From: Patescibacteria group bacterium
GTDB taxonomy: Bacteria > Patescibacteriota > Kazan-3B-28
Direction: 5' to 3'
NCBI GenBank assembly: GCA_041649135.1
Contig: JBAZNQ010000001.1
Coordinates: 227,037 to 291,036 of the forward strand
DNA length: 64,000 bases
The notes under the pieces: model-generated
The model's input: the letters and a program-made list of their open reading frames with translations, nothing else
The model's database searches: none
What the model was told of the DNA's origin: nothing
Shown: positions 1-64,000 of the stretch, one piece after another
Position numbering within the stretch: position 1 is the stretch's first letter
How the letters are laid out: the number at the start of each line of letters is the position of its first letter
Program-made: the position numbers and the translations under genes

Positions 1-661
1 ATCCGGCATCAACGCGGTGTCCGATTTTCTCAACAACTTTACCAGTAACCTTTTCAACACCACCCGCGGCTTCATCAGCAGTTTCACCGCCGTCTTAACT
101 GTTTTCGTGCTCACTCTTTATTTACTGTTAGATGAAAATGGTATTAAAAACTTTTTTGTTGCTCTCCTGCCAGTCAAGCAAAAGAGTCAATTGGTTAATA
201 TCGCCAACAAAATCGGATCTGGCTTAGGAGCTTGGTTGCGCGGCCAATTGCTATTGGGAGTCATCGTTGGTCTAATGGTCTACATCGGCTTGATCATTAT
301 CGGTGTGCCTTATGCTCTGACCTTAGCGCTACTGGCTGGCGTCTTAGAAATTATTCCGATTATCGGTCCCATCATTTCCGCCATTCCCGCCATTCTGATC
401 GCCCTAAGTATCAGCCCAACTATGGCGTTAATCGTCACCGGCTTTTATATCTTGACCCAAGAGCTGGAAAATAAGTTATTAGTGCCAAAAGTTATGCAAC
501 GAACTGTCGGTCTGCATCCGGTTACGATTATTATTGTCCTGTTGATCGGCGCCAAATTAATGGGTGTTCTAGGCATCCTATTGGCAGTCCCGATCGCTTC
601 CGTATTCTATATTATCTTGAAAGAGTGGAGTCGGATCGCTCGTCCAGCCCGCTCCCGTTAA
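1..661 (+). CDS. AI-2E family transporter (PerM/TqsA-like), C-terminal part; the gene starts before the window
   Basis: Multi-TM protein with the AI-2E family conserved C-terminal region (…[20 protein letters not shown]). The ORF is open to the window edge. Confidence 0.6.
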
Positions 662-2628
662 GCCTTTTCTTGTCGCAAAAACTCTATCCGGTCTCGTAGT
701 TCGGCTGCTTTTTCAAATTCTAGATTCCGTGCCGCCAAATCCATTTCATCTTCCAATTGACGCACCACCGACGCGATTTCTTCCGCATTGGCCTTCTTGG
801 CAAACTGATTCAGCTCTTCTTCCTCCGGCACATCTTCATGTTTCGTCGTATGAATATCTTTGATATCTTTCACGATCGATTTTGGTGTGATCTTGTGCTG
901 CTTATTGAACTCAACCTGTTTTTCCCGCCGCCGCGAACATTCATCCATTGCTCGTTGCATCGAACCAGTTACATGATCGGCATACATAATTACTTTTCCG
1001 TCCAAATGCCTCGCGGCTCGTCCGAAAGTCTGGATTAACGCCGTGTCCGACCGCAAAAATCCTTCTTTATCCGCATCCAAAATTGCTACCAGCGATACTT
1101 CCGGCAGATCCAAACCCTCCCGTAATAAATTGATGCCCACCAGCACATCATATTTGCCCAATCGCAAATCCCGAAGAATATCAATTCGCTCCAACGTTTC
1201 CACATCCGAATGCAAATACTGAACTTTAATTCCGGCTTCCTGCAAAAATGTTGTCAAATCTTCTGACATCTTTTTTGTTAGCGTTGTTACTAACACCCGC
1301 TGTTTCGCCACTACTCGTTTTTGAATTTCCTCCATCAAATCATCTATTTGCCCGTCTATTGGTCGAATTTCAATTTCTGGGTCCAACAGTCCAGTTGGTC
1401 GAACGATCTGTTCAACAACCTGTTTGCTATTGCTTAATTCTTCGTGGGCTGGTGTCGCTGACACATACACAACCTGATTGATCAGATTGTTAAATTCGGT
1501 ATCTTTCAAAGGGCGATTATCAAACGCACTCGGCAATCTGAAGCCGTGTTCTACTAATACTTCTTTACGCGCCCTGTCTCCGTTATACATTCCCCGGATC
1601 TGGGGTACTGTCATATGTGATTCATCAATAAACATCAAAAAATCATCAGGGAAATAATGAAGCAAAGTGGCTGGCGGACTGCCCGCCGGACGATTATCCA
1701 TAAATCGAGAATAATTTTCGATTCCCGACACATACCCAACCGTTTGAAGCATCTCAATATCGTAATTCGTTCTCTGCTCCAACCTTTGTACTTCTAATAA
1801 TTTATTAGCCGCCTTTAATTCTCCCAGCCGAATCTTCAGCTCCTCACGGATCGCCTCGATCGCTCCCTTCAGCCTCTCCTGCGGAGTTATAAAATGTTTA
1901 GCCGGAAAGATTATCAGTTCTTTCAGCTCTTCCAAGATCTCGCCAGTAAGATAATCAACTTGTCGGATCCGCGTTAATTCATCACCAAAAAACTCCAGCC
2001 GGTACGCCGTTTCTGAATATGACGGAAGGATCTCCATTACTTCGCCGCGCACTCTGAATGTTCCGCGAATAAAATTTATATCATTGCGTTGGTATTGGAT
2101 ATTCGTTAGTTGTAAAAGCAATTTTTCCCGTTTGTAAGACTTTTTTACTTTCAACTCAATGCTTAGATCCTTATACACTTCCGGATTTCCTAAACCATAA
2201 ATACACGACACCGACGCCACAATGATCACATCTTTGCGAGTCAGCAAAGCTTCGGTTGCCGCATTGCGCAACCGGTCAATTTCATCATTGATCGACGAAT
2301 CTTTTGCGATGTAAGTATCGGTCTGTGGGATATACGCTTCCGGTTGGTAGTAGTCGTAATACGATACAAAATAATGTACCGCATTATCGGGGAAAAATTC
2401 TCTAAATTCGCTCGCCAATTGCGCCGCCAAAGTTTTGTTGTGAGCGATGATCAAAGTCGGCTTCTGGATTTTTTCGATCACATTCGCCATCGTAAAAGTT
2501 TTTCCCGAACCAGTTACTCCCAACAATGTCTGGTACTGATACCCCTTTTCCAAGCCAGCTACCAAATGTTTTATGGCAGTTGGTTGATCCCCCGCAGGTT
2601 TAAAAGCAGATTTTAATTTGAACTTCAT
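658..2628 (-). CDS. uvrB: Excinuclease ABC subunit B
   Basis: 656 aa. Walker [10 protein letters not shown], the UvrB-specific [10 protein letters not shown] motif, helicase motifs and a C-terminal UvrB/C interaction coil. Confidence 0.95.
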
Positions 2629-2805
2629 CGATGATTTTTGAAATTATAAGTTAGCTGGCGCAGTCCGGCGTAGCTTTAGCGAAGACGGATAGCCCCTTTA
2701 CCAACTCCTGAATTGCTTCAGGCTGATCACCGGCCGGCTTCCACTTCGAGATTATTTTAAATTTTTTCGTTACTTTTGTCATTTTGCGTCCCCTCTCTGT
2801 CATTC

Positions 2806-3498
2806 CTAGCGACTATTTTTCTTACGCCACTCCTCCACCTTCCCGTGATGCCCCGACAACAAAACTTTCGGTACCTTGTGCCCTTCAAACACCTCTGGTC
2901 GAGTGTATTGCGGATGTTCCAAATTATTTCCTACTGAAAAACTTTCATACTTAGCTGATTCCTCATTGTGTAATACATCCGGTAATAATCTCGCCACCGA
3001 CTCCATTACCGTCAGCGCGCCCAATTCTCCACCCATCAATACGAAATCACCTACTGATAATTTTTCATCAACATAATATTTAATCCTTTCATCTACTCCC
3101 TCGTATCTCCCACACACAAACACCAACTCGTCATAGCTAGATAATCTCTTCACTTCTTTTTGAGTAAACCTCTTTCCTCTTGGATCTAATAAAATAATCC
3201 GCACCTTTTTACCGTCATTCCGAACTTGTTTCGGAATCTCCCCCCTTTTTAACTTTTCACTTTTAACTTTTAACCGTAATGACCGCAACGCCGCGACAAG
3301 CGGCGGCAAGGTCATTACTAGTCCCGCCCCTCCGCCATACGGCATATCATCCACCGTTTGATGCCTATCTTTCGTAAACTTCCTTGGACTAATAGTTTTA
3401 AGCTGAACTTGTTTCTTCTTTAAAGCTCGGGACAAAATCCCTTCCTTAAAATAATCCTCGATCAACTGCGGAAAAATTGTGATAACTGTAAAACGCAT
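2806..3498 (-). CDS. trmD: tRNA (guanine37-N1)-methyltransferase
   Basis: TrmD SPOUT motifs (MRFTVITIFPQL…DMPYGGGAG…). Sits in the rpsP operon context. Confidence 0.9.
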   Translation of the reverse strand: MRFTVITIFPQLIEDYFKEGILSRALKKKQVQLKTISPRKFTKDRHQTVDDMPYGGGAGLVMTLPPLVAALRSLRLKVKSEKLKRGEIPKQVRNDGKKVRIILLDPRGKRFTQKEVKRLSSYDELVFVCGRYEGVDERIKYYVDEKLSVGDFVLMGGELGALTVMESVARLLPDVLHNEESAKYESFSVGNNLEHPQYTRPEVFEGHKVPKVLLSGHHGKVEEWRKKNSR

Positions 3499-3688
3499 AG
3501 CTAAAGAATACCAGCCTTATCGCCCCAGAGCCAGTTTTCTCCCACATCGTCATTGCGAGAAATAAAATGACGAAGCAATCTGCCCATTTTACCATCCTCC
3601 CTCCTCTGCCGCTTTATGAGACGGCCGTCTTCTGAAGCGGCATATGATTTTTTCTGATCACGCCTGTTTGATTGATTCTTTATCAAAA

Positions 3689-3708
3689 ATCCCGACCGAG
3701 TCGGGATT
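3689..3708. terminator. Perfect hairpin ATCCCGAC-cgag-GTCGGGAT flanked by an A-run and a T-run (bidirectional terminator or attenuator between the KH gene and trmD)
   Basis: 8-bp GC-rich stem with a 4-nt loop. A T-run follows on the minus strand (TTTTTGATAAAG). Confidence 0.5.
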
Positions 3709-3734
3709 TTTGATAACTTAATTTCTAAGAGTAA

Positions 3735-4097
3735 TTATTCCTCGGCGATTGCTTTCAAATCGTCCTTGGTGGTAGTTTCCGGCATATCCACCACTGCATC
3801 ATTATCACTTCCCACGTTATCTAGATCAACATGACGGTTGCCACCCGTTCCACCTTCTGGTTCGGTAATCTTTAGATTCACTCGGGAATGATTCTGGGCA
3901 CCCAATACTCTAAGCAATGTGCGTACTGCTTTGGCTGTCCGACCATCTTTACCGATAATTTTGCCCATATCCGCTGGGTCTACCCCCAGTTCGAGCAAAA
4001 CGCCCATCTCATCAACACTCCGCTTGACTGTCACTTTGTCCGGATTGTCGACAATGGCTTTAACCACGTATTCCACAAATTCCTGATCGCGTTCCAT
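3735..4097 (-). CDS. KH-domain RNA-binding protein (YlqC/UPF0109-like)
   Basis: GKIIGKDGRTAKAVRTLL KH motif. Conserved position between rpsP and trmD. Confidence 0.75.
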   Translation of the reverse strand: MERDQEFVEYVVKAIVDNPDKVTVKRSVDEMGVLLELGVDPADMGKIIGKDGRTAKAVRTLLRVLGAQNHSRVNLKITEPEGGTGGNRHVDLDNVGSDNDAVVDMPETTTKDDLKAIAEE

Positions 4098-4130
4098 AAC
4101 TCTCCTGTTGATTAGTTATATGACTATAAC

Positions 4131-4664
4131 TTAAGCTTCTTTGTTAGTTTCTTCGATTGGAGCTTCAACTGCTGGCTCTTCCACTACTGCTGAAGTTTCT
4201 TCGGCTACTGGTACCTCTGTCACCGTTCCTTCGCCTGATTCTGTTACTGGAGCCGCCTCCTCATCTGCCACTAGCTCTTGGTCTACCATAGCTCCTTCAG
4301 GAGCGACAACGGAGTCCTCTGCCTTATCCACCGACTCAATAACAGCTGGGGATGGCTTATTTGCCGCATCTAGTTTCGCCTGGGCTTTCTTTCTTGGTTT
4401 GGCTTCAGCATTCATCTTAATTGGCAGATCAAACCCATTCATATTCAAAAGTTTGGCCACCGTGTTAGACGGCATCCCTCCCTTTGATAACCAAGCTTGA
4501 ACTCTTTCTTTATCAAAAACGAACGGCTTCTCTTTTGCCGCAGGCTCATAATGACCGAGGATCTCGACCACTTTACCATCTAATTTTTCGCCCTGCTCGG
4601 CAGCCACCAGACGGAATTTCGGCTGATTCCGGCGACCGGTACGGACTAAACGGAGTACTAACAA
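4131..4664 (-). CDS. rpsP: 30S ribosomal protein S16 with an acidic, low-complexity C-terminal extension of about 95 aa
   Basis: N-terminal ~80 aa match S16 (MLVLRLVRTGRRNQPKFRLV…). The tail is rich in E, A, V and P. Confidence 0.85.
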   Translation of the reverse strand: MLVLRLVRTGRRNQPKFRLVAAEQGEKLDGKVVEILGHYEPAAKEKPFVFDKERVQAWLSKGGMPSNTVAKLLNMNGFDLPIKMNAEAKPRKKAQAKLDAANKPSPAVIESVDKAEDSVVAPEGAMVDQELVADEEAAPVTESGEGTVTEVPVAEETSAVVEEPAVEAPIEETNKEA

Positions 4665-4730
4665 GTCATTTCAGCTTACCCGATATACATAGGGCATTTT
4701 AGCTTTCACCCCTCCCTCTGTCAAGCACTC

Positions 4731-4759
4731 TTGCCAGCCCTCAATTTATCTCCTATAAT
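4731..4759 (+). promoter_or_regulatory. Sigma70-like promoter (TTGCCA, 17 nt spacer, TATAAT) upstream of rpmF
   Basis: Consensus -10 and near-consensus -35 with a 17-nt spacer. A CT-rich leader of about 100 nt follows. Confidence 0.4.
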
Positions 4760-4867
4760 TCCCTCTGTAGATTTAGAGACGAGAGCATAGAGTCCAAGGG
4801 ATAAACCCCTGCCCTCTGTTCTCTCTTCTCTACTCTCTATTCTCTAATCTCTATTCTCTACCCCCAT

Positions 4868-5254
4868 ATGGCTGCATTACCAAAAAAGAAAATCAGCAAA
4901 GTTCGCGGGAAAACTCGCCGCGCTCATCAGCATATTACTATGCCGACTTTAGTTGCTTGCGCCAAGTGTAAAACCAAGAAACCGGCGCATATGGCCTGCC
5001 CAGAATGTGGTTACTACGGCCAAGCCAAGATTTTGAATACCAAAGCAGATAAAAAAATCGCTCAAGCCTTGAAATTGCAAGCTAAAGCCGAAAAGGCCAA
5101 AGAAACTGCTGAAGCAAAAAAGAAACGAGCCGAGAAAGTCAAAGCTGACAAAGCCGCCAGACAAGCCAAGAAGGCTGAAGCCAAACCAAGAAGTACTAAA
5201 AAAATTATTCAGACCCCTGCCCGTTCTGGCGAAGAATACAAAGCTGACGAATAG
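4868..5254 (+). CDS. rpmF: 50S ribosomal protein L32 with a Lys/Ala-rich C-terminal extension (128 aa total)
   Basis: N-terminal ~57 aa match L32 with a CxxC…CxxC zinc ribbon. The tail is KAEKAKETAEAKKKRAEK…. Confidence 0.8.
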   Translation: MAALPKKKISKVRGKTRRAHQHITMPTLVACAKCKTKKPAHMACPECGYYGQAKILNTKADKKIAQALKLQAKAEKAKETAEAKKKRAEKVKADKAARQAKKAEAKPRSTKKIIQTPARSGEEYKADE

Positions 5255-5376
5255 TTTTTTGCCTCCAGATTTGGTAAATTGATAGTGATAGATTCTGAAC
5301 CTAGTTCAGAATGACGCAGTATCCACAAGATTCTTCCATAACTATTCACTCTTAACTGTTAACCATTAACTACCCC

Positions 5377-5838
5377 ATGGCTTCCAACCGTCACTTCGCC
5401 CGTATCCTCGTTATGCAAGCGCTTTACGAATGGCAACAGCGCGACAGTTTGGATTTAACCGAAATCATGAAGCGCCATTTGGACAAGCACGATTTCGAAG
5501 AAAATAATCTCTTATTCATTCACAAATTGGTCGATGGCCTAAAAAAACATTCGGAAGAAATCGATCAAGTCATCACCGTATCTGCGCCAGAGTGGCCAAT
5601 CGCCCAAATCGCTCAAGTCGACCTTGCCATTCTGCGATTGGCAATTTTTGAATTATTATTCGATGACGAAGTTCCACCGAAGGCCGCCATCAACGAAGCC
5701 GTTGAACTAGCCAAAGCCTTCGGCGGAGAAAACTCCAGCAAATTCGTGAATGGTGTACTTGGCACCGTTTTTCGTAATTCCACCAAATACAACCCCGAGA
5801 CCGACGAAAAAACTTCTCGTCCCAAACCTTTAGAATAA
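5377..5838 (+). CDS. nusB: Transcription antitermination factor NusB
   Basis: ARILVMQALYEW… and NEAVELAKAFGGENSSKFVNGVLG motifs. Confidence 0.85.
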   Translation: MASNRHFARILVMQALYEWQQRDSLDLTEIMKRHLDKHDFEENNLLFIHKLVDGLKKHSEEIDQVITVSAPEWPIAQIAQVDLAILRLAIFELLFDDEVPPKAAINEAVELAKAFGGENSSKFVNGVLGTVFRNSTKYNPETDEKTSRPKPLE

Positions 5839-5959
5839 ATATTTTACGGGGTTCCGCGACGCTCTCATGAAATAAGCGGCGTCAAGAATGGAAATCCTTG
5901 AGCCCCAAAAGACAAACAGCAAATGTGATTTGTCATTAAAATGAAAGACTTTTGACGAA

Positions 5960-6640
5960 ATGGCTGATTTCTCTTCCCTTCAGAAACAACTCGGCACCAA
6001 ATTCAAAGACCTGTCCTTTTACGAACAGGCCTTTACTCATCGTTCCTACCTCAATGAGCACACTGATGCCCTAGGTCATAACGAAAGGTTAGAGTTTTTG
6101 GGTGATGCTGTCGTTGAATTATTGGTTACTCAATTTTTATATGACAAATTCCCCGAGAAACCCGAGGGTGAGCTAACCAATCTCCGCGCCGCACTAGTCC
6201 GCCGTAACACTTTGAGTGAAGTCGGCAAAGAATTAGGTTTTGAAAATTATTTGCGAATGAGCAAAGGCGAAGCCCGCAATGAAGGTAAGGCCAAGGCTAT
6301 GATCATTTCTAATGCCGCCGAAGCTTTTGTTGGTGCGTTATTTTTAGACCTAGGGCTAAAAGCTGTTGAAAAGTTTATTAATAAATTTCTCCTGCCTCGT
6401 TTGGAAAGTATCATCGCCGGTGAAACTCATATCGACGCCAAAAGCAAGTTTCAAGAGATTACTCAAGAAAAAAACGGCGCTACTCCGCACTATAAAACCG
6501 AAGAGGTTAGCGGACCCGATCACGACAGAAACTTTATTGTCGGCGTCTATGTTGATGACAAGTTAATTGCCAAAGGCGAAGGCAAATCCAAGCGCGAAGC
6601 CGAAACCGCCGCTGCCGCCAAAGCGTTAGAGAAACTGTAA
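5960..6640 (+). CDS. rnc: Ribonuclease III
   Basis: RNase III signature ERLEFLGDAV plus a C-terminal dsRBD. Confidence 0.9.
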   Translation: MADFSSLQKQLGTKFKDLSFYEQAFTHRSYLNEHTDALGHNERLEFLGDAVVELLVTQFLYDKFPEKPEGELTNLRAALVRRNTLSEVGKELGFENYLRMSKGEARNEGKAKAMIISNAAEAFVGALFLDLGLKAVEKFINKFLLPRLESIIAGETHIDAKSKFQEITQEKNGATPHYKTEEVSGPDHDRNFIVGVYVDDKLIAKGEGKSKREAETAAAAKALEKL

Positions 6641-6733
6641 ATAAAAGACCGACCATTCTCCTCACACCGCAATCGGTGTAATTTGAATGTCGGTCTAGTT
6701 CAAGAAATGGCTGTCTACGCCGATGGTCCCAGC

Positions 6734-7201
6734 TTAACCCAACCAGCAACCAGCCCTGACCGCCACCTCCGCCAAAAAACTGCGAGGCAGTTCTACCGCC
6801 CGCAATTTTAGAGCGCCCAGCCAAGCCATCGCCGTCTCGACGTCACCAGGTACCGTGAGATACCCAGTGGGATCAAGTCGCGACCAAGAGTGGTCAGCGA
6901 TGACAACCAGCAGATAGCCGTCGTCCAGGAATACTGCTATAGGGTTATAAGAGCTGTTGCGAATGAAGGGATGGATTGTCCCCTTATGTTCCAACACTCC
7001 ATACCGCGTCATCTTCATCGGCTCCGCTTTTGGACTCATCGACAATATGGCAGCCATCCGTGCATCGTCAACACAAATCATGCCATTACTATCGGTCAAG
7101 ATGTCAGTCTCTTCCTCTTTGGAGAGGCCATAGGATGTCCGACACATATCGAACCACCTCCGTGGACAGCCAAGTGCCATCATTGCTGATGTTTGTGTCA
7201 T
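6734..7201 (-). CDS. Hypothetical protein in a GC-rich orphan segment (possible Cys/His peptidase-like fold; function unknown)
   Basis: ORF lying between convergent terminators. Composition is atypical for this genome. The start could be at 7201 or 7312. Confidence 0.25.
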   Translation of the reverse strand: MTQTSAMMALGCPRRWFDMCRTSYGLSKEEETDILTDSNGMICVDDARMAAILSMSPKAEPMKMTRYGVLEHKGTIHPFIRNSSYNPIAVFLDDGYLLVVIADHSWSRLDPTGYLTVPGDVETAMAWLGALKLRAVELPRSFLAEVAVRAGCWLG

Positions 7202-7434
7202 TACTCCACCGAGTTTTGAATGTCGGTCTTGGACGAGTACTCGTGCCCTATTGGGCAACGGCCAACCGAGCCCTCGATTACCACGAGAGACGCGACCCCA
7301 AGTGGGGTTCATGGATTGAGGATGGTGGAGAACCTCTCCATGCTACTCATTGTCAAAGAAAGAGTCATTGTAACCCCATCGGGGGCTTTTTGTCAAGTTT
7401 TCCCGCTCCCAGAGCAGATTTTAGAAATCGAAAA

Positions 7435-7452
7435 CCGCCCCGAAGGGGCGGG
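7435..7452 (-). terminator. Rho-independent terminator (CCGCCCC-gaag-GGGGCGG followed by a U-run on the minus strand) downstream of nrnA
   Basis: 7-bp GC stem with a tetraloop, followed on the minus strand by TTTTCGATTTCT. Confidence 0.55.
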
Positions 7453-7511
7453 CGGGCGGATCGAGGATGACTTCATTTATTCATTATTTACACGATCGTG
7501 TAAATAATGAG

Positions 7512-8492
7512 TTAAATCACCCGCCAATCCTGATTTGGATTAGCTTCAATATCGATCGGCAATAAAAACCCTGCTGCTCGCGCATGCCCTCCACCACCCA
7601 TTAATTGAGCTAGCCGTCCTACGTTTACCTGTTCATTCTGCGTTCGCAAGCTGCCCTTTACTTCCCCATTGGGAGTCTCGGATAACAATAAAGAAAACTT
7701 CAGCCCCGGAACTGTATTCATTAAATTCACCAGCCCTTCTGCGTCTTCTTTGGTAGTCCCGGTTGTTTCCATATCCTCGCGTGTAATCGCCGACATAGTT
7801 ACCCCCGTTGTTTCGTCATACCGCATCCGTTGCAGCACAATCCCCCATAACTTCAGTCGCTCCACACTTTTTCCGACATACATTTTCTGCGCGATCATTG
7901 GCAAATTCGCTCCTTTTTGCATCAAATCCGCCGCAACCCGAAGAGTTTTCTCTGAAGTATTCACATGTTGGAAGGAGCCAGTATCAAAACAAATACCAGT
8001 CAATAGAGCTGTGGCAATTTCTATATTTATTGGCACATCCCAAATCTTTAACAAATCATACACCATCTCGGAAGTTGATGAAGTAGCCGGACCCAAGTAA
8101 TGTAATCCCGGCGTCAATGTAGCAGTAGCATGGTGGTCAATTACGATCAAATTATCCGGCCACGTGATATTCAATTCATCATCCTCAAACCAACCCGTTC
8201 TTGTCCATGCCGCGCAATCCAATAACACGACCGTATCAAAATCTTGTGGTTCAAATCCGTCCTGAATTTTGAAATAGTATGGCAGGTACATAAAACTCTT
8301 TGGCATCTCACCGTCCGCCACCATTACTACCTCTAAACCAAAATGACGCGTTAATGCGTCATACAATCCCACCATACTCCCTAAAGCATCCCCATCGGGA
8401 TTAATGTGAATCGTCAGCAGAATCTTCTTGGCTTTTGTGAGCGTCTCCCTGATTTGGTTGGTCAGATTGTCCATGACCACTAATCGTACCAA
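7512..8492 (-). CDS. nrnA: DHH/DHHA1 phosphoesterase (NrnA-like oligoribonuclease/pAp phosphatase)
   Basis: HINPDGDALGS DHH motif and a C-terminal GGGH DHHA1 motif. Confidence 0.8.
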   Translation of the reverse strand: MVRLVVMDNLTNQIRETLTKAKKILLTIHINPDGDALGSMVGLYDALTRHFGLEVVMVADGEMPKSFMYLPYYFKIQDGFEPQDFDTVVLLDCAAWTRTGWFEDDELNITWPDNLIVIDHHATATLTPGLHYLGPATSSTSEMVYDLLKIWDVPINIEIATALLTGICFDTGSFQHVNTSEKTLRVAADLMQKGANLPMIAQKMYVGKSVERLKLWGIVLQRMRYDETTGVTMSAITREDMETTGTTKEDAEGLVNLMNTVPGLKFSLLLSETPNGEVKGSLRTQNEQVNVGRLAQLMGGGGHARAAGFLLPIDIEANPNQDWRVI

Positions 8493-8823
8493 GGATATCC
8501 ATAATCCGGAAAGACTTCTCTGGATCGGACAGTTTTAGCTCAATTTCGGGGAATCGGCGTAAATCTATCCGCTCTGCGAGCCACTTTTTCAGCTCTCCTA
8601 TGTGTCGTCCAATCGCCGCAAAATCCCGTTCTGCCGCGTCTCTTTTCCACGGCGCAAAACTAATCCAGATTTCCACATGATGTAAATCTGGCGATACGAA
8701 TACCTGTTCCACTAAAACCAATGTATCCATTCCCCAATCGCGGTTATGTTCCACAAAGAACTCCGCCGTCGCTGTGTGAATTACCGATGCCATTCTTTCT
8801 TTGCGTAAATTTTTGTCAGACAT
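8401..8823 (-). CDS. rbfA: Ribosome-binding factor A
   Basis: RbfA pattern (RKERMASVIH…RFPEIELKLSD). Lies downstream of infB. The 3' tail overlaps nrnA by about 90 nt. Confidence 0.7.
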   Translation of the reverse strand: MSDKNLRKERMASVIHTATAEFFVEHNRDWGMDTLVLVEQVFVSPDLHHVEIWISFAPWKRDAAERDFAAIGRHIGELKKWLAERIDLRRFPEIELKLSDPEKSFRIMDILGTISGHGQSDQPNQGDAHKSQEDSADDSH

Positions 8824-8895
8824 AAATGACTAAATTACAAATAACAAGCTCAAATATCAAACAAATCCCAAATTCCAATGTTCTAAATGTTTTTT

Positions 8896-9057
8896 GTCAT
8901 CCTCGAACCGATAGCGATAGCGCATCGATATCGAGGACCCAGACAGAAACAAAAACATTTTTCTTTTTTCTTTCTAGATTCCCGTTTTCCTCCCAAGGCG
9001 GACAGGTCACGGGAATGACGACGGGGAGACTAGATCCTGAACTAAATTCAGGATGAC
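8896..9057. repeat. Composite bipartite palindromic element (GTC-ATCCTCGA hairpin, CCAGACAGAAAC spacer, ATTCCCG hairpin, GAC, then an ATCCTGAA hairpin)
   Basis: Member of the element family catalogued in the findings. GTCAT/ATGAC termini and internal perfect stems. Confidence 0.7.
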
Positions 9058-9083
9058 AATAAATAGGTAAATTTTGTTATTTA

Positions 9084-9169
9084 TACGATTCCTTGGCCGC
9101 GACCGCAGGCAGGCTGGGTGCGTCCTGCCCCAACGGGGCTCCTTCGGGGCTGACCTTACCAGAATGACT
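9084..9169. repeat. Partial family-B palindromic element (…CGATTCCTTGGCCGCGACCGCAGGCAGG…ACCAGAATGAC)
   Basis: Shares 40-60 nt with the copies at 14700-14771, 31870-31925 and 52590-52630. Confidence 0.55.
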
Positions 9170-9191
9170 AGCTTTTTATTTTTGTCTTTGC

Positions 9192-9341
9192 CCCTAGATA
9201 CTAGATACTGAATACTAGATACTAAATTGTGTTTCGGATTTCGGATTTAGGATTTGTTTGGTATTTCGTGCTTCGAATTTGTTTCGGATTTCGGATTTCG
9301 AATTTATCTCCCTAGATACTAGATACTGAATACTAGATACT
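9192..9341. repeat. Two 32-bp direct repeats (CCCTAGATACTAGATACTGAATACTAGATACT) flanking an 86-bp (TTTCGGAT)n-like low-complexity spacer
   Basis: Exact 32-bp copies at about 9192-9223 and 9310-9341. Not CRISPR (see rejected). Confidence 0.6.
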
Positions 9342-9346
9342 AGATA

Positions 9347-11125
9347 TTATGCCAACTTTGCCTTTTTGTAATCAACTTTCACAAATTCCGCTACATCATC
9401 CGGCATCACTTTGGCAGTCGTGGTAACCAAAAATCCAAAATCATTTCCCTGTGTCGCTTCACTTACTTCTTCTGTTAAATGTTTAATCAATTTTACCGTA
9501 CCCGAGCCAATTTCTTCATCGCCACGCATAAATTTCACTACATTGCCAAGCCCAATTCTGCCCGACAATACTTTCATCCCAATAATCTTTTCATGCCGAT
9601 CCTCGCGGAAAATCTTTAAGACAGTCGCCTTACCCGATTGGGTCTCAATTCGTTCTGGTTCAATTGATTCCAATAAAATCTTGGTCAAATCATCCGTCAA
9701 ATTATAAATAATATCGTAGCCCAAGATCTGAATTTTATCTTTCTTCGCCATACTAGTGGCTGACGGACTAACATCCACTTTAAATCCCACCACGATCGCT
9801 TTCTCACCTTCCGCCGCCAGAATATCGGACTCGCTAATATTACCGATCCCCTCGCTAATAATCTTTATTTCTCCCTTGTCAGTCCGGATTTTTGATAATT
9901 GATTTTTAATTGCCTCTAACGAACCTTGCATATCCGCTTTTAACACCACTGCGATTTGTGATGCATGCGCCGCTCGGATCTGGGCTGTCAGTCTGGACAA
10001 ATCCGAAGCACTGACGGAAATCTTGCGAGCCGTTGCTTGTTTTGATTTTTGCATCGCCAATTCCCGCGCTTGTTTTTCGCTTTCCACTACTTCAAAAAAT
10101 TCTCCCACATTCGGCACAGCACTAAACCCCGTGACCCTGACAGGCATCGCCGGCTCGGCTTCTTTTACTCGCCGTCCCAAATAATCTTCCATTGATTTTA
10201 CTTTGCCGGCTTGAGCTCCCACCACGAACGGATCACCAATTTTTAGCGTACCGTTTTGTACTAATAAAGTTCCCGTATAACCAACCTTGGGATCATGTTT
10301 AGTTTCGATCACAAAACCAGTCGCCGGCGCTTTTTTATCCGCAGTCAGTTCCTGTAGATCTACTGTCAATAACACCAAGTCCAACAGTTCATCCACACCT
10401 TCACCAGTTTTCGCCGATACTCCAATAATGACATCCTTACCGCCCCATTTCTCCGTTACGATATTATGGGTCGCCAACTCTTGTTCTACCCGCAAAATGT
10501 TCGCTTCTGGTCTGTCAATTTTAGTAATCGCAGTTACGATCGGCACATTCGCCGCTCGTGCCAATTCGATCGCCTCGATCGTTTGCGGTTTTATTCCTTC
10601 ATCTGCCGCCACTACCAAAATCACCACATCCGTTACCTTCGCACCCTGCGCTCTAATCGCCGAAAACGCCTCATGCCCCGGTGTGTCCAAAAAAGTAATC
10701 TTGTGACCTTTGTATTCTGCCTGATAAGCCCCAATATGCTGGGTAATACCACCAGATTCCCTTTCAGTAATCTTGGTCTTCCGAATGTAATCCAACAGCG
10801 AAGTTTTACCGTGATCAACATGCCCCATGACTGTTACGACCGGCGGTCTTTGATCTCCACCTTCCACTCGCTTTACCACTCGTTCTTTTTCGCGTTTTGC
10901 CTCGCTCTCCGCGCTCTGTTCCACGCTGTAACCTAAATCATCCGCCACGATCGCCGCAGTTTCAAAATCGATATTGTCGTTAATCGTCGCCAGTACCCCA
11001 TTGGCTAACAGTTGCTTAATGACTACCGTTACCGGCACACCAAATGATTGGGCCAATTCATTGACCGTCATCAATCCCGGCAAGACTATTTTCTTTTCTT
11101 CATTCATAACATTTTCGAATGTCAT
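9347..11125 (-). CDS. infB: Translation initiation factor IF-2 (short form, no long N-terminal domain)
   Basis: G-domain VTVMGHVDHGKTSLLD, DTPGH and domain II-IV conservation. The ORF runs open up to 11248 through a repeat element. The start is ambiguous between 11125 (ATG contributed by the element terminus) and 11107. Confidence 0.9.
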   Translation of the reverse strand: MTFENVMNEEKKIVLPGLMTVNELAQSFGVPVTVVIKQLLANGVLATINDNIDFETAAIVADDLGYSVEQSAESEAKREKERVVKRVEGGDQRPPVVTVMGHVDHGKTSLLDYIRKTKITERESGGITQHIGAYQAEYKGHKITFLDTPGHEAFSAIRAQGAKVTDVVILVVAADEGIKPQTIEAIELARAANVPIVTAITKIDRPEANILRVEQELATHNIVTEKWGGKDVIIGVSAKTGEGVDELLDLVLLTVDLQELTADKKAPATGFVIETKHDPKVGYTGTLLVQNGTLKIGDPFVVGAQAGKVKSMEDYLGRRVKEAEPAMPVRVTGFSAVPNVGEFFEVVESEKQARELAMQKSKQATARKISVSASDLSRLTAQIRAAHASQIAVVLKADMQGSLEAIKNQLSKIRTDKGEIKIISEGIGNISESDILAAEGEKAIVVGFKVDVSPSATSMAKKDKIQILGYDIIYNLTDDLTKILLESIEPERIETQSGKATVLKIFREDRHEKIIGMKVLSGRIGLGNVVKFMRGDEEIGSGTVKLIKHLTEEVSEATQGNDFGFLVTTTAKVMPDDVAEFVKVDYKKAKLA

Positions 11126-11220
11126 CCTCGAGCCGACAGTATTAGCGAGTCGACATCGGGGATCCAGACAGAAACAAAAACATTTTTCTTTTCTGGATTC
11201 CCGCCTTCGCGGGAATGACG
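11121..11220. repeat. Composite bipartite palindromic element (GTC-ATCCTCGA hairpin, CCAGACAGAAAC…TTTCTGG spacer, ATTCCCGC hairpin, GAC)
   Basis: Near-identical architecture to 8896-9057, 44453-44535 and 52646-52740. Confidence 0.7.
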
Positions 11221-11306
11221 GATAAAAAATCATTAAAATGACTGCCAAAACCCATCTTCAGCAACCATACATCTTCATCCTACCCCGAAATTAATCTCGG
11301 GGCTAA

Positions 11307-12647
11307 TTATTGCTTTTCCATTGCCAAAATAATTTTATCGGCGGTTGCTTTACCGATCGCCGGCAATGCTATCAGTTCTTCTTTGGTCTTACCTTGCAAA
11401 TCAGCTCGTTTAGTAATCCCTGCTGTATTTAATTTTTTGATCATCGCTGGAGTTAGCCCCAAAGCCACCAAATCGCTTGTTCCATCGTCATTAGCTACAA
11501 CTAATCCTTCGGTTTTCTCAACTACCGCTGGCTTCTGCATGGCTTTCAAACTCAACCCCAATCGGTGGCTCTCTGCCCCCAAATCGATCACTTTCAGCTT
11601 CAGCTTGTCGTCCACCTTCACGACCGCACTCGGATCCACCACGTGTTCATGTGACAGCTCGGAGATATGGATCAAGCCATCAACCTTGCCATCAATTGAT
11701 ACAAACACACCAAATGGCATGATCTGTGTTACTCTCCCCGTCACCTCCTGCCCGATCTGAAAGTTCTTGATCGTTGTCAGCCATGGGTCGGCTTCCAACC
11801 GTTTCATTGACAAAGAAATCTTGTCTGCATCAATCGCGATCACTTGCACCCTAACCTTGTCGCCCACCTGCGCAAAGTTGCTCGGATGATCAACTTTACC
11901 CCAACTAATTTCAGAAATGTGTACCAACCCTTCCAGTTGACCAAGCGACACAAAAATCCCGAAATCAACTACGCCAGAGACAGAACCTTCCAACACATCA
12001 TTAACTTTGATGTCGGAAACTAATTCATCAAATTCACCCTTCCGCGCGATTTTCTCCGAGAAAATTAATTTGCTGGTGCTCTTGTCCAAATCCAAAACTT
12101 TCACTTGCATCATCTCGCCTTCAAATTTGGCTAATCGATTTAGAATCTCGTCCTTATCGTTACCGACTCTGGGATAATGTTCTGGCGCCAATTGTGAAAC
12201 CGGCAGGAAACCTCGCAAACCATCCGCTTCGACAATTAAACCACCACGATTTGCTTCCACCACCTTCACGTCGAAGACTTCGTCCTTGCCCCTGCGCTCT
12301 TCCAAAGCCGTCCACCCTTGATTTTCCAGCGCATCACGCAAACTCAAAATCATGAAGCCTTCGTCATTCTCCGGCATCAACACCGAAGCTGTTACCCGAT
12401 CACCGGCCTTGTAATCCGGCGCCGAGATCCCTTCTTCGGCTAATTCTTTATTGCTGATAATACCAATAAACCGACCATCATCAATATCGATCCAAATCCG
12501 ATTTTTGGTTACTGCTGTTACTTCACCTGCCACCAAATCACCGGATTGATAAATCTTCAAATCCCCCGCACTACTGTCGAGGTATTTAGCGAAGGCTGTC
12601 TTTGCGCCTTTGGGGGAAACCCCATCGGAGACTTTCGTCTTGGCCAT
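11307..12647 (-). CDS. rpsA: 30S ribosomal protein S1-like (four S1 domains plus a C-terminal helix-hairpin-helix)
   Basis: Repeated S1 OB-fold motifs (GDLVAGEV…, GDRVTASV…). C-terminal HhH GITKRADL…LPAIGKATA. Confidence 0.8.
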   Translation of the reverse strand: MAKTKVSDGVSPKGAKTAFAKYLDSSAGDLKIYQSGDLVAGEVTAVTKNRIWIDIDDGRFIGIISNKELAEEGISAPDYKAGDRVTASVLMPENDEGFMILSLRDALENQGWTALEERRGKDEVFDVKVVEANRGGLIVEADGLRGFLPVSQLAPEHYPRVGNDKDEILNRLAKFEGEMMQVKVLDLDKSTSKLIFSEKIARKGEFDELVSDIKVNDVLEGSVSGVVDFGIFVSLGQLEGLVHISEISWGKVDHPSNFAQVGDKVRVQVIAIDADKISLSMKRLEADPWLTTIKNFQIGQEVTGRVTQIMPFGVFVSIDGKVDGLIHISELSHEHVVDPSAVVKVDDKLKLKVIDLGAESHRLGLSLKAMQKPAVVEKTEGLVVANDDGTSDLVALGLTPAMIKKLNTAGITKRADLQGKTKEELIALPAIGKATADKIILAMEKQ

Positions 12648-12689
12648 CTTTATCTATTAGTTAATTAATATAGCTCCTGATACTTTGCC

Positions 12690-12718
12690 ACTATAAAGGA
12701 GGAGGTCGTCCCAGTCAA
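12690..12718 (-). promoter_or_regulatory. Sigma70-like promoter (TTGACT, 17 nt spacer, TATAGT) about 35 nt upstream of rpsA
   Basis: On the minus strand: TTGACTgggacgacctcctccttTATAGT. Confidence 0.4.
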
Positions 12719-12768
12719 GCTTATGGACAGTCAAAGACTAGTGGATTAGTGACTCTAACAGCCCAGTC

Positions 12769-12914
12769 GTCATTCTGGGGAGTTCTGCTGGGCAACAGAA
12801 CGACACCAGAATCGTATATTAAGATTCTAGATGCGCCCTCTCTCCTCTGTCCCAATGGGACTCCTTAGAGGCCGGGCTTGCTGCCCGCCCATCGGCAAGC
12901 AAACTAAGAATGAC
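12769..12914. repeat. Family-B palindromic element (GTCATTCTGG hairpin … CCAGAATC …), expanded/degenerate copy
   Basis: Termini and stems match 31836-31925 and 52529-52630. Confidence 0.5.
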
Positions 12915-13216
12915 GGAGTAGGAAAGATTTTTAAAAAACCTACGCCTACAGCCCACGGTTCCAATATTGACAAGAATTGTTTGTTGTGCTAACTTACAAG
13001 CACTTGGGGAAATCAACGTCCACCTCAAGTCTCTAGGGTCGGAGTGTGACCTATTCCGTATCTACTATTTGTTTATTGCCTGCGTGGCTATGGTCCTGCG
13101 GGAGACGGCCGCAGTACTGTGCTCTTCCCAAGGAAGAAATCAGCAATAACCGCGGTATTCGCTGCTCGGGAACAGGCGACCACCTTAGTTGCACCTGTAA
13201 ACAGATTCCCCGTCTA

Positions 13217-13251
13217 CCTCCGGATTTATCCGGAGGTTTTTATTTCCTTTT
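13217..13251 (+). terminator. Terminator-like hairpin CCTCCGGAT-tta-TCCGGAGG followed by TTTTTATTTCCTTTT
   Basis: Perfect 8-9-bp stem with a T-run on the plus strand. No protein gene ends here, so a putative ncRNA 3' end. Confidence 0.4.
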
Positions 13252-14042
13252 GCAAGAGAAAAACGGGCAAAATGGACTCCACTCAAGAATGTTCTTGCCC
13301 CTATTCATAGGAGAAAAACCAATAAACTGGCTCTGGACGCCCAAAAAAGTGTTGACAACCAGAATACTCTGTAATACACTAAAGCCAATATGCCCTGGTC
13401 GTTCATTCGACCAAAACTATAGGGCGTAGGGAGCAAGGTATGAATGTTTTATCGCAGAATTCCCCTCACCTTAACATTGTGAACAACACCGAACGGAACG
13501 CCGGCAACGGCGACGCGAGCGACGGCAGCAGGACCAGGTCCTGAACGGCCGCGGCCCGGTGCGGGTTGACGAGAACTAGCAGCGCGGAGTGCCAAACAGG
13601 CAAAGCTCCTCGGTGACACCCTGCAACCCGCAAACAACCAAGCAGCAACCAAGAGGAGGCTAGATGTATAATCCACCGGACTAGTTAATAACTCCCCAAC
13701 CTGTATAAATAACGACGTGGTTGTGGGAGTGGTGAGACATAAGCGCAGGGGCACCAAGGCCTTTGAGCCTGACGCCCACCAGGAGACTGGAAAAAATGCG
13801 CAGTAACAACCAGCGGCAACACAGTCAGCTACTGTGTACTCGACCCCCGGCCTGTAATGGGTGCGGGGGACAATAGGGAGAACTCTTCCTTCGACGCTAG
13901 TGAGGAATACTGCCGAGGCCATTGGCAACTCGGTAACATCGAATTTCCTCCAGCCTCCCGAAGGGAGAACGAACCCCGAAAAACACAACCTAAACAGCAA
14001 CATTGTTTGAACCTTGTGGACCAACGACGAATAGTCTAAGCA

Positions 14043-14067
14043 GGGCGCCCCTCTGGGCGCCCTTTTT
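14043..14067 (+). terminator. Terminator-like hairpin GGGCGCC-loop-GGCGCCC followed by TTTTT
   Basis: GC-only 7-bp stem with a T5 run on the plus strand. It closes the GC-rich noncoding island. Confidence 0.4.
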
Positions 14068-14091
14068 CGTATCCAAATTCTAAACTTCTCT

Positions 14092-14508
14092 TTATTTTTT
14101 ATCCAAATACCGACGGAGATACTTTTCCTTCTCTTGTCCGGTAATTTTGCTTGCCCGCTTCTTCGGAAAATCTACCCGCGCGAACTTAATGATCAAACCC
14201 GCTTGTACTAACGCATAAATGATTATCAGCACCGGCCAAAACCTCCACGACAAATACCTAATTCCCTCATATCGGAAAAACAGCCAAACCAGCATTAACC
14301 AACCAAACACATTTGCTGCAGCCACCGACTTCAGAATCACTTGTCTTTGCAAAAATGCTAATTTCTTGGTTCGGTTTGGTACGATCATCACCGCCACGAT
14401 CAACCCTACCAATAACCCCACGATCACCCAGTATCCCCAACCCCAAAATGTCATCGACAAATTGCTGTCGAAATAATAAGTCCAGTTAAAGATATTAGCG
14501 AAAGACAT
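14092..14508 (-). CDS. Hypothetical integral membrane protein (about 4 TM helices)
   Basis: Hydrophobic helices and a K/R-rich C-terminal tail. No recognised family. Confidence 0.55.
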   Translation of the reverse strand: MSFANIFNWTYYFDSNLSMTFWGWGYWVIVGLLVGLIVAVMIVPNRTKKLAFLQRQVILKSVAAANVFGWLMLVWLFFRYEGIRYLSWRFWPVLIIIYALVQAGLIIKFARVDFPKKRASKITGQEKEKYLRRYLDKK

Positions 14509-14593
14509 AGTAGTTTAACTTTTAAGATTAAATATTTTTCTCGTCATTCTCTGACTTACCTGCCCGACTAGGGACCAGAATCTTACCCCCAGT

Positions 14594-14771
14594 CGTCATT
14601 CTGGCTTGTCCAGAATCTTATCAATAACAATATATTCTTGTATCGTCATCCTCGCTTGCGTTAGCCCTCCGTAGCTCGTAGAGCGAAGGACGGGTCGAGG
14701 ATCGTATAATCCTATCCGATTCCTTGGCCGCGACCGCAGACAGGCTGGAGTCGCTTTGCTCCCCAGAATGA
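14594..14771. repeat. Two or three concatenated palindromic elements (family B GTCATTCTGG hairpin, then GTCATCCTCG…CGAGGATCG, then a family-B 3' half)
   Basis: GTCAT…ATGAC termini. Shared segments with 9084-9169. Confidence 0.6.
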
Positions 14772-14795
14772 CGAGAACACTCCTCACTCCTCACT

Positions 14796-17700
14796 CTATT
14801 TCAATCTCCTTCTAACAAAACTATTCGAACTCTTTTTGGTCTGCAGCCTGGAAGTTGCCTTAGCCGTTGCTCGCTTAGCCAATTTCCGAGTCGTGAAACC
14901 AGATTTCTTCGAGGTTGATTTAACAATTGGCTTTTTCGATAACACCTTTTTCTTAAATACTGGCACAGGCTTCTTGACCACTCCTGACCGTTTGCTTACT
15001 CGACTAGGAACCATCTTTTTAATAACCGCCCGCTTGGCAACTGGTTTAATGACTTTCTTCTTAGCAACTGGCTTAATTTTTTTAGCTGCAGGTTTTACTA
15101 TCGCTGTTTTAGTCGCTACCACTCTTGCCGGCTTTACTTTTTTAACCTTAGTCGCAGTTGGCTTCGCTTTTATTACTTTCTCCGAGACACCTTTTGAATT
15201 GTCAGATACTCGCCCTGCATAGTTCTGCTTTTTTGCAGAACGAAGCATGGGTTCTTCGCCCTCTTCCTCAATTATTTCCTCACCAGAGTCTTCCATATCT
15301 TCCACCTCCGCTTCATGAACCTCGGGCTTGGGTAATTTTGCCAATTCTGCTTCAGTTAATTCTTCATTTGGATTAGTTAGTTTACCATCCGCCTCTTCCA
15401 TAAACAGTACCGTAAATGACGCCACATGGTCGCTAGCATTCTTCATTCGCATCAATCGGACACCTTGAGTTGCCCGACCTAGCGTTGGCACGGTTTTCAA
15501 TGGCAAGCGAATGATCTGACCTTCGGTCGAAGTTATGATCACATCCGCCACCAAAGTTCTCTCCACCAGTTTCGCCCCAATCACCTTCCCAGTCTTGGCT
15601 GTTACTTGCATGGTTTTTATCCCCACACCACCACGATGTTGTAAAGTGTATTGCGACAACAGAGTCTGTTTACCCAAACCATTCGCCGACACCACGAACA
15701 ATGCCGCCGGAATCCCCTTGCGGGCCACATCCGCCCCGATCACTTCATCATCTTTCCGCAGTTTAATCGCTCGCACCCCACGAGTTGATCGTCCCAGCGG
15801 CCTCGCATCGCTCTCCTTGAATTTTATCGACTGACCATCTTTGGTGATGATCATCACTTCGTCATCTTTTTGGCTCTTGCGCACCCATTTCAATTCATCT
15901 CCCTCATCCAATTTGATCGCAATTAAGCCATTACTACGAATGTTGGCATAAGCCGCGGTCGCTGTCTTTTTGATCACCCCTTGTTTGGTGATCATCACAA
16001 AATCACCCGACCAAGCCTTCTCTGGCATCGCCAGTAAAGCCGTTACTTTTTCCTCGGGCGCTAGCTGGATCACATTAACTGCCGCTGTCCCACGAGCAAT
16101 TCTGGACGCCTGTGGAATTTCAAATACCTTCTGGCGGAAAACCCGACCCCGATTAGTGAAGAACAAAATATCATCATGGTTTTTCGCTACCTGAATCGTC
16201 GAGATCTGGTCTTCTTCTTTGGTCGTCATCCCGATCACGCCCTTACCACCACGACGTTGTGTCCGATATTCATTAATTGACTGACGTTTAATGTAATTGC
16301 CAACCGACATTGTCACCACAACTTCCTCGTTCGGGATCAAATCCATGTCCGTAAAATCACCTACTGTCTTGCCGCTCATCTGTGTCCGACGCTTATCACC
16401 ATACCGATTTTTGATCTCCTGACACTCGGTTCTGATCAAGCCATCAATTTTTTTAGGATCTTTTAAAATTGCTTTCAATTCTGCGATCAACTTCTGCTTT
16501 TCAAGATATTCATCCTCAACTTTCTTCCGCTCCAGACCAGCCAAAGCCGACAACCGCATTTCCAAAATTGCCGAAGCCTGCAGTTCGGATAATTTGAACT
16601 TTTTTATCAAATTAGCATGCGCTTCTTCTTTGGTCGCCGATTTCTTGATCGTCGAAATGACCGCATCAAGATTATCTAAAGCGATCTTGAGCCCCTCCAA
16701 AATATGCGCCCGCTCTTCCGCTTTCTTTAATTCAAATTGAGTTCGACGAGTGATCACCACTCGTCGATGGTTCAAAAACTGTAACAATGCTTCCGCTAAA
16801 TTAAATACTCTCGGCTGGATACCGTTCTCCAACGCCAGCAAATTCATATGAAAAGTCGACTGCAACGGCGTCAGCTTAAATAATTGGTTTAGGATCTTTT
16901 TTGGATAAGCGTCTTTTTTCAGATCTACTACTACCCGAATTCCGTCCCGATCCGATTCATCCCGCAGATCGGCCACCCCGATCAATTTTTTCTCTTTCAC
17001 CAAATCGGCAATTCTCGTTACCATTTCGGCCTTGTTCACCTGGAATGGCAACTCCGAAATGACGATCCGATGAGCATTTCCGTCTTCTTCGATCTCTGCC
17101 ACCCCTCGCGTTACCACCTTGCCCTTACCAGTCGCATAAGCTTCCCGAATGTCTTTGGAATTAAAAATGATCCCGCCCGTCGGAAAGTCCGGCCCCGGGA
17201 TAAACTCCATTAATTTATCAACATCTGCGTCTGGAAAATCGATCAGATACATAATGGCATCCAACATTTCGCCCAAATTATGTGGCGGGATCGACGTCGC
17301 CATACCCACCGCGATCCCCATTGTGCCGTTTAGTAATAGTTGGGGAATTTTGGTCGGCAACACATCCGGCTCTTTTTTGGTGTTGGAATAGTTATCATGA
17401 AAATCGACTGTATCTTTATCCAAATCCGCCAACACCTCTTCGGCGATGGCTGTCATTTTGGCTTCGGTATATCGCATAGCAGCCGGACTGTCACCATCGA
17501 TCGAACCAAAGTTTCCCTGACCATCAACTAATGGATACCGCATACTCCACGGTTGAGCTAACCGCACCAACGTGTCATAGACCGCCATATCACCATGGGG
17601 GTGATAGAACGCGATTACACCACCAACCACCTCCGCGCTTTTGCGATATTTGACATTGTGTCGTAACCCCGATTCCCCCATCGAAAACAAAATCCGCCGG

Positions 17701-17840
17701 TGAACCGGCTTCATGCCATCCCGCACATCAGGAAGCGCTCGCGCCACGATCACACTCATTGCGTAATCCAAATAGGATTGCCGCATTTCGGTGTTGATCG
17801 ATCGGAGATTTACCTTCCCAATATTTTTGTCTTCATCCAT
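14796..17840 (-). CDS. gyrA: DNA gyrase subunit A with a ~180-aa Lys-rich (KPAAKK-type) C-terminal tail
   Basis: GyrA N-terminal catalytic domain (active-site Tyr region, AAMRYTE) and beta-pinwheel repeats. Histone-H1-like lysine-rich extension. 1014 aa. Confidence 0.95.
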   Translation of the reverse strand: MDEDKNIGKVNLRSINTEMRQSYLDYAMSVIVARALPDVRDGMKPVHRRILFSMGESGLRHNVKYRKSAEVVGGVIAFYHPHGDMAVYDTLVRLAQPWSMRYPLVDGQGNFGSIDGDSPAAMRYTEAKMTAIAEEVLADLDKDTVDFHDNYSNTKKEPDVLPTKIPQLLLNGTMGIAVGMATSIPPHNLGEMLDAIMYLIDFPDADVDKLMEFIPGPDFPTGGIIFNSKDIREAYATGKGKVVTRGVAEIEEDGNAHRIVISELPFQVNKAEMVTRIADLVKEKKLIGVADLRDESDRDGIRVVVDLKKDAYPKKILNQLFKLTPLQSTFHMNLLALENGIQPRVFNLAEALLQFLNHRRVVITRRTQFELKKAEERAHILEGLKIALDNLDAVISTIKKSATKEEAHANLIKKFKLSELQASAILEMRLSALAGLERKKVEDEYLEKQKLIAELKAILKDPKKIDGLIRTECQEIKNRYGDKRRTQMSGKTVGDFTDMDLIPNEEVVVTMSVGNYIKRQSINEYRTQRRGGKGVIGMTTKEEDQISTIQVAKNHDDILFFTNRGRVFRQKVFEIPQASRIARGTAAVNVIQLAPEEKVTALLAMPEKAWSGDFVMITKQGVIKKTATAAYANIRSNGLIAIKLDEGDELKWVRKSQKDDEVMIITKDGQSIKFKESDARPLGRSTRGVRAIKLRKDDEVIGADVARKGIPAALFVVSANGLGKQTLLSQYTLQHRGGVGIKTMQVTAKTGKVIGAKLVERTLVADVIITSTEGQIIRLPLKTVPTLGRATQGVRLMRMKNASDHVASFTVLFMEEADGKLTNPNEELTEAELAKLPKPEVHEAEVEDMEDSGEEIIEEEGEEPMLRSAKKQNYAGRVSDNSKGVSEKVIKAKPTATKVKKVKPARVVATKTAIVKPAAKKIKPVAKKKVIKPVAKRAVIKKMVPSRVSKRSGVVKKPVPVFKKKVLSKKPIVKSTSKKSGFTTRKLAKRATAKATSRLQTKKSSNSFVRRRLK

Positions 17841-17920
17841 AAGAAATTATCCTTCCTCAATTCCAAGTGCTTACCTGCAGACCAGCAAAGCCTCCCAACA
17901 GGTTGGCTAATACCCATATT

Positions 17921-18919
17921 TTAGGCCTTCTTCTGCCATCTGTCTATCAGCCAGCTATCCGTCTGTTTCAGCACCACGAACTCCCAAGTTTCGGTCAGAG
18001 TCTGCTTGTCCGGCGTCTTTTTCTCCAGTTGACCGGCGATCGTTACTTTTGCGACACCGTCATCCACCACCGACGCAGTAATTCTAAAATTCGTGATCTG
18101 TACTGAATCTTCCACGATCCCTGGCGAAAACTCTGCCTTAGCCGCTTTGGTCAATTTGGCTGACATCCCAGTCGCATCGCCGTCTTGCCACGCCTGAACA
18201 AATTGGTTCACTGCCTGTTCGGCCGCTTGTTGAGCCGCTTTTTGTTGTTCTGTTTGCGTCCCACCATCATCGATCTTCTTTTGCAACAGAGCGTTAACAT
18301 CACTCGCTGTATCAAAAATATCTCGCGGCAATTTGGCTTGGATCATCCCGCCGCCCACCAACAACAACTCATCATAAGACTGTTCCATTTTGGCTGTCGT
18401 CGATTTTAACGTATCTAGTTCTTTAATCTCGCTGATCTCCGCAACTCGCCCCAGAATGCGTCTGAATTCCGCCAACATCACGCTGTAATCATCCAAAAAG
18501 ATGCTCAATTTACTAGCGACTGTACTCGCTTTAATACTTAATCCCACCTGCGCCCGAACATCATATAAACCGTCTCGGACAGTCTGATTTGCCACATTCA
18601 CCACTTTGATCAGCGCCGTATCACCCGTGTCACCCAGTTGGTCAAAGCTATCCACCGACTGTAATTTGTTAACTACTGCGGTAGTGTCGCTCACCACCTC
18701 CGACCAAGTTGTTTTTAGCGCTTTTTCACCAGCCGCTCCTTGGCTTTGGAAACTATAGTAGTAATACGATGCTAGTCCGCCGATTAACACCACCAAAACT
18801 GACCCAAATACCGTCAACAACAGCCCCGGCGCTTTGGGACGTGGTCGCACTTTCATTGCTTTTGCCTCCGCCTCGATCTCTTCGGTTTCAGCATCGGTAA
18901 TTTCTTCCTCAAATTTCAT
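17921..18919 (-). CDS. Hypothetical single-pass membrane-anchored protein (acidic N-terminus, one TM, Q/A-rich region)
   Basis: One predicted TM (LLLTVFGSVLVVLIGGLA). No recognised domain. Confidence 0.55.
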   Translation of the reverse strand: MKFEEEITDAETEEIEAEAKAMKVRPRPKAPGLLLTVFGSVLVVLIGGLASYYYYSFQSQGAAGEKALKTTWSEVVSDTTAVVNKLQSVDSFDQLGDTGDTALIKVVNVANQTVRDGLYDVRAQVGLSIKASTVASKLSIFLDDYSVMLAEFRRILGRVAEISEIKELDTLKSTTAKMEQSYDELLLVGGGMIQAKLPRDIFDTASDVNALLQKKIDDGGTQTEQQKAAQQAAEQAVNQFVQAWQDGDATGMSAKLTKAAKAEFSPGIVEDSVQITNFRITASVVDDGVAKVTIAGQLEKKTPDKQTLTETWEFVVLKQTDSWLIDRWQKKA

Positions 18920-18990
18920 TGACTTGGCTGATTTAAATCAGCCTAATCATATCTGAAAAACCGTCTCTTTTCAAGCACCAACTCGACCCT

Positions 18991-19782
18991 CTACCGATCG
19001 AGCGCCAGCCTGATAAATTCCTCTACCTGCCGATATGCCGCCGGAGACATTCCACCAATATCAGCGTGGTCTTTCATCACCCGTAAAATCTTACCGCGAG
19101 GGAAAATATCTTTAAAATCCAACTCATTAGTCTGCCTAATAAATTTATCTCTCACATCATCTCTAACATTTAGTAACAGCGCTGGCGGTTCCAACAATCT
19201 TTTTTTCACCAACCAATCGCGTTGCAACACATCTCCCGCCATCCACAACGCATTCAGAGTTTGGCGAAAAGTGTTGTCTCGAGCGTAAATCGTCATCCAC
19301 TGTACTGGCCATCGCCAGATCCAGCGCATAATTCTTACCATCCAGATAAACACTCGCCTCGCATATTGATCTACCGTCGAGCCAAAATCTAGTTGAAATT
19401 GAGAAATCGGAGTTAGATTCTCTGGCTCAAACGGACTGGATAATGCCACCAAACACTTCACTCCCATATTCAATCGCCGCTTGCGCCAATATCGTAACAA
19501 CAAATATGCCAACGTTCCTCCAAATGACACCCCAACCAACACCACCCGCTTGTAATACAGCTGTTTAATCGTCGTTGTGATCCGTTCGTAAAATTTAAAA
19601 ATATCGAACTTATCTTCTGGATAATGAAACGCAAACACATCCCCAAATTTGGCGAACATTTCTATTTCCTTATCCAAATCCTCATAAGTCGGGATCAGCC
19701 CTGGGAAAATCAATATCGCCGTCCCTGCGCGACGCTTACTTTTTTTCCGAATCAAGCTCAAACAATCAAATTCCTCTGCCAT
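18991..19782 (-). CDS. Alpha/beta-hydrolase fold protein
   Basis: GxSxG nucleophile elbow (GVSFGG). About 260 aa. Confidence 0.55.
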   Translation of the reverse strand: MAEEFDCLSLIRKKSKRRAGTAILIFPGLIPTYEDLDKEIEMFAKFGDVFAFHYPEDKFDIFKFYERITTTIKQLYYKRVVLVGVSFGGTLAYLLLRYWRKRRLNMGVKCLVALSSPFEPENLTPISQFQLDFGSTVDQYARRVFIWMVRIMRWIWRWPVQWMTIYARDNTFRQTLNALWMAGDVLQRDWLVKKRLLEPPALLLNVRDDVRDKFIRQTNELDFKDIFPRGKILRVMKDHADIGGMSPAAYRQVEEFIRLALDR

Positions 19783-19806
19783 TAAATTTATTTTAACTAA
19801 CCTCGG

Positions 19807-20727
19807 CTAACTCACCACGCCTTTTTCATCCACCATTCTCACTTCTGTCTCCAAAGTAACTTTGCTGTCGCGCTTTACTTGGGCTTGAACCATCCGCGCT
19901 AGTTGTTTTATGTCTTTCGCAGTCGCACCACCAGTATTGATAATAAAATTCGGATGCTTAGTTGAGATCTGCGCTCCACCGGTTTTCTTTCCCCGCCATC
20001 CCGCCGCATCAATTAGCTTCCAGACTGCTATTCCCGACGGATTTTTAAAAAAACTCCCGGCCGATGGCTGATGCGGGTGCTTGTGCCACCGCTCCATCCG
20101 CTCGGCTTCGATCGCCTTTAACACCACCGATTTTTTCACCGGGCTCACTTTCATTTTCACTTCCGTTACTATCCAATTTGGTTTTGCTTTGCATAAAGAA
20201 TTCCGATATGAAAATTTCAATTGCTTTGGCAATAATACTTTCTCTTTGCCGGTTTTCATATCAAAAACCATTGCCGAAATTACATATTCACCGATCCCCT
20301 TGCCGTAACATCCGGCATTCCCAACTACTCCACCGCCCACACTCCCCGGGATATTCGCCAAAAAATCTATTCCTCCCAAATTTTTATTTGCCAAATCCCG
20401 CACTAACTTTTGCAACCGACATCCAGCATCCACCACCACTTGACGTTTATCGACTTTAATTTGGTCTGCCAAATTATGTACTATCACCCCCCGAAATCCC
20501 TGATCAGAAAACACCAAATTGCTTCCACCAGCGATCACAAAATAATTTAATTTTAGTTTCCGAATTACTTTCAACACTTCAATTAATTGCGCCTTCGTTT
20601 TTGCCTCGACTACCACATCCGCCACCCCACCTACTTTCATGGTGGTCAATCTCTTGATCGGGAAATTTCTTCTCGTTTTTCCCGAGAAGCTCTGCGTCAG
20701 CTCCAAATATGCTTTATTCGTGCGCAT
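19807..20727 (-). CDS. murB: UDP-N-acetylenolpyruvoylglucosamine reductase
   Basis: FAD-binding N-domain (KVGGVADVVV…AGGSNLVF) and the MurB C-terminal domain. Confidence 0.85.
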   Translation of the reverse strand: MRTNKAYLELTQSFSGKTRRNFPIKRLTTMKVGGVADVVVEAKTKAQLIEVLKVIRKLKLNYFVIAGGSNLVFSDQGFRGVIVHNLADQIKVDKRQVVVDAGCRLQKLVRDLANKNLGGIDFLANIPGSVGGGVVGNAGCYGKGIGEYVISAMVFDMKTGKEKVLLPKQLKFSYRNSLCKAKPNWIVTEVKMKVSPVKKSVVLKAIEAERMERWHKHPHQPSAGSFFKNPSGIAVWKLIDAAGWRGKKTGGAQISTKHPNFIINTGGATAKDIKQLARMVQAQVKRDSKVTLETEVRMVDEKGVVS

Positions 20728-21469
20728 ACACTCGCATCAGTAGTACCAATACCCCCAAACCAACCAACATCGCCAAGATCTGCCCCCACCGTTCATTCGT
20801 TTTACTATGAGCCCGAATTTCACCCATCAAATCCACCAAAGCGATATACATCAGTCCACCCGCCCCCACCGCTACAAAATACGGCACTAATCTCTCTACT
20901 CCGCTTAAGAAAAAGTAACCGAATAAACCGCCGACCATTGCCGTCAATGCCGACACCAAGTTCCATCCCAACGCCTGCGCTGGTTTGAACCCGCTATGAA
21001 CCAAGACCGCATAATCACCCAGCTCCTGTGGCACTTCGTGAATAATGACCGCCAAAGTTGTTGTCATACCCAAAATCGGACTTACCATAAACGCCGAGGC
21101 GATTAACACCCCATCCAAAAAATTATGCATCCCATCCACCAGCAATATCGAATAACCAGTTACTTTTTTTGGTTTACAATCATCACAATCGTGTCGATGT
21201 TCATGATGTAAATGTAATACTTGTTCAAACAACAAGAACACCAACAAACCACCCAAAATATAGGCTGACGCCACTTCCCCTAACATTGCAAAGCTCTCCG
21301 GTACTAAATCAAAAAAACTGACCGCCAGCAACGCACCGGTCGCAAACCCCACCATCAGTGGCAACCATCGCTCCACTCGCTTTTTTTGCCACAGCAAATA
21401 CACCGCTCCAACCAGCGAGACTAACCCTACCACCACCAAGCTCACCAAAATCCAACCCAAAATTGCCAT
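20714..21469 (-). CDS. zupT: ZIP family metal cation transporter (ZupT-like)
   Basis: His-rich loop HHEHRHDCDDC and the ZIP signature HEVPQELGDYAVL. Confidence 0.8.
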   Translation of the reverse strand: MAILGWILVSLVVVGLVSLVGAVYLLWQKKRVERWLPLMVGFATGALLAVSFFDLVPESFAMLGEVASAYILGGLLVFLLFEQVLHLHHEHRHDCDDCKPKKVTGYSILLVDGMHNFLDGVLIASAFMVSPILGMTTTLAVIIHEVPQELGDYAVLVHSGFKPAQALGWNLVSALTAMVGGLFGYFFLSGVERLVPYFVAVGAGGLMYIALVDLMGEIRAHSKTNERWGQILAMLVGLGVLVLLMRVYAHE

Positions 21470-21528
21470 AACCTAATTATGACACAACCAGTCAAGCGAC
21501 CTTATTATTTCGTCACCTCCCGTTTTTT

Positions 21529-21571
21529 GTCATTGCGAGAAAGCCGTTCGGACTCGGCTGACGAAGCAATC
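21529..21571. repeat. Short palindromic element (GTCATTGCGAG … GACGAAGCAATC)
   Basis: Same termini as the copies at 3549-3580 and 27909-28066. Confidence 0.5.
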
Positions 21572-21580
21572 TCATCTCAC

Positions 21581-22033
21581 CTATCTTGCCCGATATAGCC
21601 TTACCGCCGCAATCAACGCCAGCGTAAAAACCACTGCCCCCACCAAACAAGTGGTAAATTGGGGAATCCCAAAGTAACCAGCGCTACAACCCAAATCACA
21701 AGCTTCGCTAGTATAAAGTTTGGCTAGTGTATAACTGTAATTACCCCAACCGAACATTGTCCCCGCCACCAACAACCAAATTAATCGGAACTGACTTACA
21801 GCATTATAATTCGCGCGCAATTTGGCTGTCCAAACCAATGCAATAATAAAAAATATCAATCCCCAAAAACATGGTGTAGCCAACGGATTAATTAATCCAT
21901 CGGGAATTCTAAACTGTGTCCACGTCCCGCCCTGCGCCAAATACCGCTGTGCAATTAAGACCGTATTGTATCCCGCGAAAATTACCCCAAATGTCAGAAT
22001 ATAACTCTGCAAAATCAATAATTCCTTTTTCAT
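21581..22033 (-). CDS. Hypothetical 4-TM membrane protein with conserved cysteines (DsbB/VKOR-like?)
   Basis: Four hydrophobic helices, a CxxxC in a loop and additional Cys. The family assignment is tentative. Confidence 0.35.
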   Translation of the reverse strand: MKKELLILQSYILTFGVIFAGYNTVLIAQRYLAQGGTWTQFRIPDGLINPLATPCFWGLIFFIIALVWTAKLRANYNAVSQFRLIWLLVAGTMFGWGNYSYTLAKLYTSEACDLGCSAGYFGIPQFTTCLVGAVVFTLALIAAVRLYRAR

Positions 22034-22188
22034 ATCTTGTAGAATAATTTAGCAATATATTCTTTCTGTTCGACATCTCCGGTCAACTTACAAACTAGCA
22101 ACTACCCCCACATCTTCTAGTCAACATCACCGCAGATATTTTTAGACGAACAGTACTAAATTTCTCTACGGAGCATATCCCCAGTATA

Positions 22189-22218
22189 ACAAAACGGCGA
22201 ATCTTCGCCGTTTTGTTG
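22189..22218. terminator. Bidirectional terminator hairpin AACAAAACGGCG-aatctt-CGCCGTTTTGTT
   Basis: 12-bp perfect stem with A/T runs built into the stem ends. It bounds the accessory island. Confidence 0.5.
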
Positions 22219-22378
22219 TTATATAAGTTCAACTGAAGAAATAACTATTTCTTCTTCTTATTCTTCTTCTCCTTCTTCTTCTTTGGTGCCATGTCTTAAG
22301 TCCCCATAACTTATCTGGTATAACCCTTTAATTATTGGCTCTGTACCGTACAAGTCAAGAATCCATTTTGGGGACAAC

Positions 22379-23221
22379 TTACCTAGATGGCACGATCACA
22401 AACCTCTCCGCCAGCGTAATAGCGTATCTTACAAATTCCAGCGTCTCCAGATATCGTTTTTGGTCTGCTGGCTGATGGATAGAAATATCAGGATCTTGAC
22501 GCTCATTCCAGCAGTAATCGATCAGATCTGCCCAGTTATGGTCCAGATTCTCCTTCGCCCAAATCATACCCGTCAATTTGGAATCGATCGTACTAGTATG
22601 GAGGTCGTGCAACATCCGACAATAATTTAGCACCAGATAAGACTGATAGAACCGATTATTGATCTCGTCGGGATTGTTAAATATGACCCGCCCCCAACCC
22701 AACATGGTATTGCGGATCTCTCTCCTCAAATCGTTGGGATCAACTGGATTTGTGATACCACTAGCAGGTGGTCCAGCGATCGCAATGCCTTTGTTATACA
22801 GGGTCCACCGTGTTACTAACGTATTACAGTGATCATTTTTCTCAATAGTTTGGCTGCCATTATCGAAATACCACAGTTTTTCATTATCTTCATTCACTCC
22901 AGATTCAGTAAATGGAGACGACGATTGTTGTAATAATAGCAACGGGAAAAATGAATATTCCAAATGCTTCGCCCATTTCGTCTTCAGTTGATAAATATCG
23001 TCATGAATAGCTTGCACCTTTTTAACTTCACTTTCCGACAACTCGTTTTTCACAACCACAATAAAATCCACATCGCTAGTTTGATCAAAACCACCAGTCG
23101 CCAACGATCCTTGCAGATAGTAACCGACAAAATTATCGCCTAATCCAACCTGCAACATTTTTGCATGTTGAATAAAAAGTTCATCCAATTCGGGATAGTC
23201 CGTATATTTCTTTGATTCCAT
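22379..23221 (-). CDS. Aminoglycoside/lincosamide nucleotidyltransferase-like protein (AadA/ANT(3'')(9) family)
   Basis: Pol-beta NTase motif YLQGSLATGGFDQTSDVDFIVVV and IHDDI parallel the AadA/ANT(9) YGSAVDGG…SDIDLLVTV…HDDI motifs. Length (280 aa) fits an AadA-type protein with a C-terminal DUF4111-like domain. Confidence 0.7.
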   Translation of the reverse strand: MESKKYTDYPELDELFIQHAKMLQVGLGDNFVGYYLQGSLATGGFDQTSDVDFIVVVKNELSESEVKKVQAIHDDIYQLKTKWAKHLEYSFFPLLLLQQSSSPFTESGVNEDNEKLWYFDNGSQTIEKNDHCNTLVTRWTLYNKGIAIAGPPASGITNPVDPNDLRREIRNTMLGWGRVIFNNPDEINNRFYQSYLVLNYCRMLHDLHTSTIDSKLTGMIWAKENLDHNWADLIDYCWNERQDPDISIHQPADQKRYLETLEFVRYAITLAERFVIVPSR

Positions 23222-23323
23222 ATAACTATGTGCTTCTGGCCGAGTGTCTCAAGCTGGAACTTTTGGAAAGACAAACCCAGACAGCTATATTTCAGCTAGT
23301 TTTGTGACACCATCCCAAGTCAA

Positions 23324-23701
23324 CTAGCGCGGATAAATAATCCCTGCCCTTCCTTGCTGACCAGACGGAGTATAACACTTGTCGCACTCAAAGCACTTCC
23401 AGCCGTCACCCCATTCTTGAAGTCGTATCCTTTTACGCGAACCATCAAGACATTTCTGACAAAAAGGCACCGGATCGTCTTCTTTCCAATAAAGACCATC
23501 TTTCAAGTCAAAGTCTTGTGATGCTTCTAGTTGAAGCTTAATAATTTGGTTCTCTTCTTTTAGCGCGATATTCTCGTCCTTAAGAGCGACAATATACTCT
23601 CGTAGGCTTACGATTTTTTCTTGCAAATCAAGAGTAGCGGCTTTTTTCACTAACTCTGTCAATGACTCCAGAATTGATTTTACCTCTGTAAAATTCATCA
23701 T
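23324..23701 (-). CDS. Hypothetical coiled-coil protein with a C-terminal C4 zinc ribbon
   Basis: Heptad-rich N-terminal half. CQKC…CFECDKC. Confidence 0.45.
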   Translation of the reverse strand: MMNFTEVKSILESLTELVKKAATLDLQEKIVSLREYIVALKDENIALKEENQIIKLQLEASQDFDLKDGLYWKEDDPVPFCQKCLDGSRKRIRLQEWGDGWKCFECDKCYTPSGQQGRAGIIYPR

Positions 23702-23891
23702 GAATAATCTCCCATTATTTTAATTTTAGCCACTTATCAAAAACAGCTTCTCGAGCGGAACAACCTATCTCTCTTTGGCTGGGCAGACGGGTTGAGATTG
23801 CCACCCAAAGGAGATAATTTAGAGGTTCTGACAAGATCGGGAGAGGGACTGGTTTATTGTAGAACCTGAGGGCAAACAAGCCAACATTCTG

Positions 23892-24722
23892 CTATTTTTT
23901 CGGCTCAGGATTTGGCTTTTCAAGCTCACAGACCAGAGACACAATCTTGGGATATTTTAGGTCATCGTTAAACAGAACCCGATAGTAATGCTGTCTATGT
24001 AATTCTCTCTCCACTGAGTCAGTAATATAGGCAACATACTTTCCGAAATAGGTTGAGCTACCTGGGTTAAACAAGTTGAAAAATAGTTTATACTCTTTAT
24101 TCCTCGAGCGCCCCGCTAACTGTTTACGGTAGACGTAAATATTATCTTCTTGCCCACTGGCGGGGTACATCTCAGATGAACCACCCTTAACTTTGCTCGT
24201 AGCCACCGCACTTTCACGGAATCCCCAATCTTTTTTCTTAAGAGATTGCTTGGCTGCAGATTTAGCGGATTTATCTACGCTCTTCAGGATTGGGCTTGTT
24301 TTACCTTTATTCCAATGAATTTCCGTCCGAACACCAGTTTTGTATTTGACCGATAAATATTCTTTCCATAAATCTGGGTTCTCGATTGGTCGCCCTGAAG
24401 CATTGCGGTATCCAGCTTTTCTCCATGCCTCAGCTCTATTCTGGTTGTTGCTGACATATTCAGAATCGGTGAATATTAAAACTCTACCTATATCCACGCC
24501 AGCCAAATGCTCTCGAACCCATCTCATGGCTTTAATACAAGCCATCAGCTCCGCCCGACTGATATTGGTTTTATCAAATCCCTCGTTAAAGATCTCCTGA
24601 TCCTCTGTCATCCAGGAATCAGGGTATTCCACCCAACCAGCAATACCGCCTACGCCACCAGGATTGTTATAGGCAGATCCATCAATGTAGATTTTTAGAG
24701 CGTGTGGGTCATAAATAGCCAT
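23892..24722 (-). CDS. RNase H (type 1) domain fused to a ~125-aa C-terminal domain of unknown function
   Basis: IYIDGS (Asp), RAELMA (Glu) and IFTDSEYV (Asp) catalytic triad region, then W-KGK and a later Asp. The C-terminal half has no recognisable family. Confidence 0.65.
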   Translation of the reverse strand: MAIYDPHALKIYIDGSAYNNPGGVGGIAGWVEYPDSWMTEDQEIFNEGFDKTNISRAELMACIKAMRWVREHLAGVDIGRVLIFTDSEYVSNNQNRAEAWRKAGYRNASGRPIENPDLWKEYLSVKYKTGVRTEIHWNKGKTSPILKSVDKSAKSAAKQSLKKKDWGFRESAVATSKVKGGSSEMYPASGQEDNIYVYRKQLAGRSRNKEYKLFFNLFNPGSSTYFGKYVAYITDSVERELHRQHYYRVLFNDDLKYPKIVSLVCELEKPNPEPKK

Positions 24723-24821
24723 AGCCCTACACTTTAGCTCAAAATACCACTCTTTGCGAATGGTCAGACAGGGAGATAGGCTTACTACAGCATCTAGACA
24801 TTAGCTGAGACAATGGTGTTT

Positions 24822-25469
24822 CTATTTAATTCTTCTCTCTGCTTCGGCAAAATGTTTTTCTATTGTTTTTATATCAGAAATTATGTCAGTAATAACCTCA
24901 TAATTAACCCATTCGTAAGGTTCACGAACTTGATACACGCCCCCACCAGATTTCTTTTGTTTTAGCCGCTCGGGAAATCTTTCTTTCTCGTTCAATCTGT
25001 CAGGATGTTTTTTATCCTTTCTTTCGGGGTCATAGGTTCCATAATAATATTTTTCAATAGTAGACCAAGTCGCATTACGTAAATCAAGTAGGATATTGTA
25101 ATTGTTCTTATGTTTATTTTTTGCCTCTATAATAACCAGCTCGAACAATACTTTCAAATCATGACTTGCCCCATACTGACTGTGGATATTGATGTTCCCA
25201 AGTCCTTTCAACCACAGCTCAATTCCTTGTTTAAAATTAAAAATAATCGGCCAAATCAACTCATAATTAGAATGCCCTGAACGGAATCCTAATTTCCTAA
25301 AAATACTGCGGCTCGTATCATTAAGGTCAGAGTGTGACAAAAAATCACTACGCGGACATATCTCTTGTGCTGTATGCAATGCATTCGCAAGATAAGCTTG
25401 TGGCATAACTAGCCAATGATAACGTTTTCCTTTATTACTCTTTTGTAACCTGGGTAGTTTTGATGGCAT
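24822..25469 (-). CDS. Hypothetical protein
   Basis: 215-aa ORF in the accessory island. No recognised motif. Confidence 0.45.
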   Translation of the reverse strand: MPSKLPRLQKSNKGKRYHWLVMPQAYLANALHTAQEICPRSDFLSHSDLNDTSRSIFRKLGFRSGHSNYELIWPIIFNFKQGIELWLKGLGNINIHSQYGASHDLKVLFELVIIEAKNKHKNNYNILLDLRNATWSTIEKYYYGTYDPERKDKKHPDRLNEKERFPERLKQKKSGGGVYQVREPYEWVNYEVITDIISDIKTIEKHFAEAERRIK

Positions 25470-25509
25470 AAATCATAGGGGGTATAATCGTCTTTCTTTG
25501 TCTGGGTTT

Positions 25510-25992
25510 TCATTCTCCAATATACCCATAATGTTTTAAATAATTTGCAATTGCATAGGGATCCGGGAAAGAATCTACCGACTTTCTATTTTGGACTACC
25601 GAAATCCAACACGACTTTTTTGCATCTTGATCGAACCAAGGATCCGCAGTCGCATACTGAAGATAGACCACCAACAGAACAACCTGATTAAGATTCTCTT
25701 CTTTCGCTCGCTTAAAGATTGGCTCTGTTTTCTTTTCCTCTTCTTCAATTTGTTTTACACCCTCTTCCGATAGAGCAAATTTTGAATTCAAAATAAATCT
25801 AGCCCAAGCTTTGGCATCAGCAACTTTTTCAATTTGTTCGAAAAAGCGTTGATACTCAACTGGTTTTCTTCGTAGTTCGTTTAAATACTCGTCTGTCTCT
25901 GTCCCAAAAAGTTTAGATAAAAATCCCATAACAATAAAATTTAATTTATCAACCCATTTTATTTGACTAGGCACACGGGTCGCTTGACTCAT
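25510..25992 (-). CDS. Hypothetical protein
   Basis: 160-aa ORF immediately downstream of tRNA-Gln. No recognised motif. Confidence 0.45.
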   Translation of the reverse strand: MSQATRVPSQIKWVDKLNFIVMGFLSKLFGTETDEYLNELRRKPVEYQRFFEQIEKVADAKAWARFILNSKFALSEEGVKQIEEEEKKTEPIFKRAKEENLNQVVLLVVYLQYATADPWFDQDAKKSCWISVVQNRKSVDSFPDPYAIANYLKHYGYIGE

Positions 25993-26000
25993 GCACCTTC

Positions 26001-26075
26001 TGGCTGGGGCGGCAGGGATCGGACCTGCGAATCACGGGACCAAAACCCGTTGCCTTACCACTTGGCTACGCCCCA
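26001..26075 (-). tRNA. tRNA-Gln (anticodon UUG), CCA encoded
   Basis: Reverse complement reads UGGGGCGUAGCCAAGUGGUAAGGCAACGGGUUUUGGUCCCGUGAUUCGCAGGUCCGAUCCCUGCCGCCCCAGCCA. 7-bp acceptor stem with U1-A72, anticodon loop UUUUGGU, T-arm GCAGG/CCUGC, 3' GCCA. Resembles E. coli tRNA-Gln (UGGGG…CCCCAGCCA). Confidence 0.85.
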
Positions 26076-26175
26076 TCAATATCTAGATTATACCTTACTG
26101 CGACCAATAATTTAGCCCCACCTTGGTCATGGACAGCCATAGGGACAAGCTGTATCATAACGGCATCTCGGCAAC

Positions 26176-26403
26176 TTGCCAATGGAGCATAGAATGAACC
26201 TTTTCACTAGTGTCACCCTGATTGATCTGGGCATCTGTACCGCAGTAGGGTTGGGCTTGTTCTGGACACATGATCCCAACGTATTATGGGCACTGCTCAT
26301 AATTTTATGGGTTGGCGGCGAATGTACCCCCAGACCAACCCATGCCACCTGTCCCAAATGTAGTCATTTCTTCGCCTTGAAAGAGTCGAAGACAAAAGAC
26401 TAA
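26176..26403 (+). CDS. Hypothetical small membrane protein with a C-terminal CPKC
   Basis: One or two TM segments. Followed by a good plus-strand terminator. Confidence 0.35.
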   Translation: MPMEHRMNLFTSVTLIDLGICTAVGLGLFWTHDPNVLWALLIILWVGGECTPRPTHATCPKCSHFFALKESKTKD

Positions 26404-26447
26404 GACGATGAATAGTTGTCAAACAGGACCCAAACAAACCAGTAGAG

Positions 26448-26477
26448 GCGTCTAAATCACAATTTAGACGCTTTTTT
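26448..26477 (+). terminator. Rho-independent terminator GCGTCTAAA-loop-TTTAGACGC followed by T6
   Basis: 9-bp stem and a TTTTTT run. Confidence 0.55.
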
Positions 26478-26484
26478 ATACCCC

Positions 26485-26513
26485 TTGACACTCCTTCCCT
26501 CTCTTAGTATCAT
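26485..26513 (+). promoter_or_regulatory. Sigma70-like promoter (TTGACA, 17 nt spacer, TATCAT) upstream of the ArsR-family gene
   Basis: Consensus -35, 17-nt spacer and a -10 with a 5/6 match. Confidence 0.4.
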
Positions 26514-26587
26514 TTAGACAGTTGACTAAATATCTAATTATATTACCCACCCGCTAATTCCTAGTCCCTAACCCCTAATTCCTAGTT

Positions 26588-26851
26588 ATGAGTGCTGTTT
26601 CCAAAGCCTTTCAAGCCTTATCTGACCCAACCCGACGGGACATTCTTCAACTATTAAAAAAACACGATATGACACCCAGCGAATTGACCATCCACTTCCC
26701 TATCTCCGGTCCCTCCCTCTCTCACCATTTAAGTGTTTTAAAACAAGCCAACCTCATCACCGCTGAAAAACATGGCCAAAACATTCTCTACTCAATTAAC
26801 ACCACCGTCTTCTACGATATTATTAATGGCTTCATGGAAAGTTTTAAATGA
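26588..26851 (+). CDS. ArsR/SmtB-family HTH transcriptional regulator (SdpR-like)
   Basis: LSDPTRRDILQLL…LSHHLSVLKQANLI signature. Confidence 0.75.
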   Translation: MSAVSKAFQALSDPTRRDILQLLKKHDMTPSELTIHFPISGPSLSHHLSVLKQANLITAEKHGQNILYSINTTVFYDIINGFMESFK

Positions 26852-26893
26852 AGCCCCTCCGACCTAATCGGAGGTCCAAACCGAAACAAGAAA

Positions 26894-27181
26894 ATGACTA
26901 ATTCATATGTATATATCACAACCACTCAAATTAACGGAACGCTCTATGTCGGAGCAACTGGAAACCTAAAGAATCGTGTCTATCATCATCGGCTAGAAAA
27001 TCTAAACCATTTTACAAATAAACACAGGGTTGACCGATTAGTTTATTACGAGATACACCTCACGCCAGAAAGCGCATTTGCCCGAGAAAAACAACTCAAG
27101 AAATGGAACCGTAGCTGGAAAATAAAACTCATTGAAACAAAAAACCCAAGCTGGAAAGATTTATATCAAGATTTTTGTTAA
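26894..27181 (+). CDS. GIY-YIG nuclease family protein (YhbQ/UPF0213-like, 95 aa)
   Basis: YVYI…NGTLYVGATGNLKNRVYHH GIY-YIG core, then the conserved Glu and the LKKW motif. Confidence 0.8.
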   Translation: MTNSYVYITTTQINGTLYVGATGNLKNRVYHHRLENLNHFTNKHRVDRLVYYEIHLTPESAFAREKQLKKWNRSWKIKLIETKNPSWKDLYQDFC

Positions 27182-27240
27182 TGTTTGGATCCCCGATGTC
27201 GATGCTTCGCATCGGCTCGAGGACGAAAGGACTATCGATG

Positions 27241-27897
27241 CAAAAAATTCAGTTCACATTCAAGACCGAATGGCTGTCAGTACTATTAATCGTTGCCGTC
27301 GTTATTGCCGCCATTTGGGCATACCCCCTACTGCCCGACCAAGTGCCATCACACTGGGGTGTCAACGGACAAGTTGACGGCTGGACTACTCCATTAGGTC
27401 ATGTCTTGATGTTCCCCGGCATGATGATCGGAATGTACCTGCTATTTCTGATCCTGCCCCACATCGAACCACGCCGTCAGCACTTCATTGAATCATGGGG
27501 ATTTTATCAGATGATCCGTAACTTTATGATGGTGTTCTTCACTTTTATGTACGGATTAACTACTTACGCCGCTATTACAGCTAGTGAAGTCGCTGTTGGC
27601 AAGATTGTCCCCATTTCTATCGGCATCCTGTTCGTCTTCATCGGCAATTACTTAACTCAAGTAAAATCCAACTTCTTTATGGGCATCCGCACGCCTTGGA
27701 CATTAGACAGCGAAGACAACTGGCAAAAAACCCACCGCTTGGGCGCTTATACCTTCGCCTTCGGCGGTGTGTTATTCTTGCTCTCACCATTACTGCCAAC
27801 TCCATTTAATTTCTACATTCCGATGGTTGGTGTCGCTCTCGCTGGTGGGTTACCGATTCTGATGTCCTTCATCTGGTTTAAACAAGGTAATAAATAA
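27241..27897 (+). CDS. SdpI/YhfL family membrane protein (DUF1648 plus SdpI domains)
   Basis: PSHWGVNGQVDGW (DUF1648) and NFFMGIRTPWTLDSEDNWQKTHR (SdpI motif). The track ORF starts at 27175. The likely start is M at 27241, since the GIY-YIG gene ends at 27181. Confidence 0.7.
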   Translation, partial: QKIQFTFKTEWLSVLLIVAVVIAAIWAYPLLPDQVPSHWGVNGQVDGWTTPLGHVLMFPGMMIGMYLLFLILPHIEPRRQHFIESWGFYQMIRNFMMVFFTFMYGLTTYAAITASEVAVGKIVPISIGILFVFIGNYLTQVKSNFFMGIRTPWTLDSEDNWQKTHRLGAYTFAFGGVLFLLSPLLPTPFNFYIPMVGVALAGGLPILMSFIWFKQGNK

Positions 27898-27908
27898 CCT
27901 CCACCGGC

Positions 27909-28066
27909 CGTCATTGCGAGCAATACAATGACGCCCGCCCGCAACGATTCGCCAGCCCGCAGTAGATACAGCGTTTCTGGCGGGCGTAGCGATTCGGGCA
28001 GGAAGCAATCTCTTACCAGATTACCGCGTCGTCCCTCATCAGTACTTCGGGACTCCTCGCAATGAC
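27909..28066. repeat. Palindromic element (GTCATTGCGAG … GAAGCAATCTC … CTCGCAATGAC)
   Basis: Terminal inverted repeat GTCATTGCGAG/CTCGCAATGAC. Internal GC-rich hairpins. Confidence 0.5.
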
Positions 28067-28110
28067 ATAAAATCACGAACTCCGATTATATAAATTAATA
28101 ACGAAACACC

Positions 28111-28308
28111 ATGGAACAATTTATCACCACTTACCCTTGGATAATCTGGCTCGCTATCATCTGGACGCTACCTTGGAAAGGTGTCGCTCTCTGGAAAGCC
28201 GCCCGCGTTGATCACCTTGGCTGGTTTATCGCCTTAATGGTCATCAACACTCTGGGATTGCTGGAAATCATCTACATCTTCGCCGTTAACCTCAAAGCCA
28301 AGAAATAA
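28111..28308 (+). CDS. Small 2-TM membrane protein
   Basis: 65 aa. Two hydrophobic helices with W-rich interfaces. Confidence 0.45.
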   Translation: MEQFITTYPWIIWLAIIWTLPWKGVALWKAARVDHLGWFIALMVINTLGLLEIIYIFAVNLKAKK

Positions 28309-28424
28309 ATTCATTTTAGGTTAACCCCGATGTCCTGTGTCTAGCCCCCCCGCAATGGGAGAAACAAATTAGACACAAGCCAACCGCCCCCACCCTACTC
28401 TACTAAGCCAAACTTTAAACTAAG

Positions 28425-28458
28425 CACGTTGAGTTATGCGGCCGCATAACTCAACGTG
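28425..28458. repeat. 34-bp perfect palindrome CACGTTGAGTTATGCGGCCGCATAACTCAACGTG
   Basis: Exact self-complementarity. Partner copy at 29057-29091. Confidence 0.8.
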
Positions 28459-28506
28459 TTCGCTTATTCCAATTTTTCTTACCAAAACTACTGCCAAATA
28501 ACCAAA

Positions 28507-29037
28507 TTACAGTACCTTTTTGCCTTCTACAATATCAACATATCTGGCGATATCGTAAAGGTTGATTAGAAGTTCAATCTCCCGCTGACATGGGTATTGG
28601 TGTCGCCAGACACTATGCTGAATCTTCTTGAAACCCAACTGAACTAACTGACCGCGAAATACCTCCCTTGCCAACTTTTTTCGTTCTGGGATATCAAACA
28701 TCACAAAGCGATACAACCCATCCCATGGATCTTGTCGGGGAATTTGTATTTCGTCAGCCCGATATTCCAACACTCTCTGTTTGCCAGCTTTGGTTAAATA
28801 AAGTTTGGTCTTGCCGTTTTGTTCACTCGTTGCTATCAACCCGTCATCTTCGAGCTGTTGAAGTTTTCGCTTAATCACCGCCGGCTCTACACTACGACGA
28901 CGATACTGTTTCGCAAACGGCTTTAGTAACGCCGCTAAGCCAGGTGCTACTGCTATCAATACCAACACTCCGCCTGCCAATGCAATGCCGAGTAGAATAT
29001 CTCTCGCCAAGTTTAGCCTTTCCGCTCTCTCCCCCAT
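28507..29037 (-). CDS. N-terminal TM plus winged-helix domain plus PaaX-C/Cas2-VapD-like fold protein
   Basis: wHTH KRKLQQLEDDGLI. Motif WDGLYRFVMFDIPERKKLAREVFRGQLVQLGFKKIQHSVW resembles PaaX C-terminal and Cas2-like proteins. Confidence 0.45.
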   Translation of the reverse strand: MGERAERLNLARDILLGIALAGGVLVLIAVAPGLAALLKPFAKQYRRRSVEPAVIKRKLQQLEDDGLIATSEQNGKTKLYLTKAGKQRVLEYRADEIQIPRQDPWDGLYRFVMFDIPERKKLAREVFRGQLVQLGFKKIQHSVWRHQYPCQREIELLINLYDIARYVDIVEGKKVL

Positions 29038-29056
29038 ATACTCATTCTATCATTAG

Positions 29057-29091
29057 CACGTTGAGTTAAAGCGGCCGCATAACTCAACGTG
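29057..29091. repeat. 35-bp near-perfect palindrome CACGTTGAGTTAAAGCGGCCGCATAACTCAACGTG
   Basis: One indel relative to the 28425-28458 copy. Sits about 20 nt upstream of the PaaX-like gene start. Confidence 0.8.
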
Positions 29092-29117
29092 TATTCAAAA
29101 ACATCAATCCCCAAGAC

Positions 29118-30716
29118 TTAATTTCGACTCATTTTGGGACCGCTTGAGGTATCCTCTACCGCAAAACCTAATCTACTAATTTGTGTGCGAAGCTGGTCTG
29201 CCTTTTTCCAATTCTTAGCCTGACGCGCTTTTTCCCGCTCTGCTACCAGTTTTTTCACCTCCACGGGAATCGTTAATGGCTTATCATCTTTCAGCCCCAG
29301 CCCCAACACTCTATCGAAATCCAGTAGGGTGGTCTGCTTATCAGCCAATGACTTTTTTGATTTCACTAACTCCCAAACTACCGCCATCGCCTTTGACATA
29401 TTCAAATCATCATTCAGAGCCGACCCGAACCGTTTTTTGTATGTTGCGTCCACTTTCCCCTTGCCATTCTCCTGCTGTACAGCAGGACGGGAATCCATTT
29501 TTGTTTTTCCTGTCTGGATCCCCGATCGAGTCGGGGATGACGAGGAAGAGATGCTGAATACAGCTCGAAGTTTATTCAAGGAATTGCTAGCACCTTCCAA
29601 TGCCTGCAACGAGAACACAAGGTTACTACGATAATGGCTACCAATCGCCAAGTAACGAAAAGCAATTGGATCAACTTCATTTTTTACTAAATCAGCCAGA
29701 TTAATAACATTGCCTTTACTTTTTGACATCTTAATCATACCCATTTCTTCACCGCAAACTCCGCACTTGCCACAATAAACCAAAGTACCATCTGGTAGTC
29801 TCTTTCTAACTAGCTTTCTCTTGCTGATAGATGTTTCATGCCCCTTGCTACATACCATTTTATTGCTTACCCAGCCAATAAAACTCAATGGATCAATTAC
29901 CATAAAGGCATTATGGAACCAATATTTTGCCAACGGCTTATTGTATGCCGCTTCGCTTTGCGCAATTTCATTATTGTGATGTGTCGCAATATGATCCTCT
30001 CCGCCAGTATGAATATCAAATGGTTGACCTAATTCTTTAGTAGAAATTGCCGAACATTCAATATGCCAGCCCGGATACCCCACCCCCCAAGGAGATTTCC
30101 ACTCCTGTTGCCGTTTTTCTGTTCCAGAAAACTTCCACAGCGCAAAATCGGTCTGCCTCTTCTTTTCCTTGCTGTGCGCCACCCTCGCTCTGCTCGAAGA
30201 CCCCCCAAAGCCTTGGCGAAGGGGGGCCAGCTTGCCGTATCCCTTAAATTTTGCGGTATCAAAATAAATCCCATCAGTAGTTTTGTATGTGTATCCCTTT
30301 TTCTCTAATTTTTTAATTAAAGCTATTTGTTCCTTGATGTACTTACTCGCCCATGCAAATTTCACCGGCATTTCAATATTCAACGCTTTCAAATCTTTCA
30401 TAAACTGCTCGGCATAAAACTTGGTAATTTCCTTCGCGGTTTTGTGCTCTTTCTTTGCTTCTCGTTCTACCTTGTCTTCGCCCGTATCCGCATCAGACGT
30501 TAAATGCCCAACATCCGTAATATTCATTACCTGTTTCACTTTGTAGCCGTTGTATTCCAAAGTTCGGCGCAAAATATCTTCCGCCAAATATGCTCGTAGA
30601 TTACCGATATGCGCATACTGATACACTGTTGGTCCGCAGGTGTACATCGAAACCTGGCCTTTCTTCAAAGGCCTAAATTCCTGCTTCTTCCGACCTAGTG
30701 TATTGAATAGCTTCAT
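29118..30716 (-). CDS. cysS: Cysteine--tRNA ligase (532 aa) carrying an in-frame palindromic-element insertion in the linker before the anticodon-binding domain
   Basis: HIGN, KMSKS (KMSKSKGN) and a zinc-binding Cys. A ~25-aa extra segment is encoded at 29455-29541 by a GTCATCCCCGA…palindromic element. Confidence 0.9.
   Translation of the reverse strand: MKLFNTLGRKKQEFRPLKKGQVSMYTCGPTVYQYAHIGNLRAYLAEDILRRTLEYNGYKVKQVMNITDVGHLTSDADTGEDKVEREAKKEHKTAKEITKFYAEQFMKDLKALNIEMPVKFAWASKYIKEQIALIKKLEKKGYTYKTTDGIYFDTAKFKGYGKLAPLRQGFGGSSSRARVAHSKEKKRQTDFALWKFSGTEKRQQEWKSPWGVGYPGWHIECSAISTKELGQPFDIHTGGEDHIATHHNNEIAQSEAAYNKPLAKYWFHNAFMVIDPLSFIGWVSNKMVCSKGHETSISKRKLVRKRLPDGTLVYCGKCGVCGEEMGMIKMSKSKGNVINLADLVKNEVDPIAFRYLAIGSHYRSNLVFSLQALEGASNSLNKLRAVFSISSSSSPTRSGIQTGKTKMDSRPAVQQENGKGKVDATYKKRFGSALNDDLNMSKAMAVVWELVKSKKSLADKQTTLLDFDRVLGLGLKDDKPLTIPVEVKKLVAEREKARQAKNWKKADQLRTQISRLGFAVEDTSSGPKMSRN
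29455..29541 (-). repeat. Bipartite palindromic element inserted in frame within cysS
   Basis: Minus-strand sense: GTCATCCCCGA-ctcgat-CGGGGAT, CCAGACAGGAAAAACAAAAATGG, ATTCCCGTCC… This is the same architecture as the intergenic copies. Confidence 0.65.
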
Positions 30717-30724
30717 ATTTTTTC

Positions 30725-30853
30725 TTTCTGGATTCCCGCCTTCGCGGGAATGACGAGAAGGGAACGACTTAATGTATTAAATAGTTTTAGTATTTTTCGC
30801 CTGGTCATCCTGAATTAATTTCAGGATCTAGATTCTGAAACAAGTTCAGAATG
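30725..30853. repeat. Two palindromic elements (GATTCCCGCcttcGCGGGAATGAC, and a family-C element with ATCCTGAA and ATTCTGAA hairpins)
   Basis: Family termini and architecture. Confidence 0.6.
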
Positions 30854-30895
30854 ATAAATAATATGTATTAAGCTATTTTCCCCCTCTGGGTGTAT

Positions 30896-31801
30896 TTACA
30901 CCATTTTTAATCCAAAGATTCGTGGAAATATCAATCGCCCATCTACTATCAATGCGCCCAACAGTACCAACAACCCACCATAAATATTATGAGCGGTCAG
31001 ACTCTCGTGTAAAAATATTACTGACAAAATTGCCACCTGAATGATCATCGTACTATCCAGAATAGATGCTTCCAACACCTTCAGCTTGTCCAAAACATTT
31101 CCCCAAATCAATCCACCAAAAGCAAAAATCAGTGCCACCACTACTAAACTAACTACCAGCCGAATATCCCAGTTAATTGCCGGCATCCCATCAGTTAATA
31201 AACCAATCGGCACCAATACCATCGCAGCCACCCCATTGCCAATCAGCATTAACGGCAGAGTCACGTTATCAGTATGAGCTTTAGCAATTATGCGACCAAC
31301 CGAATTATTAAAGGCATATCCCACCTCTGCCAATATCAACAACGCTACCCCCAACAAAGTTCCGCCCAATACCTGATGGCCCAAGAAAATTACCAAGCCC
31401 GTCGCTACTAAAACCACTCCCAAATACTGTTCCAAGCGTGGTTTTTCTTTTACTAAAATACCCGACATCAACAAAGTAAACAGCACACTGGTGGCCGCAA
31501 CCAAACCAGCCGTGGCACCGGTCACGTACTGCAAACCAATCATTACAAATAAAGTCGCACCGCCATAGCCAACCGCCCCCGCTAACACCATCAAATATTT
31601 GTCCCGCACCGAAATTTTAAAAGAATACTTCTCTCGCTCAAACCACATATAAATCAGCAGCACAACCAACACCACCAACTGCAATACTGCCGCAAAGAAA
31701 TATGGCGGGATCTCTTCCAATCCCATCTTCAAAATAATTTTTGAGGCCGACCAGATAAATACTACGAACAGCCCCTGCAGTAGAAATGGTAATTTAGATT
31801 T
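30896..31801 (-). CDS. DMT-superfamily (EamA-like) transporter, about 10 TM helices
   Basis: Two EamA-like 5-TM halves. The start is probably M at 31801 (the track ORF runs open to 31840). Confidence 0.55.
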   Translation of the reverse strand, partial: KSKLPFLLQGLFVVFIWSASKIILKMGLEEIPPYFFAAVLQLVVLVVLLIYMWFEREKYSFKISVRDKYLMVLAGAVGYGGATLFVMIGLQYVTGATAGLVAATSVLFTLLMSGILVKEKPRLEQYLGVVLVATGLVIFLGHQVLGGTLLGVALLILAEVGYAFNNSVGRIIAKAHTDNVTLPLMLIGNGVAAMVLVPIGLLTDGMPAINWDIRLVVSLVVVALIFAFGGLIWGNVLDKLKVLEASILDSTMIIQVAILSVIFLHESLTAHNIYGGLLVLLGALIVDGRLIFPRIFGLKMV

Positions 31802-31835
31802 CATAGACAGAACTACTCCTTCACGATTTCTGTTC

Positions 31836-31925
31836 GTCATTCTGGCTTGCCTGCCCGCCTTGGGAGGGACCAGAATCTTATCGAATATCTATACGATTCT
31901 GGATGCGCTTCGCTTACCAGAATGA
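31836..31925. repeat. Family-B bipartite palindromic element (two ATTCTGG/CCAGAAT hairpins between GTC and GAC)
   Basis: Near-identical to 52529-52630. Confidence 0.7.
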
Positions 31926-31939
31926 CGGCTACCACAGGA

Positions 31940-31994
31940 CTTCACTCTTCACTCTTCACTCTTCACTCTTCACTCTTCACTCTTCACTCTTCAC
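31940..31994. repeat. Heptamer microsatellite (TCACTCT) x7
   Basis: Perfect tandem copies. Partial extra copies lie at 32029-32050. Confidence 0.85.
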
Positions 31995-32032
31995 TTCGTA
32001 GATCATCCCGAAGCCTTGTGCGAAGGGTGACT

Positions 32033-32665
32033 TCACTCTTCACTATTAACTTTTTCACCTGTCCCCATTATCTCACTCCTACCCTCTAATGCTCGCGTTA
32101 GGGTCAGCTCGTCAGCATATTCCAAATCTCCGCCCATCGGCAGTCCTCTTGCGATCCGCGACACCTTAATCGCCATTCCAGACAGCATTTTGATTACAAA
32201 AGTCGCCGTTGCTTCGCCTTCCACATTTGGATTGGTCGCAATAATTACCTCTTTGATCTCCGAGCTACTTGCTAATCGATCTCGCAAACTGGCGATCTGC
32301 AATTCATTGGGCCCGATCCCGTCTAATGGGCTAATTCGCCCACCTAGCACATGATACAAGCCGCCAAAACCAGCCCGCTCCAGCGCCATCACATCCAGCG
32401 GCTCTTCCACCACCGCCAACATCGACTGGTCACGCAGTTTATCTTCACAAATTTTACACGGGTTCTGATCGGCAATGTTGTGACATGTCTCACAGTACAC
32501 AATGTCTTCTTTTAAATTCAAAAACGCCTCACCTAAACTCTTGTGATCAACATTAGCATTTCTTAACAAATAGAAAGCCAACCGAGAAGCCGTCTTCGGA
32601 CCGATCCCTGGTAATTGGCTTAACTCGTTAATTAATCGCTCAATCGATTTTGGTAAAGTCTGCAT
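32033..32665 (-). CDS. recR: Recombination protein RecR
   Basis: HhH, C4 zinc finger (CETCHNIADQNPCKIC) and a Toprim domain. Confidence 0.9.
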   Translation of the reverse strand: MQTLPKSIERLINELSQLPGIGPKTASRLAFYLLRNANVDHKSLGEAFLNLKEDIVYCETCHNIADQNPCKICEDKLRDQSMLAVVEEPLDVMALERAGFGGLYHVLGGRISPLDGIGPNELQIASLRDRLASSSEIKEVIIATNPNVEGEATATFVIKMLSGMAIKVSRIARGLPMGGDLEYADELTLTRALEGRSEIMGTGEKVNSEE

Positions 32666-32734
32666 CTGTATTTAGGTAAAGCGCCGCAGGCGCTTCCAAA
32701 ATTATTCACCATTAACTATTAACTTTTCACTCCC

Positions 32735-33034
32735 TTAGATATTCAGTCCTAAATCCCCCGCTACACTCTTCATCTTCTGCGCCGAAGCCTGTTGAGCCTT
32801 AGTAATTGCCGCGTTGGCCGCTTGTCTCACAAATCGCTCAACCGCCGCCTTTTCAGTCGGTGCCAACAAATCCTCCGCAATTTCAACTGACTGTACCTTT
32901 TGTTCTCCATCTACTATCACTTTTACCTTGCCACCCAGTTCGATACCTTCAAACATCAACTCCTTCAATTCCTTTTGAATTGCTCGAGCCTTACTCTGTA
33001 ACTGCCACATTCTTTTTGCTTTATCGAATACCAT
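32735..33034 (-). CDS. ybaB: Nucleoid-associated protein YbaB/EbfC
   Basis: YbaB family pattern, 99 aa. Adjacent to recR. Confidence 0.85.
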   Translation of the reverse strand: MVFDKAKRMWQLQSKARAIQKELKELMFEGIELGGKVKVIVDGEQKVQSVEIAEDLLAPTEKAAVERFVRQAANAAITKAQQASAQKMKSVAGDLGLNI

Positions 33035-33122
33035 AGAAAATAAGTTAAAAGTTAACAGTTAAAAGTGAATAATTATGGTAAAAATCAAATTCCTCAATTG
33101 TTAACTGTTCACTGTTCACTAT

Positions 33123-33881
33123 TCACTGTTCACTAAGAGTTATCTTATTAATCACGATTGGTGTCTTCGGACGGCTAACCTCTCCTTGACCGTTATCTTC
33201 TACTGGCATTGCGGCAATCTTGTCCACCACATCCATTCCCTCCACTACCTTTCCAAAGATGACATAACTTTTTGGCAAATCTGTGGCATCCTGATGCACG
33301 ATAAAGAACTGACTACCGTTGGTATTCGCCCCTGAATTTGCCATTGCTACCGTTCCACGGCTATATTCACCAACTATTTTTTCATCATCAAACTGATATC
33401 CCGGTCCGCCAGTTCCGTCATCACTCGGATCATCGTCTTTAGAATTCGGATCGCCAGTCTGGATCATGAAATCTTTAATTACCCGATGAAACTTAATGCC
33501 GTCATAAAAATTCCTCTTCGCCAGCAACACGAAACTGGCCGCTGTCTTAGGAGTATTATCTGTATCTAACTCGATCTTGATATTACCCTGACTGGTTTCT
33601 AGTGTCGCGAATTTATTCTGGGCCAATTCCTCTTTTGTAATTTCTCCGAACGGACCCTTCACTTTTCCCGCCAAACCGTTCCAATCAACCTGTTGAAACC
33701 CCCAAATTCCGGCCCAAACCAACGCTCCCAATACGGCTAACCCGCCAAAACCCAAACCAATTCGTAACATCCATTTTCGCCATGGCGCCCATTCCAAACT
33801 CGCCCGCGCCCGCAACTCTTGCCGGATATTTTTTTCTTCAGCTAATTTTCGTGCTTTTCTTTCGCGTGATCTTCTAGACAT
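33123..33881 (-). CDS. ppiB: Cyclophilin-type peptidyl-prolyl cis-trans isomerase with an N-terminal membrane anchor
   Basis: Cyclophilin motifs (FHRVIKDFMIQTGD…MANSG…GSQFFI). Confidence 0.85.
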   Translation of the reverse strand: MSRRSRERKARKLAEEKNIRQELRARASLEWAPWRKWMLRIGLGFGGLAVLGALVWAGIWGFQQVDWNGLAGKVKGPFGEITKEELAQNKFATLETSQGNIKIELDTDNTPKTAASFVLLAKRNFYDGIKFHRVIKDFMIQTGDPNSKDDDPSDDGTGGPGYQFDDEKIVGEYSRGTVAMANSGANTNGSQFFIVHQDATDLPKSYVIFGKVVEGMDVVDKIAAMPVEDNGQGEVSRPKTPIVINKITLSEQ

Positions 33882-33942
33882 TTTTTCTCCTTGTTAACAG
33901 CAAAACCGGCTCGTTTCACCAGCCCCCACCCGATTTGTTAGA

Positions 33943-34146
33943 TTACTTATTATTCATCGACGACAACATCCCCCAATCAGCCGAAATGTTCGTCTGCCAG
34001 AAAATAATTTTCGGACCAGCCCAGTTGATAAACACGATCGAAACCAAAATCACGATCAACTGCCGCCAAAAGGAATTCGTAAAATTCTCTTGTCGTTTGG
34101 CTTCGGCTTTAAACGCTCGAACAAACTCATCGCTCACGATTTTCAT
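33943..34146 (-). CDS. Hypothetical small membrane protein (67 aa)
   Basis: Single TM. Weak evidence. An alternative opposite-strand ORF exists. Confidence 0.25.
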   Translation of the reverse strand: MKIVSDEFVRAFKAEAKRQENFTNSFWRQLIVILVSIVFINWAGPKIIFWQTNISADWGMLSSMNNK

Positions 34147-34194
34147 CTTCCTCTCTCGTTAGCCAGCTAGTAGTTGGTATTTCTTCTCTAATGG

Positions 34195-35490
34195 CTATTG
34201 GGCTGGCTTAAATATACTTTTTATCAGATTTTGCCAGAATCCCAACGGCGGTGCTGGTGTCTGATCAACCTGTGGGGCACTCTCACTAGTCGAACCAATT
34301 ATACCGGTTTTCACTAATTTCTGTAAAATCGCCTCTGTGGTGGTTTGAGCCTGCGGTAAGTCCTCGTATACTGGTACACTCGATAACGCATCGCTAATGT
34401 CCTTGAGCTCGGCAAAATTGTTTTTCTTTAGGGCTTTTGCTTGCTGTTCCGCCACAAAATCGTCAACTTTCACAAAATCTGCCTTCACCTCGGTCGGGGT
34501 ACGCAAACTTAACGAAGGTACTTCATTCGTCCCGCCCGTCGTTGAATTGCCACCTATCGTTGAATTGCCGCTGTCTGGCCCCACCGTCGCCCCAGATGTA
34601 ACCGTTAATGTTATGGTTACACTATCCTGTACCGCCGATACATCATCCCCCACTACTGTCACCACTAAGTTATAACTCGTCGTCGGTACCGTATCAGCCG
34701 TATAAATATTTAATTCCATTTCCCCCGGCAAATCGCCCAGTTGCGCCGGCATAAAGTTCGCCGTCATCCCTCCAACCAATCCCGAAACTTGAGCAGTTAC
34801 CTTGCTGGCGTAATTATTACTTGGTGTTACGCCGATCCTAAATACTGCCGTGTTACCTGCTTTTATCGGTTGGCTCGATGGCGTGGCGGTTACCGAAAAT
34901 CCTGCCGTCGATATTGTTCCGACCGTGTCATAAACACTCAAGCCACAAATTCCCCATGCATCCGATCCATTAAAACTCGAAAATACTAAATCAGCTGTAC
35001 CAGTATCGATTTGGGCTGTTAATGTCATCACTTGCCAACTGTCCGCTATAGTTGTCGTACCAGTCGCCAACGATCCAACCCGCATTCGAGTCGACAATTT
35101 AGTATCAGCCGATCCAACCGTCGCCTTAAACGCATAAATACCTTGTTCTAACCCACTAATTCTAAAAATCGCACCCGTTGGCCCACTATTACTATCTCGT
35201 TTCATTAAATCTGATACTGTTTTATTGGAAAATTCATTAATTCCCGCCGTTACCCAACCAAATTTATAATTTCCCGAAGTTTGCGGATACATCGACAACC
35301 CGCCCTTCACCTGCACCATGTTAGGAGCTTTGTCTGATAACGACGCCCCACCAAAATCAAAACTAACCAACAAAGTAGTCGCTGTCGCCGCCCAAGTTAC
35401 ACCAACCAAGATTGCTAACCCTAAAACCGCGGCCAGTACCGCCCTGATATCCCACCGGAAAAATTCAACTAACCAATGGCGATTATTCAC
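34195..35490 (-). CDS. Hypothetical N-terminally anchored, T/S/G-rich extracellular protein
   Basis: Signal/anchor helix then a beta-rich T/S/G-rich region. Probably cell surface. Confidence 0.5.
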   Translation of the reverse strand: MNNRHWLVEFFRWDIRAVLAAVLGLAILVGVTWAATATTLLVSFDFGGASLSDKAPNMVQVKGGLSMYPQTSGNYKFGWVTAGINEFSNKTVSDLMKRDSNSGPTGAIFRISGLEQGIYAFKATVGSADTKLSTRMRVGSLATGTTTIADSWQVMTLTAQIDTGTADLVFSSFNGSDAWGICGLSVYDTVGTISTAGFSVTATPSSQPIKAGNTAVFRIGVTPSNNYASKVTAQVSGLVGGMTANFMPAQLGDLPGEMELNIYTADTVPTTSYNLVVTVVGDDVSAVQDSVTITLTVTSGATVGPDSGNSTIGGNSTTGGTNEVPSLSLRTPTEVKADFVKVDDFVAEQQAKALKKNNFAELKDISDALSSVPVYEDLPQAQTTTEAILQKLVKTGIIGSTSESAPQVDQTPAPPLGFWQNLIKSIFKPAQ

Positions 35491-35696
35491 ATTCCCATTA
35501 TACCAGTCTTCGCTTCCTTAGTAGGAAGCTACGCCTGGCTGACGCCACTCTAATTTTCGCTAGAGCAACCAAGCCTGACTAATGTCACATAAAAAATAAA
35601 AGCGAAGACTGCCCTGCGTAGTCCTGCATAGCTGTTAAGCGACGCACGGACGAAGCATGGGCCCCATCCCCAGTTTCCCCTTCCTCCAAGAGTGTT

Positions 35697-37058
35697 TTAC
35701 ACCGGAGTTTCGATCAGAGCCTCTTCCGGCTCCTCCATCTGCCGTCGTTCCAAATCTCTAAACGTCATCCGACTAGCGTCAAAATAAAGTTCCACCTTAC
35801 CGGTCGGTCCATTGCGATGTTTAGCAATAAAGATATCGGCGATATTCTTTCGGCTGGTATCTGGTTCGTAATATTCCTCTCGATATACGAACAACACCAC
35901 ATCTGCATCTTGTTCGATCGAACCAGACTCTCGCAAATCTGATAGTTGGGGAATTTTTCTTGGTCGTTGCTCGACCGCCCGAGACAACTGCGATACTGCG
36001 ATCACTGGAATATTCAGTTCCTTAGCCAATGCCTTCAATGACCGAGAAATTTCCGAAATCTCCTGTACCCGCCCTTCATAACTACGCGAACCTTCCATCA
36101 ACTGAATGTGATCAATGATCAACAGATCCAAGCCCTTCTCGGTTTTCAGCCGCCGCGCTTTGGTGCGGATTTCCATCACTGTCATAAATGCGGTGTCATC
36201 AATATAAATCGGCGCATCGGCTAATTTACCCATCGCCTCCGACAATTTTTCAAAATCATCCGGCGCGAGATTACCCGTCCGCAGTTTCCATGCATCAATC
36301 CCCGACTGGGTAGACAATAATCGATCGATCAACTGTTCTTTAGACATTTCCAGGCTAAAAATTCCGACTGCAAAATGTCCGTCCCGAGCCGCGTTTAGCG
36401 CCATATTCAAAGCCAGTGAAGTTTTACCCATGCTCGGACGAGCGGCAATGATCATCAAGTCAGATCCTTGTAGACCTGCCAGCATATTATCCAAATCCGA
36501 AAATCCGGTTGGCACACCGCGCAATTGTCCCCGATTTTCGTGCAAACTATCAATTCTTTCAAAAGTTTCGTTCAAGACATCTTTCACCATTGTGAAACTA
36601 TTTTTCAAATGTTTCCGCGACACCGCAAACAATACCTGTTCGGACTTATCCAACGCATCATCTAACTTCATTTCAGAAGTCAGTGCCAATTCGCCAATCG
36701 TTGCCGACGCGCTGATCAATCGACGCAAAGTAGCTTTGTTCGCGATAATTTCGGCATACTGTCCGGCATGAGCTGTGCTTGGTGTACTGGCAGTCAGCGC
36801 CGCAATTTTAGTCGCCCCGCCCACCATCTCTAATTTTCCTAGATTAGATAACTTATCTGTTACTGTCACTAAATCAACCGGCTGTCGATCTTCGTATAAT
36901 TCCAAAATCGCCGAATACACCAATCCGTTTCTCTCATCATAAAAGTCGGCTGGCCGGACGACATCCGCTACCCGCACAATAATATCTTTATCGAGCAACA
37001 AAGCGCCCAACAACGATTTTTCCGCATCCAAATTTTGTGGGGGTAGTGTCTGTGTCAC
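35697..37058 (-). CDS. dnaB: Replicative DNA helicase
   Basis: DnaB N-terminal domain plus RecA-like domain with Walker A ARPSMGKTS. Confidence 0.9.
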   Translation of the reverse strand: MTQTLPPQNLDAEKSLLGALLLDKDIIVRVADVVRPADFYDERNGLVYSAILELYEDRQPVDLVTVTDKLSNLGKLEMVGGATKIAALTASTPSTAHAGQYAEIIANKATLRRLISASATIGELALTSEMKLDDALDKSEQVLFAVSRKHLKNSFTMVKDVLNETFERIDSLHENRGQLRGVPTGFSDLDNMLAGLQGSDLMIIAARPSMGKTSLALNMALNAARDGHFAVGIFSLEMSKEQLIDRLLSTQSGIDAWKLRTGNLAPDDFEKLSEAMGKLADAPIYIDDTAFMTVMEIRTKARRLKTEKGLDLLIIDHIQLMEGSRSYEGRVQEISEISRSLKALAKELNIPVIAVSQLSRAVEQRPRKIPQLSDLRESGSIEQDADVVLFVYREEYYEPDTSRKNIADIFIAKHRNGPTGKVELYFDASRMTFRDLERRQMEEPEEALIETPV

Positions 37059-37183
37059 AAATAGTTAAAAGTTAAAGGTGAATAGTAATAAGTTCTGGTA
37101 TTCCGGTAAAACCGGAATTTCAATCGTTTTTTACTTTTATTTGATTATTGGTTATTGATTATTGGTTATTAGCCACTATTGGC

Positions 37184-38731
37184 TTAGATTGCTTCTCCGA
37201 ACACTTCACTAATATTCCGAATATCGATTGGTTGTTCGGACATTGATTCTTCTACCACACATTTAATCTTACAAACATACCCAACCTCTTCGAACGCTTG
37301 GCGTAATAGTTGTAAACTAGCCGGTTGTTCCATTTTTTCTTTATGAAATTTCTGGCTAAATTTTATCACTACCACATCTTCCGACGGTTCCACCTGTACC
37401 CGACTCAACATCCCCGCCAAAGTCGGACTCAATAATCTTACCTGTTCCAATACCTTCGGCCAAATCTGTTGTAGCTCACTCAAGTTCAGCGTCGAAGGAG
37501 CGGCTAGTTGAGATTTTACCACGCCTGTTGGAGCCAAACTGGCTGGCGTCTGATTTGCCACTGTATCTCCTCCGTCCGTCGAAGAAACTCCTTTAGAGTC
37601 AGAAGATGTACCCCCGAGGGACCGAGGGGCTACCTTGTCATCTCTGTTCGAGGGACTACCTTGTCCCGCCAGTTTTACTACCGCGATCTCCAATGGCGTC
37701 TGTGGCACTACTGCCGATTTTATTTCTTGTCCTGCCCACATCAACTCCTGCATCATCACCACAATTTTTTGAACCGATAATTTATCTGCCAAACGCATTA
37801 ATTGTTGAACCTGTTCTTTGGTAATTGGCAACTGCCCCTGATTACCCAACTTTGTTGCCAAAATCTGTCGCACTAATGCGATCCATGTCGCCGTTAGTCG
37901 ATTTAGATCGTAGCCATTGTGATATAACTCATCCACTTTTGCTAAAATCTCTTTTGATCTATCGTCGACCAACCATTCTGTCATTTCGTATACCGTCTGC
38001 CAGTCCACCAACCCCAGCCATTCAGTCAATTTCGCTTGTGTAATTTCACCTTCCATAAAGGACGCTTGTTCCAACAGACCCATCGCATCCCGTAGACTTC
38101 CACCCGACTGTCGCGCAATAAATTCCAATCCATCCGACGAGATACTAATACTCTCTGATTTCGCCACCTCTGCCAGATGTTTCGCCGCCTCGTTCATCGG
38201 CACATATCGGAAATCAAACCGCTGACAGCGGGAAATTATCGTCGGCAACAATTTATCTGGATCGGTAGTCGCCAAGACAAAAATCGCATGAGCTGGCGGC
38301 TCCTCAAGCGTTTTTAGCAGCGCGTTACTAGCTTCTTTTGTCAGCTGGTGCGCTTCATCAATCACATAAATTTTATATTTGCCTTGGCTTGGCGCCAGCG
38401 CAATTTTGGAAATCAATTCCCGAATATTATCAATACTCCGATTTGATGCCGCATCAATCTCGATCAAATCCATCATTTGATTATTATCAAACGCGACACA
38501 ATGCGTACATTTGCCACAAGGTTCACCATGCTCACTATTTAAACAATTTACGCTCCTTGCCAGTATCCGCGCTACTGATGTTTTGCCCGTTCCTTTTGGT
38601 CCGGTAAATAAATACGCATGGCCGATCTGCCCGCTGGCTAATTGATTCCCCAAAGTTACTTTAATATAGTCTTGCCCGACTACATCAAATAACGTCTTCG
38701 GCCGATATTTACGATAAAGCGCCTGCCTCAT
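37184..38731 (-). CDS. dnaX: DNA polymerase III subunit gamma/tau
   Basis: AAA+ GPKGTGKTS and a zinc-binding CxxC…C module. Confidence 0.9.
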   Translation of the reverse strand: MRQALYRKYRPKTLFDVVGQDYIKVTLGNQLASGQIGHAYLFTGPKGTGKTSVARILARSVNCLNSEHGEPCGKCTHCVAFDNNQMMDLIEIDAASNRSIDNIRELISKIALAPSQGKYKIYVIDEAHQLTKEASNALLKTLEEPPAHAIFVLATTDPDKLLPTIISRCQRFDFRYVPMNEAAKHLAEVAKSESISISSDGLEFIARQSGGSLRDAMGLLEQASFMEGEITQAKLTEWLGLVDWQTVYEMTEWLVDDRSKEILAKVDELYHNGYDLNRLTATWIALVRQILATKLGNQGQLPITKEQVQQLMRLADKLSVQKIVVMMQELMWAGQEIKSAVVPQTPLEIAVVKLAGQGSPSNRDDKVAPRSLGGTSSDSKGVSSTDGGDTVANQTPASLAPTGVVKSQLAAPSTLNLSELQQIWPKVLEQVRLLSPTLAGMLSRVQVEPSEDVVVIKFSQKFHKEKMEQPASLQLLRQAFEEVGYVCKIKCVVEESMSEQPIDIRNISEVFGEAI

Positions 38732-38836
38732 AACTTATTCACCTCCTCTAACCCCTCGGAGACCACCCCGTAGCTTTAGCGAAGGGTGGCCAAAAGCACC
38801 TCCAATCATACCATGTGGATGATTTAGGCTGGATGG

Positions 38837-39715
38837 CTATTTATAAAAAACCTTGTTTGGGATTCGTAAATCTATGTATTCCCGCGGAGTATTATCTCCC
38901 ATTTCCCTCAATACTCGCACCAAGCTATTAAGTTGATCATCCGGTGGTCGAGTCGTGTCTAAAATAATCCGCCATTTCTGATTGGTGTACATCTCCACTT
39001 CAAATGTAGTTTCCGGGATCGTAATTCGCGAAATCGTAATGTTTGTTTTTCGCGGCAAATTCGCCACAAAACTAGTCACAAATTCAATAAAGTCCGGCGC
39101 TACCACTTTTTGATTAATACTCACCGGCACATTTTTTAAATCCTCCACCATGATCAATGGGGTGTTATCACTTGCCGTATCGTAAACTACCCCGTAGCGA
39201 TTTACCAAAAACTTTTCTCCCGCCGTCTGCCACACGATCGAAGTCTGATGTTCTTTTATCACTACTGTTAATGTATTGTTAATTAAATTTTTGCGGAAAC
39301 TTACTTCGCTAATTTGAGGGATCTTCGTCAGCAATCTGCGTTTAGCCATTCCCTCTGGCCAGCTCACGGCATTCGCCCCCTTAAAGCCCTTTGGGAATAA
39401 CACTTCGGTAATCTGCTCTTCCACCGCTAAGTGGTTACCTGAAATTTTCAGTTCATCCAACCAAAAAAAACTGCTTCCAAACACCAAATACACCACTCCC
39501 ATCAGCCCCGGGATCACTAACCAGCGATACCACTTCCCACCCCGTAATTGTCCGGCTCGCCACTTCCACCGCGTCGCCTGTGACGGAGTATTTTTTTGTA
39601 ATTGTTTCCGAAACTCCATCCGGTGACGCACCGCCTCATTTTGAACTAAAGGCGCCACTCCACTAATTTTTGTGCGCCTGCTTCGTAGACTAATTCTCCC
39701 CCACTGTAATTTCAC
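38837..39715 (-). CDS. ftsQ: Cell division protein FtsQ/DivIB (POTRA)
   Basis: Single TM plus POTRA and FtsQ beta domain. The true start may be M at 39619. Confidence 0.65.
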   Translation of the reverse strand: MKLQWGRISLRSRRTKISGVAPLVQNEAVRHRMEFRKQLQKNTPSQATRWKWRAGQLRGGKWYRWLVIPGLMGVVYLVFGSSFFWLDELKISGNHLAVEEQITEVLFPKGFKGANAVSWPEGMAKRRLLTKIPQISEVSFRKNLINNTLTVVIKEHQTSIVWQTAGEKFLVNRYGVVYDTASDNTPLIMVEDLKNVPVSINQKVVAPDFIEFVTSFVANLPRKTNITISRITIPETTFEVEMYTNQKWRIILDTTRPPDDQLNSLVRVLREMGDNTPREYIDLRIPNKVFYK

Positions 39716-41085
39716 TTTGATTTTCTTAATTCTTCCAGCAATTCCCGACCCAATACATCCGCTTGACCGGCCCCCAAAGTGATTACCACATCACCTGATC
39801 GAATATTCTGCATCACAAAATCTTTTATCTCTGGGAAATCACCAACATATTGAGCATTGTGGCTGATCGCGTTAATCGCTGATACCAATTGTTCGCTATT
39901 AACCGATTTTTTATCGTCGTCCGTATCTCGCACCGCATAAATCGGCGCCACTATTACCATATCAGTATCTTTAAAACTCTCCGCGAAATCATTCATCAGC
40001 AATCGTGTTCGACTGTATTGATGGGGATGAAATACCACTATTAGTCGCCGGTTTTGGAAATACTGCCTTGCTCCCTCCAATAACGCCCGAATCTCCGTTG
40101 GATGATGAGCATAATCATCCATAAAGGTAATTCCTTTGGTCGTCCCCAAAATTTCAAATCGCCGCGCCGCGCCCTTAAATTCATCATGTAACGCATGTTC
40201 CACGGTCGCATCATCAATCCCCAATTCTCTGGCTACCGCCCACGCCAGCACCGCATTGTGTACATTATGTCGCCCCGGCACATGCAAATGAAGCCGCGAA
40301 CCATTCATCGAAAAATATAAACTCCCCTCCACGAATTCCAAATTCTTCGCCTGGATCAGGTTATCTCCGCCAAAACCAGCCCAAACCACTCTCGGCGGTT
40401 TCGCCCGTCCCACCACCTCTCGAACATTAGCATCGTCACCATTGCCGATCACTACACCGTCTTTCGGCAGTAATTTTACAAAATCTACGAACGCCTGCTT
40501 AATATCTTCCATATCTTTGTAGTAATCCAAATGATCGGCTTCGATGTTCGTTAAGACAATAATTTTCGGCCGCAAATCCATAAAGCTTCGCCCATATTCG
40601 CAGGCTTCTACTACCAACGCCGAACCACTACCCATCATAAAATTAGACTTCATTGTTCTAACTTCAGCTCCGATCAATGCGGTTGGCTCTCGGCCCGCCG
40701 CCCGCAAAATAATCGCTATCATTGTGGTGGTAGTGGTTTTCCCATGAGTTCCGCTAATCGCAATCCCGATTTTTTCTTTCATCAATTCTCCGATCACTTC
40801 TAGTCGTCTCCGAGTTGGAATTCCCAATTTCTGCGCTTGTTGAATCTCCGGATTATTTTCCGGTATCGCCGCTGAATACAACACTTCATCAATGTCTTTT
40901 GTAATATGACTGGCATCGTGACCGACAAATACCGTAATCCCCTCGGTCTCTAAATCTGGCCGAGCCTCGAAATCAGTCATATCACTCCCCGCTACCCGAT
41001 TTCCAGTCTTGCTTAACAAGCGAGCTACAGCCTGCATCCCGATCCCCCCGATCCCTACCAAAAAGTAGCTCTTGGGTTGTTTCAC
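39712..41085 (-). CDS. murC: UDP-N-acetylmuramate--L-alanine ligase
   Basis: Mur ligase N-terminal GIGGIGM and ATP-binding GTHGKTTTT. Confidence 0.9.
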   Translation of the reverse strand: MKQPKSYFLVGIGGIGMQAVARLLSKTGNRVAGSDMTDFEARPDLETEGITVFVGHDASHITKDIDEVLYSAAIPENNPEIQQAQKLGIPTRRRLEVIGELMKEKIGIAISGTHGKTTTTTMIAIILRAAGREPTALIGAEVRTMKSNFMMGSGSALVVEACEYGRSFMDLRPKIIVLTNIEADHLDYYKDMEDIKQAFVDFVKLLPKDGVVIGNGDDANVREVVGRAKPPRVVWAGFGGDNLIQAKNLEFVEGSLYFSMNGSRLHLHVPGRHNVHNAVLAWAVARELGIDDATVEHALHDEFKGAARRFEILGTTKGITFMDDYAHHPTEIRALLEGARQYFQNRRLIVVFHPHQYSRTRLLMNDFAESFKDTDMVIVAPIYAVRDTDDDKKSVNSEQLVSAINAISHNAQYVGDFPEIKDFVMQNIRSGDVVITLGAGQADVLGRELLEELRKSK

Positions 41086-41167
41086 CTAGCCATTATACAA
41101 GAGAAACCCTCCCCACAAGCCAAACACCCCTTCTCCGCCATCGGAGGAGGGTCGTATTGAGTCAAAC

Positions 41168-41292
41168 AAATTAGCGCAGGCGAAGGCGTTGTTTGATCCC
41201 GCCATCCCATCCACAGCATTGTGGCGAGATGGGGACCGGTCGCTTAAAGGCGACCGGCGGGAGAGTTCGCCGAGAGCGAAGAAAGCTAATTT
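41168..41292. repeat. MITE-like element copy 1 (AAATTAGC … GCTAATTT 8-bp TIR, 125 bp)
   Basis: 5' AAATTAGCGCAGGCGAAGGCGTTGTTTGA and 3' GAGCGAAGAAAGCTAATTT are shared with the copy at 48973-49263. Confidence 0.6.
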
Positions 41293-41490
41293 GTTTAGAC
41301 GAACAGACCCGACGACTGGCGGGACGCTTTGGTTACTTTGGCAAGACAAAGTAACCGCGGTACAAGGGTCGCGCAGACCATTGAAAAGAAAAAAGAAAAT
41401 ATTATAAGATTCTGGTCAAGCCAGAATGACGAGCTTAAAGATAGCCCTCGGTTCCTCGGGGACACAAAACACAAAACCACAAAAGAAAAC

Positions 41491-42102
41491 TTATTTCACC
41501 AACTCTGCCACCACCACATATCTCTTCAAAGCCGTTCCTAATGGCCACGAGGTTTGCATGGTCAATAATTTTTGAGTCCGATCGCCCTGTGACAATACAC
41601 TCATGTCTTTCGCCTCCACTACTTTTTTGTCCCGCACCACATAACTAAATTGCCGTCCCGCTGAATTAGTAATTAAAATCTCTGCTCCAACTTCGATCCT
41701 CGGCAAAGTCGCAAACACAGTTTTGTAATTACCGTCTTTAAACGCATAATCCGAAGAATGACCAAAATAATACGCATTGCCAAATTCTCCCGGCGCCGCT
41801 GTGTTTGGATAATGTACCACCCCCTGTTCTAAACCATGTTGTACTGTTACCTCATCCGTCGCTTCCACTTCCACCAACGGTACATTCAAGCCCAGACTCG
41901 AGATTACCAACCGGTTTGGCTGATCGATCACCGTCATATCAGTCGACGTTGTGTTTAACACATCGTACAACCACCAAGCCGAAACTTGTTTGGCAAAATA
42001 ACTCCAATTTACCGCTACGATCGCTAATATCACTACCAAAGCGGTTTGCGCAACATCAATCCAAAATCGATTAATTAATTTCTTTGCCATGGGCAACCTC
42101 AA
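41491..42102 (-). CDS. Sortase-fold protein (class A-like) whose catalytic Cys position appears to be Ser
   Basis: N-terminal TM. The His motif FGHSS and the C-terminal Arg (KRYVVVA) are conserved. The TLxTC motif reads LTMQTS. Confidence 0.55.
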   Translation of the reverse strand: MRLPMAKKLINRFWIDVAQTALVVILAIVAVNWSYFAKQVSAWWLYDVLNTTSTDMTVIDQPNRLVISSLGLNVPLVEVEATDEVTVQHGLEQGVVHYPNTAAPGEFGNAYYFGHSSDYAFKDGNYKTVFATLPRIEVGAEILITNSAGRQFSYVVRDKKVVEAKDMSVLSQGDRTQKLLTMQTSWPLGTALKRYVVVAELVK

Positions 42103-43192
42103 TTATTAATTCCGCAATCGTTCTAGCTGCTTGTCGTGAATATTGTCCAAATCGAGAAATTTTCTCCGACAGGTTCTTCCTTTTATTATTATCCATCATC
42201 AACGCACTAATTGTATTCACTAGTCCCTCACCGTTCAACAACTCTGGTGCGATCATTACCGCCGCACCATCTTTCGCTAACGCCTCGGCATTTTTGCGTT
42301 GGTGATCGTTAGCCGAACCCAGCAAAGGTATCAGGATCGCTACTTTGCCTAATACCGCTAATTCAAATATAAACGAACCTGACCGCGACACTACCAAATC
42401 TGCTTGATGTAAACCAGCCAAGAAGATATTCCGATCAAACGCAAACGGCATATAGCTATTTTTTATCTCTGGGGCTAGATTTTCTTTAATCTGATTCGCC
42501 CGTTCCATGTCCAAATTCCCGGTTTGATGCACTACGTTATATTCTCGCAATAATTTATTCAATACTTCCCAAACCGTTACATTAATTGTCTGCGCCCCCT
42601 GCGAACCACCAGTTACCAAAATCATCGGCTTATCGTTATCAAATAATTTTTCTCCTCGCCAATTTAATAATTCTTCAACCATCGGTAAACCAGTATAGAC
42701 AAATTTGTCAGCATATTTACCTAAATTAGACGCATTCTGCCAATAAGTTTGGATCGGCCATGCTACGGCTAATTTTTTAGCGGATTTTAACGCCATCCGG
42801 TTAGACAATCCCAAATGACTATCCGACTCATGTACGATCACCGGGATCTCCAACTTTTTTGCCGCTAACACTACCGGTAACGATACAAATCCACCCTTAG
42901 CAAACACCACCTGCGGTTTAAATTTGCCTAATATCCTGCCGGCCTCCCAAATCCCCATCCAAAACCGAACCACATCAGCCACGTTTTCGAAACTAAAATA
43001 TCGCCGCAGTTTACCCGTCGAAATACTCCGGAAGTTAATTCCCGCCGATTCTACCAACTGCCGATCTTCAGCTCGTTTAGAGCCAATGTATAGCAACTCA
43101 ACTTCTGGCAGTTTAGCTTTTAAGGCCTTTGCGACCGCCAGCGTTGGTAAGATGTGACCACCAGTCCCCCCACCCGCCAACAAGATTTTCAT
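42071..43192 (-). CDS. murG: UDP-GlcNAc:lipid I N-acetylglucosaminyltransferase
   Basis: GGTGGH N-terminal motif. GT28 family. Confidence 0.9.
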   Translation of the reverse strand: MKILLAGGGTGGHILPTLAVAKALKAKLPEVELLYIGSKRAEDRQLVESAGINFRSISTGKLRRYFSFENVADVVRFWMGIWEAGRILGKFKPQVVFAKGGFVSLPVVLAAKKLEIPVIVHESDSHLGLSNRMALKSAKKLAVAWPIQTYWQNASNLGKYADKFVYTGLPMVEELLNWRGEKLFDNDKPMILVTGGSQGAQTINVTVWEVLNKLLREYNVVHQTGNLDMERANQIKENLAPEIKNSYMPFAFDRNIFLAGLHQADLVVSRSGSFIFELAVLGKVAILIPLLGSANDHQRKNAEALAKDGAAVMIAPELLNGEGLVNTISALMMDNNKRKNLSEKISRFGQYSRQAARTIAELIIEVAHGKEIN

Positions 43193-44297
43193 CTTTATGC
43201 GTGATTATCGTCTGTTTCGAAATATTAAGTAGAATGCCAGATGCCGCCAGAATCATCAATAGTGACGTGCCCCCCAAGCTGATAAATGGCAACGGAATAC
43301 CAGTTAATGGGAATAGCCCCACTAACGCTCCCATGTTTAATACCGCCTGATAGCCGATCCAACACGTAATCCCCAGCGCTAGCATCCGCCCGAACATATC
43401 CGGCGCTCTTCTGGCAATTAGTAATCCCCGCCAAATCACGATCGCAAATCCAATAATTAAAGCGACGCAACCGATCATCCCTAGTTCCTCACCAATTATC
43501 GCAAAAATCGAATCTGACGCCGTTTCTGGTAAAAAATTATATTTCTGTCGACTCCGACCATAACCCAGCCCGAATAATCCTCCTGAACCAATTGCCAACA
43601 AAGCTTGATTAATATGATAACCTGCTCCCAACGGGTCCGAACTCGGGTTTAAGAAAGTTAAAAATCGGCTTAACCGATATGGTTCCAGTTTGATCAGCAA
43701 GAATATTCCGCCCAAACCAGTTCCCACCAGCGCCGCTAGCTGTCCCCAAGTCGCACCAGCTACCATGTACATCGTTCCTGCCGTCAACGCCAATGACATC
43801 GCCGTTCCCAAATCCGGCTGTTGCATAATCAACAAAAATGCCACCACTAATATCATCACAAACGGTAAAAAGGTCGCATAAAAATCAGTAATTTTGTGCC
43901 CCTTATTTTCAAACCAATACGCCAAATAAACAATAATCGCTAATTTGGCAAATTCACTCGCTTGGAATGTTTGACCAGCAATGGCGATCCACCGTCGCGC
44001 TCCGCCGGATTCTACTCCGATCCCTGGGATCAATACCAGCACTAATAAAATTCCGGCAATGATCAGTAGGGTAGTCGCCCATCGCTTCCAGAAATGATAG
44101 TCCAATTTTGAAAAAAACCACCACGCAACAACTCCGGCCAGCGCAAAGCCGCTTTGTCTAAAAAAGTAAAAATTATTCGAACCAGTCGCCTGATACGATT
44201 GCACCACTGATGCCGACGACACCATCACCAATCCGAACACTACCAAAATAATGGTGGTAATTGCTAAATAATAATCTTGTTTGTGGTAAGCCCTCAT
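43113..44297 (-). CDS. ftsW: SEDS family peptidoglycan polymerase FtsW
   Basis: 10-TM FtsW/RodA family, in dcw context. Confidence 0.85.
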   Translation of the reverse strand: MRAYHKQDYYLAITTIILVVFGLVMVSSASVVQSYQATGSNNFYFFRQSGFALAGVVAWWFFSKLDYHFWKRWATTLLIIAGILLVLVLIPGIGVESGGARRWIAIAGQTFQASEFAKLAIIVYLAYWFENKGHKITDFYATFLPFVMILVVAFLLIMQQPDLGTAMSLALTAGTMYMVAGATWGQLAALVGTGLGGIFLLIKLEPYRLSRFLTFLNPSSDPLGAGYHINQALLAIGSGGLFGLGYGRSRQKYNFLPETASDSIFAIIGEELGMIGCVALIIGFAIVIWRGLLIARRAPDMFGRMLALGITCWIGYQAVLNMGALVGLFPLTGIPLPFISLGGTSLLMILAASGILLNISKQTIITHKDENLVGGWGDWWSHLTNAGGRKGLKS

Positions 44298-44452
44298 AAA
44301 TGATAAAAAATCTAAATTCTAATCTCTAAATCCCAAACAAATTCCAAATCCTCCAGAAAATCCTAAACTCGAAATTCTAAATCCTAAACAAATTCTAAAT
44401 TCTAAATTCTAATGCTTCAAACGTTTTCTCTGTCATTCCCGCTCTCTTCTTC

Positions 44453-44535
44453 GTCATTCCCGCGTAGGCGGGAATCCAGACAGAAACAGAAAAAAGTTTT
44501 TGTTTGTTTTGCTTTCTGGATCCTCCGGTCAAGCC
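44453..44535. repeat. Composite bipartite palindromic element (GTC-ATTCCCGC hairpin, CCAGACAGAAAC…TTTCTGG spacer, ATCCTCCGG hairpin, GAC)
   Basis: Twin of 52646-52740. A partial extra GTCATTCCCGC lies at 44432. Confidence 0.7.
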
Positions 44536-44618
44536 GGAGGATGACGAGTTTTATTTTAATCATTGGTATTTCGTGCTTCGGATTTGTTTAGTATTTCGAA
44601 TTTATTCACCCATCATCT

Positions 44619-46088
44619 TCAAAGATTATCAACTATTCTTTTAAATTGTTCACCTCTATCATAAGCATCTTTGAACATATCAAAACTGGCACAAGCGGGG
44701 GACAAAATTACTGCTCCACCATTTTTTACTTTCGCATAAGCTACTTTTACAGCCTCATCAAACTTCGCCACAATTTTCACCGGCGTAAACGGAGTATGTT
44801 TTTTAAATACTGCTTTAAATTTCTTCGCCGACTGGCCTATCAATGCCACAAATTTAACATCCGACTTAGCCACAATTTTTGCTAATTGCTTAATATCCCC
44901 ACCCTTATACACTCCACCAACAATCAACGCTTTTGGCATATCAGCAAAAGCCAATACTGCCGCCGCAGCCGCCTCTGGCGTAGTCCCTAAGGAATCATTT
45001 ATAAATACCGTTTTCCCGATCGTTCGCACAATTTCCAGTCGGTGATGTAATGGTTTAAACGCCTTTAACCTCTGCTCAATTCTTTTTATTGGCGCACCCG
45101 CCACGATCGCCGCTGCTATGGCTGGCAACACATTTTGGATGTTATGTTCACCCCGCAACTTGATCGCCGATACTGGTGCCACTACCTGTCGGCGACCAGT
45201 TTTTATATCCCGATAAATTATCTCGTCGTCAGTCAGATACACACCATGTCTCAAAATCTGTTTGGTCGATACCGGACAAATCTTCCCTTTGGTTTGTTGT
45301 AAAGCAATTCTGGTTGGTCCGAAATCCTTTGATGCCACCAAAATATCCGACTTTTTCTGGTATTTATAAATATTCTGCTTGGCAGCTAAATATTTCCCCA
45401 TTGTCTTGTGCCGGTCCAAATGTTCTGGCACCACATTTAACAAAACCGCAATCTGTGGACTCCTGTTCAAATCTTCCAGTTGAAAACTGGATAATTCCAA
45501 CACCACCACATCAATTTTTTTCAATTTTGCCAGCAGGGGAATGGGGGAGTGGCCAATATTACCCGCCAAGTAAATTCTTGCCTTATTATGAGTTCCCGAG
45601 CTCGCCGAGGAACTACCTTTAAGCAGATGGTAAATCAGACTGGTGGTGGTTGATTTCCCCTTCGTTCCTGTCACCCCCACTATCTTTGCCGGACAAAGTT
45701 CAAAAAATAGGCGAGTCGTACTGCTAATTTCCACACCCGTTCTCGTTGCTTTCTTAAATTCTTTTTGTTGCAAAGAAATCCCCGGACTTCTAAACACAAT
45801 TTGAAAATCCGTCAAATTTTGAAGATAATCCCCGCCCAACCGAAAATCCGCACCTAGTTTTTTCGCTTCCAAATACCGCGCTCCTAGTGCCTGCCGGTTA
45901 GCCCCGTCCAACACCGTAACATTGGCTCCTTGTCTAATTAAAAATCTGACGAGCTCCATCCCCTCGCGCCCAAGTCCAATTACCGCTGTTTGCTTCCCTT
46001 GTAACCCCGAGCGAAGCCGCCTGCCCGTCGTAGCCTTGGCGTAGTCGGGAGGGGCAACCTTATTGCCCTGTAAACCATTTTTTACCAT
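44619..46088 (-). CDS. murD: UDP-N-acetylmuramoylalanine--D-glutamate ligase
   Basis: GLGREG Rossmann N-terminus and GVTGTKGKSTT. The start is probably M at 46088 (the track start at 46136 would overlap the RT gene). The N-terminal ~30 aa may be encoded by repeat-like sequence. Confidence 0.9.
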   Translation of the reverse strand: MVKNGLQGNKVAPPDYAKATTGRRLRSGLQGKQTAVIGLGREGMELVRFLIRQGANVTVLDGANRQALGARYLEAKKLGADFRLGGDYLQNLTDFQIVFRSPGISLQQKEFKKATRTGVEISSTTRLFFELCPAKIVGVTGTKGKSTTTSLIYHLLKGSSSASSGTHNKARIYLAGNIGHSPIPLLAKLKKIDVVVLELSSFQLEDLNRSPQIAVLLNVVPEHLDRHKTMGKYLAAKQNIYKYQKKSDILVASKDFGPTRIALQQTKGKICPVSTKQILRHGVYLTDDEIIYRDIKTGRRQVVAPVSAIKLRGEHNIQNVLPAIAAAIVAGAPIKRIEQRLKAFKPLHHRLEIVRTIGKTVFINDSLGTTPEAAAAAVLAFADMPKALIVGGVYKGGDIKQLAKIVAKSDVKFVALIGQSAKKFKAVFKKHTPFTPVKIVAKFDEAVKVAYAKVKNGGAVILSPACASFDMFKDAYDRGEQFKRIVDNL

Positions 46089-46095
46089 AGCCCTA

Positions 46096-47079
46096 TTATA
46101 CCCCGACCCGTCTCCGCAGATGATAAGTATCTCCATGCTTTAACAACCCGGTATACGAAGCCACCACCTCTTGTTTAGGATTTTTTGCCAGCTTCCGAAT
46201 TGTTCTGCGTTTCGTGGTCGTCCGAATTTGTCGGTGATACGGAAAATGCACCCATCCCAAAAAATCTATCCCCGAAGCCATTGTGCTAATCGACACCTTA
46301 TTTGGATGTAATTCTAGTTTTAAAACCACCTTCAAATAATTCTGAATTTCAAACAATATTTGTTCAAGCCACACCTTATTATCTGACAACACTACAAAAT
46401 CGTCTGCATATCGAATGTAGTGTTTGATTTTGAGCTGATGTTTAACAAACTGGTCAAATTCATCCATATAAATGTTCACCAAAAGCTGCGATGTCAGATT
46501 ACCCAACGGCAACCCTTTACCAACTCCCGTGCTAGTAAAACTTTCTACGATGTTCCGCAACAGCCAAATAATATTTTGGTCTGGAATATATTGAACCAAA
46601 ATATCTATCAATATTTTGTGGTCAATCGACGCAAAAAATTTTCTAATGTCGCCCTTCAACACCCAAACCGTCCGAGTATGATTACAACTAACCTGTCTGG
46701 CAAAATGTCTCAATCGATCCAATGCTCGATGTGTTCCCTTGCCCCTACGACAAGAAAAAGAGTCTGCTATAAAAGTAGTGTCAAAAAACGGATATAGCAT
46801 TCTGTATACCGCATGATGCAGCAATCTATCGCATACGCTAGCCTTGTGAATGTTTCTCGGTTTCGGATCAGAGATATTAAATGCTAGGTACTCCCCATGC
46901 CGATAAGTCCTATTGCGCAAATCTTCATGTAAACTCCGAACATTATCCGCCAATCGATACCCAAATAATTGCACATCTGGCTTCTTGGTCTTGCCTCTAA
47001 AAAACTCCCGCCATGCTGCCAGCAAATTTTCTGGCGAGATGATATCATCATAGCTATGGACGAATTGTTTTCGACTCAT
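46096..47079 (-). CDS. DGR reverse transcriptase
   Basis: RT motifs including YADDFVVL (YxDD) and the DGR-diagnostic LGNLTSQ (SQ rather than the group II SP). An AGAAGG RBS precedes M at 47079. The upstream open frame to 47286 is probably noncoding. Confidence 0.85.
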   Translation of the reverse strand: MSRKQFVHSYDDIISPENLLAAWREFFRGKTKKPDVQLFGYRLADNVRSLHEDLRNRTYRHGEYLAFNISDPKPRNIHKASVCDRLLHHAVYRMLYPFFDTTFIADSFSCRRGKGTHRALDRLRHFARQVSCNHTRTVWVLKGDIRKFFASIDHKILIDILVQYIPDQNIIWLLRNIVESFTSTGVGKGLPLGNLTSQLLVNIYMDEFDQFVKHQLKIKHYIRYADDFVVLSDNKVWLEQILFEIQNYLKVVLKLELHPNKVSISTMASGIDFLGWVHFPYHRQIRTTTKRRTIRKLAKNPKQEVVASYTGLLKHGDTYHLRRRVGV

Positions 47080-47120
47080 CCTTCTAAGGTTACCCCCCCC
47101 CCGAACCTCTGCAACCAAAA

Positions 47121-47468
47121 TTGGTCGCTGTGGTTCTGAAATTGAAAGATAGCTACCGAATTTGGCAGGAGTATCTCGTTCACTTTCCCAGACAAAATCG
47201 CTACACCCTCGGCACCAGAATTGACGCTGTTTTTCTTTCTGCCATTGAGTATTGCTTTCTCGCCAGTTATGCGCCGAAGGATGCAAAACTTAGCCTACTT
47301 AGTAGAACCATCTCTCAAGTTGATTTGCTCAAGCTCTTGCTTCAACTGGCCTGGGAAATCCGCGCTCTTGATAACAAAAAATATGCCCATCTCGGCGAAC
47401 ATCTCACCGAAATCGGCAGAATGCTTGGCGGTTGGAAAAAGGGACTGTTATCAAAAACTCCCGTCTAA
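47121..47468 (+). CDS. Four-helix-bundle protein (bAvd-like accessory variability determinant)
   Basis: Matches the four-helix-bundle/23S-IVS family pattern (…YRIWQEY…FPRQNRYTLG…LSRTISQVD…EIGRMLGGW). Lies between RT and TR but on the opposite strand. Confidence 0.55.
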   Translation: MVAVVLKLKDSYRIWQEYLVHFPRQNRYTLGTRIDAVFLSAIEYCFLASYAPKDAKLSLLSRTISQVDLLKLLLQLAWEIRALDNKKYAHLGEHLTEIGRMLGGWKKGLLSKTPV

Positions 47469-47491
47469 GATTTTAGCGGGAGAAACTTGTG

Positions 47492-47607
47492 AGTTGCAAC
47501 AAGCACGCGGTTGTCATCGTTCCACTGATTGTCGTCAAGCTGGTTCGCGTTGAAGTTCCACTGCCGGTTGTCGGAGTTCCAGTTCACGTTAGCTGCAAAG
47601 ACCTCGC
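47492..47607 (-). repeat. DGR template repeat (TR)
   Basis: On the minus strand this copy carries A at all 16 positions where VR differs. Its translation is Asn(AAC)-rich (…AANVNWNSDNRQWNFNANQLDDNQWNDDN…), typical of a TR. Confidence 0.85.
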
Positions 47608-47917
47608 TTATTGTGACCAAAGCCATCCTTATCACTGCCCATTGATTACTCTTTGGGCTGTATTTTACTTGGGACATCATAAGTCCACCAACTCTGACCA
47701 CCAACTACTACTAGTTTTTGTTGAGGCAAATCAAGACACCCTTGCCCGAACCTTGGTCCGCACAAATCTCGTCATTGATTTGCTCAAAACTCTTTATCCC
47801 AGCCGTAACCGAGATAATACAAAAGTTCTGCCGTTGATTATATCAAAAAAGTCCCAAGGGCTCATCAGCATTTCTGCCGAAGAGCCCAAGGGACCAAGAG
47901 CCAAAGGACTGAAAGGA

Positions 47918-48541
47918 CTAACTGACCGAAGAGTCAGTAGTTGCAACAAGCACGCGGTGGCCATCGTACCACTGAAAGTCGTCAAGCCGGAACGCGCGGA
48001 AGCTCCACTGCCGGTAGTCGGAGTGCCAGCTCACGAAAGCTGCAAAGACCTCGCCATTAACACCGTACACATAGACGATGTTAACGTAGCCATTAGCAAG
48101 CAAGACTCCCCGCTTGCCATTGGGCTGCAAAGCTGTCAGTTTGGCGAAGCGAGCAAAGAACTCGCTAGCCGAGAGAACGTGATTCTCCGGCAGTTCGCTG
48201 ACTATCTGCTTGTCGTAGGCTGGCTTCTTTAGGTCGAATCTATGCAACCCTCCCTCTGGCAACGGACCGATTAGTTCAGCTGCCGGAAGAATGAACCGCT
48301 TCATGCCGTCCGACAGCCAGACATCGGAACGATCCAGTTCCTTCGGGTCGAAGACCTCGGTGGCAGGAAGCATGGCTGAAGCGATGGGCTTCAGGAAGTT
48401 GTAGACCTTCTTGACCTGCTCCACTGTGAACCGGATAGTGCCGTTAAGGATACCCTCGACGATTTCCATACCGCCGAGTTTCTTCGCCAAGGCATTGGCT
48501 TGCCCCAGTGTTAGACCCATCGCACAAAATTCCTTGCTCAT
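47918..48541 (-). CDS. DGR target (variable) protein with a C-terminal CLec-like variable region, 207 aa
   Basis: The C-terminal ~38 aa (…NGYVNIVYVYGVNGEVFAAFVSWHSDYRQWSFRAFRLDDFQWYDGHRVLVAT) are encoded by VR. AAGGAGA RBS. No obvious signal peptide. Confidence 0.8.
   Translation of the reverse strand: MSKEFCAMGLTLGQANALAKKLGGMEIVEGILNGTIRFTVEQVKKVYNFLKPIASAMLPATEVFDPKELDRSDVWLSDGMKRFILPAAELIGPLPEGGLHRFDLKKPAYDKQIVSELPENHVLSASEFFARFAKLTALQPNGKRGVLLANGYVNIVYVYGVNGEVFAAFVSWHSDYRQWSFRAFRLDDFQWYDGHRVLVATTDSSVS
47939..48054 (-). repeat. DGR variable repeat (VR), followed on the 3' side by the hairpin ACTGAC-cgaaga-GTCAGT (47921-47938)
   Basis: 116/116 alignable to TR with 16 differences, all at TR adenines. 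The first ~20 nt at the VR 3' end (47939-47958) are invariant, consistent with an IMH. Confidence 0.85.
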
Positions 48542-48972
48542 GGCAAGTCTCCTTGGGCTTAGTTGCCCATCAGAAATTTTGCCTCTGCCTCGAGGCCCGA
48601 GTTAGAAACCTAGCTTACATCACGCTAGATTTGAACATATCCCGACCGAAGTCGAAACCAGCTCCCAACCAGATGGCGAGGACTGCTACCAAAGCTATTT
48701 TTCAAGCTCCCCAAAGACCCCCAAATACTACCCAAAAAGCCGCCCCCAGTCAATAGAATTTCGCTCCCAGCTCGCCCCGTAGTGAAATCGTCGCCAGTTT
48801 GCCTAATCTAGCAAATCAAACATTTCTACTGCTGTTACTATTACTGGAGTCAAATTTCATCCCTGACCAAATATTGAACGGCCGTTCAATATTTGGCACC
48901 CCTCTATCTCTACCATCGAAGGAGGAATATATTGCCTGCCCGCGGACGCGGGACGCGGCCAGGGAGCCAATA

Positions 48973-49263
48973 AAATTAGCGCAGGCGAAGGCGTTGTTTG
49001 ACCCATCCCCAATTTTGTTTTTCGCGTAGCCCGTCGTCTGTGTCCGCCATAGCCTTGGCGATGGTGGAAGCTCGTAGAGCGAAGTCGGGTCATTCTGAAC
49101 CCTGGCTGCATCCCGCACCCGCGGGCAAACTGGTTTCAGGGTCTCTAGCCAATTTTGTTTCTATTCGTCATTCTGAACTAGTTTCAGAATCTAGATGCTG
49201 AACTAAATTCAGCATGACAAAACTGGTAATGGGAAGTTCTCCGAGAACGAAGAAAGCTAATTT
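48973..49263. repeat. MITE-like element copy 2 (AAATTAGC … GCTAATTT), expanded to 291 bp by nested palindromic-element insertions (e.g. family C at 49167-49218)
   Basis: The ends match copy 1. The interior contains GTCATTCTGAAC-type hairpins. Confidence 0.6.
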
Positions 49264-49563
49264 TATTAGGCGAACAATCGAAACGACCCCAAAGGAAGCC
49301 TTAGGCTCTGGTGGGCGACTTTGGTTACTTTTCTTTAAGTCGGAAAACAACCATTGCTAAAGCGCAATTCGGCACTTCAAAACCAATGAAAGAAAAAACT
49401 TATGCCGCTTCAGAAGACGGCCGTCTTCTGAAGCGGCAGGATCATAAGGTTCTGGACTCTCTCAACCAAGGCGGGCGGGCAAGCCCGAGGATGACACAAA
49501 AAAAGAATCAAGAATGACAAAAGCAAGAGACAAAAATGAAAAAATGATAGGGAAGTTTACTGT

Positions 49564-50181
49564 CTAAATTTTGGCTACCGGCTCAAAAATTTTCTTAATC
49601 CGTATCGGCCGCCCTAGTTCAACCTCAAATACATTGGCTTTACCAATACCACAATTCGCCTCACCAGTCGACTTCAGCTCTTCAGCCCTTAAGCTCGTCA
49701 TCAAAATTGTTAATGCTCCACCGTGCGAAACGATTAAAATATTACCAGCCGCAGATTGATCAGAAATAATTTTTTGCCAAGCCGCCATTACTCGATACTG
49801 AACTTGACTGGGTGTTTCCATGACACCATCACCGCGAAGTTGCATTTTCCAATACATTCCTCGGTTCGCTTTCCAGTCATCAAACGGAATTTTATTAGTA
49901 TATTCACCCAAATCCATATCACGTAAATCATCATTAACGATCACTTGGGGATGCCCGATGTTCAACTTAGCCACTATGCCAGCTGTTTCTTGTGCTCGTT
50001 CCCGTCCTGAAGTAAAAATTGCCGCAAGGGGAGTCGTGCTCAAAAACCGGCCAGCCTCTTCAGCTTGTCGTCTTCCCAATGCGCTCAATGGAAACCCCGG
50101 CAAATTAGAATAGACCATGTCGGTCGGATTCTGAACCGCCGCATGCCTCATCACCAAGATTTTGCGATTAGTCAAATTCAT
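49564..50181 (-). CDS. Histidine phosphatase family protein (PGAM-like)
   Basis: N-terminal RH(A) catalytic motif (LVMRHAAV) and SHGG later. About 205 aa. Confidence 0.7.
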   Translation of the reverse strand: MNLTNRKILVMRHAAVQNPTDMVYSNLPGFPLSALGRRQAEEAGRFLSTTPLAAIFTSGRERAQETAGIVAKLNIGHPQVIVNDDLRDMDLGEYTNKIPFDDWKANRGMYWKMQLRGDGVMETPSQVQYRVMAAWQKIISDQSAAGNILIVSHGGALTILMTSLRAEELKSTGEANCGIGKANVFEVELGRPIRIKKIFEPVAKI

Positions 50182-50432
50182 AAAAAATTATCATTTTTAT
50201 CATATTGAAAAAATCCTGAAAAAACACGAAAAAACGCAAAAAATCAGAATGTGATTTTGTGGTTTCACGCAAACCGAGCTAGTCCCCTGTCCCCAACCGG
50301 TAAAATCAGGTTAAAAATACGCTCCCAGAGCTGATTTTCTTGACTTTTCCTCCTATGAATGCTACTCTTAAACCAAGATTTCAACTCGGGAGGGTTGGGA
50401 TCAACAGCAATCTCCTACCAAAGGATGTACCC

Positions 50433-50777
50433 ATGAAAAGAGGGCCTAGCGGTTTCAAAAATTTCCGCCGCGCAATCATGACAGGAAACTTGATTGCGGC
50501 GGAAAAGTTGATTGATGGGCTAGCCAAGGAGCCCGATGGAGTCATTAGACTCCAAAAAATCTGCCGTACAGCCATGACACAGCTGTATGGTCAGATTCAG
50601 CCAGACGGAGAACTCCGGATTGAAGGTGAAGAGGCAGGAGGGTTCGCCACGTGGGTGGAAACTTACATCACTCCTCTTCTCACCCCGTCGCCGCACCCAA
50701 CCTGGTCTGCTGCAATGTCCATCTTTCTAGACCCGCAGAGCCCACTCCCCCAGTCCAATCAGATGCAAGGAACTTAA
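50433..50777 (+). CDS. Hypothetical protein (GC-rich, atypical composition)
   Basis: ORF ending just before a convergent terminator. No recognised domain. The track ORF starts at 50340. Confidence 0.35.
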   Translation: MKRGPSGFKNFRRAIMTGNLIAAEKLIDGLAKEPDGVIRLQKICRTAMTQLYGQIQPDGELRIEGEEAGGFATWVETYITPLLTPSPHPTWSAAMSIFLDPQSPLPQSNQMQGT

Positions 50778-50804
50778 CTTAAGAAACTCCTTGTATACAA
50801 AACA

Positions 50805-50824
50805 GGCCCCGCGCACGCGGGGCC
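50805..50824 (-). terminator. Rho-independent terminator GGCCCCGCG-ca-CGCGGGGCC followed by a U-run on the minus strand
   Basis: 9-bp GC stem. The minus strand continues GTTTTGTAT. Confidence 0.55.
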
Positions 50825-50857
50825 TTCTGCTTGTCTGGAGAAGAAGGGATCGTCGGC

Positions 50858-51085
50858 CTAGTTTCCCTTGGGATCATCAGACCAAGGCAAGCCGGGCAAC
50901 GCACGATGGGACGGCTTAGGTATCAACCACCGCAAGAACAGTACCAGAAGCAGTCCGACAACCCCCGCAGTCCCGACAATCATTAAAAATCGGGCATAGA
51001 GCATCAGCTCCGCTTCCATACCAGCCTCCAGACTAAAGTTCAACTCGAATGGCTTCAGCCTACGCCAAAACCTGCTCCCAATCAA
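50858..51085 (-). CDS. Hypothetical small membrane protein
   Basis: 75 aa with one TM. Confidence 0.35.
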   Translation of the reverse strand: MIGSRFWRRLKPFELNFSLEAGMEAELMLYARFLMIVGTAGVVGLLLVLFLRWLIPKPSHRALPGLPWSDDPKGN

Positions 51086-51105
51086 GAGAAATTCCGTACT
51101 GTCCC

Positions 51106-51603
51106 CTACGGCTCCAGCACCGCTTCCCGCTCGCCGTTATTTACCGTTAGTTTAATGTCATCAATCCCATCAATCGGAAACTGCCGAATCGTTCTGTCTA
51201 TTGTCTGGGAAATCGATCTCACCCGAGCCGAGCCGCCCATTGGAATGTCAAACTTTTCATTAAAATCTACCGTCAACGTATTGCCGGAAATTTTCACATA
51301 ATTTATTTCCGTACCAGAATTGAAACTGACCGACAAACCATCTCGGGCCTCTTCCGCCGTTGGCCCCTTAATTAATTCTTGCAAAGTCCGCTTGACCATC
51401 TCCTCAAACACATTGGTTTGAACAATTTCCCGATCCACCGATACAAACTCCATATCGGTATCAGTCATTCTCGTGAAAAACACTACTACCGAATCAGTCG
51501 TAGTATTATTTTGCTCCGCCCCCAGCCGTGGTGTATAAGTGTAAACCACAATTCCGACCGCCACCAAAATCACTATTCCAATAAACCACAAAAAATATTT
51601 CAT
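51106..51603 (-). CDS. GerMN domain-containing protein
   Basis: N-terminal anchor then a GerMN-like pattern (…GLSVSFNSGTEINYVKISGNTLTVDFNEKF…GGSARVRSISQ…). Confidence 0.6.
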   Translation of the reverse strand: MKYFLWFIGIVILVAVGIVVYTYTPRLGAEQNNTTTDSVVVFFTRMTDTDMEFVSVDREIVQTNVFEEMVKRTLQELIKGPTAEEARDGLSVSFNSGTEINYVKISGNTLTVDFNEKFDIPMGGSARVRSISQTIDRTIRQFPIDGIDDIKLTVNNGEREAVLEP

Positions 51604-51612
51604 TGTTGCTCC

Positions 51613-52074
51613 TTACTTATTCAGAATCCAAAAACTATATGCCAAATATGTCGCAAACGCCACCCAAGCTGCGTACGGCAATAATAATATCGCCGACCAT
51701 CTCCTCTGTTTCCACATTAGCCAGATCAGCACCAAAACGGAAATCTCAAGTCCGATCATTTCTGCAATTGCCCATTCCACCTGATGTTGAGCAAAAAACA
51801 GATAACTCCAATACGCATTCAAAAATCCATTTATTACAAACCACCACACGACTCTTGGATAATTCGCGTCCCGTTTTTTCTGGCTTAACCACAAAATCAA
51901 CGCCACCGCCGATAAAGCGTAAATTACCGTCCATACCCCGCCAATCACTGCTCCGGATGGCGCAAACGACGGAACGATTGACTGGTTTAAATACCAATCC
52001 AGCCCTTGGTTAGTTAAACAGCTCCCAATCCCAGCCGTTGCGATCACGCCCAGAATTGCCGCCAGATACTTCAT
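51613..52074 (-). CDS. tspO: TspO/MBR tryptophan-rich sensory protein
   Basis: 5-TM, Trp-rich, LNAYWSYLFF motif. Confidence 0.8.
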   Translation of the reverse strand: MKYLAAILGVIATAGIGSCLTNQGLDWYLNQSIVPSFAPSGAVIGGVWTVIYALSAVALILWLSQKKRDANYPRVVWWFVINGFLNAYWSYLFFAQHQVEWAIAEMIGLEISVLVLIWLMWKQRRWSAILLLPYAAWVAFATYLAYSFWILNK

Positions 52075-52493
52075 CAGAACTTCACATTCACTGAATATGA
52101 ATCAGCATTGGCTGGCAAACCAGATGGATTATCTTTCTCAAATACCAAAGTCCCCTGACTTCCCGCCGGTTGAGTTGGGAAGGTCAGGCTGGCAGTAAAA
52201 TCTACCAGATCTGTCGTCATCCAATCACCCTGCGCTTGCGCTATCGTCGTAGCCAAAACCTGATTATTGCTATTCATCAGTTTTATTGGAAATGACGCTT
52301 CAAAATACCAGTTCCCTACCGCCCGGCCAGAAATCGTCAACGGACTAGTAATTTTTTCTCGCCATGCCGGCTGGTCAATGCTGATATCAGGACGCGTCAC
52401 AACATTATTAGTACCCTGCTGGTTAGCCCAATACCACCAGAGTCCCACTACCACTACGATAAAAATCGGAACCCAAATTTTCATATTCATCAT
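52074..52493 (-). CDS. Gmad2 immunoglobulin-like domain protein
   Basis: N-terminal TM then a beta-rich domain (…PLTISGRAVGNWYFEASFPIKLMNSNNQVLAT…GDWMTT…). Commonly paired with GerMN. Confidence 0.5.
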   Translation of the reverse strand: MMNMKIWVPIFIVVVVGLWWYWANQQGTNNVVTRPDISIDQPAWREKITSPLTISGRAVGNWYFEASFPIKLMNSNNQVLATTIAQAQGDWMTTDLVDFTASLTFPTQPAGSQGTLVFEKDNPSGLPANADSYSVNVKF

Positions 52494-52528
52494 TAAGCCT
52501 TCCTTGTTTAGTACCTGAATCTCGCACC

Positions 52529-52740
52529 GTCATTCTGGCTTGCCTGCCCGCCTTGGGAGGGACCAGAATCTTATTAAAAACATCTATACGATTCTGGATG
52601 CGGTCGCCATGACGACCTTACCAGAATGACGAGACACTCTTCATCGTCATTCCCGCGTAGGCGGGAATCCAGACAGAAACAGAAAAAGATTTATTGTTTA
52701 TTGTTCTTTTCTGGATCCCCGGGTCAAGCCCGAGGATGAC
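52529..52740. repeat. Family-B element (52529-52630) directly followed by a composite ATTCCCGC / ATCCCCGGG-hairpin element (52646-52740)
   Basis: Near-identical to the 31836-31925 and 44453-44535 copies. Confidence 0.7.
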
Positions 52741-53375
52741 GGGTTGGAAGGTCTAGAATGACGCAGGAGAAAAGCTTCATTCTTCACTTCCTCCATCTTA
52801 ACACTTCCTTCCCGCAACACCATCGGCCGACCTCCCCCATCCAACCTAACTAATGTTGACGGCTTGCCCGCCAATTTGCCAACATCGACATAAAAATCCA
52901 CCCCACCGCCAAAATATTTCTGTGCCGCTCTCACCGTTTCGGCCTGTGGCTCCCCTGCCCAATTTGCACTCGGTGCTACCAACGGACCGGTTTGTTTCAG
53001 TAATTTTTCCAGTCCAGCATATTTCGGCCAACGGAAAGCCAATGTCCCACCACCCCGATGTAAGTATGTCCATTTTTTGCCGAAACATTTTAAGACCACG
53101 CTTACCGTCCCCGGCCAATATTGTTGTAAAAATTTTTTCTGATTTTTATTTAATCGAACTCCAAATTTCTCCAAATCTCTCAACCCGCTAATCAAAATGA
53201 TCATCGGCTTTTTCGTTGCCCGTCGTCGCAACTTATAAATCCGCTCCACTATTGCAGAAAGCAACGCCGAACCCATCAGTCCATATAATGTATCACTCGG
53301 CATCACCCCCACTTCTCCCGCCAAAATCTGCTTCACCAATTTGCCCGAACGCAACGTCTTATAATGTGGAATCAT
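52698..53375 (-). CDS. tsaC: L-threonylcarbamoyladenylate synthase (YrdC/Sua5 domain)
   Basis: YrdC motifs (…GEVGVMPSDTLYGL…KPMIILISG…). The start is probably M at 53375 (the track ORF runs open to 53438). Confidence 0.75.
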   Translation of the reverse strand: MIPHYKTLRSGKLVKQILAGEVGVMPSDTLYGLMGSALLSAIVERIYKLRRRATKKPMIILISGLRDLEKFGVRLNKNQKKFLQQYWPGTVSVVLKCFGKKWTYLHRGGGTLAFRWPKYAGLEKLLKQTGPLVAPSANWAGEPQAETVRAAQKYFGGGVDFYVDVGKLAGKPSTLVRLDGGGRPMVLREGSVKMEEVKNEAFLLRHSRPSNPSSSGLTRGSRKEQ

Positions 53376-53496
53376 ATTTTCATTATACTTTGTTAAACAT
53401 TGTCCCATTACTACATCAACAACCATTTCCACCAGCATTTAAGAAGGGCGGGTGCAGTCAAAAACTGCTCCCGCCCAAAATCTCTCTTCTCTCAAC

Positions 53497-54102
53497 TTAT
53501 GCTGTCGCCTCTTGTCTTGACCAACGCCCTTGTTGCCATTGCTGACGCGCTTCTTCAATGAGAGCCCGAAAACCCAACACCTTTTGCCATTCCCGATCTG
53601 TCACTCCATCCGGCCGTTCAAACCGTTTGTCATGAATATACATCTGGAATGTGGCATCAAGGTAAAATAGGTTCTCTTGTTCCCATCCACCGCCGTAGCG
53701 CAGTGGTACACCATGATGAACCTGCCCACACATACCAATCATCTTGCCGGAAATCGCACAGCGATAACCAGCTCGTTCCATACATAGCCATCTGGCTATA
53801 GCGCGGCGTTCAGACACAGACAACGAGCGCCTCCCGCTAATACCCGCAGCCATCTCATCCAGCGAGTATATCCTTTCACCAACCTCTTGTAGCGCCTTGT
53901 GATCATCGAACGCGTACCTCCGAAGGATCTTGAGATAAGCCTTGACTTGATGCCTAGAACCGCAGGTCTTCACCTGTGCCACCAGCCATCGAAGAGCCAA
54001 GATTGTCGAAGCAAACTCGGATGAAGGGAACATGACTTCACCCCTATCGTTAGCATAAGTTGTCAAAGGTACGACAACTATTTCCAGTATAACCCAACTC
54101 AC
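53497..54102 (-). CDS. HNH endonuclease domain protein (GC-rich, probably horizontally acquired)
   Basis: C-x-C…HHGVPLRYGG…N…H HNH motif in the C-terminal half. Confidence 0.65.
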   Translation of the reverse strand: MSWVILEIVVVPLTTYANDRGEVMFPSSEFASTILALRWLVAQVKTCGSRHQVKAYLKILRRYAFDDHKALQEVGERIYSLDEMAAGISGRRSLSVSERRAIARWLCMERAGYRCAISGKMIGMCGQVHHGVPLRYGGGWEQENLFYLDATFQMYIHDKRFERPDGVTDREWQKVLGFRALIEEARQQWQQGRWSRQEATA

Positions 54103-54131
54103 TTTTTGTCCACTACCGCTATACTGGAGAT

Positions 54132-55481
54132 ATGGCTATCTCAATTAAATTCATCGGCGCCGCTGGTATGGTTACCGGCTCCAGCTATTTAGTCACAACT
54201 TCAACCCAAAAGTTTTTAGTTGATTGCGGTCTCTTTCAAGGCGGTTACGAAGCCGACCGAAAAAACTACCAGCCCTTCTCTTACGATCCAAAAACAATCG
54301 ACTTTATGATTTTGACTCATTCGCATCTCGACCATTGTGGTCTGACACCTAAATTAGTCAAAAATGGTTTTAAGGGGAAAATTTATTCCACTCCAGCCAC
54401 TCGCGAACTTACCGAAACTCTGTTAACTGATGCCGCCCACATCCAAGAACATGGTGCCACCGATCGCAATATCGAAACTTTATTTATGCAAAAAGACGTT
54501 TTAAAAACTCTCCGGCAATTTGAAACTTACAACTACAACAGAACATTCACGATTGGCGATATCAAAATTAGGCTTCAAGACGCCGGCCACATTTTGGGCG
54601 CTGCGATCGTGGAAATCTGGGCGGACGGCAAAAAAATCGTCTTTTCTGGCGACCTCGGCAACAGTCCAGTACCGATCATGAAAGACCCAACATTAATCGC
54701 TGAAGCCGATTATGTTGTTTGCGAATCTACTTATGGTAATCGTTTTCACGAACCACCCGCTAATCGCGAGAAAAAATTACTGGCCGCCATTCGTCATGCT
54801 CACAAGCGCAATGCCAAACTTATCATTCCATCTTTCGCGCTAGAACGCAGTCAGGACTTACTTTACACTCTCAATCTTTTCCGTAATACCAACCAGATGC
54901 CACACATTCCGGTAATTTTGGACAGTCCTCTGGCTATTAAAGTTACTGCCATTTATAAAAAATACACCAAACTTTTTGATGAAACTTTTCAAAAATATTT
55001 AAAAGTTGATAAAGATTTATTTAGTTTTCCAGACTTTCAGCAAGCCAATACTACTGCTGAATCCAAGAGCATAAATGATCTCAAAGGCACCGCCATCATT
55101 ATCGCCGGCTCTGGCATGGCGGATGGTGGTCGCGTTCAGCACCATCTTATCCATCATCTTGGTGAAACCGACGCTCAAGTTGTGTTTGTTGGCTTCTGCA
55201 CCTCTGGTACGCTCGGTCGCAAATTGATCGAAGGCGCCGCTCGCGTTCGGATAAAAGACATGAATATTGCCGTAAAAGCTACTATTCGCACCATCAACGC
55301 CTATTCCGCCCATGCTGATCAAAACGGACTAATGGGTTGGCTTGCCGGTTTTACCAATCATCCAACTGTGATCTTAACTCATGGCGAAGATGAAGCACGG
55401 CAGATCTTATCAAATAAAATAGCCCGCCAATTAAAGTGGAAAGTCATTCTACCCAAACTCGGACAAGTCGTAAGTCTGTAA
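54132..55481 (+). CDS. MBL-fold beta-CASP ribonuclease (RNA-metabolising metallo-beta-lactamase, RNase J/CPSF-like)
   Basis: HSHLDHCG (HxHxDH) motif, beta-CASP module and C-terminal RNA-specificity domain. 449 aa. Confidence 0.8.
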   Translation: MAISIKFIGAAGMVTGSSYLVTTSTQKFLVDCGLFQGGYEADRKNYQPFSYDPKTIDFMILTHSHLDHCGLTPKLVKNGFKGKIYSTPATRELTETLLTDAAHIQEHGATDRNIETLFMQKDVLKTLRQFETYNYNRTFTIGDIKIRLQDAGHILGAAIVEIWADGKKIVFSGDLGNSPVPIMKDPTLIAEADYVVCESTYGNRFHEPPANREKKLLAAIRHAHKRNAKLIIPSFALERSQDLLYTLNLFRNTNQMPHIPVILDSPLAIKVTAIYKKYTKLFDETFQKYLKVDKDLFSFPDFQQANTTAESKSINDLKGTAIIIAGSGMADGGRVQHHLIHHLGETDAQVVFVGFCTSGTLGRKLIEGAARVRIKDMNIAVKATIRTINAYSAHADQNGLMGWLAGFTNHPTVILTHGEDEARQILSNKIARQLKWKVILPKLGQVVSL

Positions 55482-55541
55482 TTATAGTATTTATTTTATC
55501 GGCCGCACTTCGCCGTGGCCCCCGCCCCTAGATCCTAGATA

Positions 55542-56573
55542 CTACGCTGCCCCCAACATGCCGATCACGACCCCAATTACGGCAAACACTGCACCAATTA
55601 CCCAAAATCGCATGGTTACCTTCGGCTCTGGCCAACCGATCGCCTCAAAGTGATGATGGATCGGCGCGATCAGGAAAAGCTTACGTTTATAAATCTTTCG
55701 GTAAGTCATCTGTAAAATCACCGACAGAGTTTCAACGATCGGCACAAATGCTACAAACGGCAACACCGCCAGACCAACCCCATCTTTGATCAACATCGCC
55801 ACCACCCCAAGCGTTGCCCCAAAAGCTAGCGAGTAAGTATCTCCTCCGAAGAATCTAGCCGGAAAAATGTTGAACCACAAATAAGCCAACAACACTCCCA
55901 CCACCGTCCCGCAAAAGATCGCCAAGCTCACCTGACCATTAACTAGCGCCAACACACCATAAGCCGTATAAGCGACTCCAAACAAGCCCGCCGACAAACC
56001 GTCTAATCCATCCGTAATATTAAACGCATTCGCACACGCTATGATGACAAACATGAAAATCGGGATATACCACCATCCCAAAATAAAGTCACCAATCCCC
56101 GGCAGATGAACGCTATTAAACCCAAGTTTATAGAAAAACCACCATGCGCCCAAAGCCGCCACGACCAACAACCATAACATCTTATGCCGCGCTCGTACTC
56201 CCTTTACTCCACCGATCCCACGGATATTGAACCAATCGTCAACCGCCCCGATTACCCCCACTGACAGTAGAGCAAACAACGGCAGATAAGTTTGTGAGCG
56301 AGTTAAATTGAATTTCAGCGACACCAAAATCACGATCACCCAATATAAAATTCCCGCCATCGTTGGAATATGCCGCTTATGTTTTTCGGCATGTAGCTGT
56401 TGAAATACGGTCGCCTTCGTCCCGTACAACGTCTCTTCTTTCGGCTGTTTCCAAAATTTATATCTATACAGAAAATTCGCCCAGAACGGGGTCGCTAATA
56501 GTGCCACGAAAAATCCAATCGTGGTAATTAAAAATGTCCTCAATAATTCAACTTGTAATAGACTGTCTTGCAT
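55542..56573 (-). CDS. mraY: Phospho-N-acetylmuramoyl-pentapeptide transferase
   Basis: 10-TM MraY family, in dcw context. Confidence 0.9.
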   Translation of the reverse strand: MQDSLLQVELLRTFLITTIGFFVALLATPFWANFLYRYKFWKQPKEETLYGTKATVFQQLHAEKHKRHIPTMAGILYWVIVILVSLKFNLTRSQTYLPLFALLSVGVIGAVDDWFNIRGIGGVKGVRARHKMLWLLVVAALGAWWFFYKLGFNSVHLPGIGDFILGWWYIPIFMFVIIACANAFNITDGLDGLSAGLFGVAYTAYGVLALVNGQVSLAIFCGTVVGVLLAYLWFNIFPARFFGGDTYSLAFGATLGVVAMLIKDGVGLAVLPFVAFVPIVETLSVILQMTYRKIYKRKLFLIAPIHHHFEAIGWPEPKVTMRFWVIGAVFAVIGVVIGMLGAA

Positions 56574-56579
56574 TTTGAT

Positions 56580-57839
56580 CTAACAGCGGTGTTTCACCAA
56601 CTCACGCACCAGCCGATCTAAATAAATCGTTCTGGATGCCTTCACTAATACGGTATCACCATCCAGCAAGATGGGCAAAATCTGACGAATAGCTGGTTCA
56701 ACTTCTTCTGGTCCGCCCCGCCAATTAATTTTCAGAATTTTATTTGCGTCCATTCCAGCCGCTCCCGCGCCATCTGCGATTAATGCTCCGCCCTCACCCA
56801 TCGCAATTAATAAATCAACTTTCGTTGCTACCAATTCTCCAATTTGATGATGTTGGCTGATTTTTTTATCGCCTAATTCCCTCATCTCGCCCAGAATCGC
56901 CACCCTCCTTCGCCTAGGCTCCGCAGAGCTTTGCCCGTCGGTAGCAGCGATGTCCTGCAAACTCATCAAAGCCATCTGTGTTGATTCGGGGGCGGCATTA
57001 TAAGTATCGTCAATAATCGTCCATTGGTCGGTCTTTTCAATCTGAAATCTGCCGGCAACCGGCTGTAATTGAGATAAGCCGCTTTGAATTTGTTCCGAGT
57101 TCAAAGCGAATTCCTGTCCGACTGCCCACGCCATTAATGCCGCTGGCACAAATTGCCGACCGACCGGCAAACCAACTTCCATCACTTGTTCATGATGATG
57201 CAAGCGATATCGATTCTCGCTCACCAATTCCGCCCAATAATCATTATGCTCATTCCAACCAAATGTTGTTCTACGTTGATTGGGTTTTGCCACAAATGTT
57301 TGACACTGGTCACACTCACCATTAATTACCACCAATCCCTGCTGTTTCACCGCATCAGCCAATGCTAATTTTTCCGCTGTCAATTCCGCTTGATCTTTGT
57401 AAAATTCCAAATGCGTACTGCCGATCAAAGTTATTACCGCTATGTCATATTTAAACCATTTATTAAACCAGCGAATATCATTCGGCCTGTCAGCTGCCAG
57501 TTCCAAAACTAAAACTTGTGGATACTTTTGGCGAAACAACAATTTCATCTTCGCCTGCCAAACCAATTGGCAGTATTGCCCCAGACCAATCTTCGCCTTA
57601 CCATCAGCCGTAAACACCGGCTCAAAACCGGGGGCTATCACTGATGCGGCAATGCCCCATTCAGTATTAGCGTTATACAAACTTCGCTGTACGTCATACG
57701 CTTGCTTTAACACCGCAAAAATCGCCTCCTTGACCGTAGTTTTGCCAACACTGCCAGTAATGGCAACTATCTTCACTTGATACTTTTCGGCCACTAACTT
57801 GGCCAACCAAGCCAACAGATTAAGCGCTAATCGTTTCAT
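56580..57839 (-). CDS. murF: UDP-MurNAc-tripeptide--D-Ala-D-Ala ligase
   Basis: GSVGKTT P-loop and the MurF-type DDTYNA motif. No murE in the window. Confidence 0.8.
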   Translation of the reverse strand: MKRLALNLLAWLAKLVAEKYQVKIVAITGSVGKTTVKEAIFAVLKQAYDVQRSLYNANTEWGIAASVIAPGFEPVFTADGKAKIGLGQYCQLVWQAKMKLLFRQKYPQVLVLELAADRPNDIRWFNKWFKYDIAVITLIGSTHLEFYKDQAELTAEKLALADAVKQQGLVVINGECDQCQTFVAKPNQRRTTFGWNEHNDYWAELVSENRYRLHHHEQVMEVGLPVGRQFVPAALMAWAVGQEFALNSEQIQSGLSQLQPVAGRFQIEKTDQWTIIDDTYNAAPESTQMALMSLQDIAATDGQSSAEPRRRRVAILGEMRELGDKKISQHHQIGELVATKVDLLIAMGEGGALIADGAGAAGMDANKILKINWRGGPEEVEPAIRQILPILLDGDTVLVKASRTIYLDRLVRELVKHRC

Positions 57840-57856
57840 TATCTCCCTGCCTCCTT

Positions 57857-57881
57857 GTCATTCCCGCGCAGGCGGGAATCC
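57857..57881. repeat. Single-hairpin palindromic element GTCATTCCCGCGcaggCGGGAATCC upstream of murF
   Basis: Family terminus and stem. Confidence 0.55.
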
Positions 57882-58065
57882 ATTTTCCCCCTCCCACCCG
57901 TTCGTCTATAAGTCTATCTGTCTATAAGTCCATTCGTCTACCCGTCTATTAGTCTACCCAAAAATCCGCCCCCAGCCTAGTATTTCATTGAATCTCCGCC
58001 AATCCAAACAATCTCCACCCATATCTTTTTGGTTAGATTGGATTAAATTGGATAGATTGGTTAGA

Positions 58066-59793
58066 TTATCTCGTTGGTGCTATTCTCCAGTAATCCAACA
58101 AAAACTTGGCAATATCCCCAAACAACGGCGCCGCCGAACTTTCGGCATAAACCACATCTTTCGGGTGATCAATTCTCGTTATCATTACAAATCGTGGATT
58201 TTCTACCGGCCCAAATCCTACAAATGTACCGATCGTCGAGCCCACACCAGACATGTATCCACCATTTGGACTCGCTACCTGCGCCGTACCAGTTTTACCA
58301 GCGATGTAGTATCCATCCACACCAGCCTGCGTACCATGACCACGTTCTACTACTCCCACCATCATTGCCGACACCAGTTGTGCCGCTTGTGATGACACTA
58401 CCTGACCTTTTACATCCGGGCCAATACTGACTGCGCCAGAAGGATATAAAATCCTGTCCACCAAATGTGGTTGTAACAATTTACCATCATTCGCGATCGC
58501 TCCGATTGCCGCCAGCATTTGGATTGTCGTTACCGCAATCCCCTGACCAAACGCCATGGTTGCCAAATCCACATCGCTCCAATTCTTAATTTCCTTCACC
58601 TGCGCCGCCACTTCCCCCGCAGATTCCACACCAGTCGGCGCCAAAAACCCAAATGCCTCTAAATACTTGCGAAATAGATTTTTACCCAATTTTTGTACTA
58701 CATACACCGCACCCGTGTTTAATGATTTTTCCAGCACCTGCGTCATTGTTTGTTGCCCATGTGCCAATTTATCCGAGTTCTTAATCGTTCTATCATTCAC
58801 TTCCACCGACCCAGTATCAGTATAAGTCGTGCCTGGCGCCACTAGTCCCGCATCAATTCCCGCCGCCATCGTAATTACTTTAAACACCGACCCCGGCTCA
58901 TACACCTGCGACGTATTCATATTCGTAAATAATTCCAGCGCCGATGTATTGTAGCTGTTCGGATCAAAATTGGGATAGGCCGCCATAGCAATAATTTTGC
59001 CCGTCTTCGGATCCATCACAATTACGCTACCCTTCTCGGCCTTGTGTTTTTCTACTGATGCTTTTAATGCCTTCTCAACTTGATACTGGATCGCTCGATC
59101 AATCGTCAGCACCACATCCAACCCATCTTCGGGGTCCACGTTCTCTCGTTTGCCCAAAGCGATCTGACCACCAAACACATCCTGCTCTGCCTCCAGCAAA
59201 CCCGCCTCGCCTCCCAATTCTTTATCAAAATACCCTTCCAACCCGTATTGGCCAACCCCGTCGCGGTTGACGAAGCCTAACCCCTGCGCCAACATCGTCG
59301 CTTCTGGATAATAACGATATTGTTCCGACACTAAATAAACTCCCGTCAAATCCAAGTCAGCAATTTCCTGCGCTTCCTTCTCTTCAATTTTCCGTTTTAA
59401 TGGTGGCAGATACTTTGCCTTGGATGATAATTTTGTGATCAATTCACTTTCTTCTAGCCCACTACCGGACAAATACGGCATCAGTTTAGTCGCCACCAAT
59501 TCTGGTCTTTCGATTTGCGCCGGAACAACCTGCAAAGCAAATAATGTTACGTTGGTCGCCAACGGATACAACTCTCCATCATCATCTTCCACCAAAATCT
59601 TGCCCCTTTGTGCTGGCACAATCTGACTGTTCACATGCTGCTCCTTAGCCATCGTTGAAAAATGCCGATACTGAATTACCTGTCGCTCGAATAACATCAA
59701 AAACAACATAAACAACAGCAATCCAAATGCTCCGGCAATCAAACCGATCCGGTATCGCTGTTCATATTGTAATGAAGTCGCCCGATCTAACAT
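58066..59793 (-). CDS. ftsI: Penicillin-binding protein 2/3-type transpeptidase
   Basis: N-terminal TM, SVFK (SxxK), SxN and KTGT motifs. Confidence 0.85.
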   Translation of the reverse strand: MLDRATSLQYEQRYRIGLIAGAFGLLLFMLFLMLFERQVIQYRHFSTMAKEQHVNSQIVPAQRGKILVEDDDGELYPLATNVTLFALQVVPAQIERPELVATKLMPYLSGSGLEESELITKLSSKAKYLPPLKRKIEEKEAQEIADLDLTGVYLVSEQYRYYPEATMLAQGLGFVNRDGVGQYGLEGYFDKELGGEAGLLEAEQDVFGGQIALGKRENVDPEDGLDVVLTIDRAIQYQVEKALKASVEKHKAEKGSVIVMDPKTGKIIAMAAYPNFDPNSYNTSALELFTNMNTSQVYEPGSVFKVITMAAGIDAGLVAPGTTYTDTGSVEVNDRTIKNSDKLAHGQQTMTQVLEKSLNTGAVYVVQKLGKNLFRKYLEAFGFLAPTGVESAGEVAAQVKEIKNWSDVDLATMAFGQGIAVTTIQMLAAIGAIANDGKLLQPHLVDRILYPSGAVSIGPDVKGQVVSSQAAQLVSAMMVGVVERGHGTQAGVDGYYIAGKTGTAQVASPNGGYMSGVGSTIGTFVGFGPVENPRFVMITRIDHPKDVVYAESSAAPLFGDIAKFLLDYWRIAPTR

Positions 59794-59892
59794 ACCTCAT
59801 TAATCTAACCAATTTATCCAATTTAATCCAATCTCACCAAGAGGCTATTGGTAGAGATTGTTTAGATTGTTCAGATTGGTGAGATTTCCGTT

Positions 59893-60315
59893 CTACCGTT
59901 GTGCCAAGGCCGTGTAGCTTGGCAAATAGGTGTAGTGTTTCGATGGCACCAACTTTGGCGCACTCGGCACAAAGGTTACTGGAGTTTTGTTAGTTGTGGT
60001 GTCACTATCAGTCGTTGTTTTGTCATTATCTCCTACCTCCACTTGCCCGCTAGCATCAGCGTCAATCACCTGTAAAGATTTTAGTCTGGCCGCTTCCACT
60101 TCCAAACGTTGGTTTTGAGCTTCTAAGTCTCGACTGTCTATTTCCAACATCCGCAACTCTGTACCTTTATTTGATACGACATTCACCAACACAAAATAAA
60201 AGCCTCCCACCAAGAAGAAAAGTCCCAACATCAAATAAGTCATCGACTTAGGATTTAAATTAAATCTCTTGGTCAGATTGAAACTTGGCAATTTGAAACT
60301 GAATTTCTTTCGCAT
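59893..60315 (-). CDS. ftsL: Cell division protein FtsL-like (TM plus coiled coil)
   Basis: Single TM and a coiled coil. Positioned between rsmH and ftsI. Confidence 0.5.
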   Translation of the reverse strand: MRKKFSFKLPSFNLTKRFNLNPKSMTYLMLGLFFLVGGFYFVLVNVVSNKGTELRMLEIDSRDLEAQNQRLEVEAARLKSLQVIDADASGQVEVGDNDKTTTDSDTTTNKTPVTFVPSAPKLVPSKHYTYLPSYTALAQR

Positions 60316-60377
60316 CTTTTTTGAGCCTTATCATTTAACTAGTGGCTAGTGGCTATCCCCTAGTGGCTTTGTCGCGG

Positions 60378-61268
60378 CTATTCCCTAGTGGCTAACCTCT
60401 CTACCGCTCTTAATTTCGCACTGCGAGAACGTGAATTGCTACGCCGCTCCTCCCAAGAAGGCGGCAATGCCTTCTTGGTGAGCGGACGGGTTCTCCCCCC
60501 AGTGGCTTCGTTTTTAAAAAAGTTTTTAACGATCCGATCTTCTAGTGAGTGAAAGGTAATCACCACTAGTCGGCCTTGAGGTTTTAACAGCTCGATCGCC
60601 TGTGGTAATGCTTCTCTCAATGCTTGCAGTTCATCATTGACCGCGATCCGCAAGGCTTGGAACACTCTGGTCGCCGGATGGATTTTCCCCTGATGACCGC
60701 CTACAACTCGCACCAAATCCATCGTTGTAGCGATCGGCGCTCTCCGTCTGGCTTCCAAAATCCGCTTAGTAATCGCTTCCGCTTTCGGCTCTTCGCCATA
60801 TTCCGCCAAGATCCTGACCAGCTCGTTGTAGCTCGCGCGGTTCACCAGCTCTGCGGCAGTTGTCCCACCGCTCGTCGTATCCATCCGCATATCTAAAGGG
60901 GCATCGTGTAAAAAAGAAAAACCCCGAGTCGGTTCATCTATTTGAAAAGATGAGAAACCCAGGTCGAATAATATTCCGTCAACTCTTCGGTAGCCGGCAT
61001 TTTCAACCAACTCACGAAGATGGCGGAAATTGCCGTGTACCAAAACCACTCTGTCGTTAAAGCTTTTGAGATTGTCGTTTGCGATCTGTAAAGTTTGTTC
61101 ATCTTGATCAATTCCAATCAGTCGTCCGTTTGGGCCGAGTTTCTCTGCGAGTATCCGTGCATGGCCCCCCAACCCTACCGTTGCATCCACCAAAATGTCA
61201 TCCGGCTGTGGCGCCAGAAACTCGAGAGCTTCTTTGGCCAACACCGGAATATGGCTGGGTTTAGACAT
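60378..61268 (-). CDS. rsmH: 16S rRNA (cytosine1402-N4)-methyltransferase
   Basis: RsmH/MraW SAM-MTase motifs (VDATVGLGGH…). Confidence 0.9.
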   Translation of the reverse strand: MSKPSHIPVLAKEALEFLAPQPDDILVDATVGLGGHARILAEKLGPNGRLIGIDQDEQTLQIANDNLKSFNDRVVLVHGNFRHLRELVENAGYRRVDGILFDLGFSSFQIDEPTRGFSFLHDAPLDMRMDTTSGGTTAAELVNRASYNELVRILAEYGEEPKAEAITKRILEARRRAPIATTMDLVRVVGGHQGKIHPATRVFQALRIAVNDELQALREALPQAIELLKPQGRLVVITFHSLEDRIVKNFFKNEATGGRTRPLTKKALPPSWEERRSNSRSRSAKLRAVERLATRE

Positions 61269-61597
61269 CTAGTTAGTAATGAGTTATGAGTATCGAGTCG
61301 TGAGTGATGGGCAAAGAGTTATAAACCGTGTTTCTCATCTCTCATCTCTCGTCTCTCGTCTCTATTTGTTATCCATTAGTTTGGTTCGATTCGCCGGCAA
61401 CCTGATTTAGGAGGTTGTAAATTGTTTTACCCAAGGGGATGGGTGTTTGGAGGTTTGCAAACTTTTTTTAGGAGGTGAAAAGTTCAGCAAGATAATGACT
61501 AGATAACTAATTGTGTCAAGTTGCCGGCGTCGAACTCTGCGAAATATTAAAATTGTTTTTGCCTTTTTGGTTAGATTGGTGAGATTGGTTAGATTTT

Positions 61598-62041
61598 TCA
61601 AATAAACAACGCTTCTGCCATTTTTTCTGATTCTTTTTCAGTCTTCTTTTTGTATGCGTCCCAAGCCTTCTCACTCCAGATTTCCAATCGACTCATCAAT
61701 CCGGCGATAATTGAGCTACCCTTGAGTTGCGCAAAATCTATTAAATAATTTGGTAAATTAATTCTTCCCTGCGAATCAATTTCTACCATCATCGCTCCCG
61801 CCAGCATTAATCTAGCAAAAGCTCTCGCATTACCTTGAGAAATTGGCATTTGTGTTAATTTAGCAACCAACTTGCTCCACTCATCGGCTGTATATAAGAA
61901 CAGACAGCCGTCGAGTCCTTTGGTCACTACTGCACCTTTTTTCAATTTGCTACGAAATTTTGCCGGAATAGCAAGTCTACCCTTGTCGTCCAACTGATGT
62001 TTGTACTCACCAATAAACAGGTTATCCACTTTTGCCTCCAC
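61598..62041 (-). CDS. mraZ: Transcriptional regulator MraZ
   Basis: Duplicated DxxGR motif (LDDKGRLAIP…). GTG start. The start lies within GTGGRG direct repeats. Confidence 0.85.
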   Translation of the reverse strand: MEAKVDNLFIGEYKHQLDDKGRLAIPAKFRSKLKKGAVVTKGLDGCLFLYTADEWSKLVAKLTQMPISQGNARAFARLMLAGAMMVEIDSQGRINLPNYLIDFAQLKGSSIIAGLMSRLEIWSEKAWDAYKKKTEKESEKMAEALFI

Positions 62042-62391
62042 TTATCCCCACATTTCTCCACAACGTCTTTATTGTACACCACTTATCTTTTCATCTTCAA
62101 CACTTTTAATCTAAAACTTTAATAATTCGCTACCGAAGCGAATTATTTATATGCCAAAACTGGCAGACACTTAATTTGTCCACACCGATTTTCGTCAGAT
62201 TAACTGAAAAAGGACTTCCCAAGGGTTCACGATCTCGCATCCCTCTGACAAGTGCCGCAAAGTACCAAGATGCAGGTAGGGCTGGGGTAAATCTCCAACC
62301 ACCCTACCCGCTTGTGAGAAATACCAGGTTCCTATCGCAACATACCAAACCCAATTCCCATCAGTCAATTACCCGTTCTCTGCTAAATAAA

Positions 62392-62415
62392 ACTGCCTTC
62401 TTAGAAGAAGGCAGT
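62392..62415 (-). terminator. Rho-independent terminator ACTGCCTTCT-taga-AGAAGGCAGT followed by a U-run on the minus strand
   Basis: 10-bp stem. The minus strand continues TTTATTTAGC. Confidence 0.5.
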
Positions 62416-62428
62416 AGCCACACAATGT

Positions 62429-62680
62429 TCAACGGAACCGGTCTGGATCCCCCATAGCAGGAACCAACTTACCAATCTTTGTCTCATCTCTGTCTACTTG
62501 AGCCCGACCTTCATTCGCAAGCTGGGAATTACGAATACCAACCTCCTGTCGCAACTTTTGTTGCTGCTCACCTGTAAAGGTCGGCCAATAGGCGACAGCA
62601 CTCACCCAACGCATTACCTTAAAAAGCTGTGGGTGATCGTTAGCCCTTTTGATCTCGGCTCTAGCCTGCTCAAAGGTCAT
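62429..62680 (-). CDS. Hypothetical protein (83 aa)
   Basis: ORF followed by a terminator. No recognised motif. Confidence 0.35.
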   Translation of the reverse strand: MTFEQARAEIKRANDHPQLFKVMRWVSAVAYWPTFTGEQQQKLRQEVGIRNSQLANEGRAQVDRDETKIGKLVPAMGDPDRFR

Positions 62681-63054
62681 TATCTCACCTCTTTCGTCGC
62701 TACATCACCTGCTGCGCTTGCCACACCCAATGACAGCGATCGCTTATTAGGTGCTACGGGGTGTACCGTCCGGTAACAATCAAAGCAGATCCACCCATCG
62801 GTTCCTTTCAGACAGTGGTTGCAGCAAAAAAGTCTTCCGCACCTAACACAGCGATATAGACCGAGCTTGGTATACCTCTGCCCGCATCCACTGACCGCAC
62901 ATTTACCATTACCCGACTTCTCTGCCAAGGTACCGCTCCTCTCGGAAAATTTAACTACACTATTAATGACAGAGACTTCACTCCCAGTCAAACTTTTCCC
63001 ATCCCATTCCATTTCCGCCATTGGAGCCCAACCATCCTTATCCTTCTCCCTCAA
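62680..63054 (-). CDS. Cys-rich zinc-finger protein (hypothetical)
   Basis: CAVSGCGQ…YRCVRCGRLFCCNHC…WICFDCY, i.e. multiple CxxC pairs. Confidence 0.4.
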   Translation of the reverse strand: MREKDKDGWAPMAEMEWDGKSLTGSEVSVINSVVKFSERSGTLAEKSGNGKCAVSGCGQRYTKLGLYRCVRCGRLFCCNHCLKGTDGWICFDCYRTVHPVAPNKRSLSLGVASAAGDVATKEVR

Positions 63055-63110
63055 TTGCGCCTACCCACACCTCTGGAGGGCTAGCTAACCAAAGAAAATC
63101 AACCAGCATA

Positions 63111-64000
63111 TTAGCCTAGTTTAGCTTCCAGCCATTCCATGATCCCTGCGATTGGCACCCGTTCCTGTTTCATTGTGTCTCTGTCACGAACCGTTACCAT
63201 ATTGTCTTCCAACGAATCAAAATCTACCGTAATACAGTACGGCGTACCGATCTCATCTTGCCGACGATACCGCCGACCAACTGTCCCCGATTCGTCATAT
63301 TCTACAAACCATTTTTCTTTTAATTGATGTAGAATTTCTTTGGCTTTTATGATCAGCGGCTCTTTTTTTATTAATGGGAACACCGCCGCCTTAATTGGCG
63401 CCAATCTGGGGTGGAACTTCAATATTATTCTCTCTTCCCCACTTACCTGCTCATCCGCTAACCCGCTAACCCGCTCTTTCGTGTAGGCATCCACCAAAAA
63501 CGCCAATACTGCCCGATCTACCCCACCTGATGGCTCGATCACATGCGGCAAAATTTTTGTCTTGGTCTCTTCGTCAAAATATTTTAATTCTTGCCCCGAA
63601 AACTTCTCGTGTTGGCTTAGATCATAATTTCCTCTATTGGCAACCCCTTCCAGTTCCGAAAAACCAAATGGAAAATTATACTCCACATCAGTTGCCTCGA
63701 TTGCATAATGCGCCAGCTCCGTTTTCTCATGTTCCCGCAATCGCAAATTGTCTGACTTAATCCCCAAGTTTTTATACCAATCAAACCGCGCCTTCACCCA
63801 TTCATCAAATGCTTTTTTTGCCTCGAGAGCGCTTTTCACAAAATACTCAATTTCAAATTGTTCAAATTCCCGAGTTCGGAATGTAAAATTCCCCGGCGTA
63901 ATTTCATTCCGAAAAGACTTTCCGATCTGTGCCACCCCGAACGGCAATTTATTGCGGGTAGTATCAAGGATGGTTTTGAAATCCACAAAAATTCCCTGCG
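63111..64000 (-). CDS. glyQS: Glycine--tRNA ligase (alpha2-type GlyQS), C-terminal portion; the gene continues beyond the window
   Basis: Class II motifs (FRNEI…FRTREFEQFEIEYF) and a C-terminal anticodon-binding domain. The ORF is open at the window edge. Confidence 0.85.
   Translation of the reverse strand, partial: QGIFVDFKTILDTTRNKLPFGVAQIGKSFRNEITPGNFTFRTREFEQFEIEYFVKSALEAKKAFDEWVKARFDWYKNLGIKSDNLRLREHEKTELAHYAIEATDVEYNFPFGFSELEGVANRGNYDLSQHEKFSGQELKYFDEETKTKILPHVIEPSGGVDRAVLAFLVDAYTKERVSGLADEQVSGEERIILKFHPRLAPIKAAVFPLIKKEPLIIKAKEILHQLKEKWFVEYDESGTVGRRYRRQDEIGTPYCITVDFDSLEDNMVTVRDRDTMKQERVPIAGIMEWLEAKLG

Follow-up and report, generated by a model that had tools for sequence, protein, structure and literature searches.

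An in-frame hairpin doublet, assigned to the NTS/SRM repeat family, within the cysS gene of a Patescibacteria group bacterium

How can an essential gene contain palindromic DNA inside its reading frame, and where does such DNA come from? The question is raised by cysS in a 64-kb stretch of a Patescibacteria genome, here called the window, i.e., the whole stretch of DNA that was analysed. The gene (29118..30716, minus strand) encodes 532 aa, compared to ~450 aa in relatives. Its product, which equals P0001 of a Patescibacteria MAG at NCBI, contains the Pfam domains tRNA-synt_1e (E=7.8e-87), DALR_2 and CysS_C. A preliminary description, made from the letters of the window, proposed that about 25 extra residues of this 532-aa protein derive from a palindromic element, inserted in frame into the linker after the catalytic domain and comparable to the RPEs of Rickettsia. 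Both lengths agree with the ORF: the extra in-frame segment has 31 codons (29463..29555, minus strand), gives a net gain of 26 aa and reads SISSSSSPTRSGIQTGKTKMDSRPAVQQENG.

On the coding strand the segment is AGC ATC TCT TCC TCG TCA TCC CCG ACT CGA TCG GGG ATC CAG ACA GGA AAA ACA AAA ATG GAT TCC CGT CCT GCT GTA CAG CAG GAG AAT GGC, and reading it through (29463-29555) confirms that the frame is intact, with 0 stop codons, as had been claimed. The DNA consists of two inverted hairpin repeats, i.e., a doublet. Hairpin 1 (29514..29542, minus strand) is a forward SRM unit, CGTCATCCCCGACTCGATCGGGGATCCAG, with an 8-bp stem and a 5-nt loop, laid out as ATCCCCGA-CTCGA-TCGGGGAT between a left flank CGTCAT and a right flank CCAG, and it matches the published SRM motif. 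An A-rich spacer, ACAGGAAAAACAAAAA (29498..29513, minus strand), which encodes T-G-K-T-K, separates it from hairpin 2 (29463..29497, minus strand). The latter is an inverted, degenerate unit, TGGATTCCCG-TCCTGCTGTACAGCAGGA-GAATGGC, with the layout ATTC-CCG-CCTGCTGTACAGCAGG-A-GAAT; its right arm is three bases short, it does not match the SRM motif, and its inner 16-nt palindrome (29471-29486) occurs a single time within the window. The insert had been described as a complete element of an intergenic family. This is true of hairpin 1, while hairpin 2 is not a clean copy here; the related loci L004 and L010 show, at its site, an inverted NTS of canonical form, ATGGATTCCCGCCTTCGCGGGAATGAC, which is read as MDSRLRGND. 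The earlier boundary at 29541 is too short, because a pyrimidine leader, AGCATCTCTTCCT, extends to 29555 and moves the start of the element ~14 nt further 5'. The insert folds with -20.7 kcal/mol as single-stranded DNA (z = -3.9) and with -35 kcal/mol as RNA (z = -2.2). A promoter and terminator scan of 28900-31000 gave no call within the insert, and an Rfam scan of the whole window at the gathering threshold found one tRNA only and no family for the hairpins.

In the protein, the insert site corresponds to a linker that varies in length in solved CysRS structures and across 110 CysS sequences, most of which have 17 to 27 residues there. An AlphaFold model built with 110 sequences has a mean pLDDT of 86.1 (a 23-sequence version was too poor, pLDDT 58); residues 400-417 have values below 50 and form a coil between the helices 370-385 and 424-435. 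The insert is thus modelled as a low-confidence loop in the variable linker between the catalytic part and the anticodon-binding part, in agreement with the position proposed earlier. The CysS of this organism also contains a true folded insertion, zinc-ribbon-like and 54 aa long.

To which family does this DNA belong? The published SRM motif, HGTCWYN(0-2)YYVSBRHN(0-5)WNVSBRGN(0-2)RNCYNB, has 8 matches in the window, hairpin 1 (29514-29542) among them, against 0.16 +/- 0.39 expected from dinucleotide shuffles of the 64 kb. A relaxed pattern, GTCAT followed by a stem of at least 7 bp and C, gives 22 sites against 0.08 +/- 0.27 (100 dinucleotide shuffles). In an alignment of hairpin 1 with 12 other copies from the window, T7 C8 A9 T10 and A28 T29 C30 are invariant, i.e., the flanks GTCAT and ATC are fixed, and four of the seven stem pairs change on both sides; the 13 copies were chosen for hairpin formation, so that their 100% pairing is by construction. 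Two copies, at 11193 and at 30728, agree with the NTS consensus CGTCATTCCCGCGMAVGCGGGAATCYRG (PMC11893778), and the second of these, a canonical NTS CGTCATTCCCGCGAAGGCGGGAATCCAG (30728..30755, minus strand), lies 12 nt 5' of the cysS start codon. Beyond the window, a 23-base hairpin pattern is found at more than 120 loci in many phyla, including Neisseria and Rickettsia, with ~0.03 chance matches expected in 596 Gb. At the level of sequence, these matches place the cysS insert in the NTS/SRM family, i.e., the Neisseria dRS3 family of "Ssn-related motifs".

The doublet architecture is also found outside cysS, and inverted doublets are present at 8895-9018, 11120-11220, 44452-44546 and 52645-52741. 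The intergenic doublet at 11120..11220 has the same architecture as the cysS insert, with a forward unit, an A-rich/T-rich spacer and an inverted NTS. The one at 44452..44546, also intergenic, consists of two SRM matches in inverted orientation, and in the one at 52645..52741 a Sua5/YciO/YrdC-family gene (52698..53438) ends in the second unit, which forms its stop codon and the 14 codons before it. Several copies are nearly identical to each other: 31835-31881 equals 52528-52574 in 47/47 nt, and the copies at 44444 and 52637 share 95% over 56 nt.

Comparison with relatives clearly shows that the insertion is polymorphic. Seven orthologous and syntenic loci (L006, L007, L008/L012, L014, L016, L017 and L018) lack the 31 codons and read F-N-E-K-T-K-G-G-K-V at the insert place, which bears out the proposed in-frame insertion. 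Six distinct filled alleles are longer by 23, 23, 26, 26, 33 and 43 aa, every one in frame and none with a stop codon; in all of them the element sits at exactly one codon position and contains the invariant core AAAACAAAAATGGATTCCCG. Among close CysS orthologues, where the preliminary description expected a lineage- or strain-specific insertion, the segment is thus missing from most and takes variant forms in the six filled alleles. Furthermore, a CysS only 49% identical to that of the window contains an independent hairpin doublet in the same linker. On a neighbour-joining tree of CysS, in which several nodes are weak, the filled alleles are polyphyletic.

The empty alleles read GAA AAA ACA AAG at the position of the spacer (29498..29513), and similar tails, CCAGACAGAAACAAAAAC, are found on intergenic hairpin copies; the spacer is either the tail of the element or else the kept host codons E-K-T-K. 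Since the A-rich stretch may be kept host codons, the event could consist of two separate single-unit insertions rather than one doublet. Single units of 42 and 27 nt add up to exactly the +23 aa of L004 and L010. No defined element ends were found for the cysS insert, and the junctions of filled and empty sites show no convincing target-site duplication, the only trace, a doubtful one, being AAAAAT repeated at the intergenic site of L003/L006. The density of hairpins near filled and empty cysS sites has no clear relation to the insert in these short loci.

The way in which the insert changes between relatives differs from that of the gene around it. Between the window and L001 the inserts are identical in 87/93 nt and in 31/31 third positions, and six amino acids differ, while the third-position identity over the whole of cysS is 0.55; among the 20-codon stretches of the gene, conservation peaks at the insert. 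This is not the pattern of an insertion domain that is conserved as protein and lacks palindromic DNA. A compensatory change from C-G to T-A between the same two alleles preserves the palindrome of hairpin 2. L001 and L005, on the other hand, have proteins that are 94% identical but inserts that are 53% identical, and in L005 two additional bases of hairpin are balanced by two fewer in the spacer. The L003 genome repeats 54 nt of its hairpin 2, which has a 34-nt loop, without a difference in the EamA-cysS spacer ~1 kb upstream. Judged from these alleles, the insert is no frozen lineage marker, and its history is uncoupled from that of the gene.

A second in-frame hairpin insertion is found inside trmD, where 19 aa (VKSEKLKRGEIPKQVRNDG; 3211..3267, minus strand) include EIPKQVRND, the reading of the inverted hairpin AGATTCCGAAACAAGTTCGGAATGACGG. 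The trmD product matches Pfam tRNA_m1G_MT over residues 23-229, and the insertion stands opposite a 19-residue gap in the solved TrmD 8b1n. Elsewhere, in-frame NTS pairs are found in IleRS (Rickettsia endosymbiont, L208), in TruB, TGT (Parcubacteria) and in a DNA methylase (Nanoarchaeota MAG). The IleRS pair has the motif GTCATTCCCGC-N4-GCGGGAATCCAG, as in the hairpin family of cysS, and an NTS hairpin is common to the Rickettsia and Tisiphia loci L208 and L166. The analogy to RPEs drawn in the preliminary description is apt, and the two may even be related.

Which protein could act on these hairpins? At 2.3 kb from cysS lies a 95-aa ORF (26894..27181, plus strand) with a single GIY-YIG domain (PF01541, residues 4-77, E=2.7e-14), a candidate Ssn-type single-strand nuclease. 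In 2025 the Ssn GIY-YIG nuclease of other bacteria was described to recognise its SRM hairpins in single-stranded DNA, where it binds and nicks them (PMC11893778). The mechanism by which SRMs multiply is unexplained even in Neisseria (PMC11893778, discussion). The SsnA of N. meningitidis has 94 aa and was mutated at Y6/Y17/E64 (PMC11893778); Y7/Y18/E65 of the ORF have the same spacing. Membership of the Ssn family is defined by a tblastn hit to N. meningitidis SsnA at E<1e-10 or by CDD cd10448, and for the ORF here the residue spacing and the identity to a Methylotenera ORF are indirect signs of a possible membership. There are 342 homologues of the ORF, nearly all of 94-100 aa and many on very short contigs.

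The GIY-YIG ORF is itself bracketed by hairpins. Directly 5' of its start codon is the hairpin CCTCCGA-CCTAA-TCGGAGG with an A-rich tail (26856..26893, plus strand), and directly 3' of it an inverted long hairpin, GTCCTCGAGCCGATGC...GCATCGACATCGGGGATCCAAAC (27172..27229, minus strand); both are variants that fail the strict SRM motif. Members of the subfamily of the 3' hairpin are also found at 11120-11165 and, in L003 and L006, upstream of cysS. Hairpin-flanked homologues are also present in L003 (53% identity), in L189 (54%) and in L109, where the Methylotenera ORF (48%) is bracketed by canonical NTS. For proteobacterial ORFs between canonical NTS copies the identity is 48-54%. The 95-aa protein can thus be proposed as a candidate partner of the hairpins.

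Other explanations must be weighed against a mobile hairpin doublet. A loop expansion or insertion domain of the ordinary kind, confined to the CysRS of this lineage and palindromic in its DNA by chance, would fit the general length variation of the linker in the 110 sequences, and the zinc-ribbon-like insertion is an example of a folded one in this very protein. However, a published 29-nt motif with a 50-fold enrichment in the window fits hairpin 1, the same DNA is present between genes, the protein changes where the silent sites do not, and the model has a low-confidence coil at this place; we consider a chance palindrome highly improbable. An assembly artefact, i.e., a repeat mis-spliced into cysS, has to be considered since a MAG is the source of the window, assemblies break at repeats, and many of the GIY-YIG homologues are on very short contigs. 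It is hardly credible, as independent NCBI, JGI and ENA assemblies agree on the codon at which the insert stands, always in frame and with cysS on both sides. The strong hairpin within a coding region, with the RNA fold given above, could also mean that the ribosome bypasses the insert or that it is cut from the mRNA, so that it is not translated. The hairpin "byp" elements in mitochondrial genes of the yeast Magnusiomyces and the gap of phage T4 gene 60 are bypassed or removed. Bypassed elements need neither a frame nor freedom from stops, yet the six alleles keep the frame over four lengths and contain no stops, the longer hairpin of L005 is compensated in its spacer, and the trmD insert and the IleRS, TruB, TGT and methylase pairs are also in frame without stops. 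As no allele departs from the reading frame, we reject bypass by the ribosome and excision from the mRNA as very improbable.

A single ancient doublet insertion, inherited vertically and precisely lost in some lineages, is a different matter. What keeps the inserts similar would here be gene conversion from other copies, or else purifying selection that acts on the hairpins as DNA, and not repeated insertion. The codon position and core shared by the six filled alleles agree with this, as do the weak internal nodes of the tree and the L010-type genomes, in which an insert with a mismatch in hairpin 1 and no other hairpins in ~6 kb looks like a fossil copy. However, the empty alleles keep the F-x-E-K-T-K-G-G-K-V length of distant CysS, and therefore the losses must have been exact, several times. 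Sister pairs of filled and empty alleles (P0002+P0004 and P0019, 96% bootstrap; P0003 and P0021; P0008 and P0017) need at least three events. The 31/31 third positions, next to saturated flanks and with a sharp boundary, need a very strong constraint on the DNA or recent copying, and L001 and L005 have different units in spite of their similar proteins. Taken together, this makes a single ancient insertion unlikely. It can also be speculated that the repeats are REP/REPIN elements moved by a RAYT, an IS200/IS605-like Y1 transposase, and that the GIY-YIG gene is merely a frequent neighbour. Inverted doublets are the REPIN architecture, and Bertels and Rainey treat ATTCCCGCGCAGGCGGGAATC as a Neisseria REPIN tied to Group 2 RAYT, the loss of RAYT accompanying REPIN decay (bioRxiv 10.1101/2021.07.10.451892). 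But a crude motif scan finds no Y1-transposase-like motif (Y-x-x-x-N-P) in any frame of the 64-kb window, part of a genome of at least 521 kb, a Pfam scan of ~20 of its ORFs finds no transposase domain, and it is the GIY-YIG gene that is flanked by hairpins here and in L003, L109 and L189. Of the ssnA homologues, 71% have an adjacent SRM (PMC11893778). A RAYT-driven origin is held to be unlikely.

We suggest that the cysS insert is, with good probability, an RPE-like, translated and selfish hairpin doublet of the NTS/SRM family that is tolerated in the linker. Its kind is already known from the RPE type; what is new is the CPR bacterium as host and the assignment to the SRM/Ssn family. The repeats would behave as selfish DNA, in that copies arise from, or are overwritten by, others of their genome. 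A likely route is that extruded hairpins are nicked and that repair or template copying follows, and the GIY-YIG protein may have a role in this spread. Most copies landing in genes would be lost. The copy in cysS could survive because its length is a multiple of three, it has no stop codons and its place is a surface linker, variable by nature, that joins the catalytic/stem-contact part of CysRS to the helical anticodon-binding part. The insert would then be translated to a disordered loop rich in Ser/Thr/Gly/Lys, which the enzyme tolerates and which is probably neutral.

A wider scenario is possible, but we put it forward only tentatively. SRM/NTS doublets might be a general mobile unit behind the RPE-type palindromes in proteins across Bacteria (CPR, Rickettsiales and other Proteobacteria) and perhaps in DPANN archaea, with small Ssn-type GIY-YIG nucleases as the missing enzyme that spreads and homogenises them. 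Single-stranded hairpins would be nicked, followed by copying among the copies, and independent insertions would strike permissive loops, the CysRS linker among them, again and again.

Among known systems, RPEs are palindromic elements of ~100-150 bp in Rickettsia genes (Ogata et al. 2000, cited from PMC10969869). As in RPEs, small palindromic repeats are found in frame in unrelated housekeeping genes, here cysS and trmD as well as the tail of the Sua5/YrdC-family gene; a peptide is added, the protein is not destroyed, and there are intergenic copies too. RPEs also insert at the protein surface in places compatible with the fold, and the cysS insert is predicted as a coil between two confident helices. 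In contrast to RPEs, the insert here is shorter, with 81-93 nt, the host belongs to Patescibacteria/CPR, and two 28-nt SRM hairpins, whose stems vary, make up the unit; the catalogued RPE consensus sequences are RPE-1 to RPE-10. The literature searched contains no link between RPEs and a GIY-YIG nuclease. With NTS/dRS3/SRM repeats, the family shares the same CGTCAT-ATTCCCGCG..GCGGGAAT-CCAG, the oriented flanks, the strong enrichment and a 94-95-aa single-domain GIY-YIG gene bracketed by hairpins (PMC11893778; dRS3, PMC1797815). However, NTS/SRM are described as intergenic clusters modulating natural transformation in Neisseria, and that paper has no mention of reading-frame insertions, Patescibacteria or RPEs (PMC11893778).

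Inverted hairpin doublets, within-genome populations and near-identical copies are likewise features of REPINs (bioRxiv 10.1101/2021.07.10.451892). In the window, however, no RAYT was seen, and the conserved flank is GTCAT and C. Classical REPs have a conserved GTAG tetranucleotide. In-frame MITEs, such as QMITE1 of Coxiella, intragenic ERIC and Anabaena MITEs (PMC10969869), are similar in being small, non-autonomous repeats that can be read as protein; here, in contrast, terminal inverted repeats and a target-site duplication are not definable, and what is conserved is a hairpin in which the flanks are fixed and the stem varies.

If this is correct, a genome of roughly 0.5 Mb still carries thriving selfish hairpins, which reach essential translation genes (cysS and trmD here; IleRS, TruB and TGT elsewhere). 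The finding joins three literatures that name one DNA differently, i.e., Neisseria dRS3/NIME/NTS, REPINs and Rickettsia RPEs, and the Ssn-type GIY-YIG nuclease becomes a testable candidate for RPE-like movement, a question standing since 2000. Database peptides such as MDSRLRGND, HSREGGNP, VIPAKAGIQ and SSPTRSGIQ can be read as read-through hairpins. An insertion is assumed to have the same past as its gene; hairpin segments break this assumption, so that alignments, trees and indel markers may be misled by them.

Two minor observations concern other parts of the window. The only reverse transcriptase in the scanned ORFs, considered as another mobilising enzyme, belongs to a DGR and was set aside. 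The repeat-like segment that had been pointed out at the 5' end of murD does contain a hairpin, within an N-terminal extension ahead of the MurD-like_N domain, but it belongs to a different family, with the loop CGCCAAGGCT.

The open reading frame of cysS (29118..30716, minus strand) has 532 aa and combines the catalytic domain of class I cysteinyl-tRNA synthetases with a DALR_2 region and the CysS C-terminal domain. Its product has an identical counterpart in an NCBI MAG labelled 'Patescibacteria group bacterium', and the nearest relatives are Kazan-type CPR proteins (62-71% identity), mostly of 448-460 aa. On the coding strand, 29463-29555 is translated to SISSSSSPTRSGIQTGKTKMDSRPAVQQENG. 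The DNA of this insert begins with a pyrimidine leader, which is followed by hairpin 1 (CGTCAT-CCCCGA-CTCGA-TCGGGG-ATCCAG), a stretch rich in A and hairpin 2. The latter is an inverted unit with a perfect 16-nt palindrome in its loop and three bases missing from its right arm. The fold of the 101-nt segment reaches -20.7 kcal/mol as single-stranded DNA (z = -3.9, no shuffle being equally good), and the RNA fold has z = -2.2. From the layout and these folds, the preliminary description of a palindromic element in frame inside cysS is therefore correct.

The hairpin belongs to a family that is abundant in the window. The pattern GTCAT, a perfectly paired stem of 7 bp or more and C occurs at 22 sites, compared with 0.08 +/- 0.27 in shuffles; 20 of these are intergenic or at gene ends, and the remaining two lie in cysS and trmD. 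In an alignment of 13 short-loop copies, the flanks TCAT ... ATC are invariant and four of the seven stem pairs show compensatory changes, but as the copies were picked for pairing, only the flank conservation and the stem diversity count as evidence. Inverted doublets around an A-rich or T-rich spacer are frequent (8895-9018, 11120-11220, 44452-44546 and 52645-52741). Copy 31835 is identical to 52528 over 47 nt and copy 44444 is 95% identical to 52637 over 56 nt, which indicates that hairpins have been copied recently.

Three sources came up in a full-text literature search with the hairpin sequence. In Neisseria, the dRS3 repeat spans 20 bp, ATTCCC-N8-GGGAAT (PMC1797815), and a 2025 paper extended it to the 28-nt 'Neisseria transformation sequence' (NTS), CGTCATTCCCGCGMAVGCGGGAATCYRG (PMC11893778). 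There, SsnA, a single-domain GIY-YIG protein of 94 aa, is shown to bind and cleave the NTS only as single-stranded DNA, the NTS-ssnA-NTS arrangement is described as IS-like, and a degenerate 'Ssn-related motif' (SRM) is defined, with >300 SRMs in Rickettsia, Wolbachia, Neisseria and Sphingomonas (PMC11893778). A preprint regards this Neisseria repeat as a REPIN linked to a RAYT transposase (bioRxiv 10.1101/2021.07.10.451892). Window copies 11193 and 30728 match the NTS consensus exactly, and the published SRM motif has 8 matches in the window, cysS hairpin 1 among them, versus 0.16 +/- 0.39 in shuffles. A scan of one genome per species for exact GTCATTCCCGC-N4-GCGGGAATCYAG gave at least 120 loci, where by our own estimate ~0.03 are expected by chance in 596 Gb. 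Represented among the matches listed are Proteobacteria, Chloroflexota, Planctomycetota, Nitrospirota, Bacteroidota and several CPR groups, as well as Neisseria, Rickettsia, Tisiphia and a Nanoarchaeota MAG.

Related cysS loci were gathered by exact-protein look-up and a metagenome scan. They share the gene order RecR - EamA-type transporter - cysS and are therefore orthologous. The insert is polymorphic among them. Seven distinct loci have an empty site, F-(N/D/S)-E-K-T-K-G-G-K-V after the helix ...NSLNKLRAVF, and distant CysS proteins have the same length here. Six distinct alleles are filled, each with additional DNA at precisely this codon: the window and L001 (+26 aa each), L003 (+33), L004 and L010 (+23 each) and L005 (+43). 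In all six the frame is kept and no stop is introduced, as had been described for the window. In a neighbour-joining tree of CysS (410 ungapped columns, several deeper nodes weak), filled alleles are scattered among empty ones: proteins P0002 and P0004 are sister to the empty P0019 (96%), P0003 groups with P0021 and P0008 with P0017. These pairings need at least three events.

The history of the insert is distinct from that of the gene. Leaving out the insert, cysS of the window and L001 have 74% DNA identity, and their third positions are identical at 0.47 of conserved four-fold-degenerate residues and 0.55 of all codons. The inserts, in contrast, share 87 of 93 nt and all 31 third positions, so that this is the most conserved 20-codon window in the entire gene, and all six differences change an amino acid. 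Against L004 the insert is again more conserved than the gene (0.90 against 0.52), as it is against L010 (92% nucleotide identity, against 73% in the remainder). L001 and L005 show the reverse pattern, as their proteins are 94% identical while the inserts, at 53%, are the least conserved window. In L003, hairpin 2 has a 34-nt loop, and the same 54 nt occur in its own EamA-cysS spacer, ~1 kb upstream. Between the window and L001, a C..G to T..A double change keeps the palindrome of hairpin 2, and in L005 a hairpin longer by 2 nt and a spacer shorter by 2 nt restore the frame. Together, these comparisons say that it is the DNA and not the peptide that is conserved or replaced, that copies are exchanged with the remaining repeat population of the genome, and that selection on cysS probably screens the insert for frame only.

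Two descriptions of the insertion fit the data. The A-rich centre could be part of the element, which would then have arrived as one doublet; intergenic copies carry a CCAGACAGAAACAAAAAC tail, which is base-paired to the pyrimidine leader in the single-stranded DNA fold. Alternatively, two single units could have inserted on either side of retained E-K-T-K codons. Empty alleles read AAT GAA AAA ACA AAG at this spot, and 42 nt (leader and hairpin 1) plus 27 nt (inverted NTS) account in full for the +23 aa seen in L004 and L010 while every host codon is retained. The in-frame pairs found in other genes have the same layout as the cysS insert, i.e., forward - spacer - inverted.

In an alignment to solved CysRS structures (3sp1, 8qhp and 1li5), the insert falls in a linker with many gaps, after the last helix following KMSKS and before the first helix of the DALR-type bundle, in agreement with the linker position proposed earlier. 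In an AlphaFold model of the window CysS (110 sequences, mean pLDDT 86.1, pTM 0.82), it forms a coil between helices 370-385 and 424-435. Only residues 73-75, 168-178, 280-284 and 400-417 have pLDDT <50. The linker has 17-27 residues in all but eight of the 110 CysS sequences. One of the eight, P0071, is only 49% identical and has different neighbours, and its linker DNA holds an independent doublet of the SRM/NTS family, in which GTCATTC...GAATCC precedes GTCATTCTCGGGCTTGACCCGGGGATCCAAG in reverse complement. The linker is thus a recurrent landing place for hairpins, most simply because it is permissive.

The low-confidence segment 168-178 corresponds to a second in-frame hairpin of cysS (residues 164-175, APLRQGFGGSSS; 30192-30227, minus strand), which belongs to another family, with variable stems around the conserved loop TTCGCCAAGGCTT and the peptide LRQGFGG. 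Hairpins related to it are found at 38765, 46025 and 49044. Between the window and L007 this hairpin is almost the same base for base and the most conserved window of genes that are 70% identical, and its L005 counterpart has compensatory stems. The repeat-like segment suspected at the 5' end of murD (44619..46136) does contain a hairpin, CCGACTACGCCAAGGCTACGACGG (45990-46090, minus strand), but of this LRQGFGG type and not of the family inserted at 29463-29555. It lies in an N-terminal extension, as the MurD-like_N domain begins at residue 48, between the similar stretches NGLQGNKVA and SGLQGKQTAV, which look like a duplicated target.

The trmD gene (2806..3498) has a 19-aa in-frame insertion, VKSEKLKRGEIPKQVRNDG (3211-3267, minus strand), where solved TrmD structures show a clean gap. 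The first half of the insertion is rich in A, like the AGTGAAA/AGTTAAA heptamer repeats, and the second half consists of an inverted hairpin of the GTCAT family; the preliminary description had not flagged it. In a Sua5/YciO/YrdC-family gene, the Pfam domain reaches residue 211 of 246, and the final 14 codons, PSSSGLTRGSRKEQ, together with the stop come from an SRM hairpin and its tail (52698-52741, minus strand). Of 160 NTS hits in the loci listed by the pattern scan, 12 fall within long open frames, and four of these are in-frame NTS pairs in Pfam-backed real genes: IleRS of a Rickettsia endosymbiont, TruB, TGT of a Parcubacteria MAG and, from a Nanoarchaeota MAG, a DNA methylase. By eye, UvrA and a further IleRS could also be recognised among these hits. 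The N6/N4 methylase (JAHIPG010000372.1) reads …DSCFRRNDAIQDANNSVIPAQAGIQKNN… through a canonical NTS (L133 1508-1534), and if the bin assignment is correct, the family extends to DPANN archaea.

Using tblastn with the small GIY-YIG ORF of L003, a 95-aa ORF with one GIY-YIG domain (E = 2.7e-14) was located at 26894..27181 (plus strand), 2.3 kb from cysS. A hairpin and A-rich tail immediately precede its ATG and an inverted long hairpin immediately follows its stop. It is 48% identical to a Methylotenera ORF bracketed by two canonical NTS copies, and 54% identical to a gammaproteobacterial ORF with an NTS 10 nt before the ATG. Its 342 database homologues, nearly all of 94-100 aa, are from CPR and Alphaproteobacteria, with 50-63% identity between the two groups (P0122-P0240). 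Most of these lie on contigs of 0.5-3 kb, as expected if the gene is embedded in assembly-breaking repeats. The size of the window ORF, its domain, its hairpin flanks and the Y7/Y18/E65 spacing make it a candidate member of the Ssn family, and as such a candidate partner gene of the hairpins.

The reading as an in-frame hairpin insertion like the Rickettsia palindromic elements (RPE) is thus supported and the finding is real, with the mechanism of hairpin spread being inferred. Its kind is not new: Rickettsia has been known since 2000 to carry palindromic repeats in frame, and a description of the hairpin family and its nuclease dates from 2025. Compared with the searchable literature, what appears to be new is a CPR bacterium as host, the placement of an RPE-like insertion in a protein within the SRM/NTS family, close to a gene of the Ssn type, the quantitative evidence that the insert history is uncoupled from cysS, and the repeated insertion into one CysRS loop.

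A hairpin with a 10-18-nt A-rich tail also stands directly 5' of the start codons of cysS (30717-30755) and the GIY-YIG gene (26856-26893), and likewise before homologues in L006 (~9950-10003) and L189 (~1885-1927). The leader for translation initiation may be provided or replaced by this repeat. Units of 7 to 9 nt (CTTCACT, TTGGTTAGA, TAGATAC, AAATTCT and similar) form intergenic tandem arrays at 31940-31995, 33093-33134, 58029-58067, 59848-59886, 9190-9345 and 44306-44421, several adjoining hairpin clusters.

Just before KMSKS, cysS has a zinc-ribbon-like insertion of ~54 aa (residues 275-328; 29733-29894, minus strand), with beta strands in the model. It is patchy, being present only in P0001 (the window CysS), P0005, P0007, P0021 and P0030; relatives have CxxC...CxxC, while the window copy is degenerate and has lost the first pair. 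Its co-occurrence with KMSKS, where relatives without it have KMAKS, suggests a swapped cassette. Finally, a textbook diversity-generating retroelement lies at 46096-48541, with a reverse transcriptase ORF (46096..47286, minus strand), a template repeat (47492-47607) and a variable repeat (47939-48054) at the 3' end of an ORF (47918..48541, minus strand). All 16 template-variable mismatches are at template adenines, and L003 likewise has RVT_1 and bAvd.

What the first reader, a model, noticed from the sequence alone, without database searches (positions are those of the whole stretch)
46096..48541. Complete diversity-generating retroelement with perfect adenine-specific TR/VR asymmetry, an opposite-strand Avd-like gene and a compact target gene without an evident signal peptide
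Two 116-bp near-identical repeats (47492-47607 and 47939-48054) differ at 16 positions. At every one of them the 47492 copy has A (minus-strand sense) and the other copy has C, G or T. This is the signature of DGR mutagenic retrohoming. The variable copy forms the last ~38 codons of a 207-aa gene. The template copy is Asn(AAC)-rich when translated. It is followed 410 nt downstream on the same strand by an RT with YADD and the DGR-specific LGNLTSQ motif. The VR 3' end has a ~20-nt invariant stretch despite containing adenines (IMH-like), then the hairpin ACTGAC-CGAAGA-GTCAGT overlapping the target stop codon. Two features are unusual. The four-helix-bundle (Avd-like) gene lies between TR and RT but on the opposite strand. 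The target protein is small and apparently cytoplasmic (no signal peptide, no TM). The element sits inside the dcw cluster. The 16 substitutions show it has been active.
Basis: partly seen in the sequence, partly recalled or inferred. Interest (0 to 1): 0.9.

Follow-up and report, generated by a model that had tools for sequence, protein, structure and literature searches.

The report
Active CPR-type diversity-generating retroelement
This is a real and recently active diversity-generating retroelement in a Patescibacteria (CPR) genome; the two features flagged as unusual are normal for CPR elements, but its template RNA carries a conserved, apparently undescribed folded domain upstream of the template.

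Summary
TR (47492-47607) and VR (47939-48054) differ at 16 positions, all TR adenines (p about 3e-11). An independent metagenome contig is 99.6% identical over 6.8 kb. It differs at 26 positions, 23 of them in the VR; TR is identical. So the element has been active recently.

The RT resembles Bordetella phage bRT. Avd matches Pfam bAvd.

New here:
- The VR-TR spacer is conserved across the clade: terminator, extended -10 promoter, then a ~230-nt leader with 41 covarying base pairs. It has no Rfam match.
- A covarying stem-loop plus U-tract follows TR.
- A leader segment is complementary to the sequence just after TR.
- An 8-nt-periodic CTTGG array follows the VR.

This suggests a DGR RNA whose structured part lies 5' of TR. 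Verdict: new member of a known kind.

The parts
47918..48541 (-). Target gene, 207 aa. It has an N-terminal helical segment of about 45 aa followed by an alpha/beta domain of about 150 aa, with the VR near the C-terminus.
47939..48054 (-). Variable repeat (VR), codons 163-201.
   Evidence: 16 of 16 mismatches to TR fall at TR adenines. Of the 26 differences to contig L001, 23 fall here.
47921..47938 (-). Hairpin directly 3' of the VR (ACTGAC TCTTCG GTCAGT), in the position of the BPP-1 hairpin/cruciform.
   Evidence: Weak on its own: z = -1.2 against shuffles.
47858..47911 (-). Array of CTTGG / CTTTGG / CTTCGG motifs with 7-8 nt spacing, downstream of the target stop codon.
   Evidence: In 61 loci the motif density is 4.6 per 100 nt after the VR, against 0.49 in background and 0.71 in shuffled sequence; the commonest spacing is 8 nt. 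Function unknown.
47845..47895 (-). Intrinsic terminator of the target gene: stem-loop 47851-47895 (-34 kcal/mol) followed by U6 at 47845-47850.
   Evidence: A GC hairpin plus T-run at the equivalent position is seen in the clade alignment.
47837..47845 (-). Extended -10 promoter TGATATAAT for the TR RNA, about 230 nt upstream of TR.
   Evidence: Clade consensus is ttttttg.tataat. TGnTAnnnT occurs at -275 to -205 from TR in 34 of 61 loci. The promoter role is inferred, not shown.
47608..47830 (-). Conserved structured leader of the TR RNA. Hairpin P1 is 47795-47816 and hairpin P2 is 47735-47773; the two are similar, with apical motif GRYYAMGGYU. The long-range helix P3 (47613-47701) encloses P3a (47672-47686) and P3b (47637-47658).
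   Evidence: RNAalifold on 56 loci gives 41 pairs, 36 of them with compensatory changes. 95.4% of cells are paired, against 68% after shuffling and 42-47% after sliding; 0 of 500 shuffles reach the observed value. No Rfam match.
47702..47717 (-). Leader strand (AAACTAGT...AGTTG) complementary to the last bases of TR and the sequence just after it (47483-47496).
   Evidence: Cognate RNAduplex energy is -8.0 against -5.6 kcal/mol for non-cognate pairs. In a fixed register 67.7% of positions pair, against 40-52% after sliding and 62.6+/-1.0% with shuffled partners. Compensatory examples include L019, L024, L054, L080, L039 and L081. In the window the duplex is imperfect.
47492..47607 (-). Template repeat (TR).
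   Evidence: Identical in contig L001.
47453..47482 (-). Stem-loop (10 bp with one bulged A and a tetraloop) followed by U5. It overlaps the last codons of avd on the other strand.
   Evidence: Covariance model R1 finds exactly one hit per locus in 57 sources. 94.8% of cells are paired and 7 of 8 pairs covary, on an alignment fitted to the model. A U-rich tail follows in 50 of 61 loci. It matches the 'Avd-binding stem-loop just downstream of TR' of Handa et al..
47121..47468 (+). avd accessory gene, convergent with the TR RNA. The start may be the GTG at 47130.
   Evidence: Pfam PF22296 at 51.4 bits and NCBIfam NF033474 at 71.5 bits. JGI called 112 aa.
47093..47102 (-). G10 tract between the avd start and the RT start; G9 in the second population.
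46096..47079 (-). DGR reverse transcriptase, 327 aa.
   Evidence: RVT_1. Full-length match to PDB 8ub7_A at E = 1.3e-40, with LGNLTSQ and YADD.

Best explanation
The locus is a chromosomal, recently active DGR of the CPR/Patescibacteria type: architecture target-VR / TR / (avd, reverse strand) / RT.

The target gene is its own transcription unit and ends at a strong terminator. Immediately after it, an extended -10 promoter starts a separate non-coding RNA. That RNA consists of a ~230-nt structured leader (hairpins P1 and P2, then a three-helix P3 domain), the 116-nt TR, a short strand complementary to a leader segment, and a stem-loop followed by a U-tract.

RT and Avd would bind this RNA and copy TR into cDNA with random misincorporation opposite adenines. 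The cDNA replaces the VR up to an IMH-like boundary about 18 nt before the end of TR/VR identity. This rewrites up to about 20 codons, roughly 6e17 possible protein variants with no reachable stop codon. The rewritten residues lie on the last three beta-strands of a small, probably C-type-lectin-like binding protein that has no export signal.

Shown here:
- the repeats and their adenine bias;
- the diversification between two populations;
- the protein identities;
- the conservation and covariation of the RNA helices;
- the 3' boundary of mutagenesis.

Inferred:
- the promoter and terminator usage;
- that the leader is part of the functional DGR RNA, taking over roles that the 3' spacer (Sp) has in Bordetella phage, such as RT binding, primer strand and stop element;
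- the ligand and the cellular location of the target.
For: - Adenine-only TR/VR differences, p = 3.5e-11.
- Second population: 26 differences in 6836 bp, 23 of them in the VR; 24 of its 25 VR-versus-TR differences are at TR adenines; TR is identical.
- RT matches bRT (PDB 8ub7) over its full length at E = 1e-40 and has the [ILV]GxxxSQ motif. Avd matches the Avd families.
- The same cassette occurs with different chromosomal neighbours in L002 and L003. Reverse-strand avd abuts the RT in 77 of 78 loci. Adenine-biased TR/VR pairs are found in about 60 loci.
- B3 architecture is the CPR norm (PMC5758913).
- Leader: 41 pairs, 95.4% paired against 68% shuffled and about 45% slid, on a sequence-only alignment.
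- Post-TR stem-loop: 7 of 8 pairs covary.
- Leader/post-TR complementarity is stronger for cognate than for non-cognate pairs.
- Across 44 loci, adenines 30 nt or more upstream of the stem-loop are mutated at 50-69%. The CAAC adenines 10-14 nt upstream are mutated at 9%.
- The target terminator and the promoter are conserved in position.
Against: - There are no transcript data, so the promoter, the RNA ends and read-through into the RT gene are untested.
- The U-tract after the stem-loop could terminate the RNA. If so, RT needs its own promoter, and none was identified.
- The leader/post-TR duplex is imperfect in the window itself (7 + 5 bp with mismatches), and its covariation signal is modest (67.7% against 62.6%).
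- One of the VR differences in L001 is at a T, not an A.
- Only one second population was found; two metagenome DNA scans returned nothing.
Confidence: 0.85

Rival explanations
1. The element is an inactive relic. The TR/VR differences are old, and the difference between the two populations reflects ordinary divergence or recombination.
For: Only two VR alleles are available, and no transcript or cDNA evidence exists. The G-tract between avd and RT varies in length, which could affect expression.
Against: Outside the VR the two contigs differ by 2 SNPs and 1 homopolymer indel in 6.7 kb, against 23 differences in 116 nt, 22 of them at TR-adenine positions. All ORFs are intact. TR is identical in both populations. 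All RNA helices form in the window.
Confidence: 0.05
2. The conserved stem-loop plus U-tract after TR is simply an intrinsic terminator that protects convergent avd from antisense transcription. The conserved upstream leader is then a separate regulatory RNA or 5' UTR-like element with no role in reverse transcription. Priming and RT binding would use antisense-avd sequence downstream, as with Sp in Bordetella phage.
For: GC-rich stem, tetraloop and UUUUGUUUU tail in 50 of 61 loci. In BPP-1 all essential elements except a ~20-nt strand lie 3' of TR.
Against: If the RNA terminates there, no 3' spacer exists, so the functional RNA must lie 5' of TR. The leader is contiguous with TR: P3 ends about 6 nt before it. 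A leader strand is complementary to the TR end and the post-TR segment, with compensatory changes. I saw no conservation in antisense avd beyond what the avd coding sequence explains; this was by inspection only and was not formally tested.
Confidence: 0.2
3. The target is an exported or surface-exposed adhesin, as is usual for cellular DGR targets, rather than a cytoplasmic protein.
For: Most cellular DGR targets are membrane-anchored binders (PMC8144416). CPR bacteria are episymbionts that need adaptable attachment. One of 151 family members has an N-terminal hydrophobic segment.
Against: 150 of 151 family representatives, including this one, lack any signal-peptide-like or TM-like N-terminal segment by hydropathy. 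No conserved partner gene is present next to the cassette.
Confidence: 0.35

Closest known systems
CPR (Patescibacteria) DGRs: architecture B3 'TR-(avd)-RT' of Wu et al. 2018 (PMC5758913) and DGR clade 2 of Roux et al. 2021 (PMC8144416)
   Same: Gene order and strands are the same. There is a single adjacent target with a C-terminal VR, no recognisable TM segment or domain in the target, a chromosomal location and a CPR host. The closest RT relatives (60-66% identity) are mostly in Patescibacteria-labelled MAGs.
   Different: Nothing in gene content differs. The conserved 5' leader RNA, the CTTGG array and the ~200-aa target family are not mentioned in the papers I could read.
Bordetella phage BPP-1 DGR (mtd-VR, avd, TR, Sp, brt)
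   Same: The RT is homologous (E = 1e-40 to PDB 8ub7). Avd is present. Mutagenesis is adenine-specific. The 3' end is IMH-like and invariant. A hairpin follows the VR, and a stem-loop follows TR like the Avd-binding Sp3-33 element. [quoted passage not shown]
   Different: avd is between TR and RT on the other strand, so there is no free 140-nt spacer 3' of TR. The large structured RNA domain lies 5' of TR instead. The post-TR stem-loop is followed by a U-tract. The target is a 207-aa protein without an export signal, not a phage tail fibre. The Rfam copy searched gave no match, which should include the RT-10 motif that covers BPP-1 Sp.
C-type-lectin-fold DGR variable proteins (Mtd 1yu0, TvpA 2y3c) and FGE-sulfatase-like domains

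Membership tests
Diversity-generating retroelement (DGR) | Reverse transcriptase of the DGR clade, with [I/L/V]GxxxSQ in motif 4 and YxDD | tested here: met
   LGNLTSQ and YADD are present. The best solved relative is PDB 8ub7_A (which I take to be bRT), full length, E = 1.3e-40, well ahead of group II intron RTs at 1e-19. No phylogeny was computed.
Diversity-generating retroelement (DGR) | TR/VR pair whose differences are confined to TR adenines | tested here: met
   16 of 16 in the window; 24 of 25 in the second population.
Diversity-generating retroelement (DGR) | VR inside a protein-coding target, with adenines at codon positions 1 and 2 (AAC-rich TR) | tested here: met
   Codons 163-201 of the 207-aa ORF. 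30 of 32 adenines are at positions 1 or 2, there are 11 AAY codons, and no stop codon is reachable.
Diversity-generating retroelement (DGR) | Accessory variability determinant (Avd) | tested here: met
   Pfam bAvd 51.4 bits (cut-off 40). NCBIfam Avd 71.5 bits, below its cut-off of 80. No PDB sequence hit.
Diversity-generating retroelement (DGR) | IMH-type 3' boundary of mutagenesis | tested here: met
   The last 19 nt of the repeat are invariant in both VR alleles, including 2 adenines. Clade-wide, the mutation rate of adenines drops from 50-69% to 9% near the TR end. IMH and IMH* are identical here; the two copies differ only beyond the repeat.
Diversity-generating retroelement (DGR) | Ongoing mutagenic retrohoming | tested here: met
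   Indirect evidence only: two nearly clonal populations have different VRs. No cDNA or time-series data.
CPR-type DGR, architecture B3 (Wu et al. 2018) | Order TR - avd (reverse strand) - RT, with an adjacent upstream target | tested here: met
   The same arrangement is found in 77 of 78 related loci. Definition taken from PMC5758913.
C-type-lectin-fold variable proteins | VR displayed on a C-type-lectin/FGE-like fold | tested here: inconclusive
BPP-1-type DGR RNA (Handa et al.) | Avd-binding stem-loop immediately 3' of TR | tested here: met
   A covarying 8-10 bp stem with a tetraloop and a bulged base starts 9-14 nt after TR. Binding to Avd was not tested.
BPP-1-type DGR RNA (Handa et al.) | ~140-nt structured spacer 3' of TR carrying the priming adenosine and the RT-binding stem-loop | tested here: not met
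   The 3' side of TR is occupied by antisense avd after 23 nt, and a U-tract follows the stem-loop. The conserved structured domain is 5' of TR.

The most novel reading that the evidence does not exclude
In the large CPR clade of TR-(avd)-RT DGRs, the DGR RNA is organised differently from the Bordetella paradigm. It would be an independently transcribed RNA of about 400 nt, whose ~230-nt 5' domain (P1, P2, P3) does the jobs of the 3' spacer. The strand just 5' of P3 pairs with the end of TR and the bases after it, forming the template:primer duplex. P3 acts as the stop element. The only 3' element is the Avd-binding stem-loop, which also terminates transcription. The 8-nt-periodic CTTGG array after the VR would then be a clade-specific target-site marker. 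As far as I could check, neither the leader nor the array is described in the literature or in Rfam.
Probability: 0.4. Interest if true: 0.7.

Novelty: new member of a known kind. Interest (0 to 1): 0.5.

Why it matters
As a DGR the locus is ordinary. DGRs are enriched in CPR bacteria, and this architecture and this kind of target were catalogued in 2017-2021.

Three things make it useful.
- It gives clean natural evidence of activity: two near-clonal populations with different VRs.
- It anchors a large family of compact, signal-less CPR targets that has no Pfam model, and it provides a confident structure model for that family. This bears on the question Roux et al. left open, whether CPR targets are genuinely non-membrane proteins.
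- Comparison of about 60 related loci exposes a strongly covarying RNA domain upstream of TR, together with a defined promoter and terminator. That yields a concrete, testable model of how DGRs with antisense avd build their template RNA. Earlier comparative work looked only 40 nt upstream of TR.

Tried and rejected
- Word-indexed protein search with the target alone found only one homologue. The exhaustive HMMER search was needed to reveal the family.
- The search for related loci with the target alignment failed because no stretch was conserved enough. An RT alignment was used instead.
- Two metagenome DNA scans returned nothing: the TR/VR pattern with N at adenines, and the VR 3' junction. 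No further VR alleles were obtained.
- Foldseek against PDB and BFVD gave no significant match. The afdb50 library was not available.
- Rfam found nothing in the window region at E<=1 or in locus L073 at E<=10.
- I tested whether the apical loops of P1/P2 (YYA[A/C]GG) are complementary guides for the CTTGG repeats. This was rejected: loops with ACGG dominate, and CCGT is not enriched after the VR in those loci.
- I tested whether the 20-nt direct repeat flanking the cassette is a general insertion signature. Only 4 of 52 other loci have flanking repeats, so it is not general.
- I looked for a conserved complement to the TR 3' end within antisense avd. The conservation I saw there fits the avd coding sequence (Avd C-terminal motif). 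This was by inspection only.
- Paul et al. 2017 (PMC5436926) could not be read.
Full report
**Observation.** The window holds two 116-nt direct repeats, 47492-47607 and 47939-48054. Read on the minus strand they differ at 16 positions, and at each one the 47492 copy has A while the other has T (8), G (5) or C (3). That copy has 32 adenines in 116 nt, so the chance of this pattern is 3.5e-11. A pattern with N at every TR adenine matches only these two sites in 64 kb, where none is expected. The variable copy covers codons 163-201 of a 207-aa ORF (47918-48541, minus strand). Thirty of the 32 adenines are at codon positions 1 or 2, mostly in 11 AAY codons, and none of the reachable substitutions gives a stop codon. 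The theoretical repertoire is about 6e17 proteins.

**Proteins.** The ORF 46096-47079 (minus strand, 327 aa from the ATG that aligns with bRT) is an RVT_1 reverse transcriptase. Its best solved relative is PDB chain 8ub7_A, a 328-aa reverse transcriptase that I take to be Bordetella phage bRT. The match is full length at E = 1.3e-40, against 1e-19 for group II intron RTs, and it includes GLPLGNLTSQLL and RYADDFV. The ORF 47121-47468 on the plus strand matches Pfam bAvd (51.4 bits, cut-off 40) and NCBIfam Avd (71.5 bits, just under its cut-off of 80). The target has no Pfam, NCBIfam or PDB sequence match.

**Genomic context.** The exact target sequence is deposited as MFA5009878.1, from a Patescibacteria group MAG with a 521-kb contig. 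The flanking genes on the minus strand are, in order: rsmH, a PBP, a Mur ligase and mraY; then Sua5, Gmad2, TspO, Germane and His_Phos genes and a 1-kb non-coding stretch; then the DGR; then murD, ftsW and murG. The element therefore sits in a 9-kb interruption of the dcw cluster, directly upstream of murD.

**Activity.** One other protein in 5.8 billion clusters at 92% identity to the target. Its contig (JGI 3300037067, locus L001, 6835 bp) aligns to the window at 99.6% identity with 26 differences. Twenty-three are inside the VR, two are SNPs elsewhere, and one is a G9/G10 length difference between avd and RT. TR is identical in both. The second VR differs from TR at 25 sites: 24 at TR adenines and one T-to-G. 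The last 19 nt of the repeat, which include two adenines, are unchanged in both alleles. It supports recent mutagenic retrohoming, with one non-adenine change of the kind Wu et al. report for other DGRs.

**The two "unusual" features.** Wu et al. 2018 define architecture B3 as TR-(avd)-RT, where the parentheses mean the reverse strand. [quoted passage not shown] I checked this independently. An RT-based scan of one genome per GTDB species found at least 576 relatives, and the best 80 loci (60-66% RT identity) are mostly labelled as Patescibacteria MAGs. In 77 of the 78 loci where an avd was detected, avd lies on the opposite strand and abuts the RT start. Adenine-biased TR/VR pairs were recovered in about 60 loci. 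Roux et al. [quoted passage not shown] Both features are therefore the norm for this lineage.

**The target family.** An exhaustive HMMER search gave 890 cluster representatives at E<=1e-3 and 250 at E<=1e-10. Nearly all are 160-230 aa and align through to the C-terminus. They share the scaffold QPNGxxGxLLxNGYANIFYVxGxxGEVFAVxVxWxxxxRxWxVxAxxLDDxRWxAGxRVFS. None of 50 members hits Pfam. By hydropathy, only 1 of 151 has a signal-like or TM-like N-terminus. Homologues in L002 (Parcubacteria C7867-005) and L003 sit in the same cassette but between different housekeeping genes. About 23 of 83 related loci carry a target of this family.

**RNA elements: the post-TR stem-loop.** Directly 3' of TR, almost every related locus has TTTCTC-stem-loop-stem-GAGTTTTGTTT. 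A covariance model built on 44 loci finds exactly one hit per locus in 57 sources, always at the TR/avd junction. On that alignment 94.8% of cells pair, against 74% after shuffling and at most 58% after sliding, and 7 of 8 pairs show compensatory changes. The alignment was fitted to the model, which favours pairing. In the window the element is 47458-47482 plus U5. It has 10 bp, a bulged A and a tetraloop, and its 3' arm encodes the last avd codons. It corresponds to the Avd-binding stem-loop that Handa et al. found at Sp3-33 in BPP-1 and predicted in 207 of 278 avd-containing DGRs, CPR included (bioRxiv 10.1101/2023.10.23.563531). Here it also looks like an intrinsic terminator.

**RNA elements: the conserved spacer.** The VR-TR spacer is conserved in length (about 290-400 nt) and in sequence across the clade. 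After the VR the elements come in this order:
- an array of CTTGG-like motifs;
- a GC hairpin plus T-run, which in the window is 47851-47895 (-34 kcal/mol) followed by U6;
- an extended -10 box with consensus ttttttg.tataat, which in the window is TGATATAAT at 47837-47845;
- a leader of about 230 nt that ends a few bases before TR.

**RNA elements: the leader fold.** RNAalifold on a sequence-only MAFFT alignment of 56 leaders predicts 41 pairs, 36 with compensatory double changes, and a covariation term of -14.7 kcal/mol. On that alignment 95.4% of cells pair, against 68.3% with shuffled partners and 42-47% with slid partners. There are 686 double-change cells against 196, and none of 500 shuffles reaches the observed values. 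The helices are two similar hairpins, P1 and P2 (apical motif GRYYAMGGYU), and a 12-bp long-range helix P3 that encloses two hairpins. All of them form in the window. Rfam 15 has no match in the window or in a typical locus. If Rfam holds the RT-1 to RT-19 motifs of Weinberg et al. 2017, as I believe, none of them matched either; RT-10 is the BPP-1 spacer (PMC5737381). Handa et al. examined only 40 nt upstream of TR, so they would not have seen this domain.

**RNA elements: the long-range duplex.** The leader segment just 5' of P3 (consensus AAAAAAUGAAGAUACUUG) is complementary to the end of TR plus the bases between TR and the stem-loop (CAACUCUCUUCAUUU). Cognate pairs are more stable than non-cognate pairs, -8.0 against -5.6 kcal/mol. 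In a fixed register 67.7% of positions pair, against 40-52% after sliding and 62.6+/-1.0% with shuffled partners. Several loci show compensatory changes: L019, L024, L054, L080 and L020, and L039 and L081 for the CAAC:GUUG part. In the window the duplex is 47702-47717 with 47483-47496, and it is imperfect.

**Boundary of mutagenesis.** Over 44 loci, TR adenines 30 nt or more upstream of the stem-loop differ from the VR in 50-69% of cases. Adenines are rare at 15-29 nt. The CAAC adenines at 10-14 nt differ in only 9% of cases (6 of 67). This is a sharp IMH-type boundary. It is consistent with the TR end being held in a duplex rather than copied.

**Mechanism proposed.** The target is transcribed and terminated on its own. 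A separate RNA of about 400 nt starts near 47830 and ends near 47453, and contains leader, TR and stem-loop. Avd binds the 3' stem-loop, by analogy with BPP-1. RT is held by the 5' domain. The leader strand pairs with the TR end and supplies or positions the primer. P3 would block further extension. The adenine-mutagenised cDNA then replaces the VR up to the IMH-like segment, helped by the hairpin at 47921-47938 and perhaps by the CTTGG array. The steps from "Avd binds" onward are inference. The rival reading is that the stem-loop is only a terminator and that the leader has some other role. It is not excluded, and it still leaves the question of where the 3' spacer functions would lie.

**Verdict.** This is a genuine, active DGR and a new member of the known CPR B3 / clade 2 kind. 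The residual interest lies in the clade-wide RNA architecture and in the target family, both of which are now directly testable.

Noticed in passing
window 47858-47911 (-), and the 80 nt after the VR in about 60 related loci: There is a tandem-like array of 5-8 short motifs (CTTGG, CTTTGG, CTTAG, CTTCGG) spaced 7-8 nt apart, between the target stop codon and its terminator. Its density is about 9 times background and about 6 times that of shuffled sequence. Function unknown. The same CTTGG core is the most conserved motif of the leader, just 5' of P3.
   Followed up: partly
window 47093-47102: A homopolymer G10 lies in the 41-nt gap between the divergent avd and RT starts. It is G9 in the otherwise near-identical contig L001. 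This could be an assembly artefact or a slippage-prone tract affecting expression.
   Followed up: no
window 46022-46041 and 49041-49060 (-): A 20-nt direct repeat (17 of 20 identical, CGCCAAGGCTAYGRCGGRCA) occurs only twice in the window and brackets the DGR cassette: one copy just after the RT stop, the other about 500 nt upstream of the target. Comparable flanking repeats exist in only 4 of 52 other loci (L058 272 nt, L064 39 nt, L066 32 nt, L022 13 nt).
   Followed up: partly
window 48542-49563: About 1 kb upstream of the target has no convincing gene. It is rich in palindromes and inverted repeats (48867-48896; 48937-48964 with 49100-49127; 49164-49221) and begins with a strong terminator of the His_Phos gene (49403-49438). 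No Rfam match.
   Followed up: no
window 46084-46136: The longest murD ORF starts at 46136 and overlaps the RT 3' end. The Mur ligase homology begins only at about residue 48, and the extension contains the GC-rich flanking repeat. The real murD start is probably further downstream.
   Followed up: no
L001 4516 (equivalent to window 48028): The second population's VR has one T-to-G change (TGG to GGG, W172G) at a position that is not a TR adenine.
   Followed up: no
protein P0086: One family member is 926 aa long and matches the 207-aa target in five separate stretches, suggesting a tandem multi-domain version of this small target.
   Followed up: no
L016 and L080 (both from MAG C24_metabat.bin.189); L046: One MAG carries two RT loci of this clade on different contigs. 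L046 has two avd-like ORFs upstream of one RT. Multiple cassettes per CPR genome therefore occur.
   Followed up: no
L071: This is the only related locus where avd is on the same strand as RT, about 1.5 kb upstream. It is an exception to the B3 arrangement within the same RT clade.
   Followed up: no
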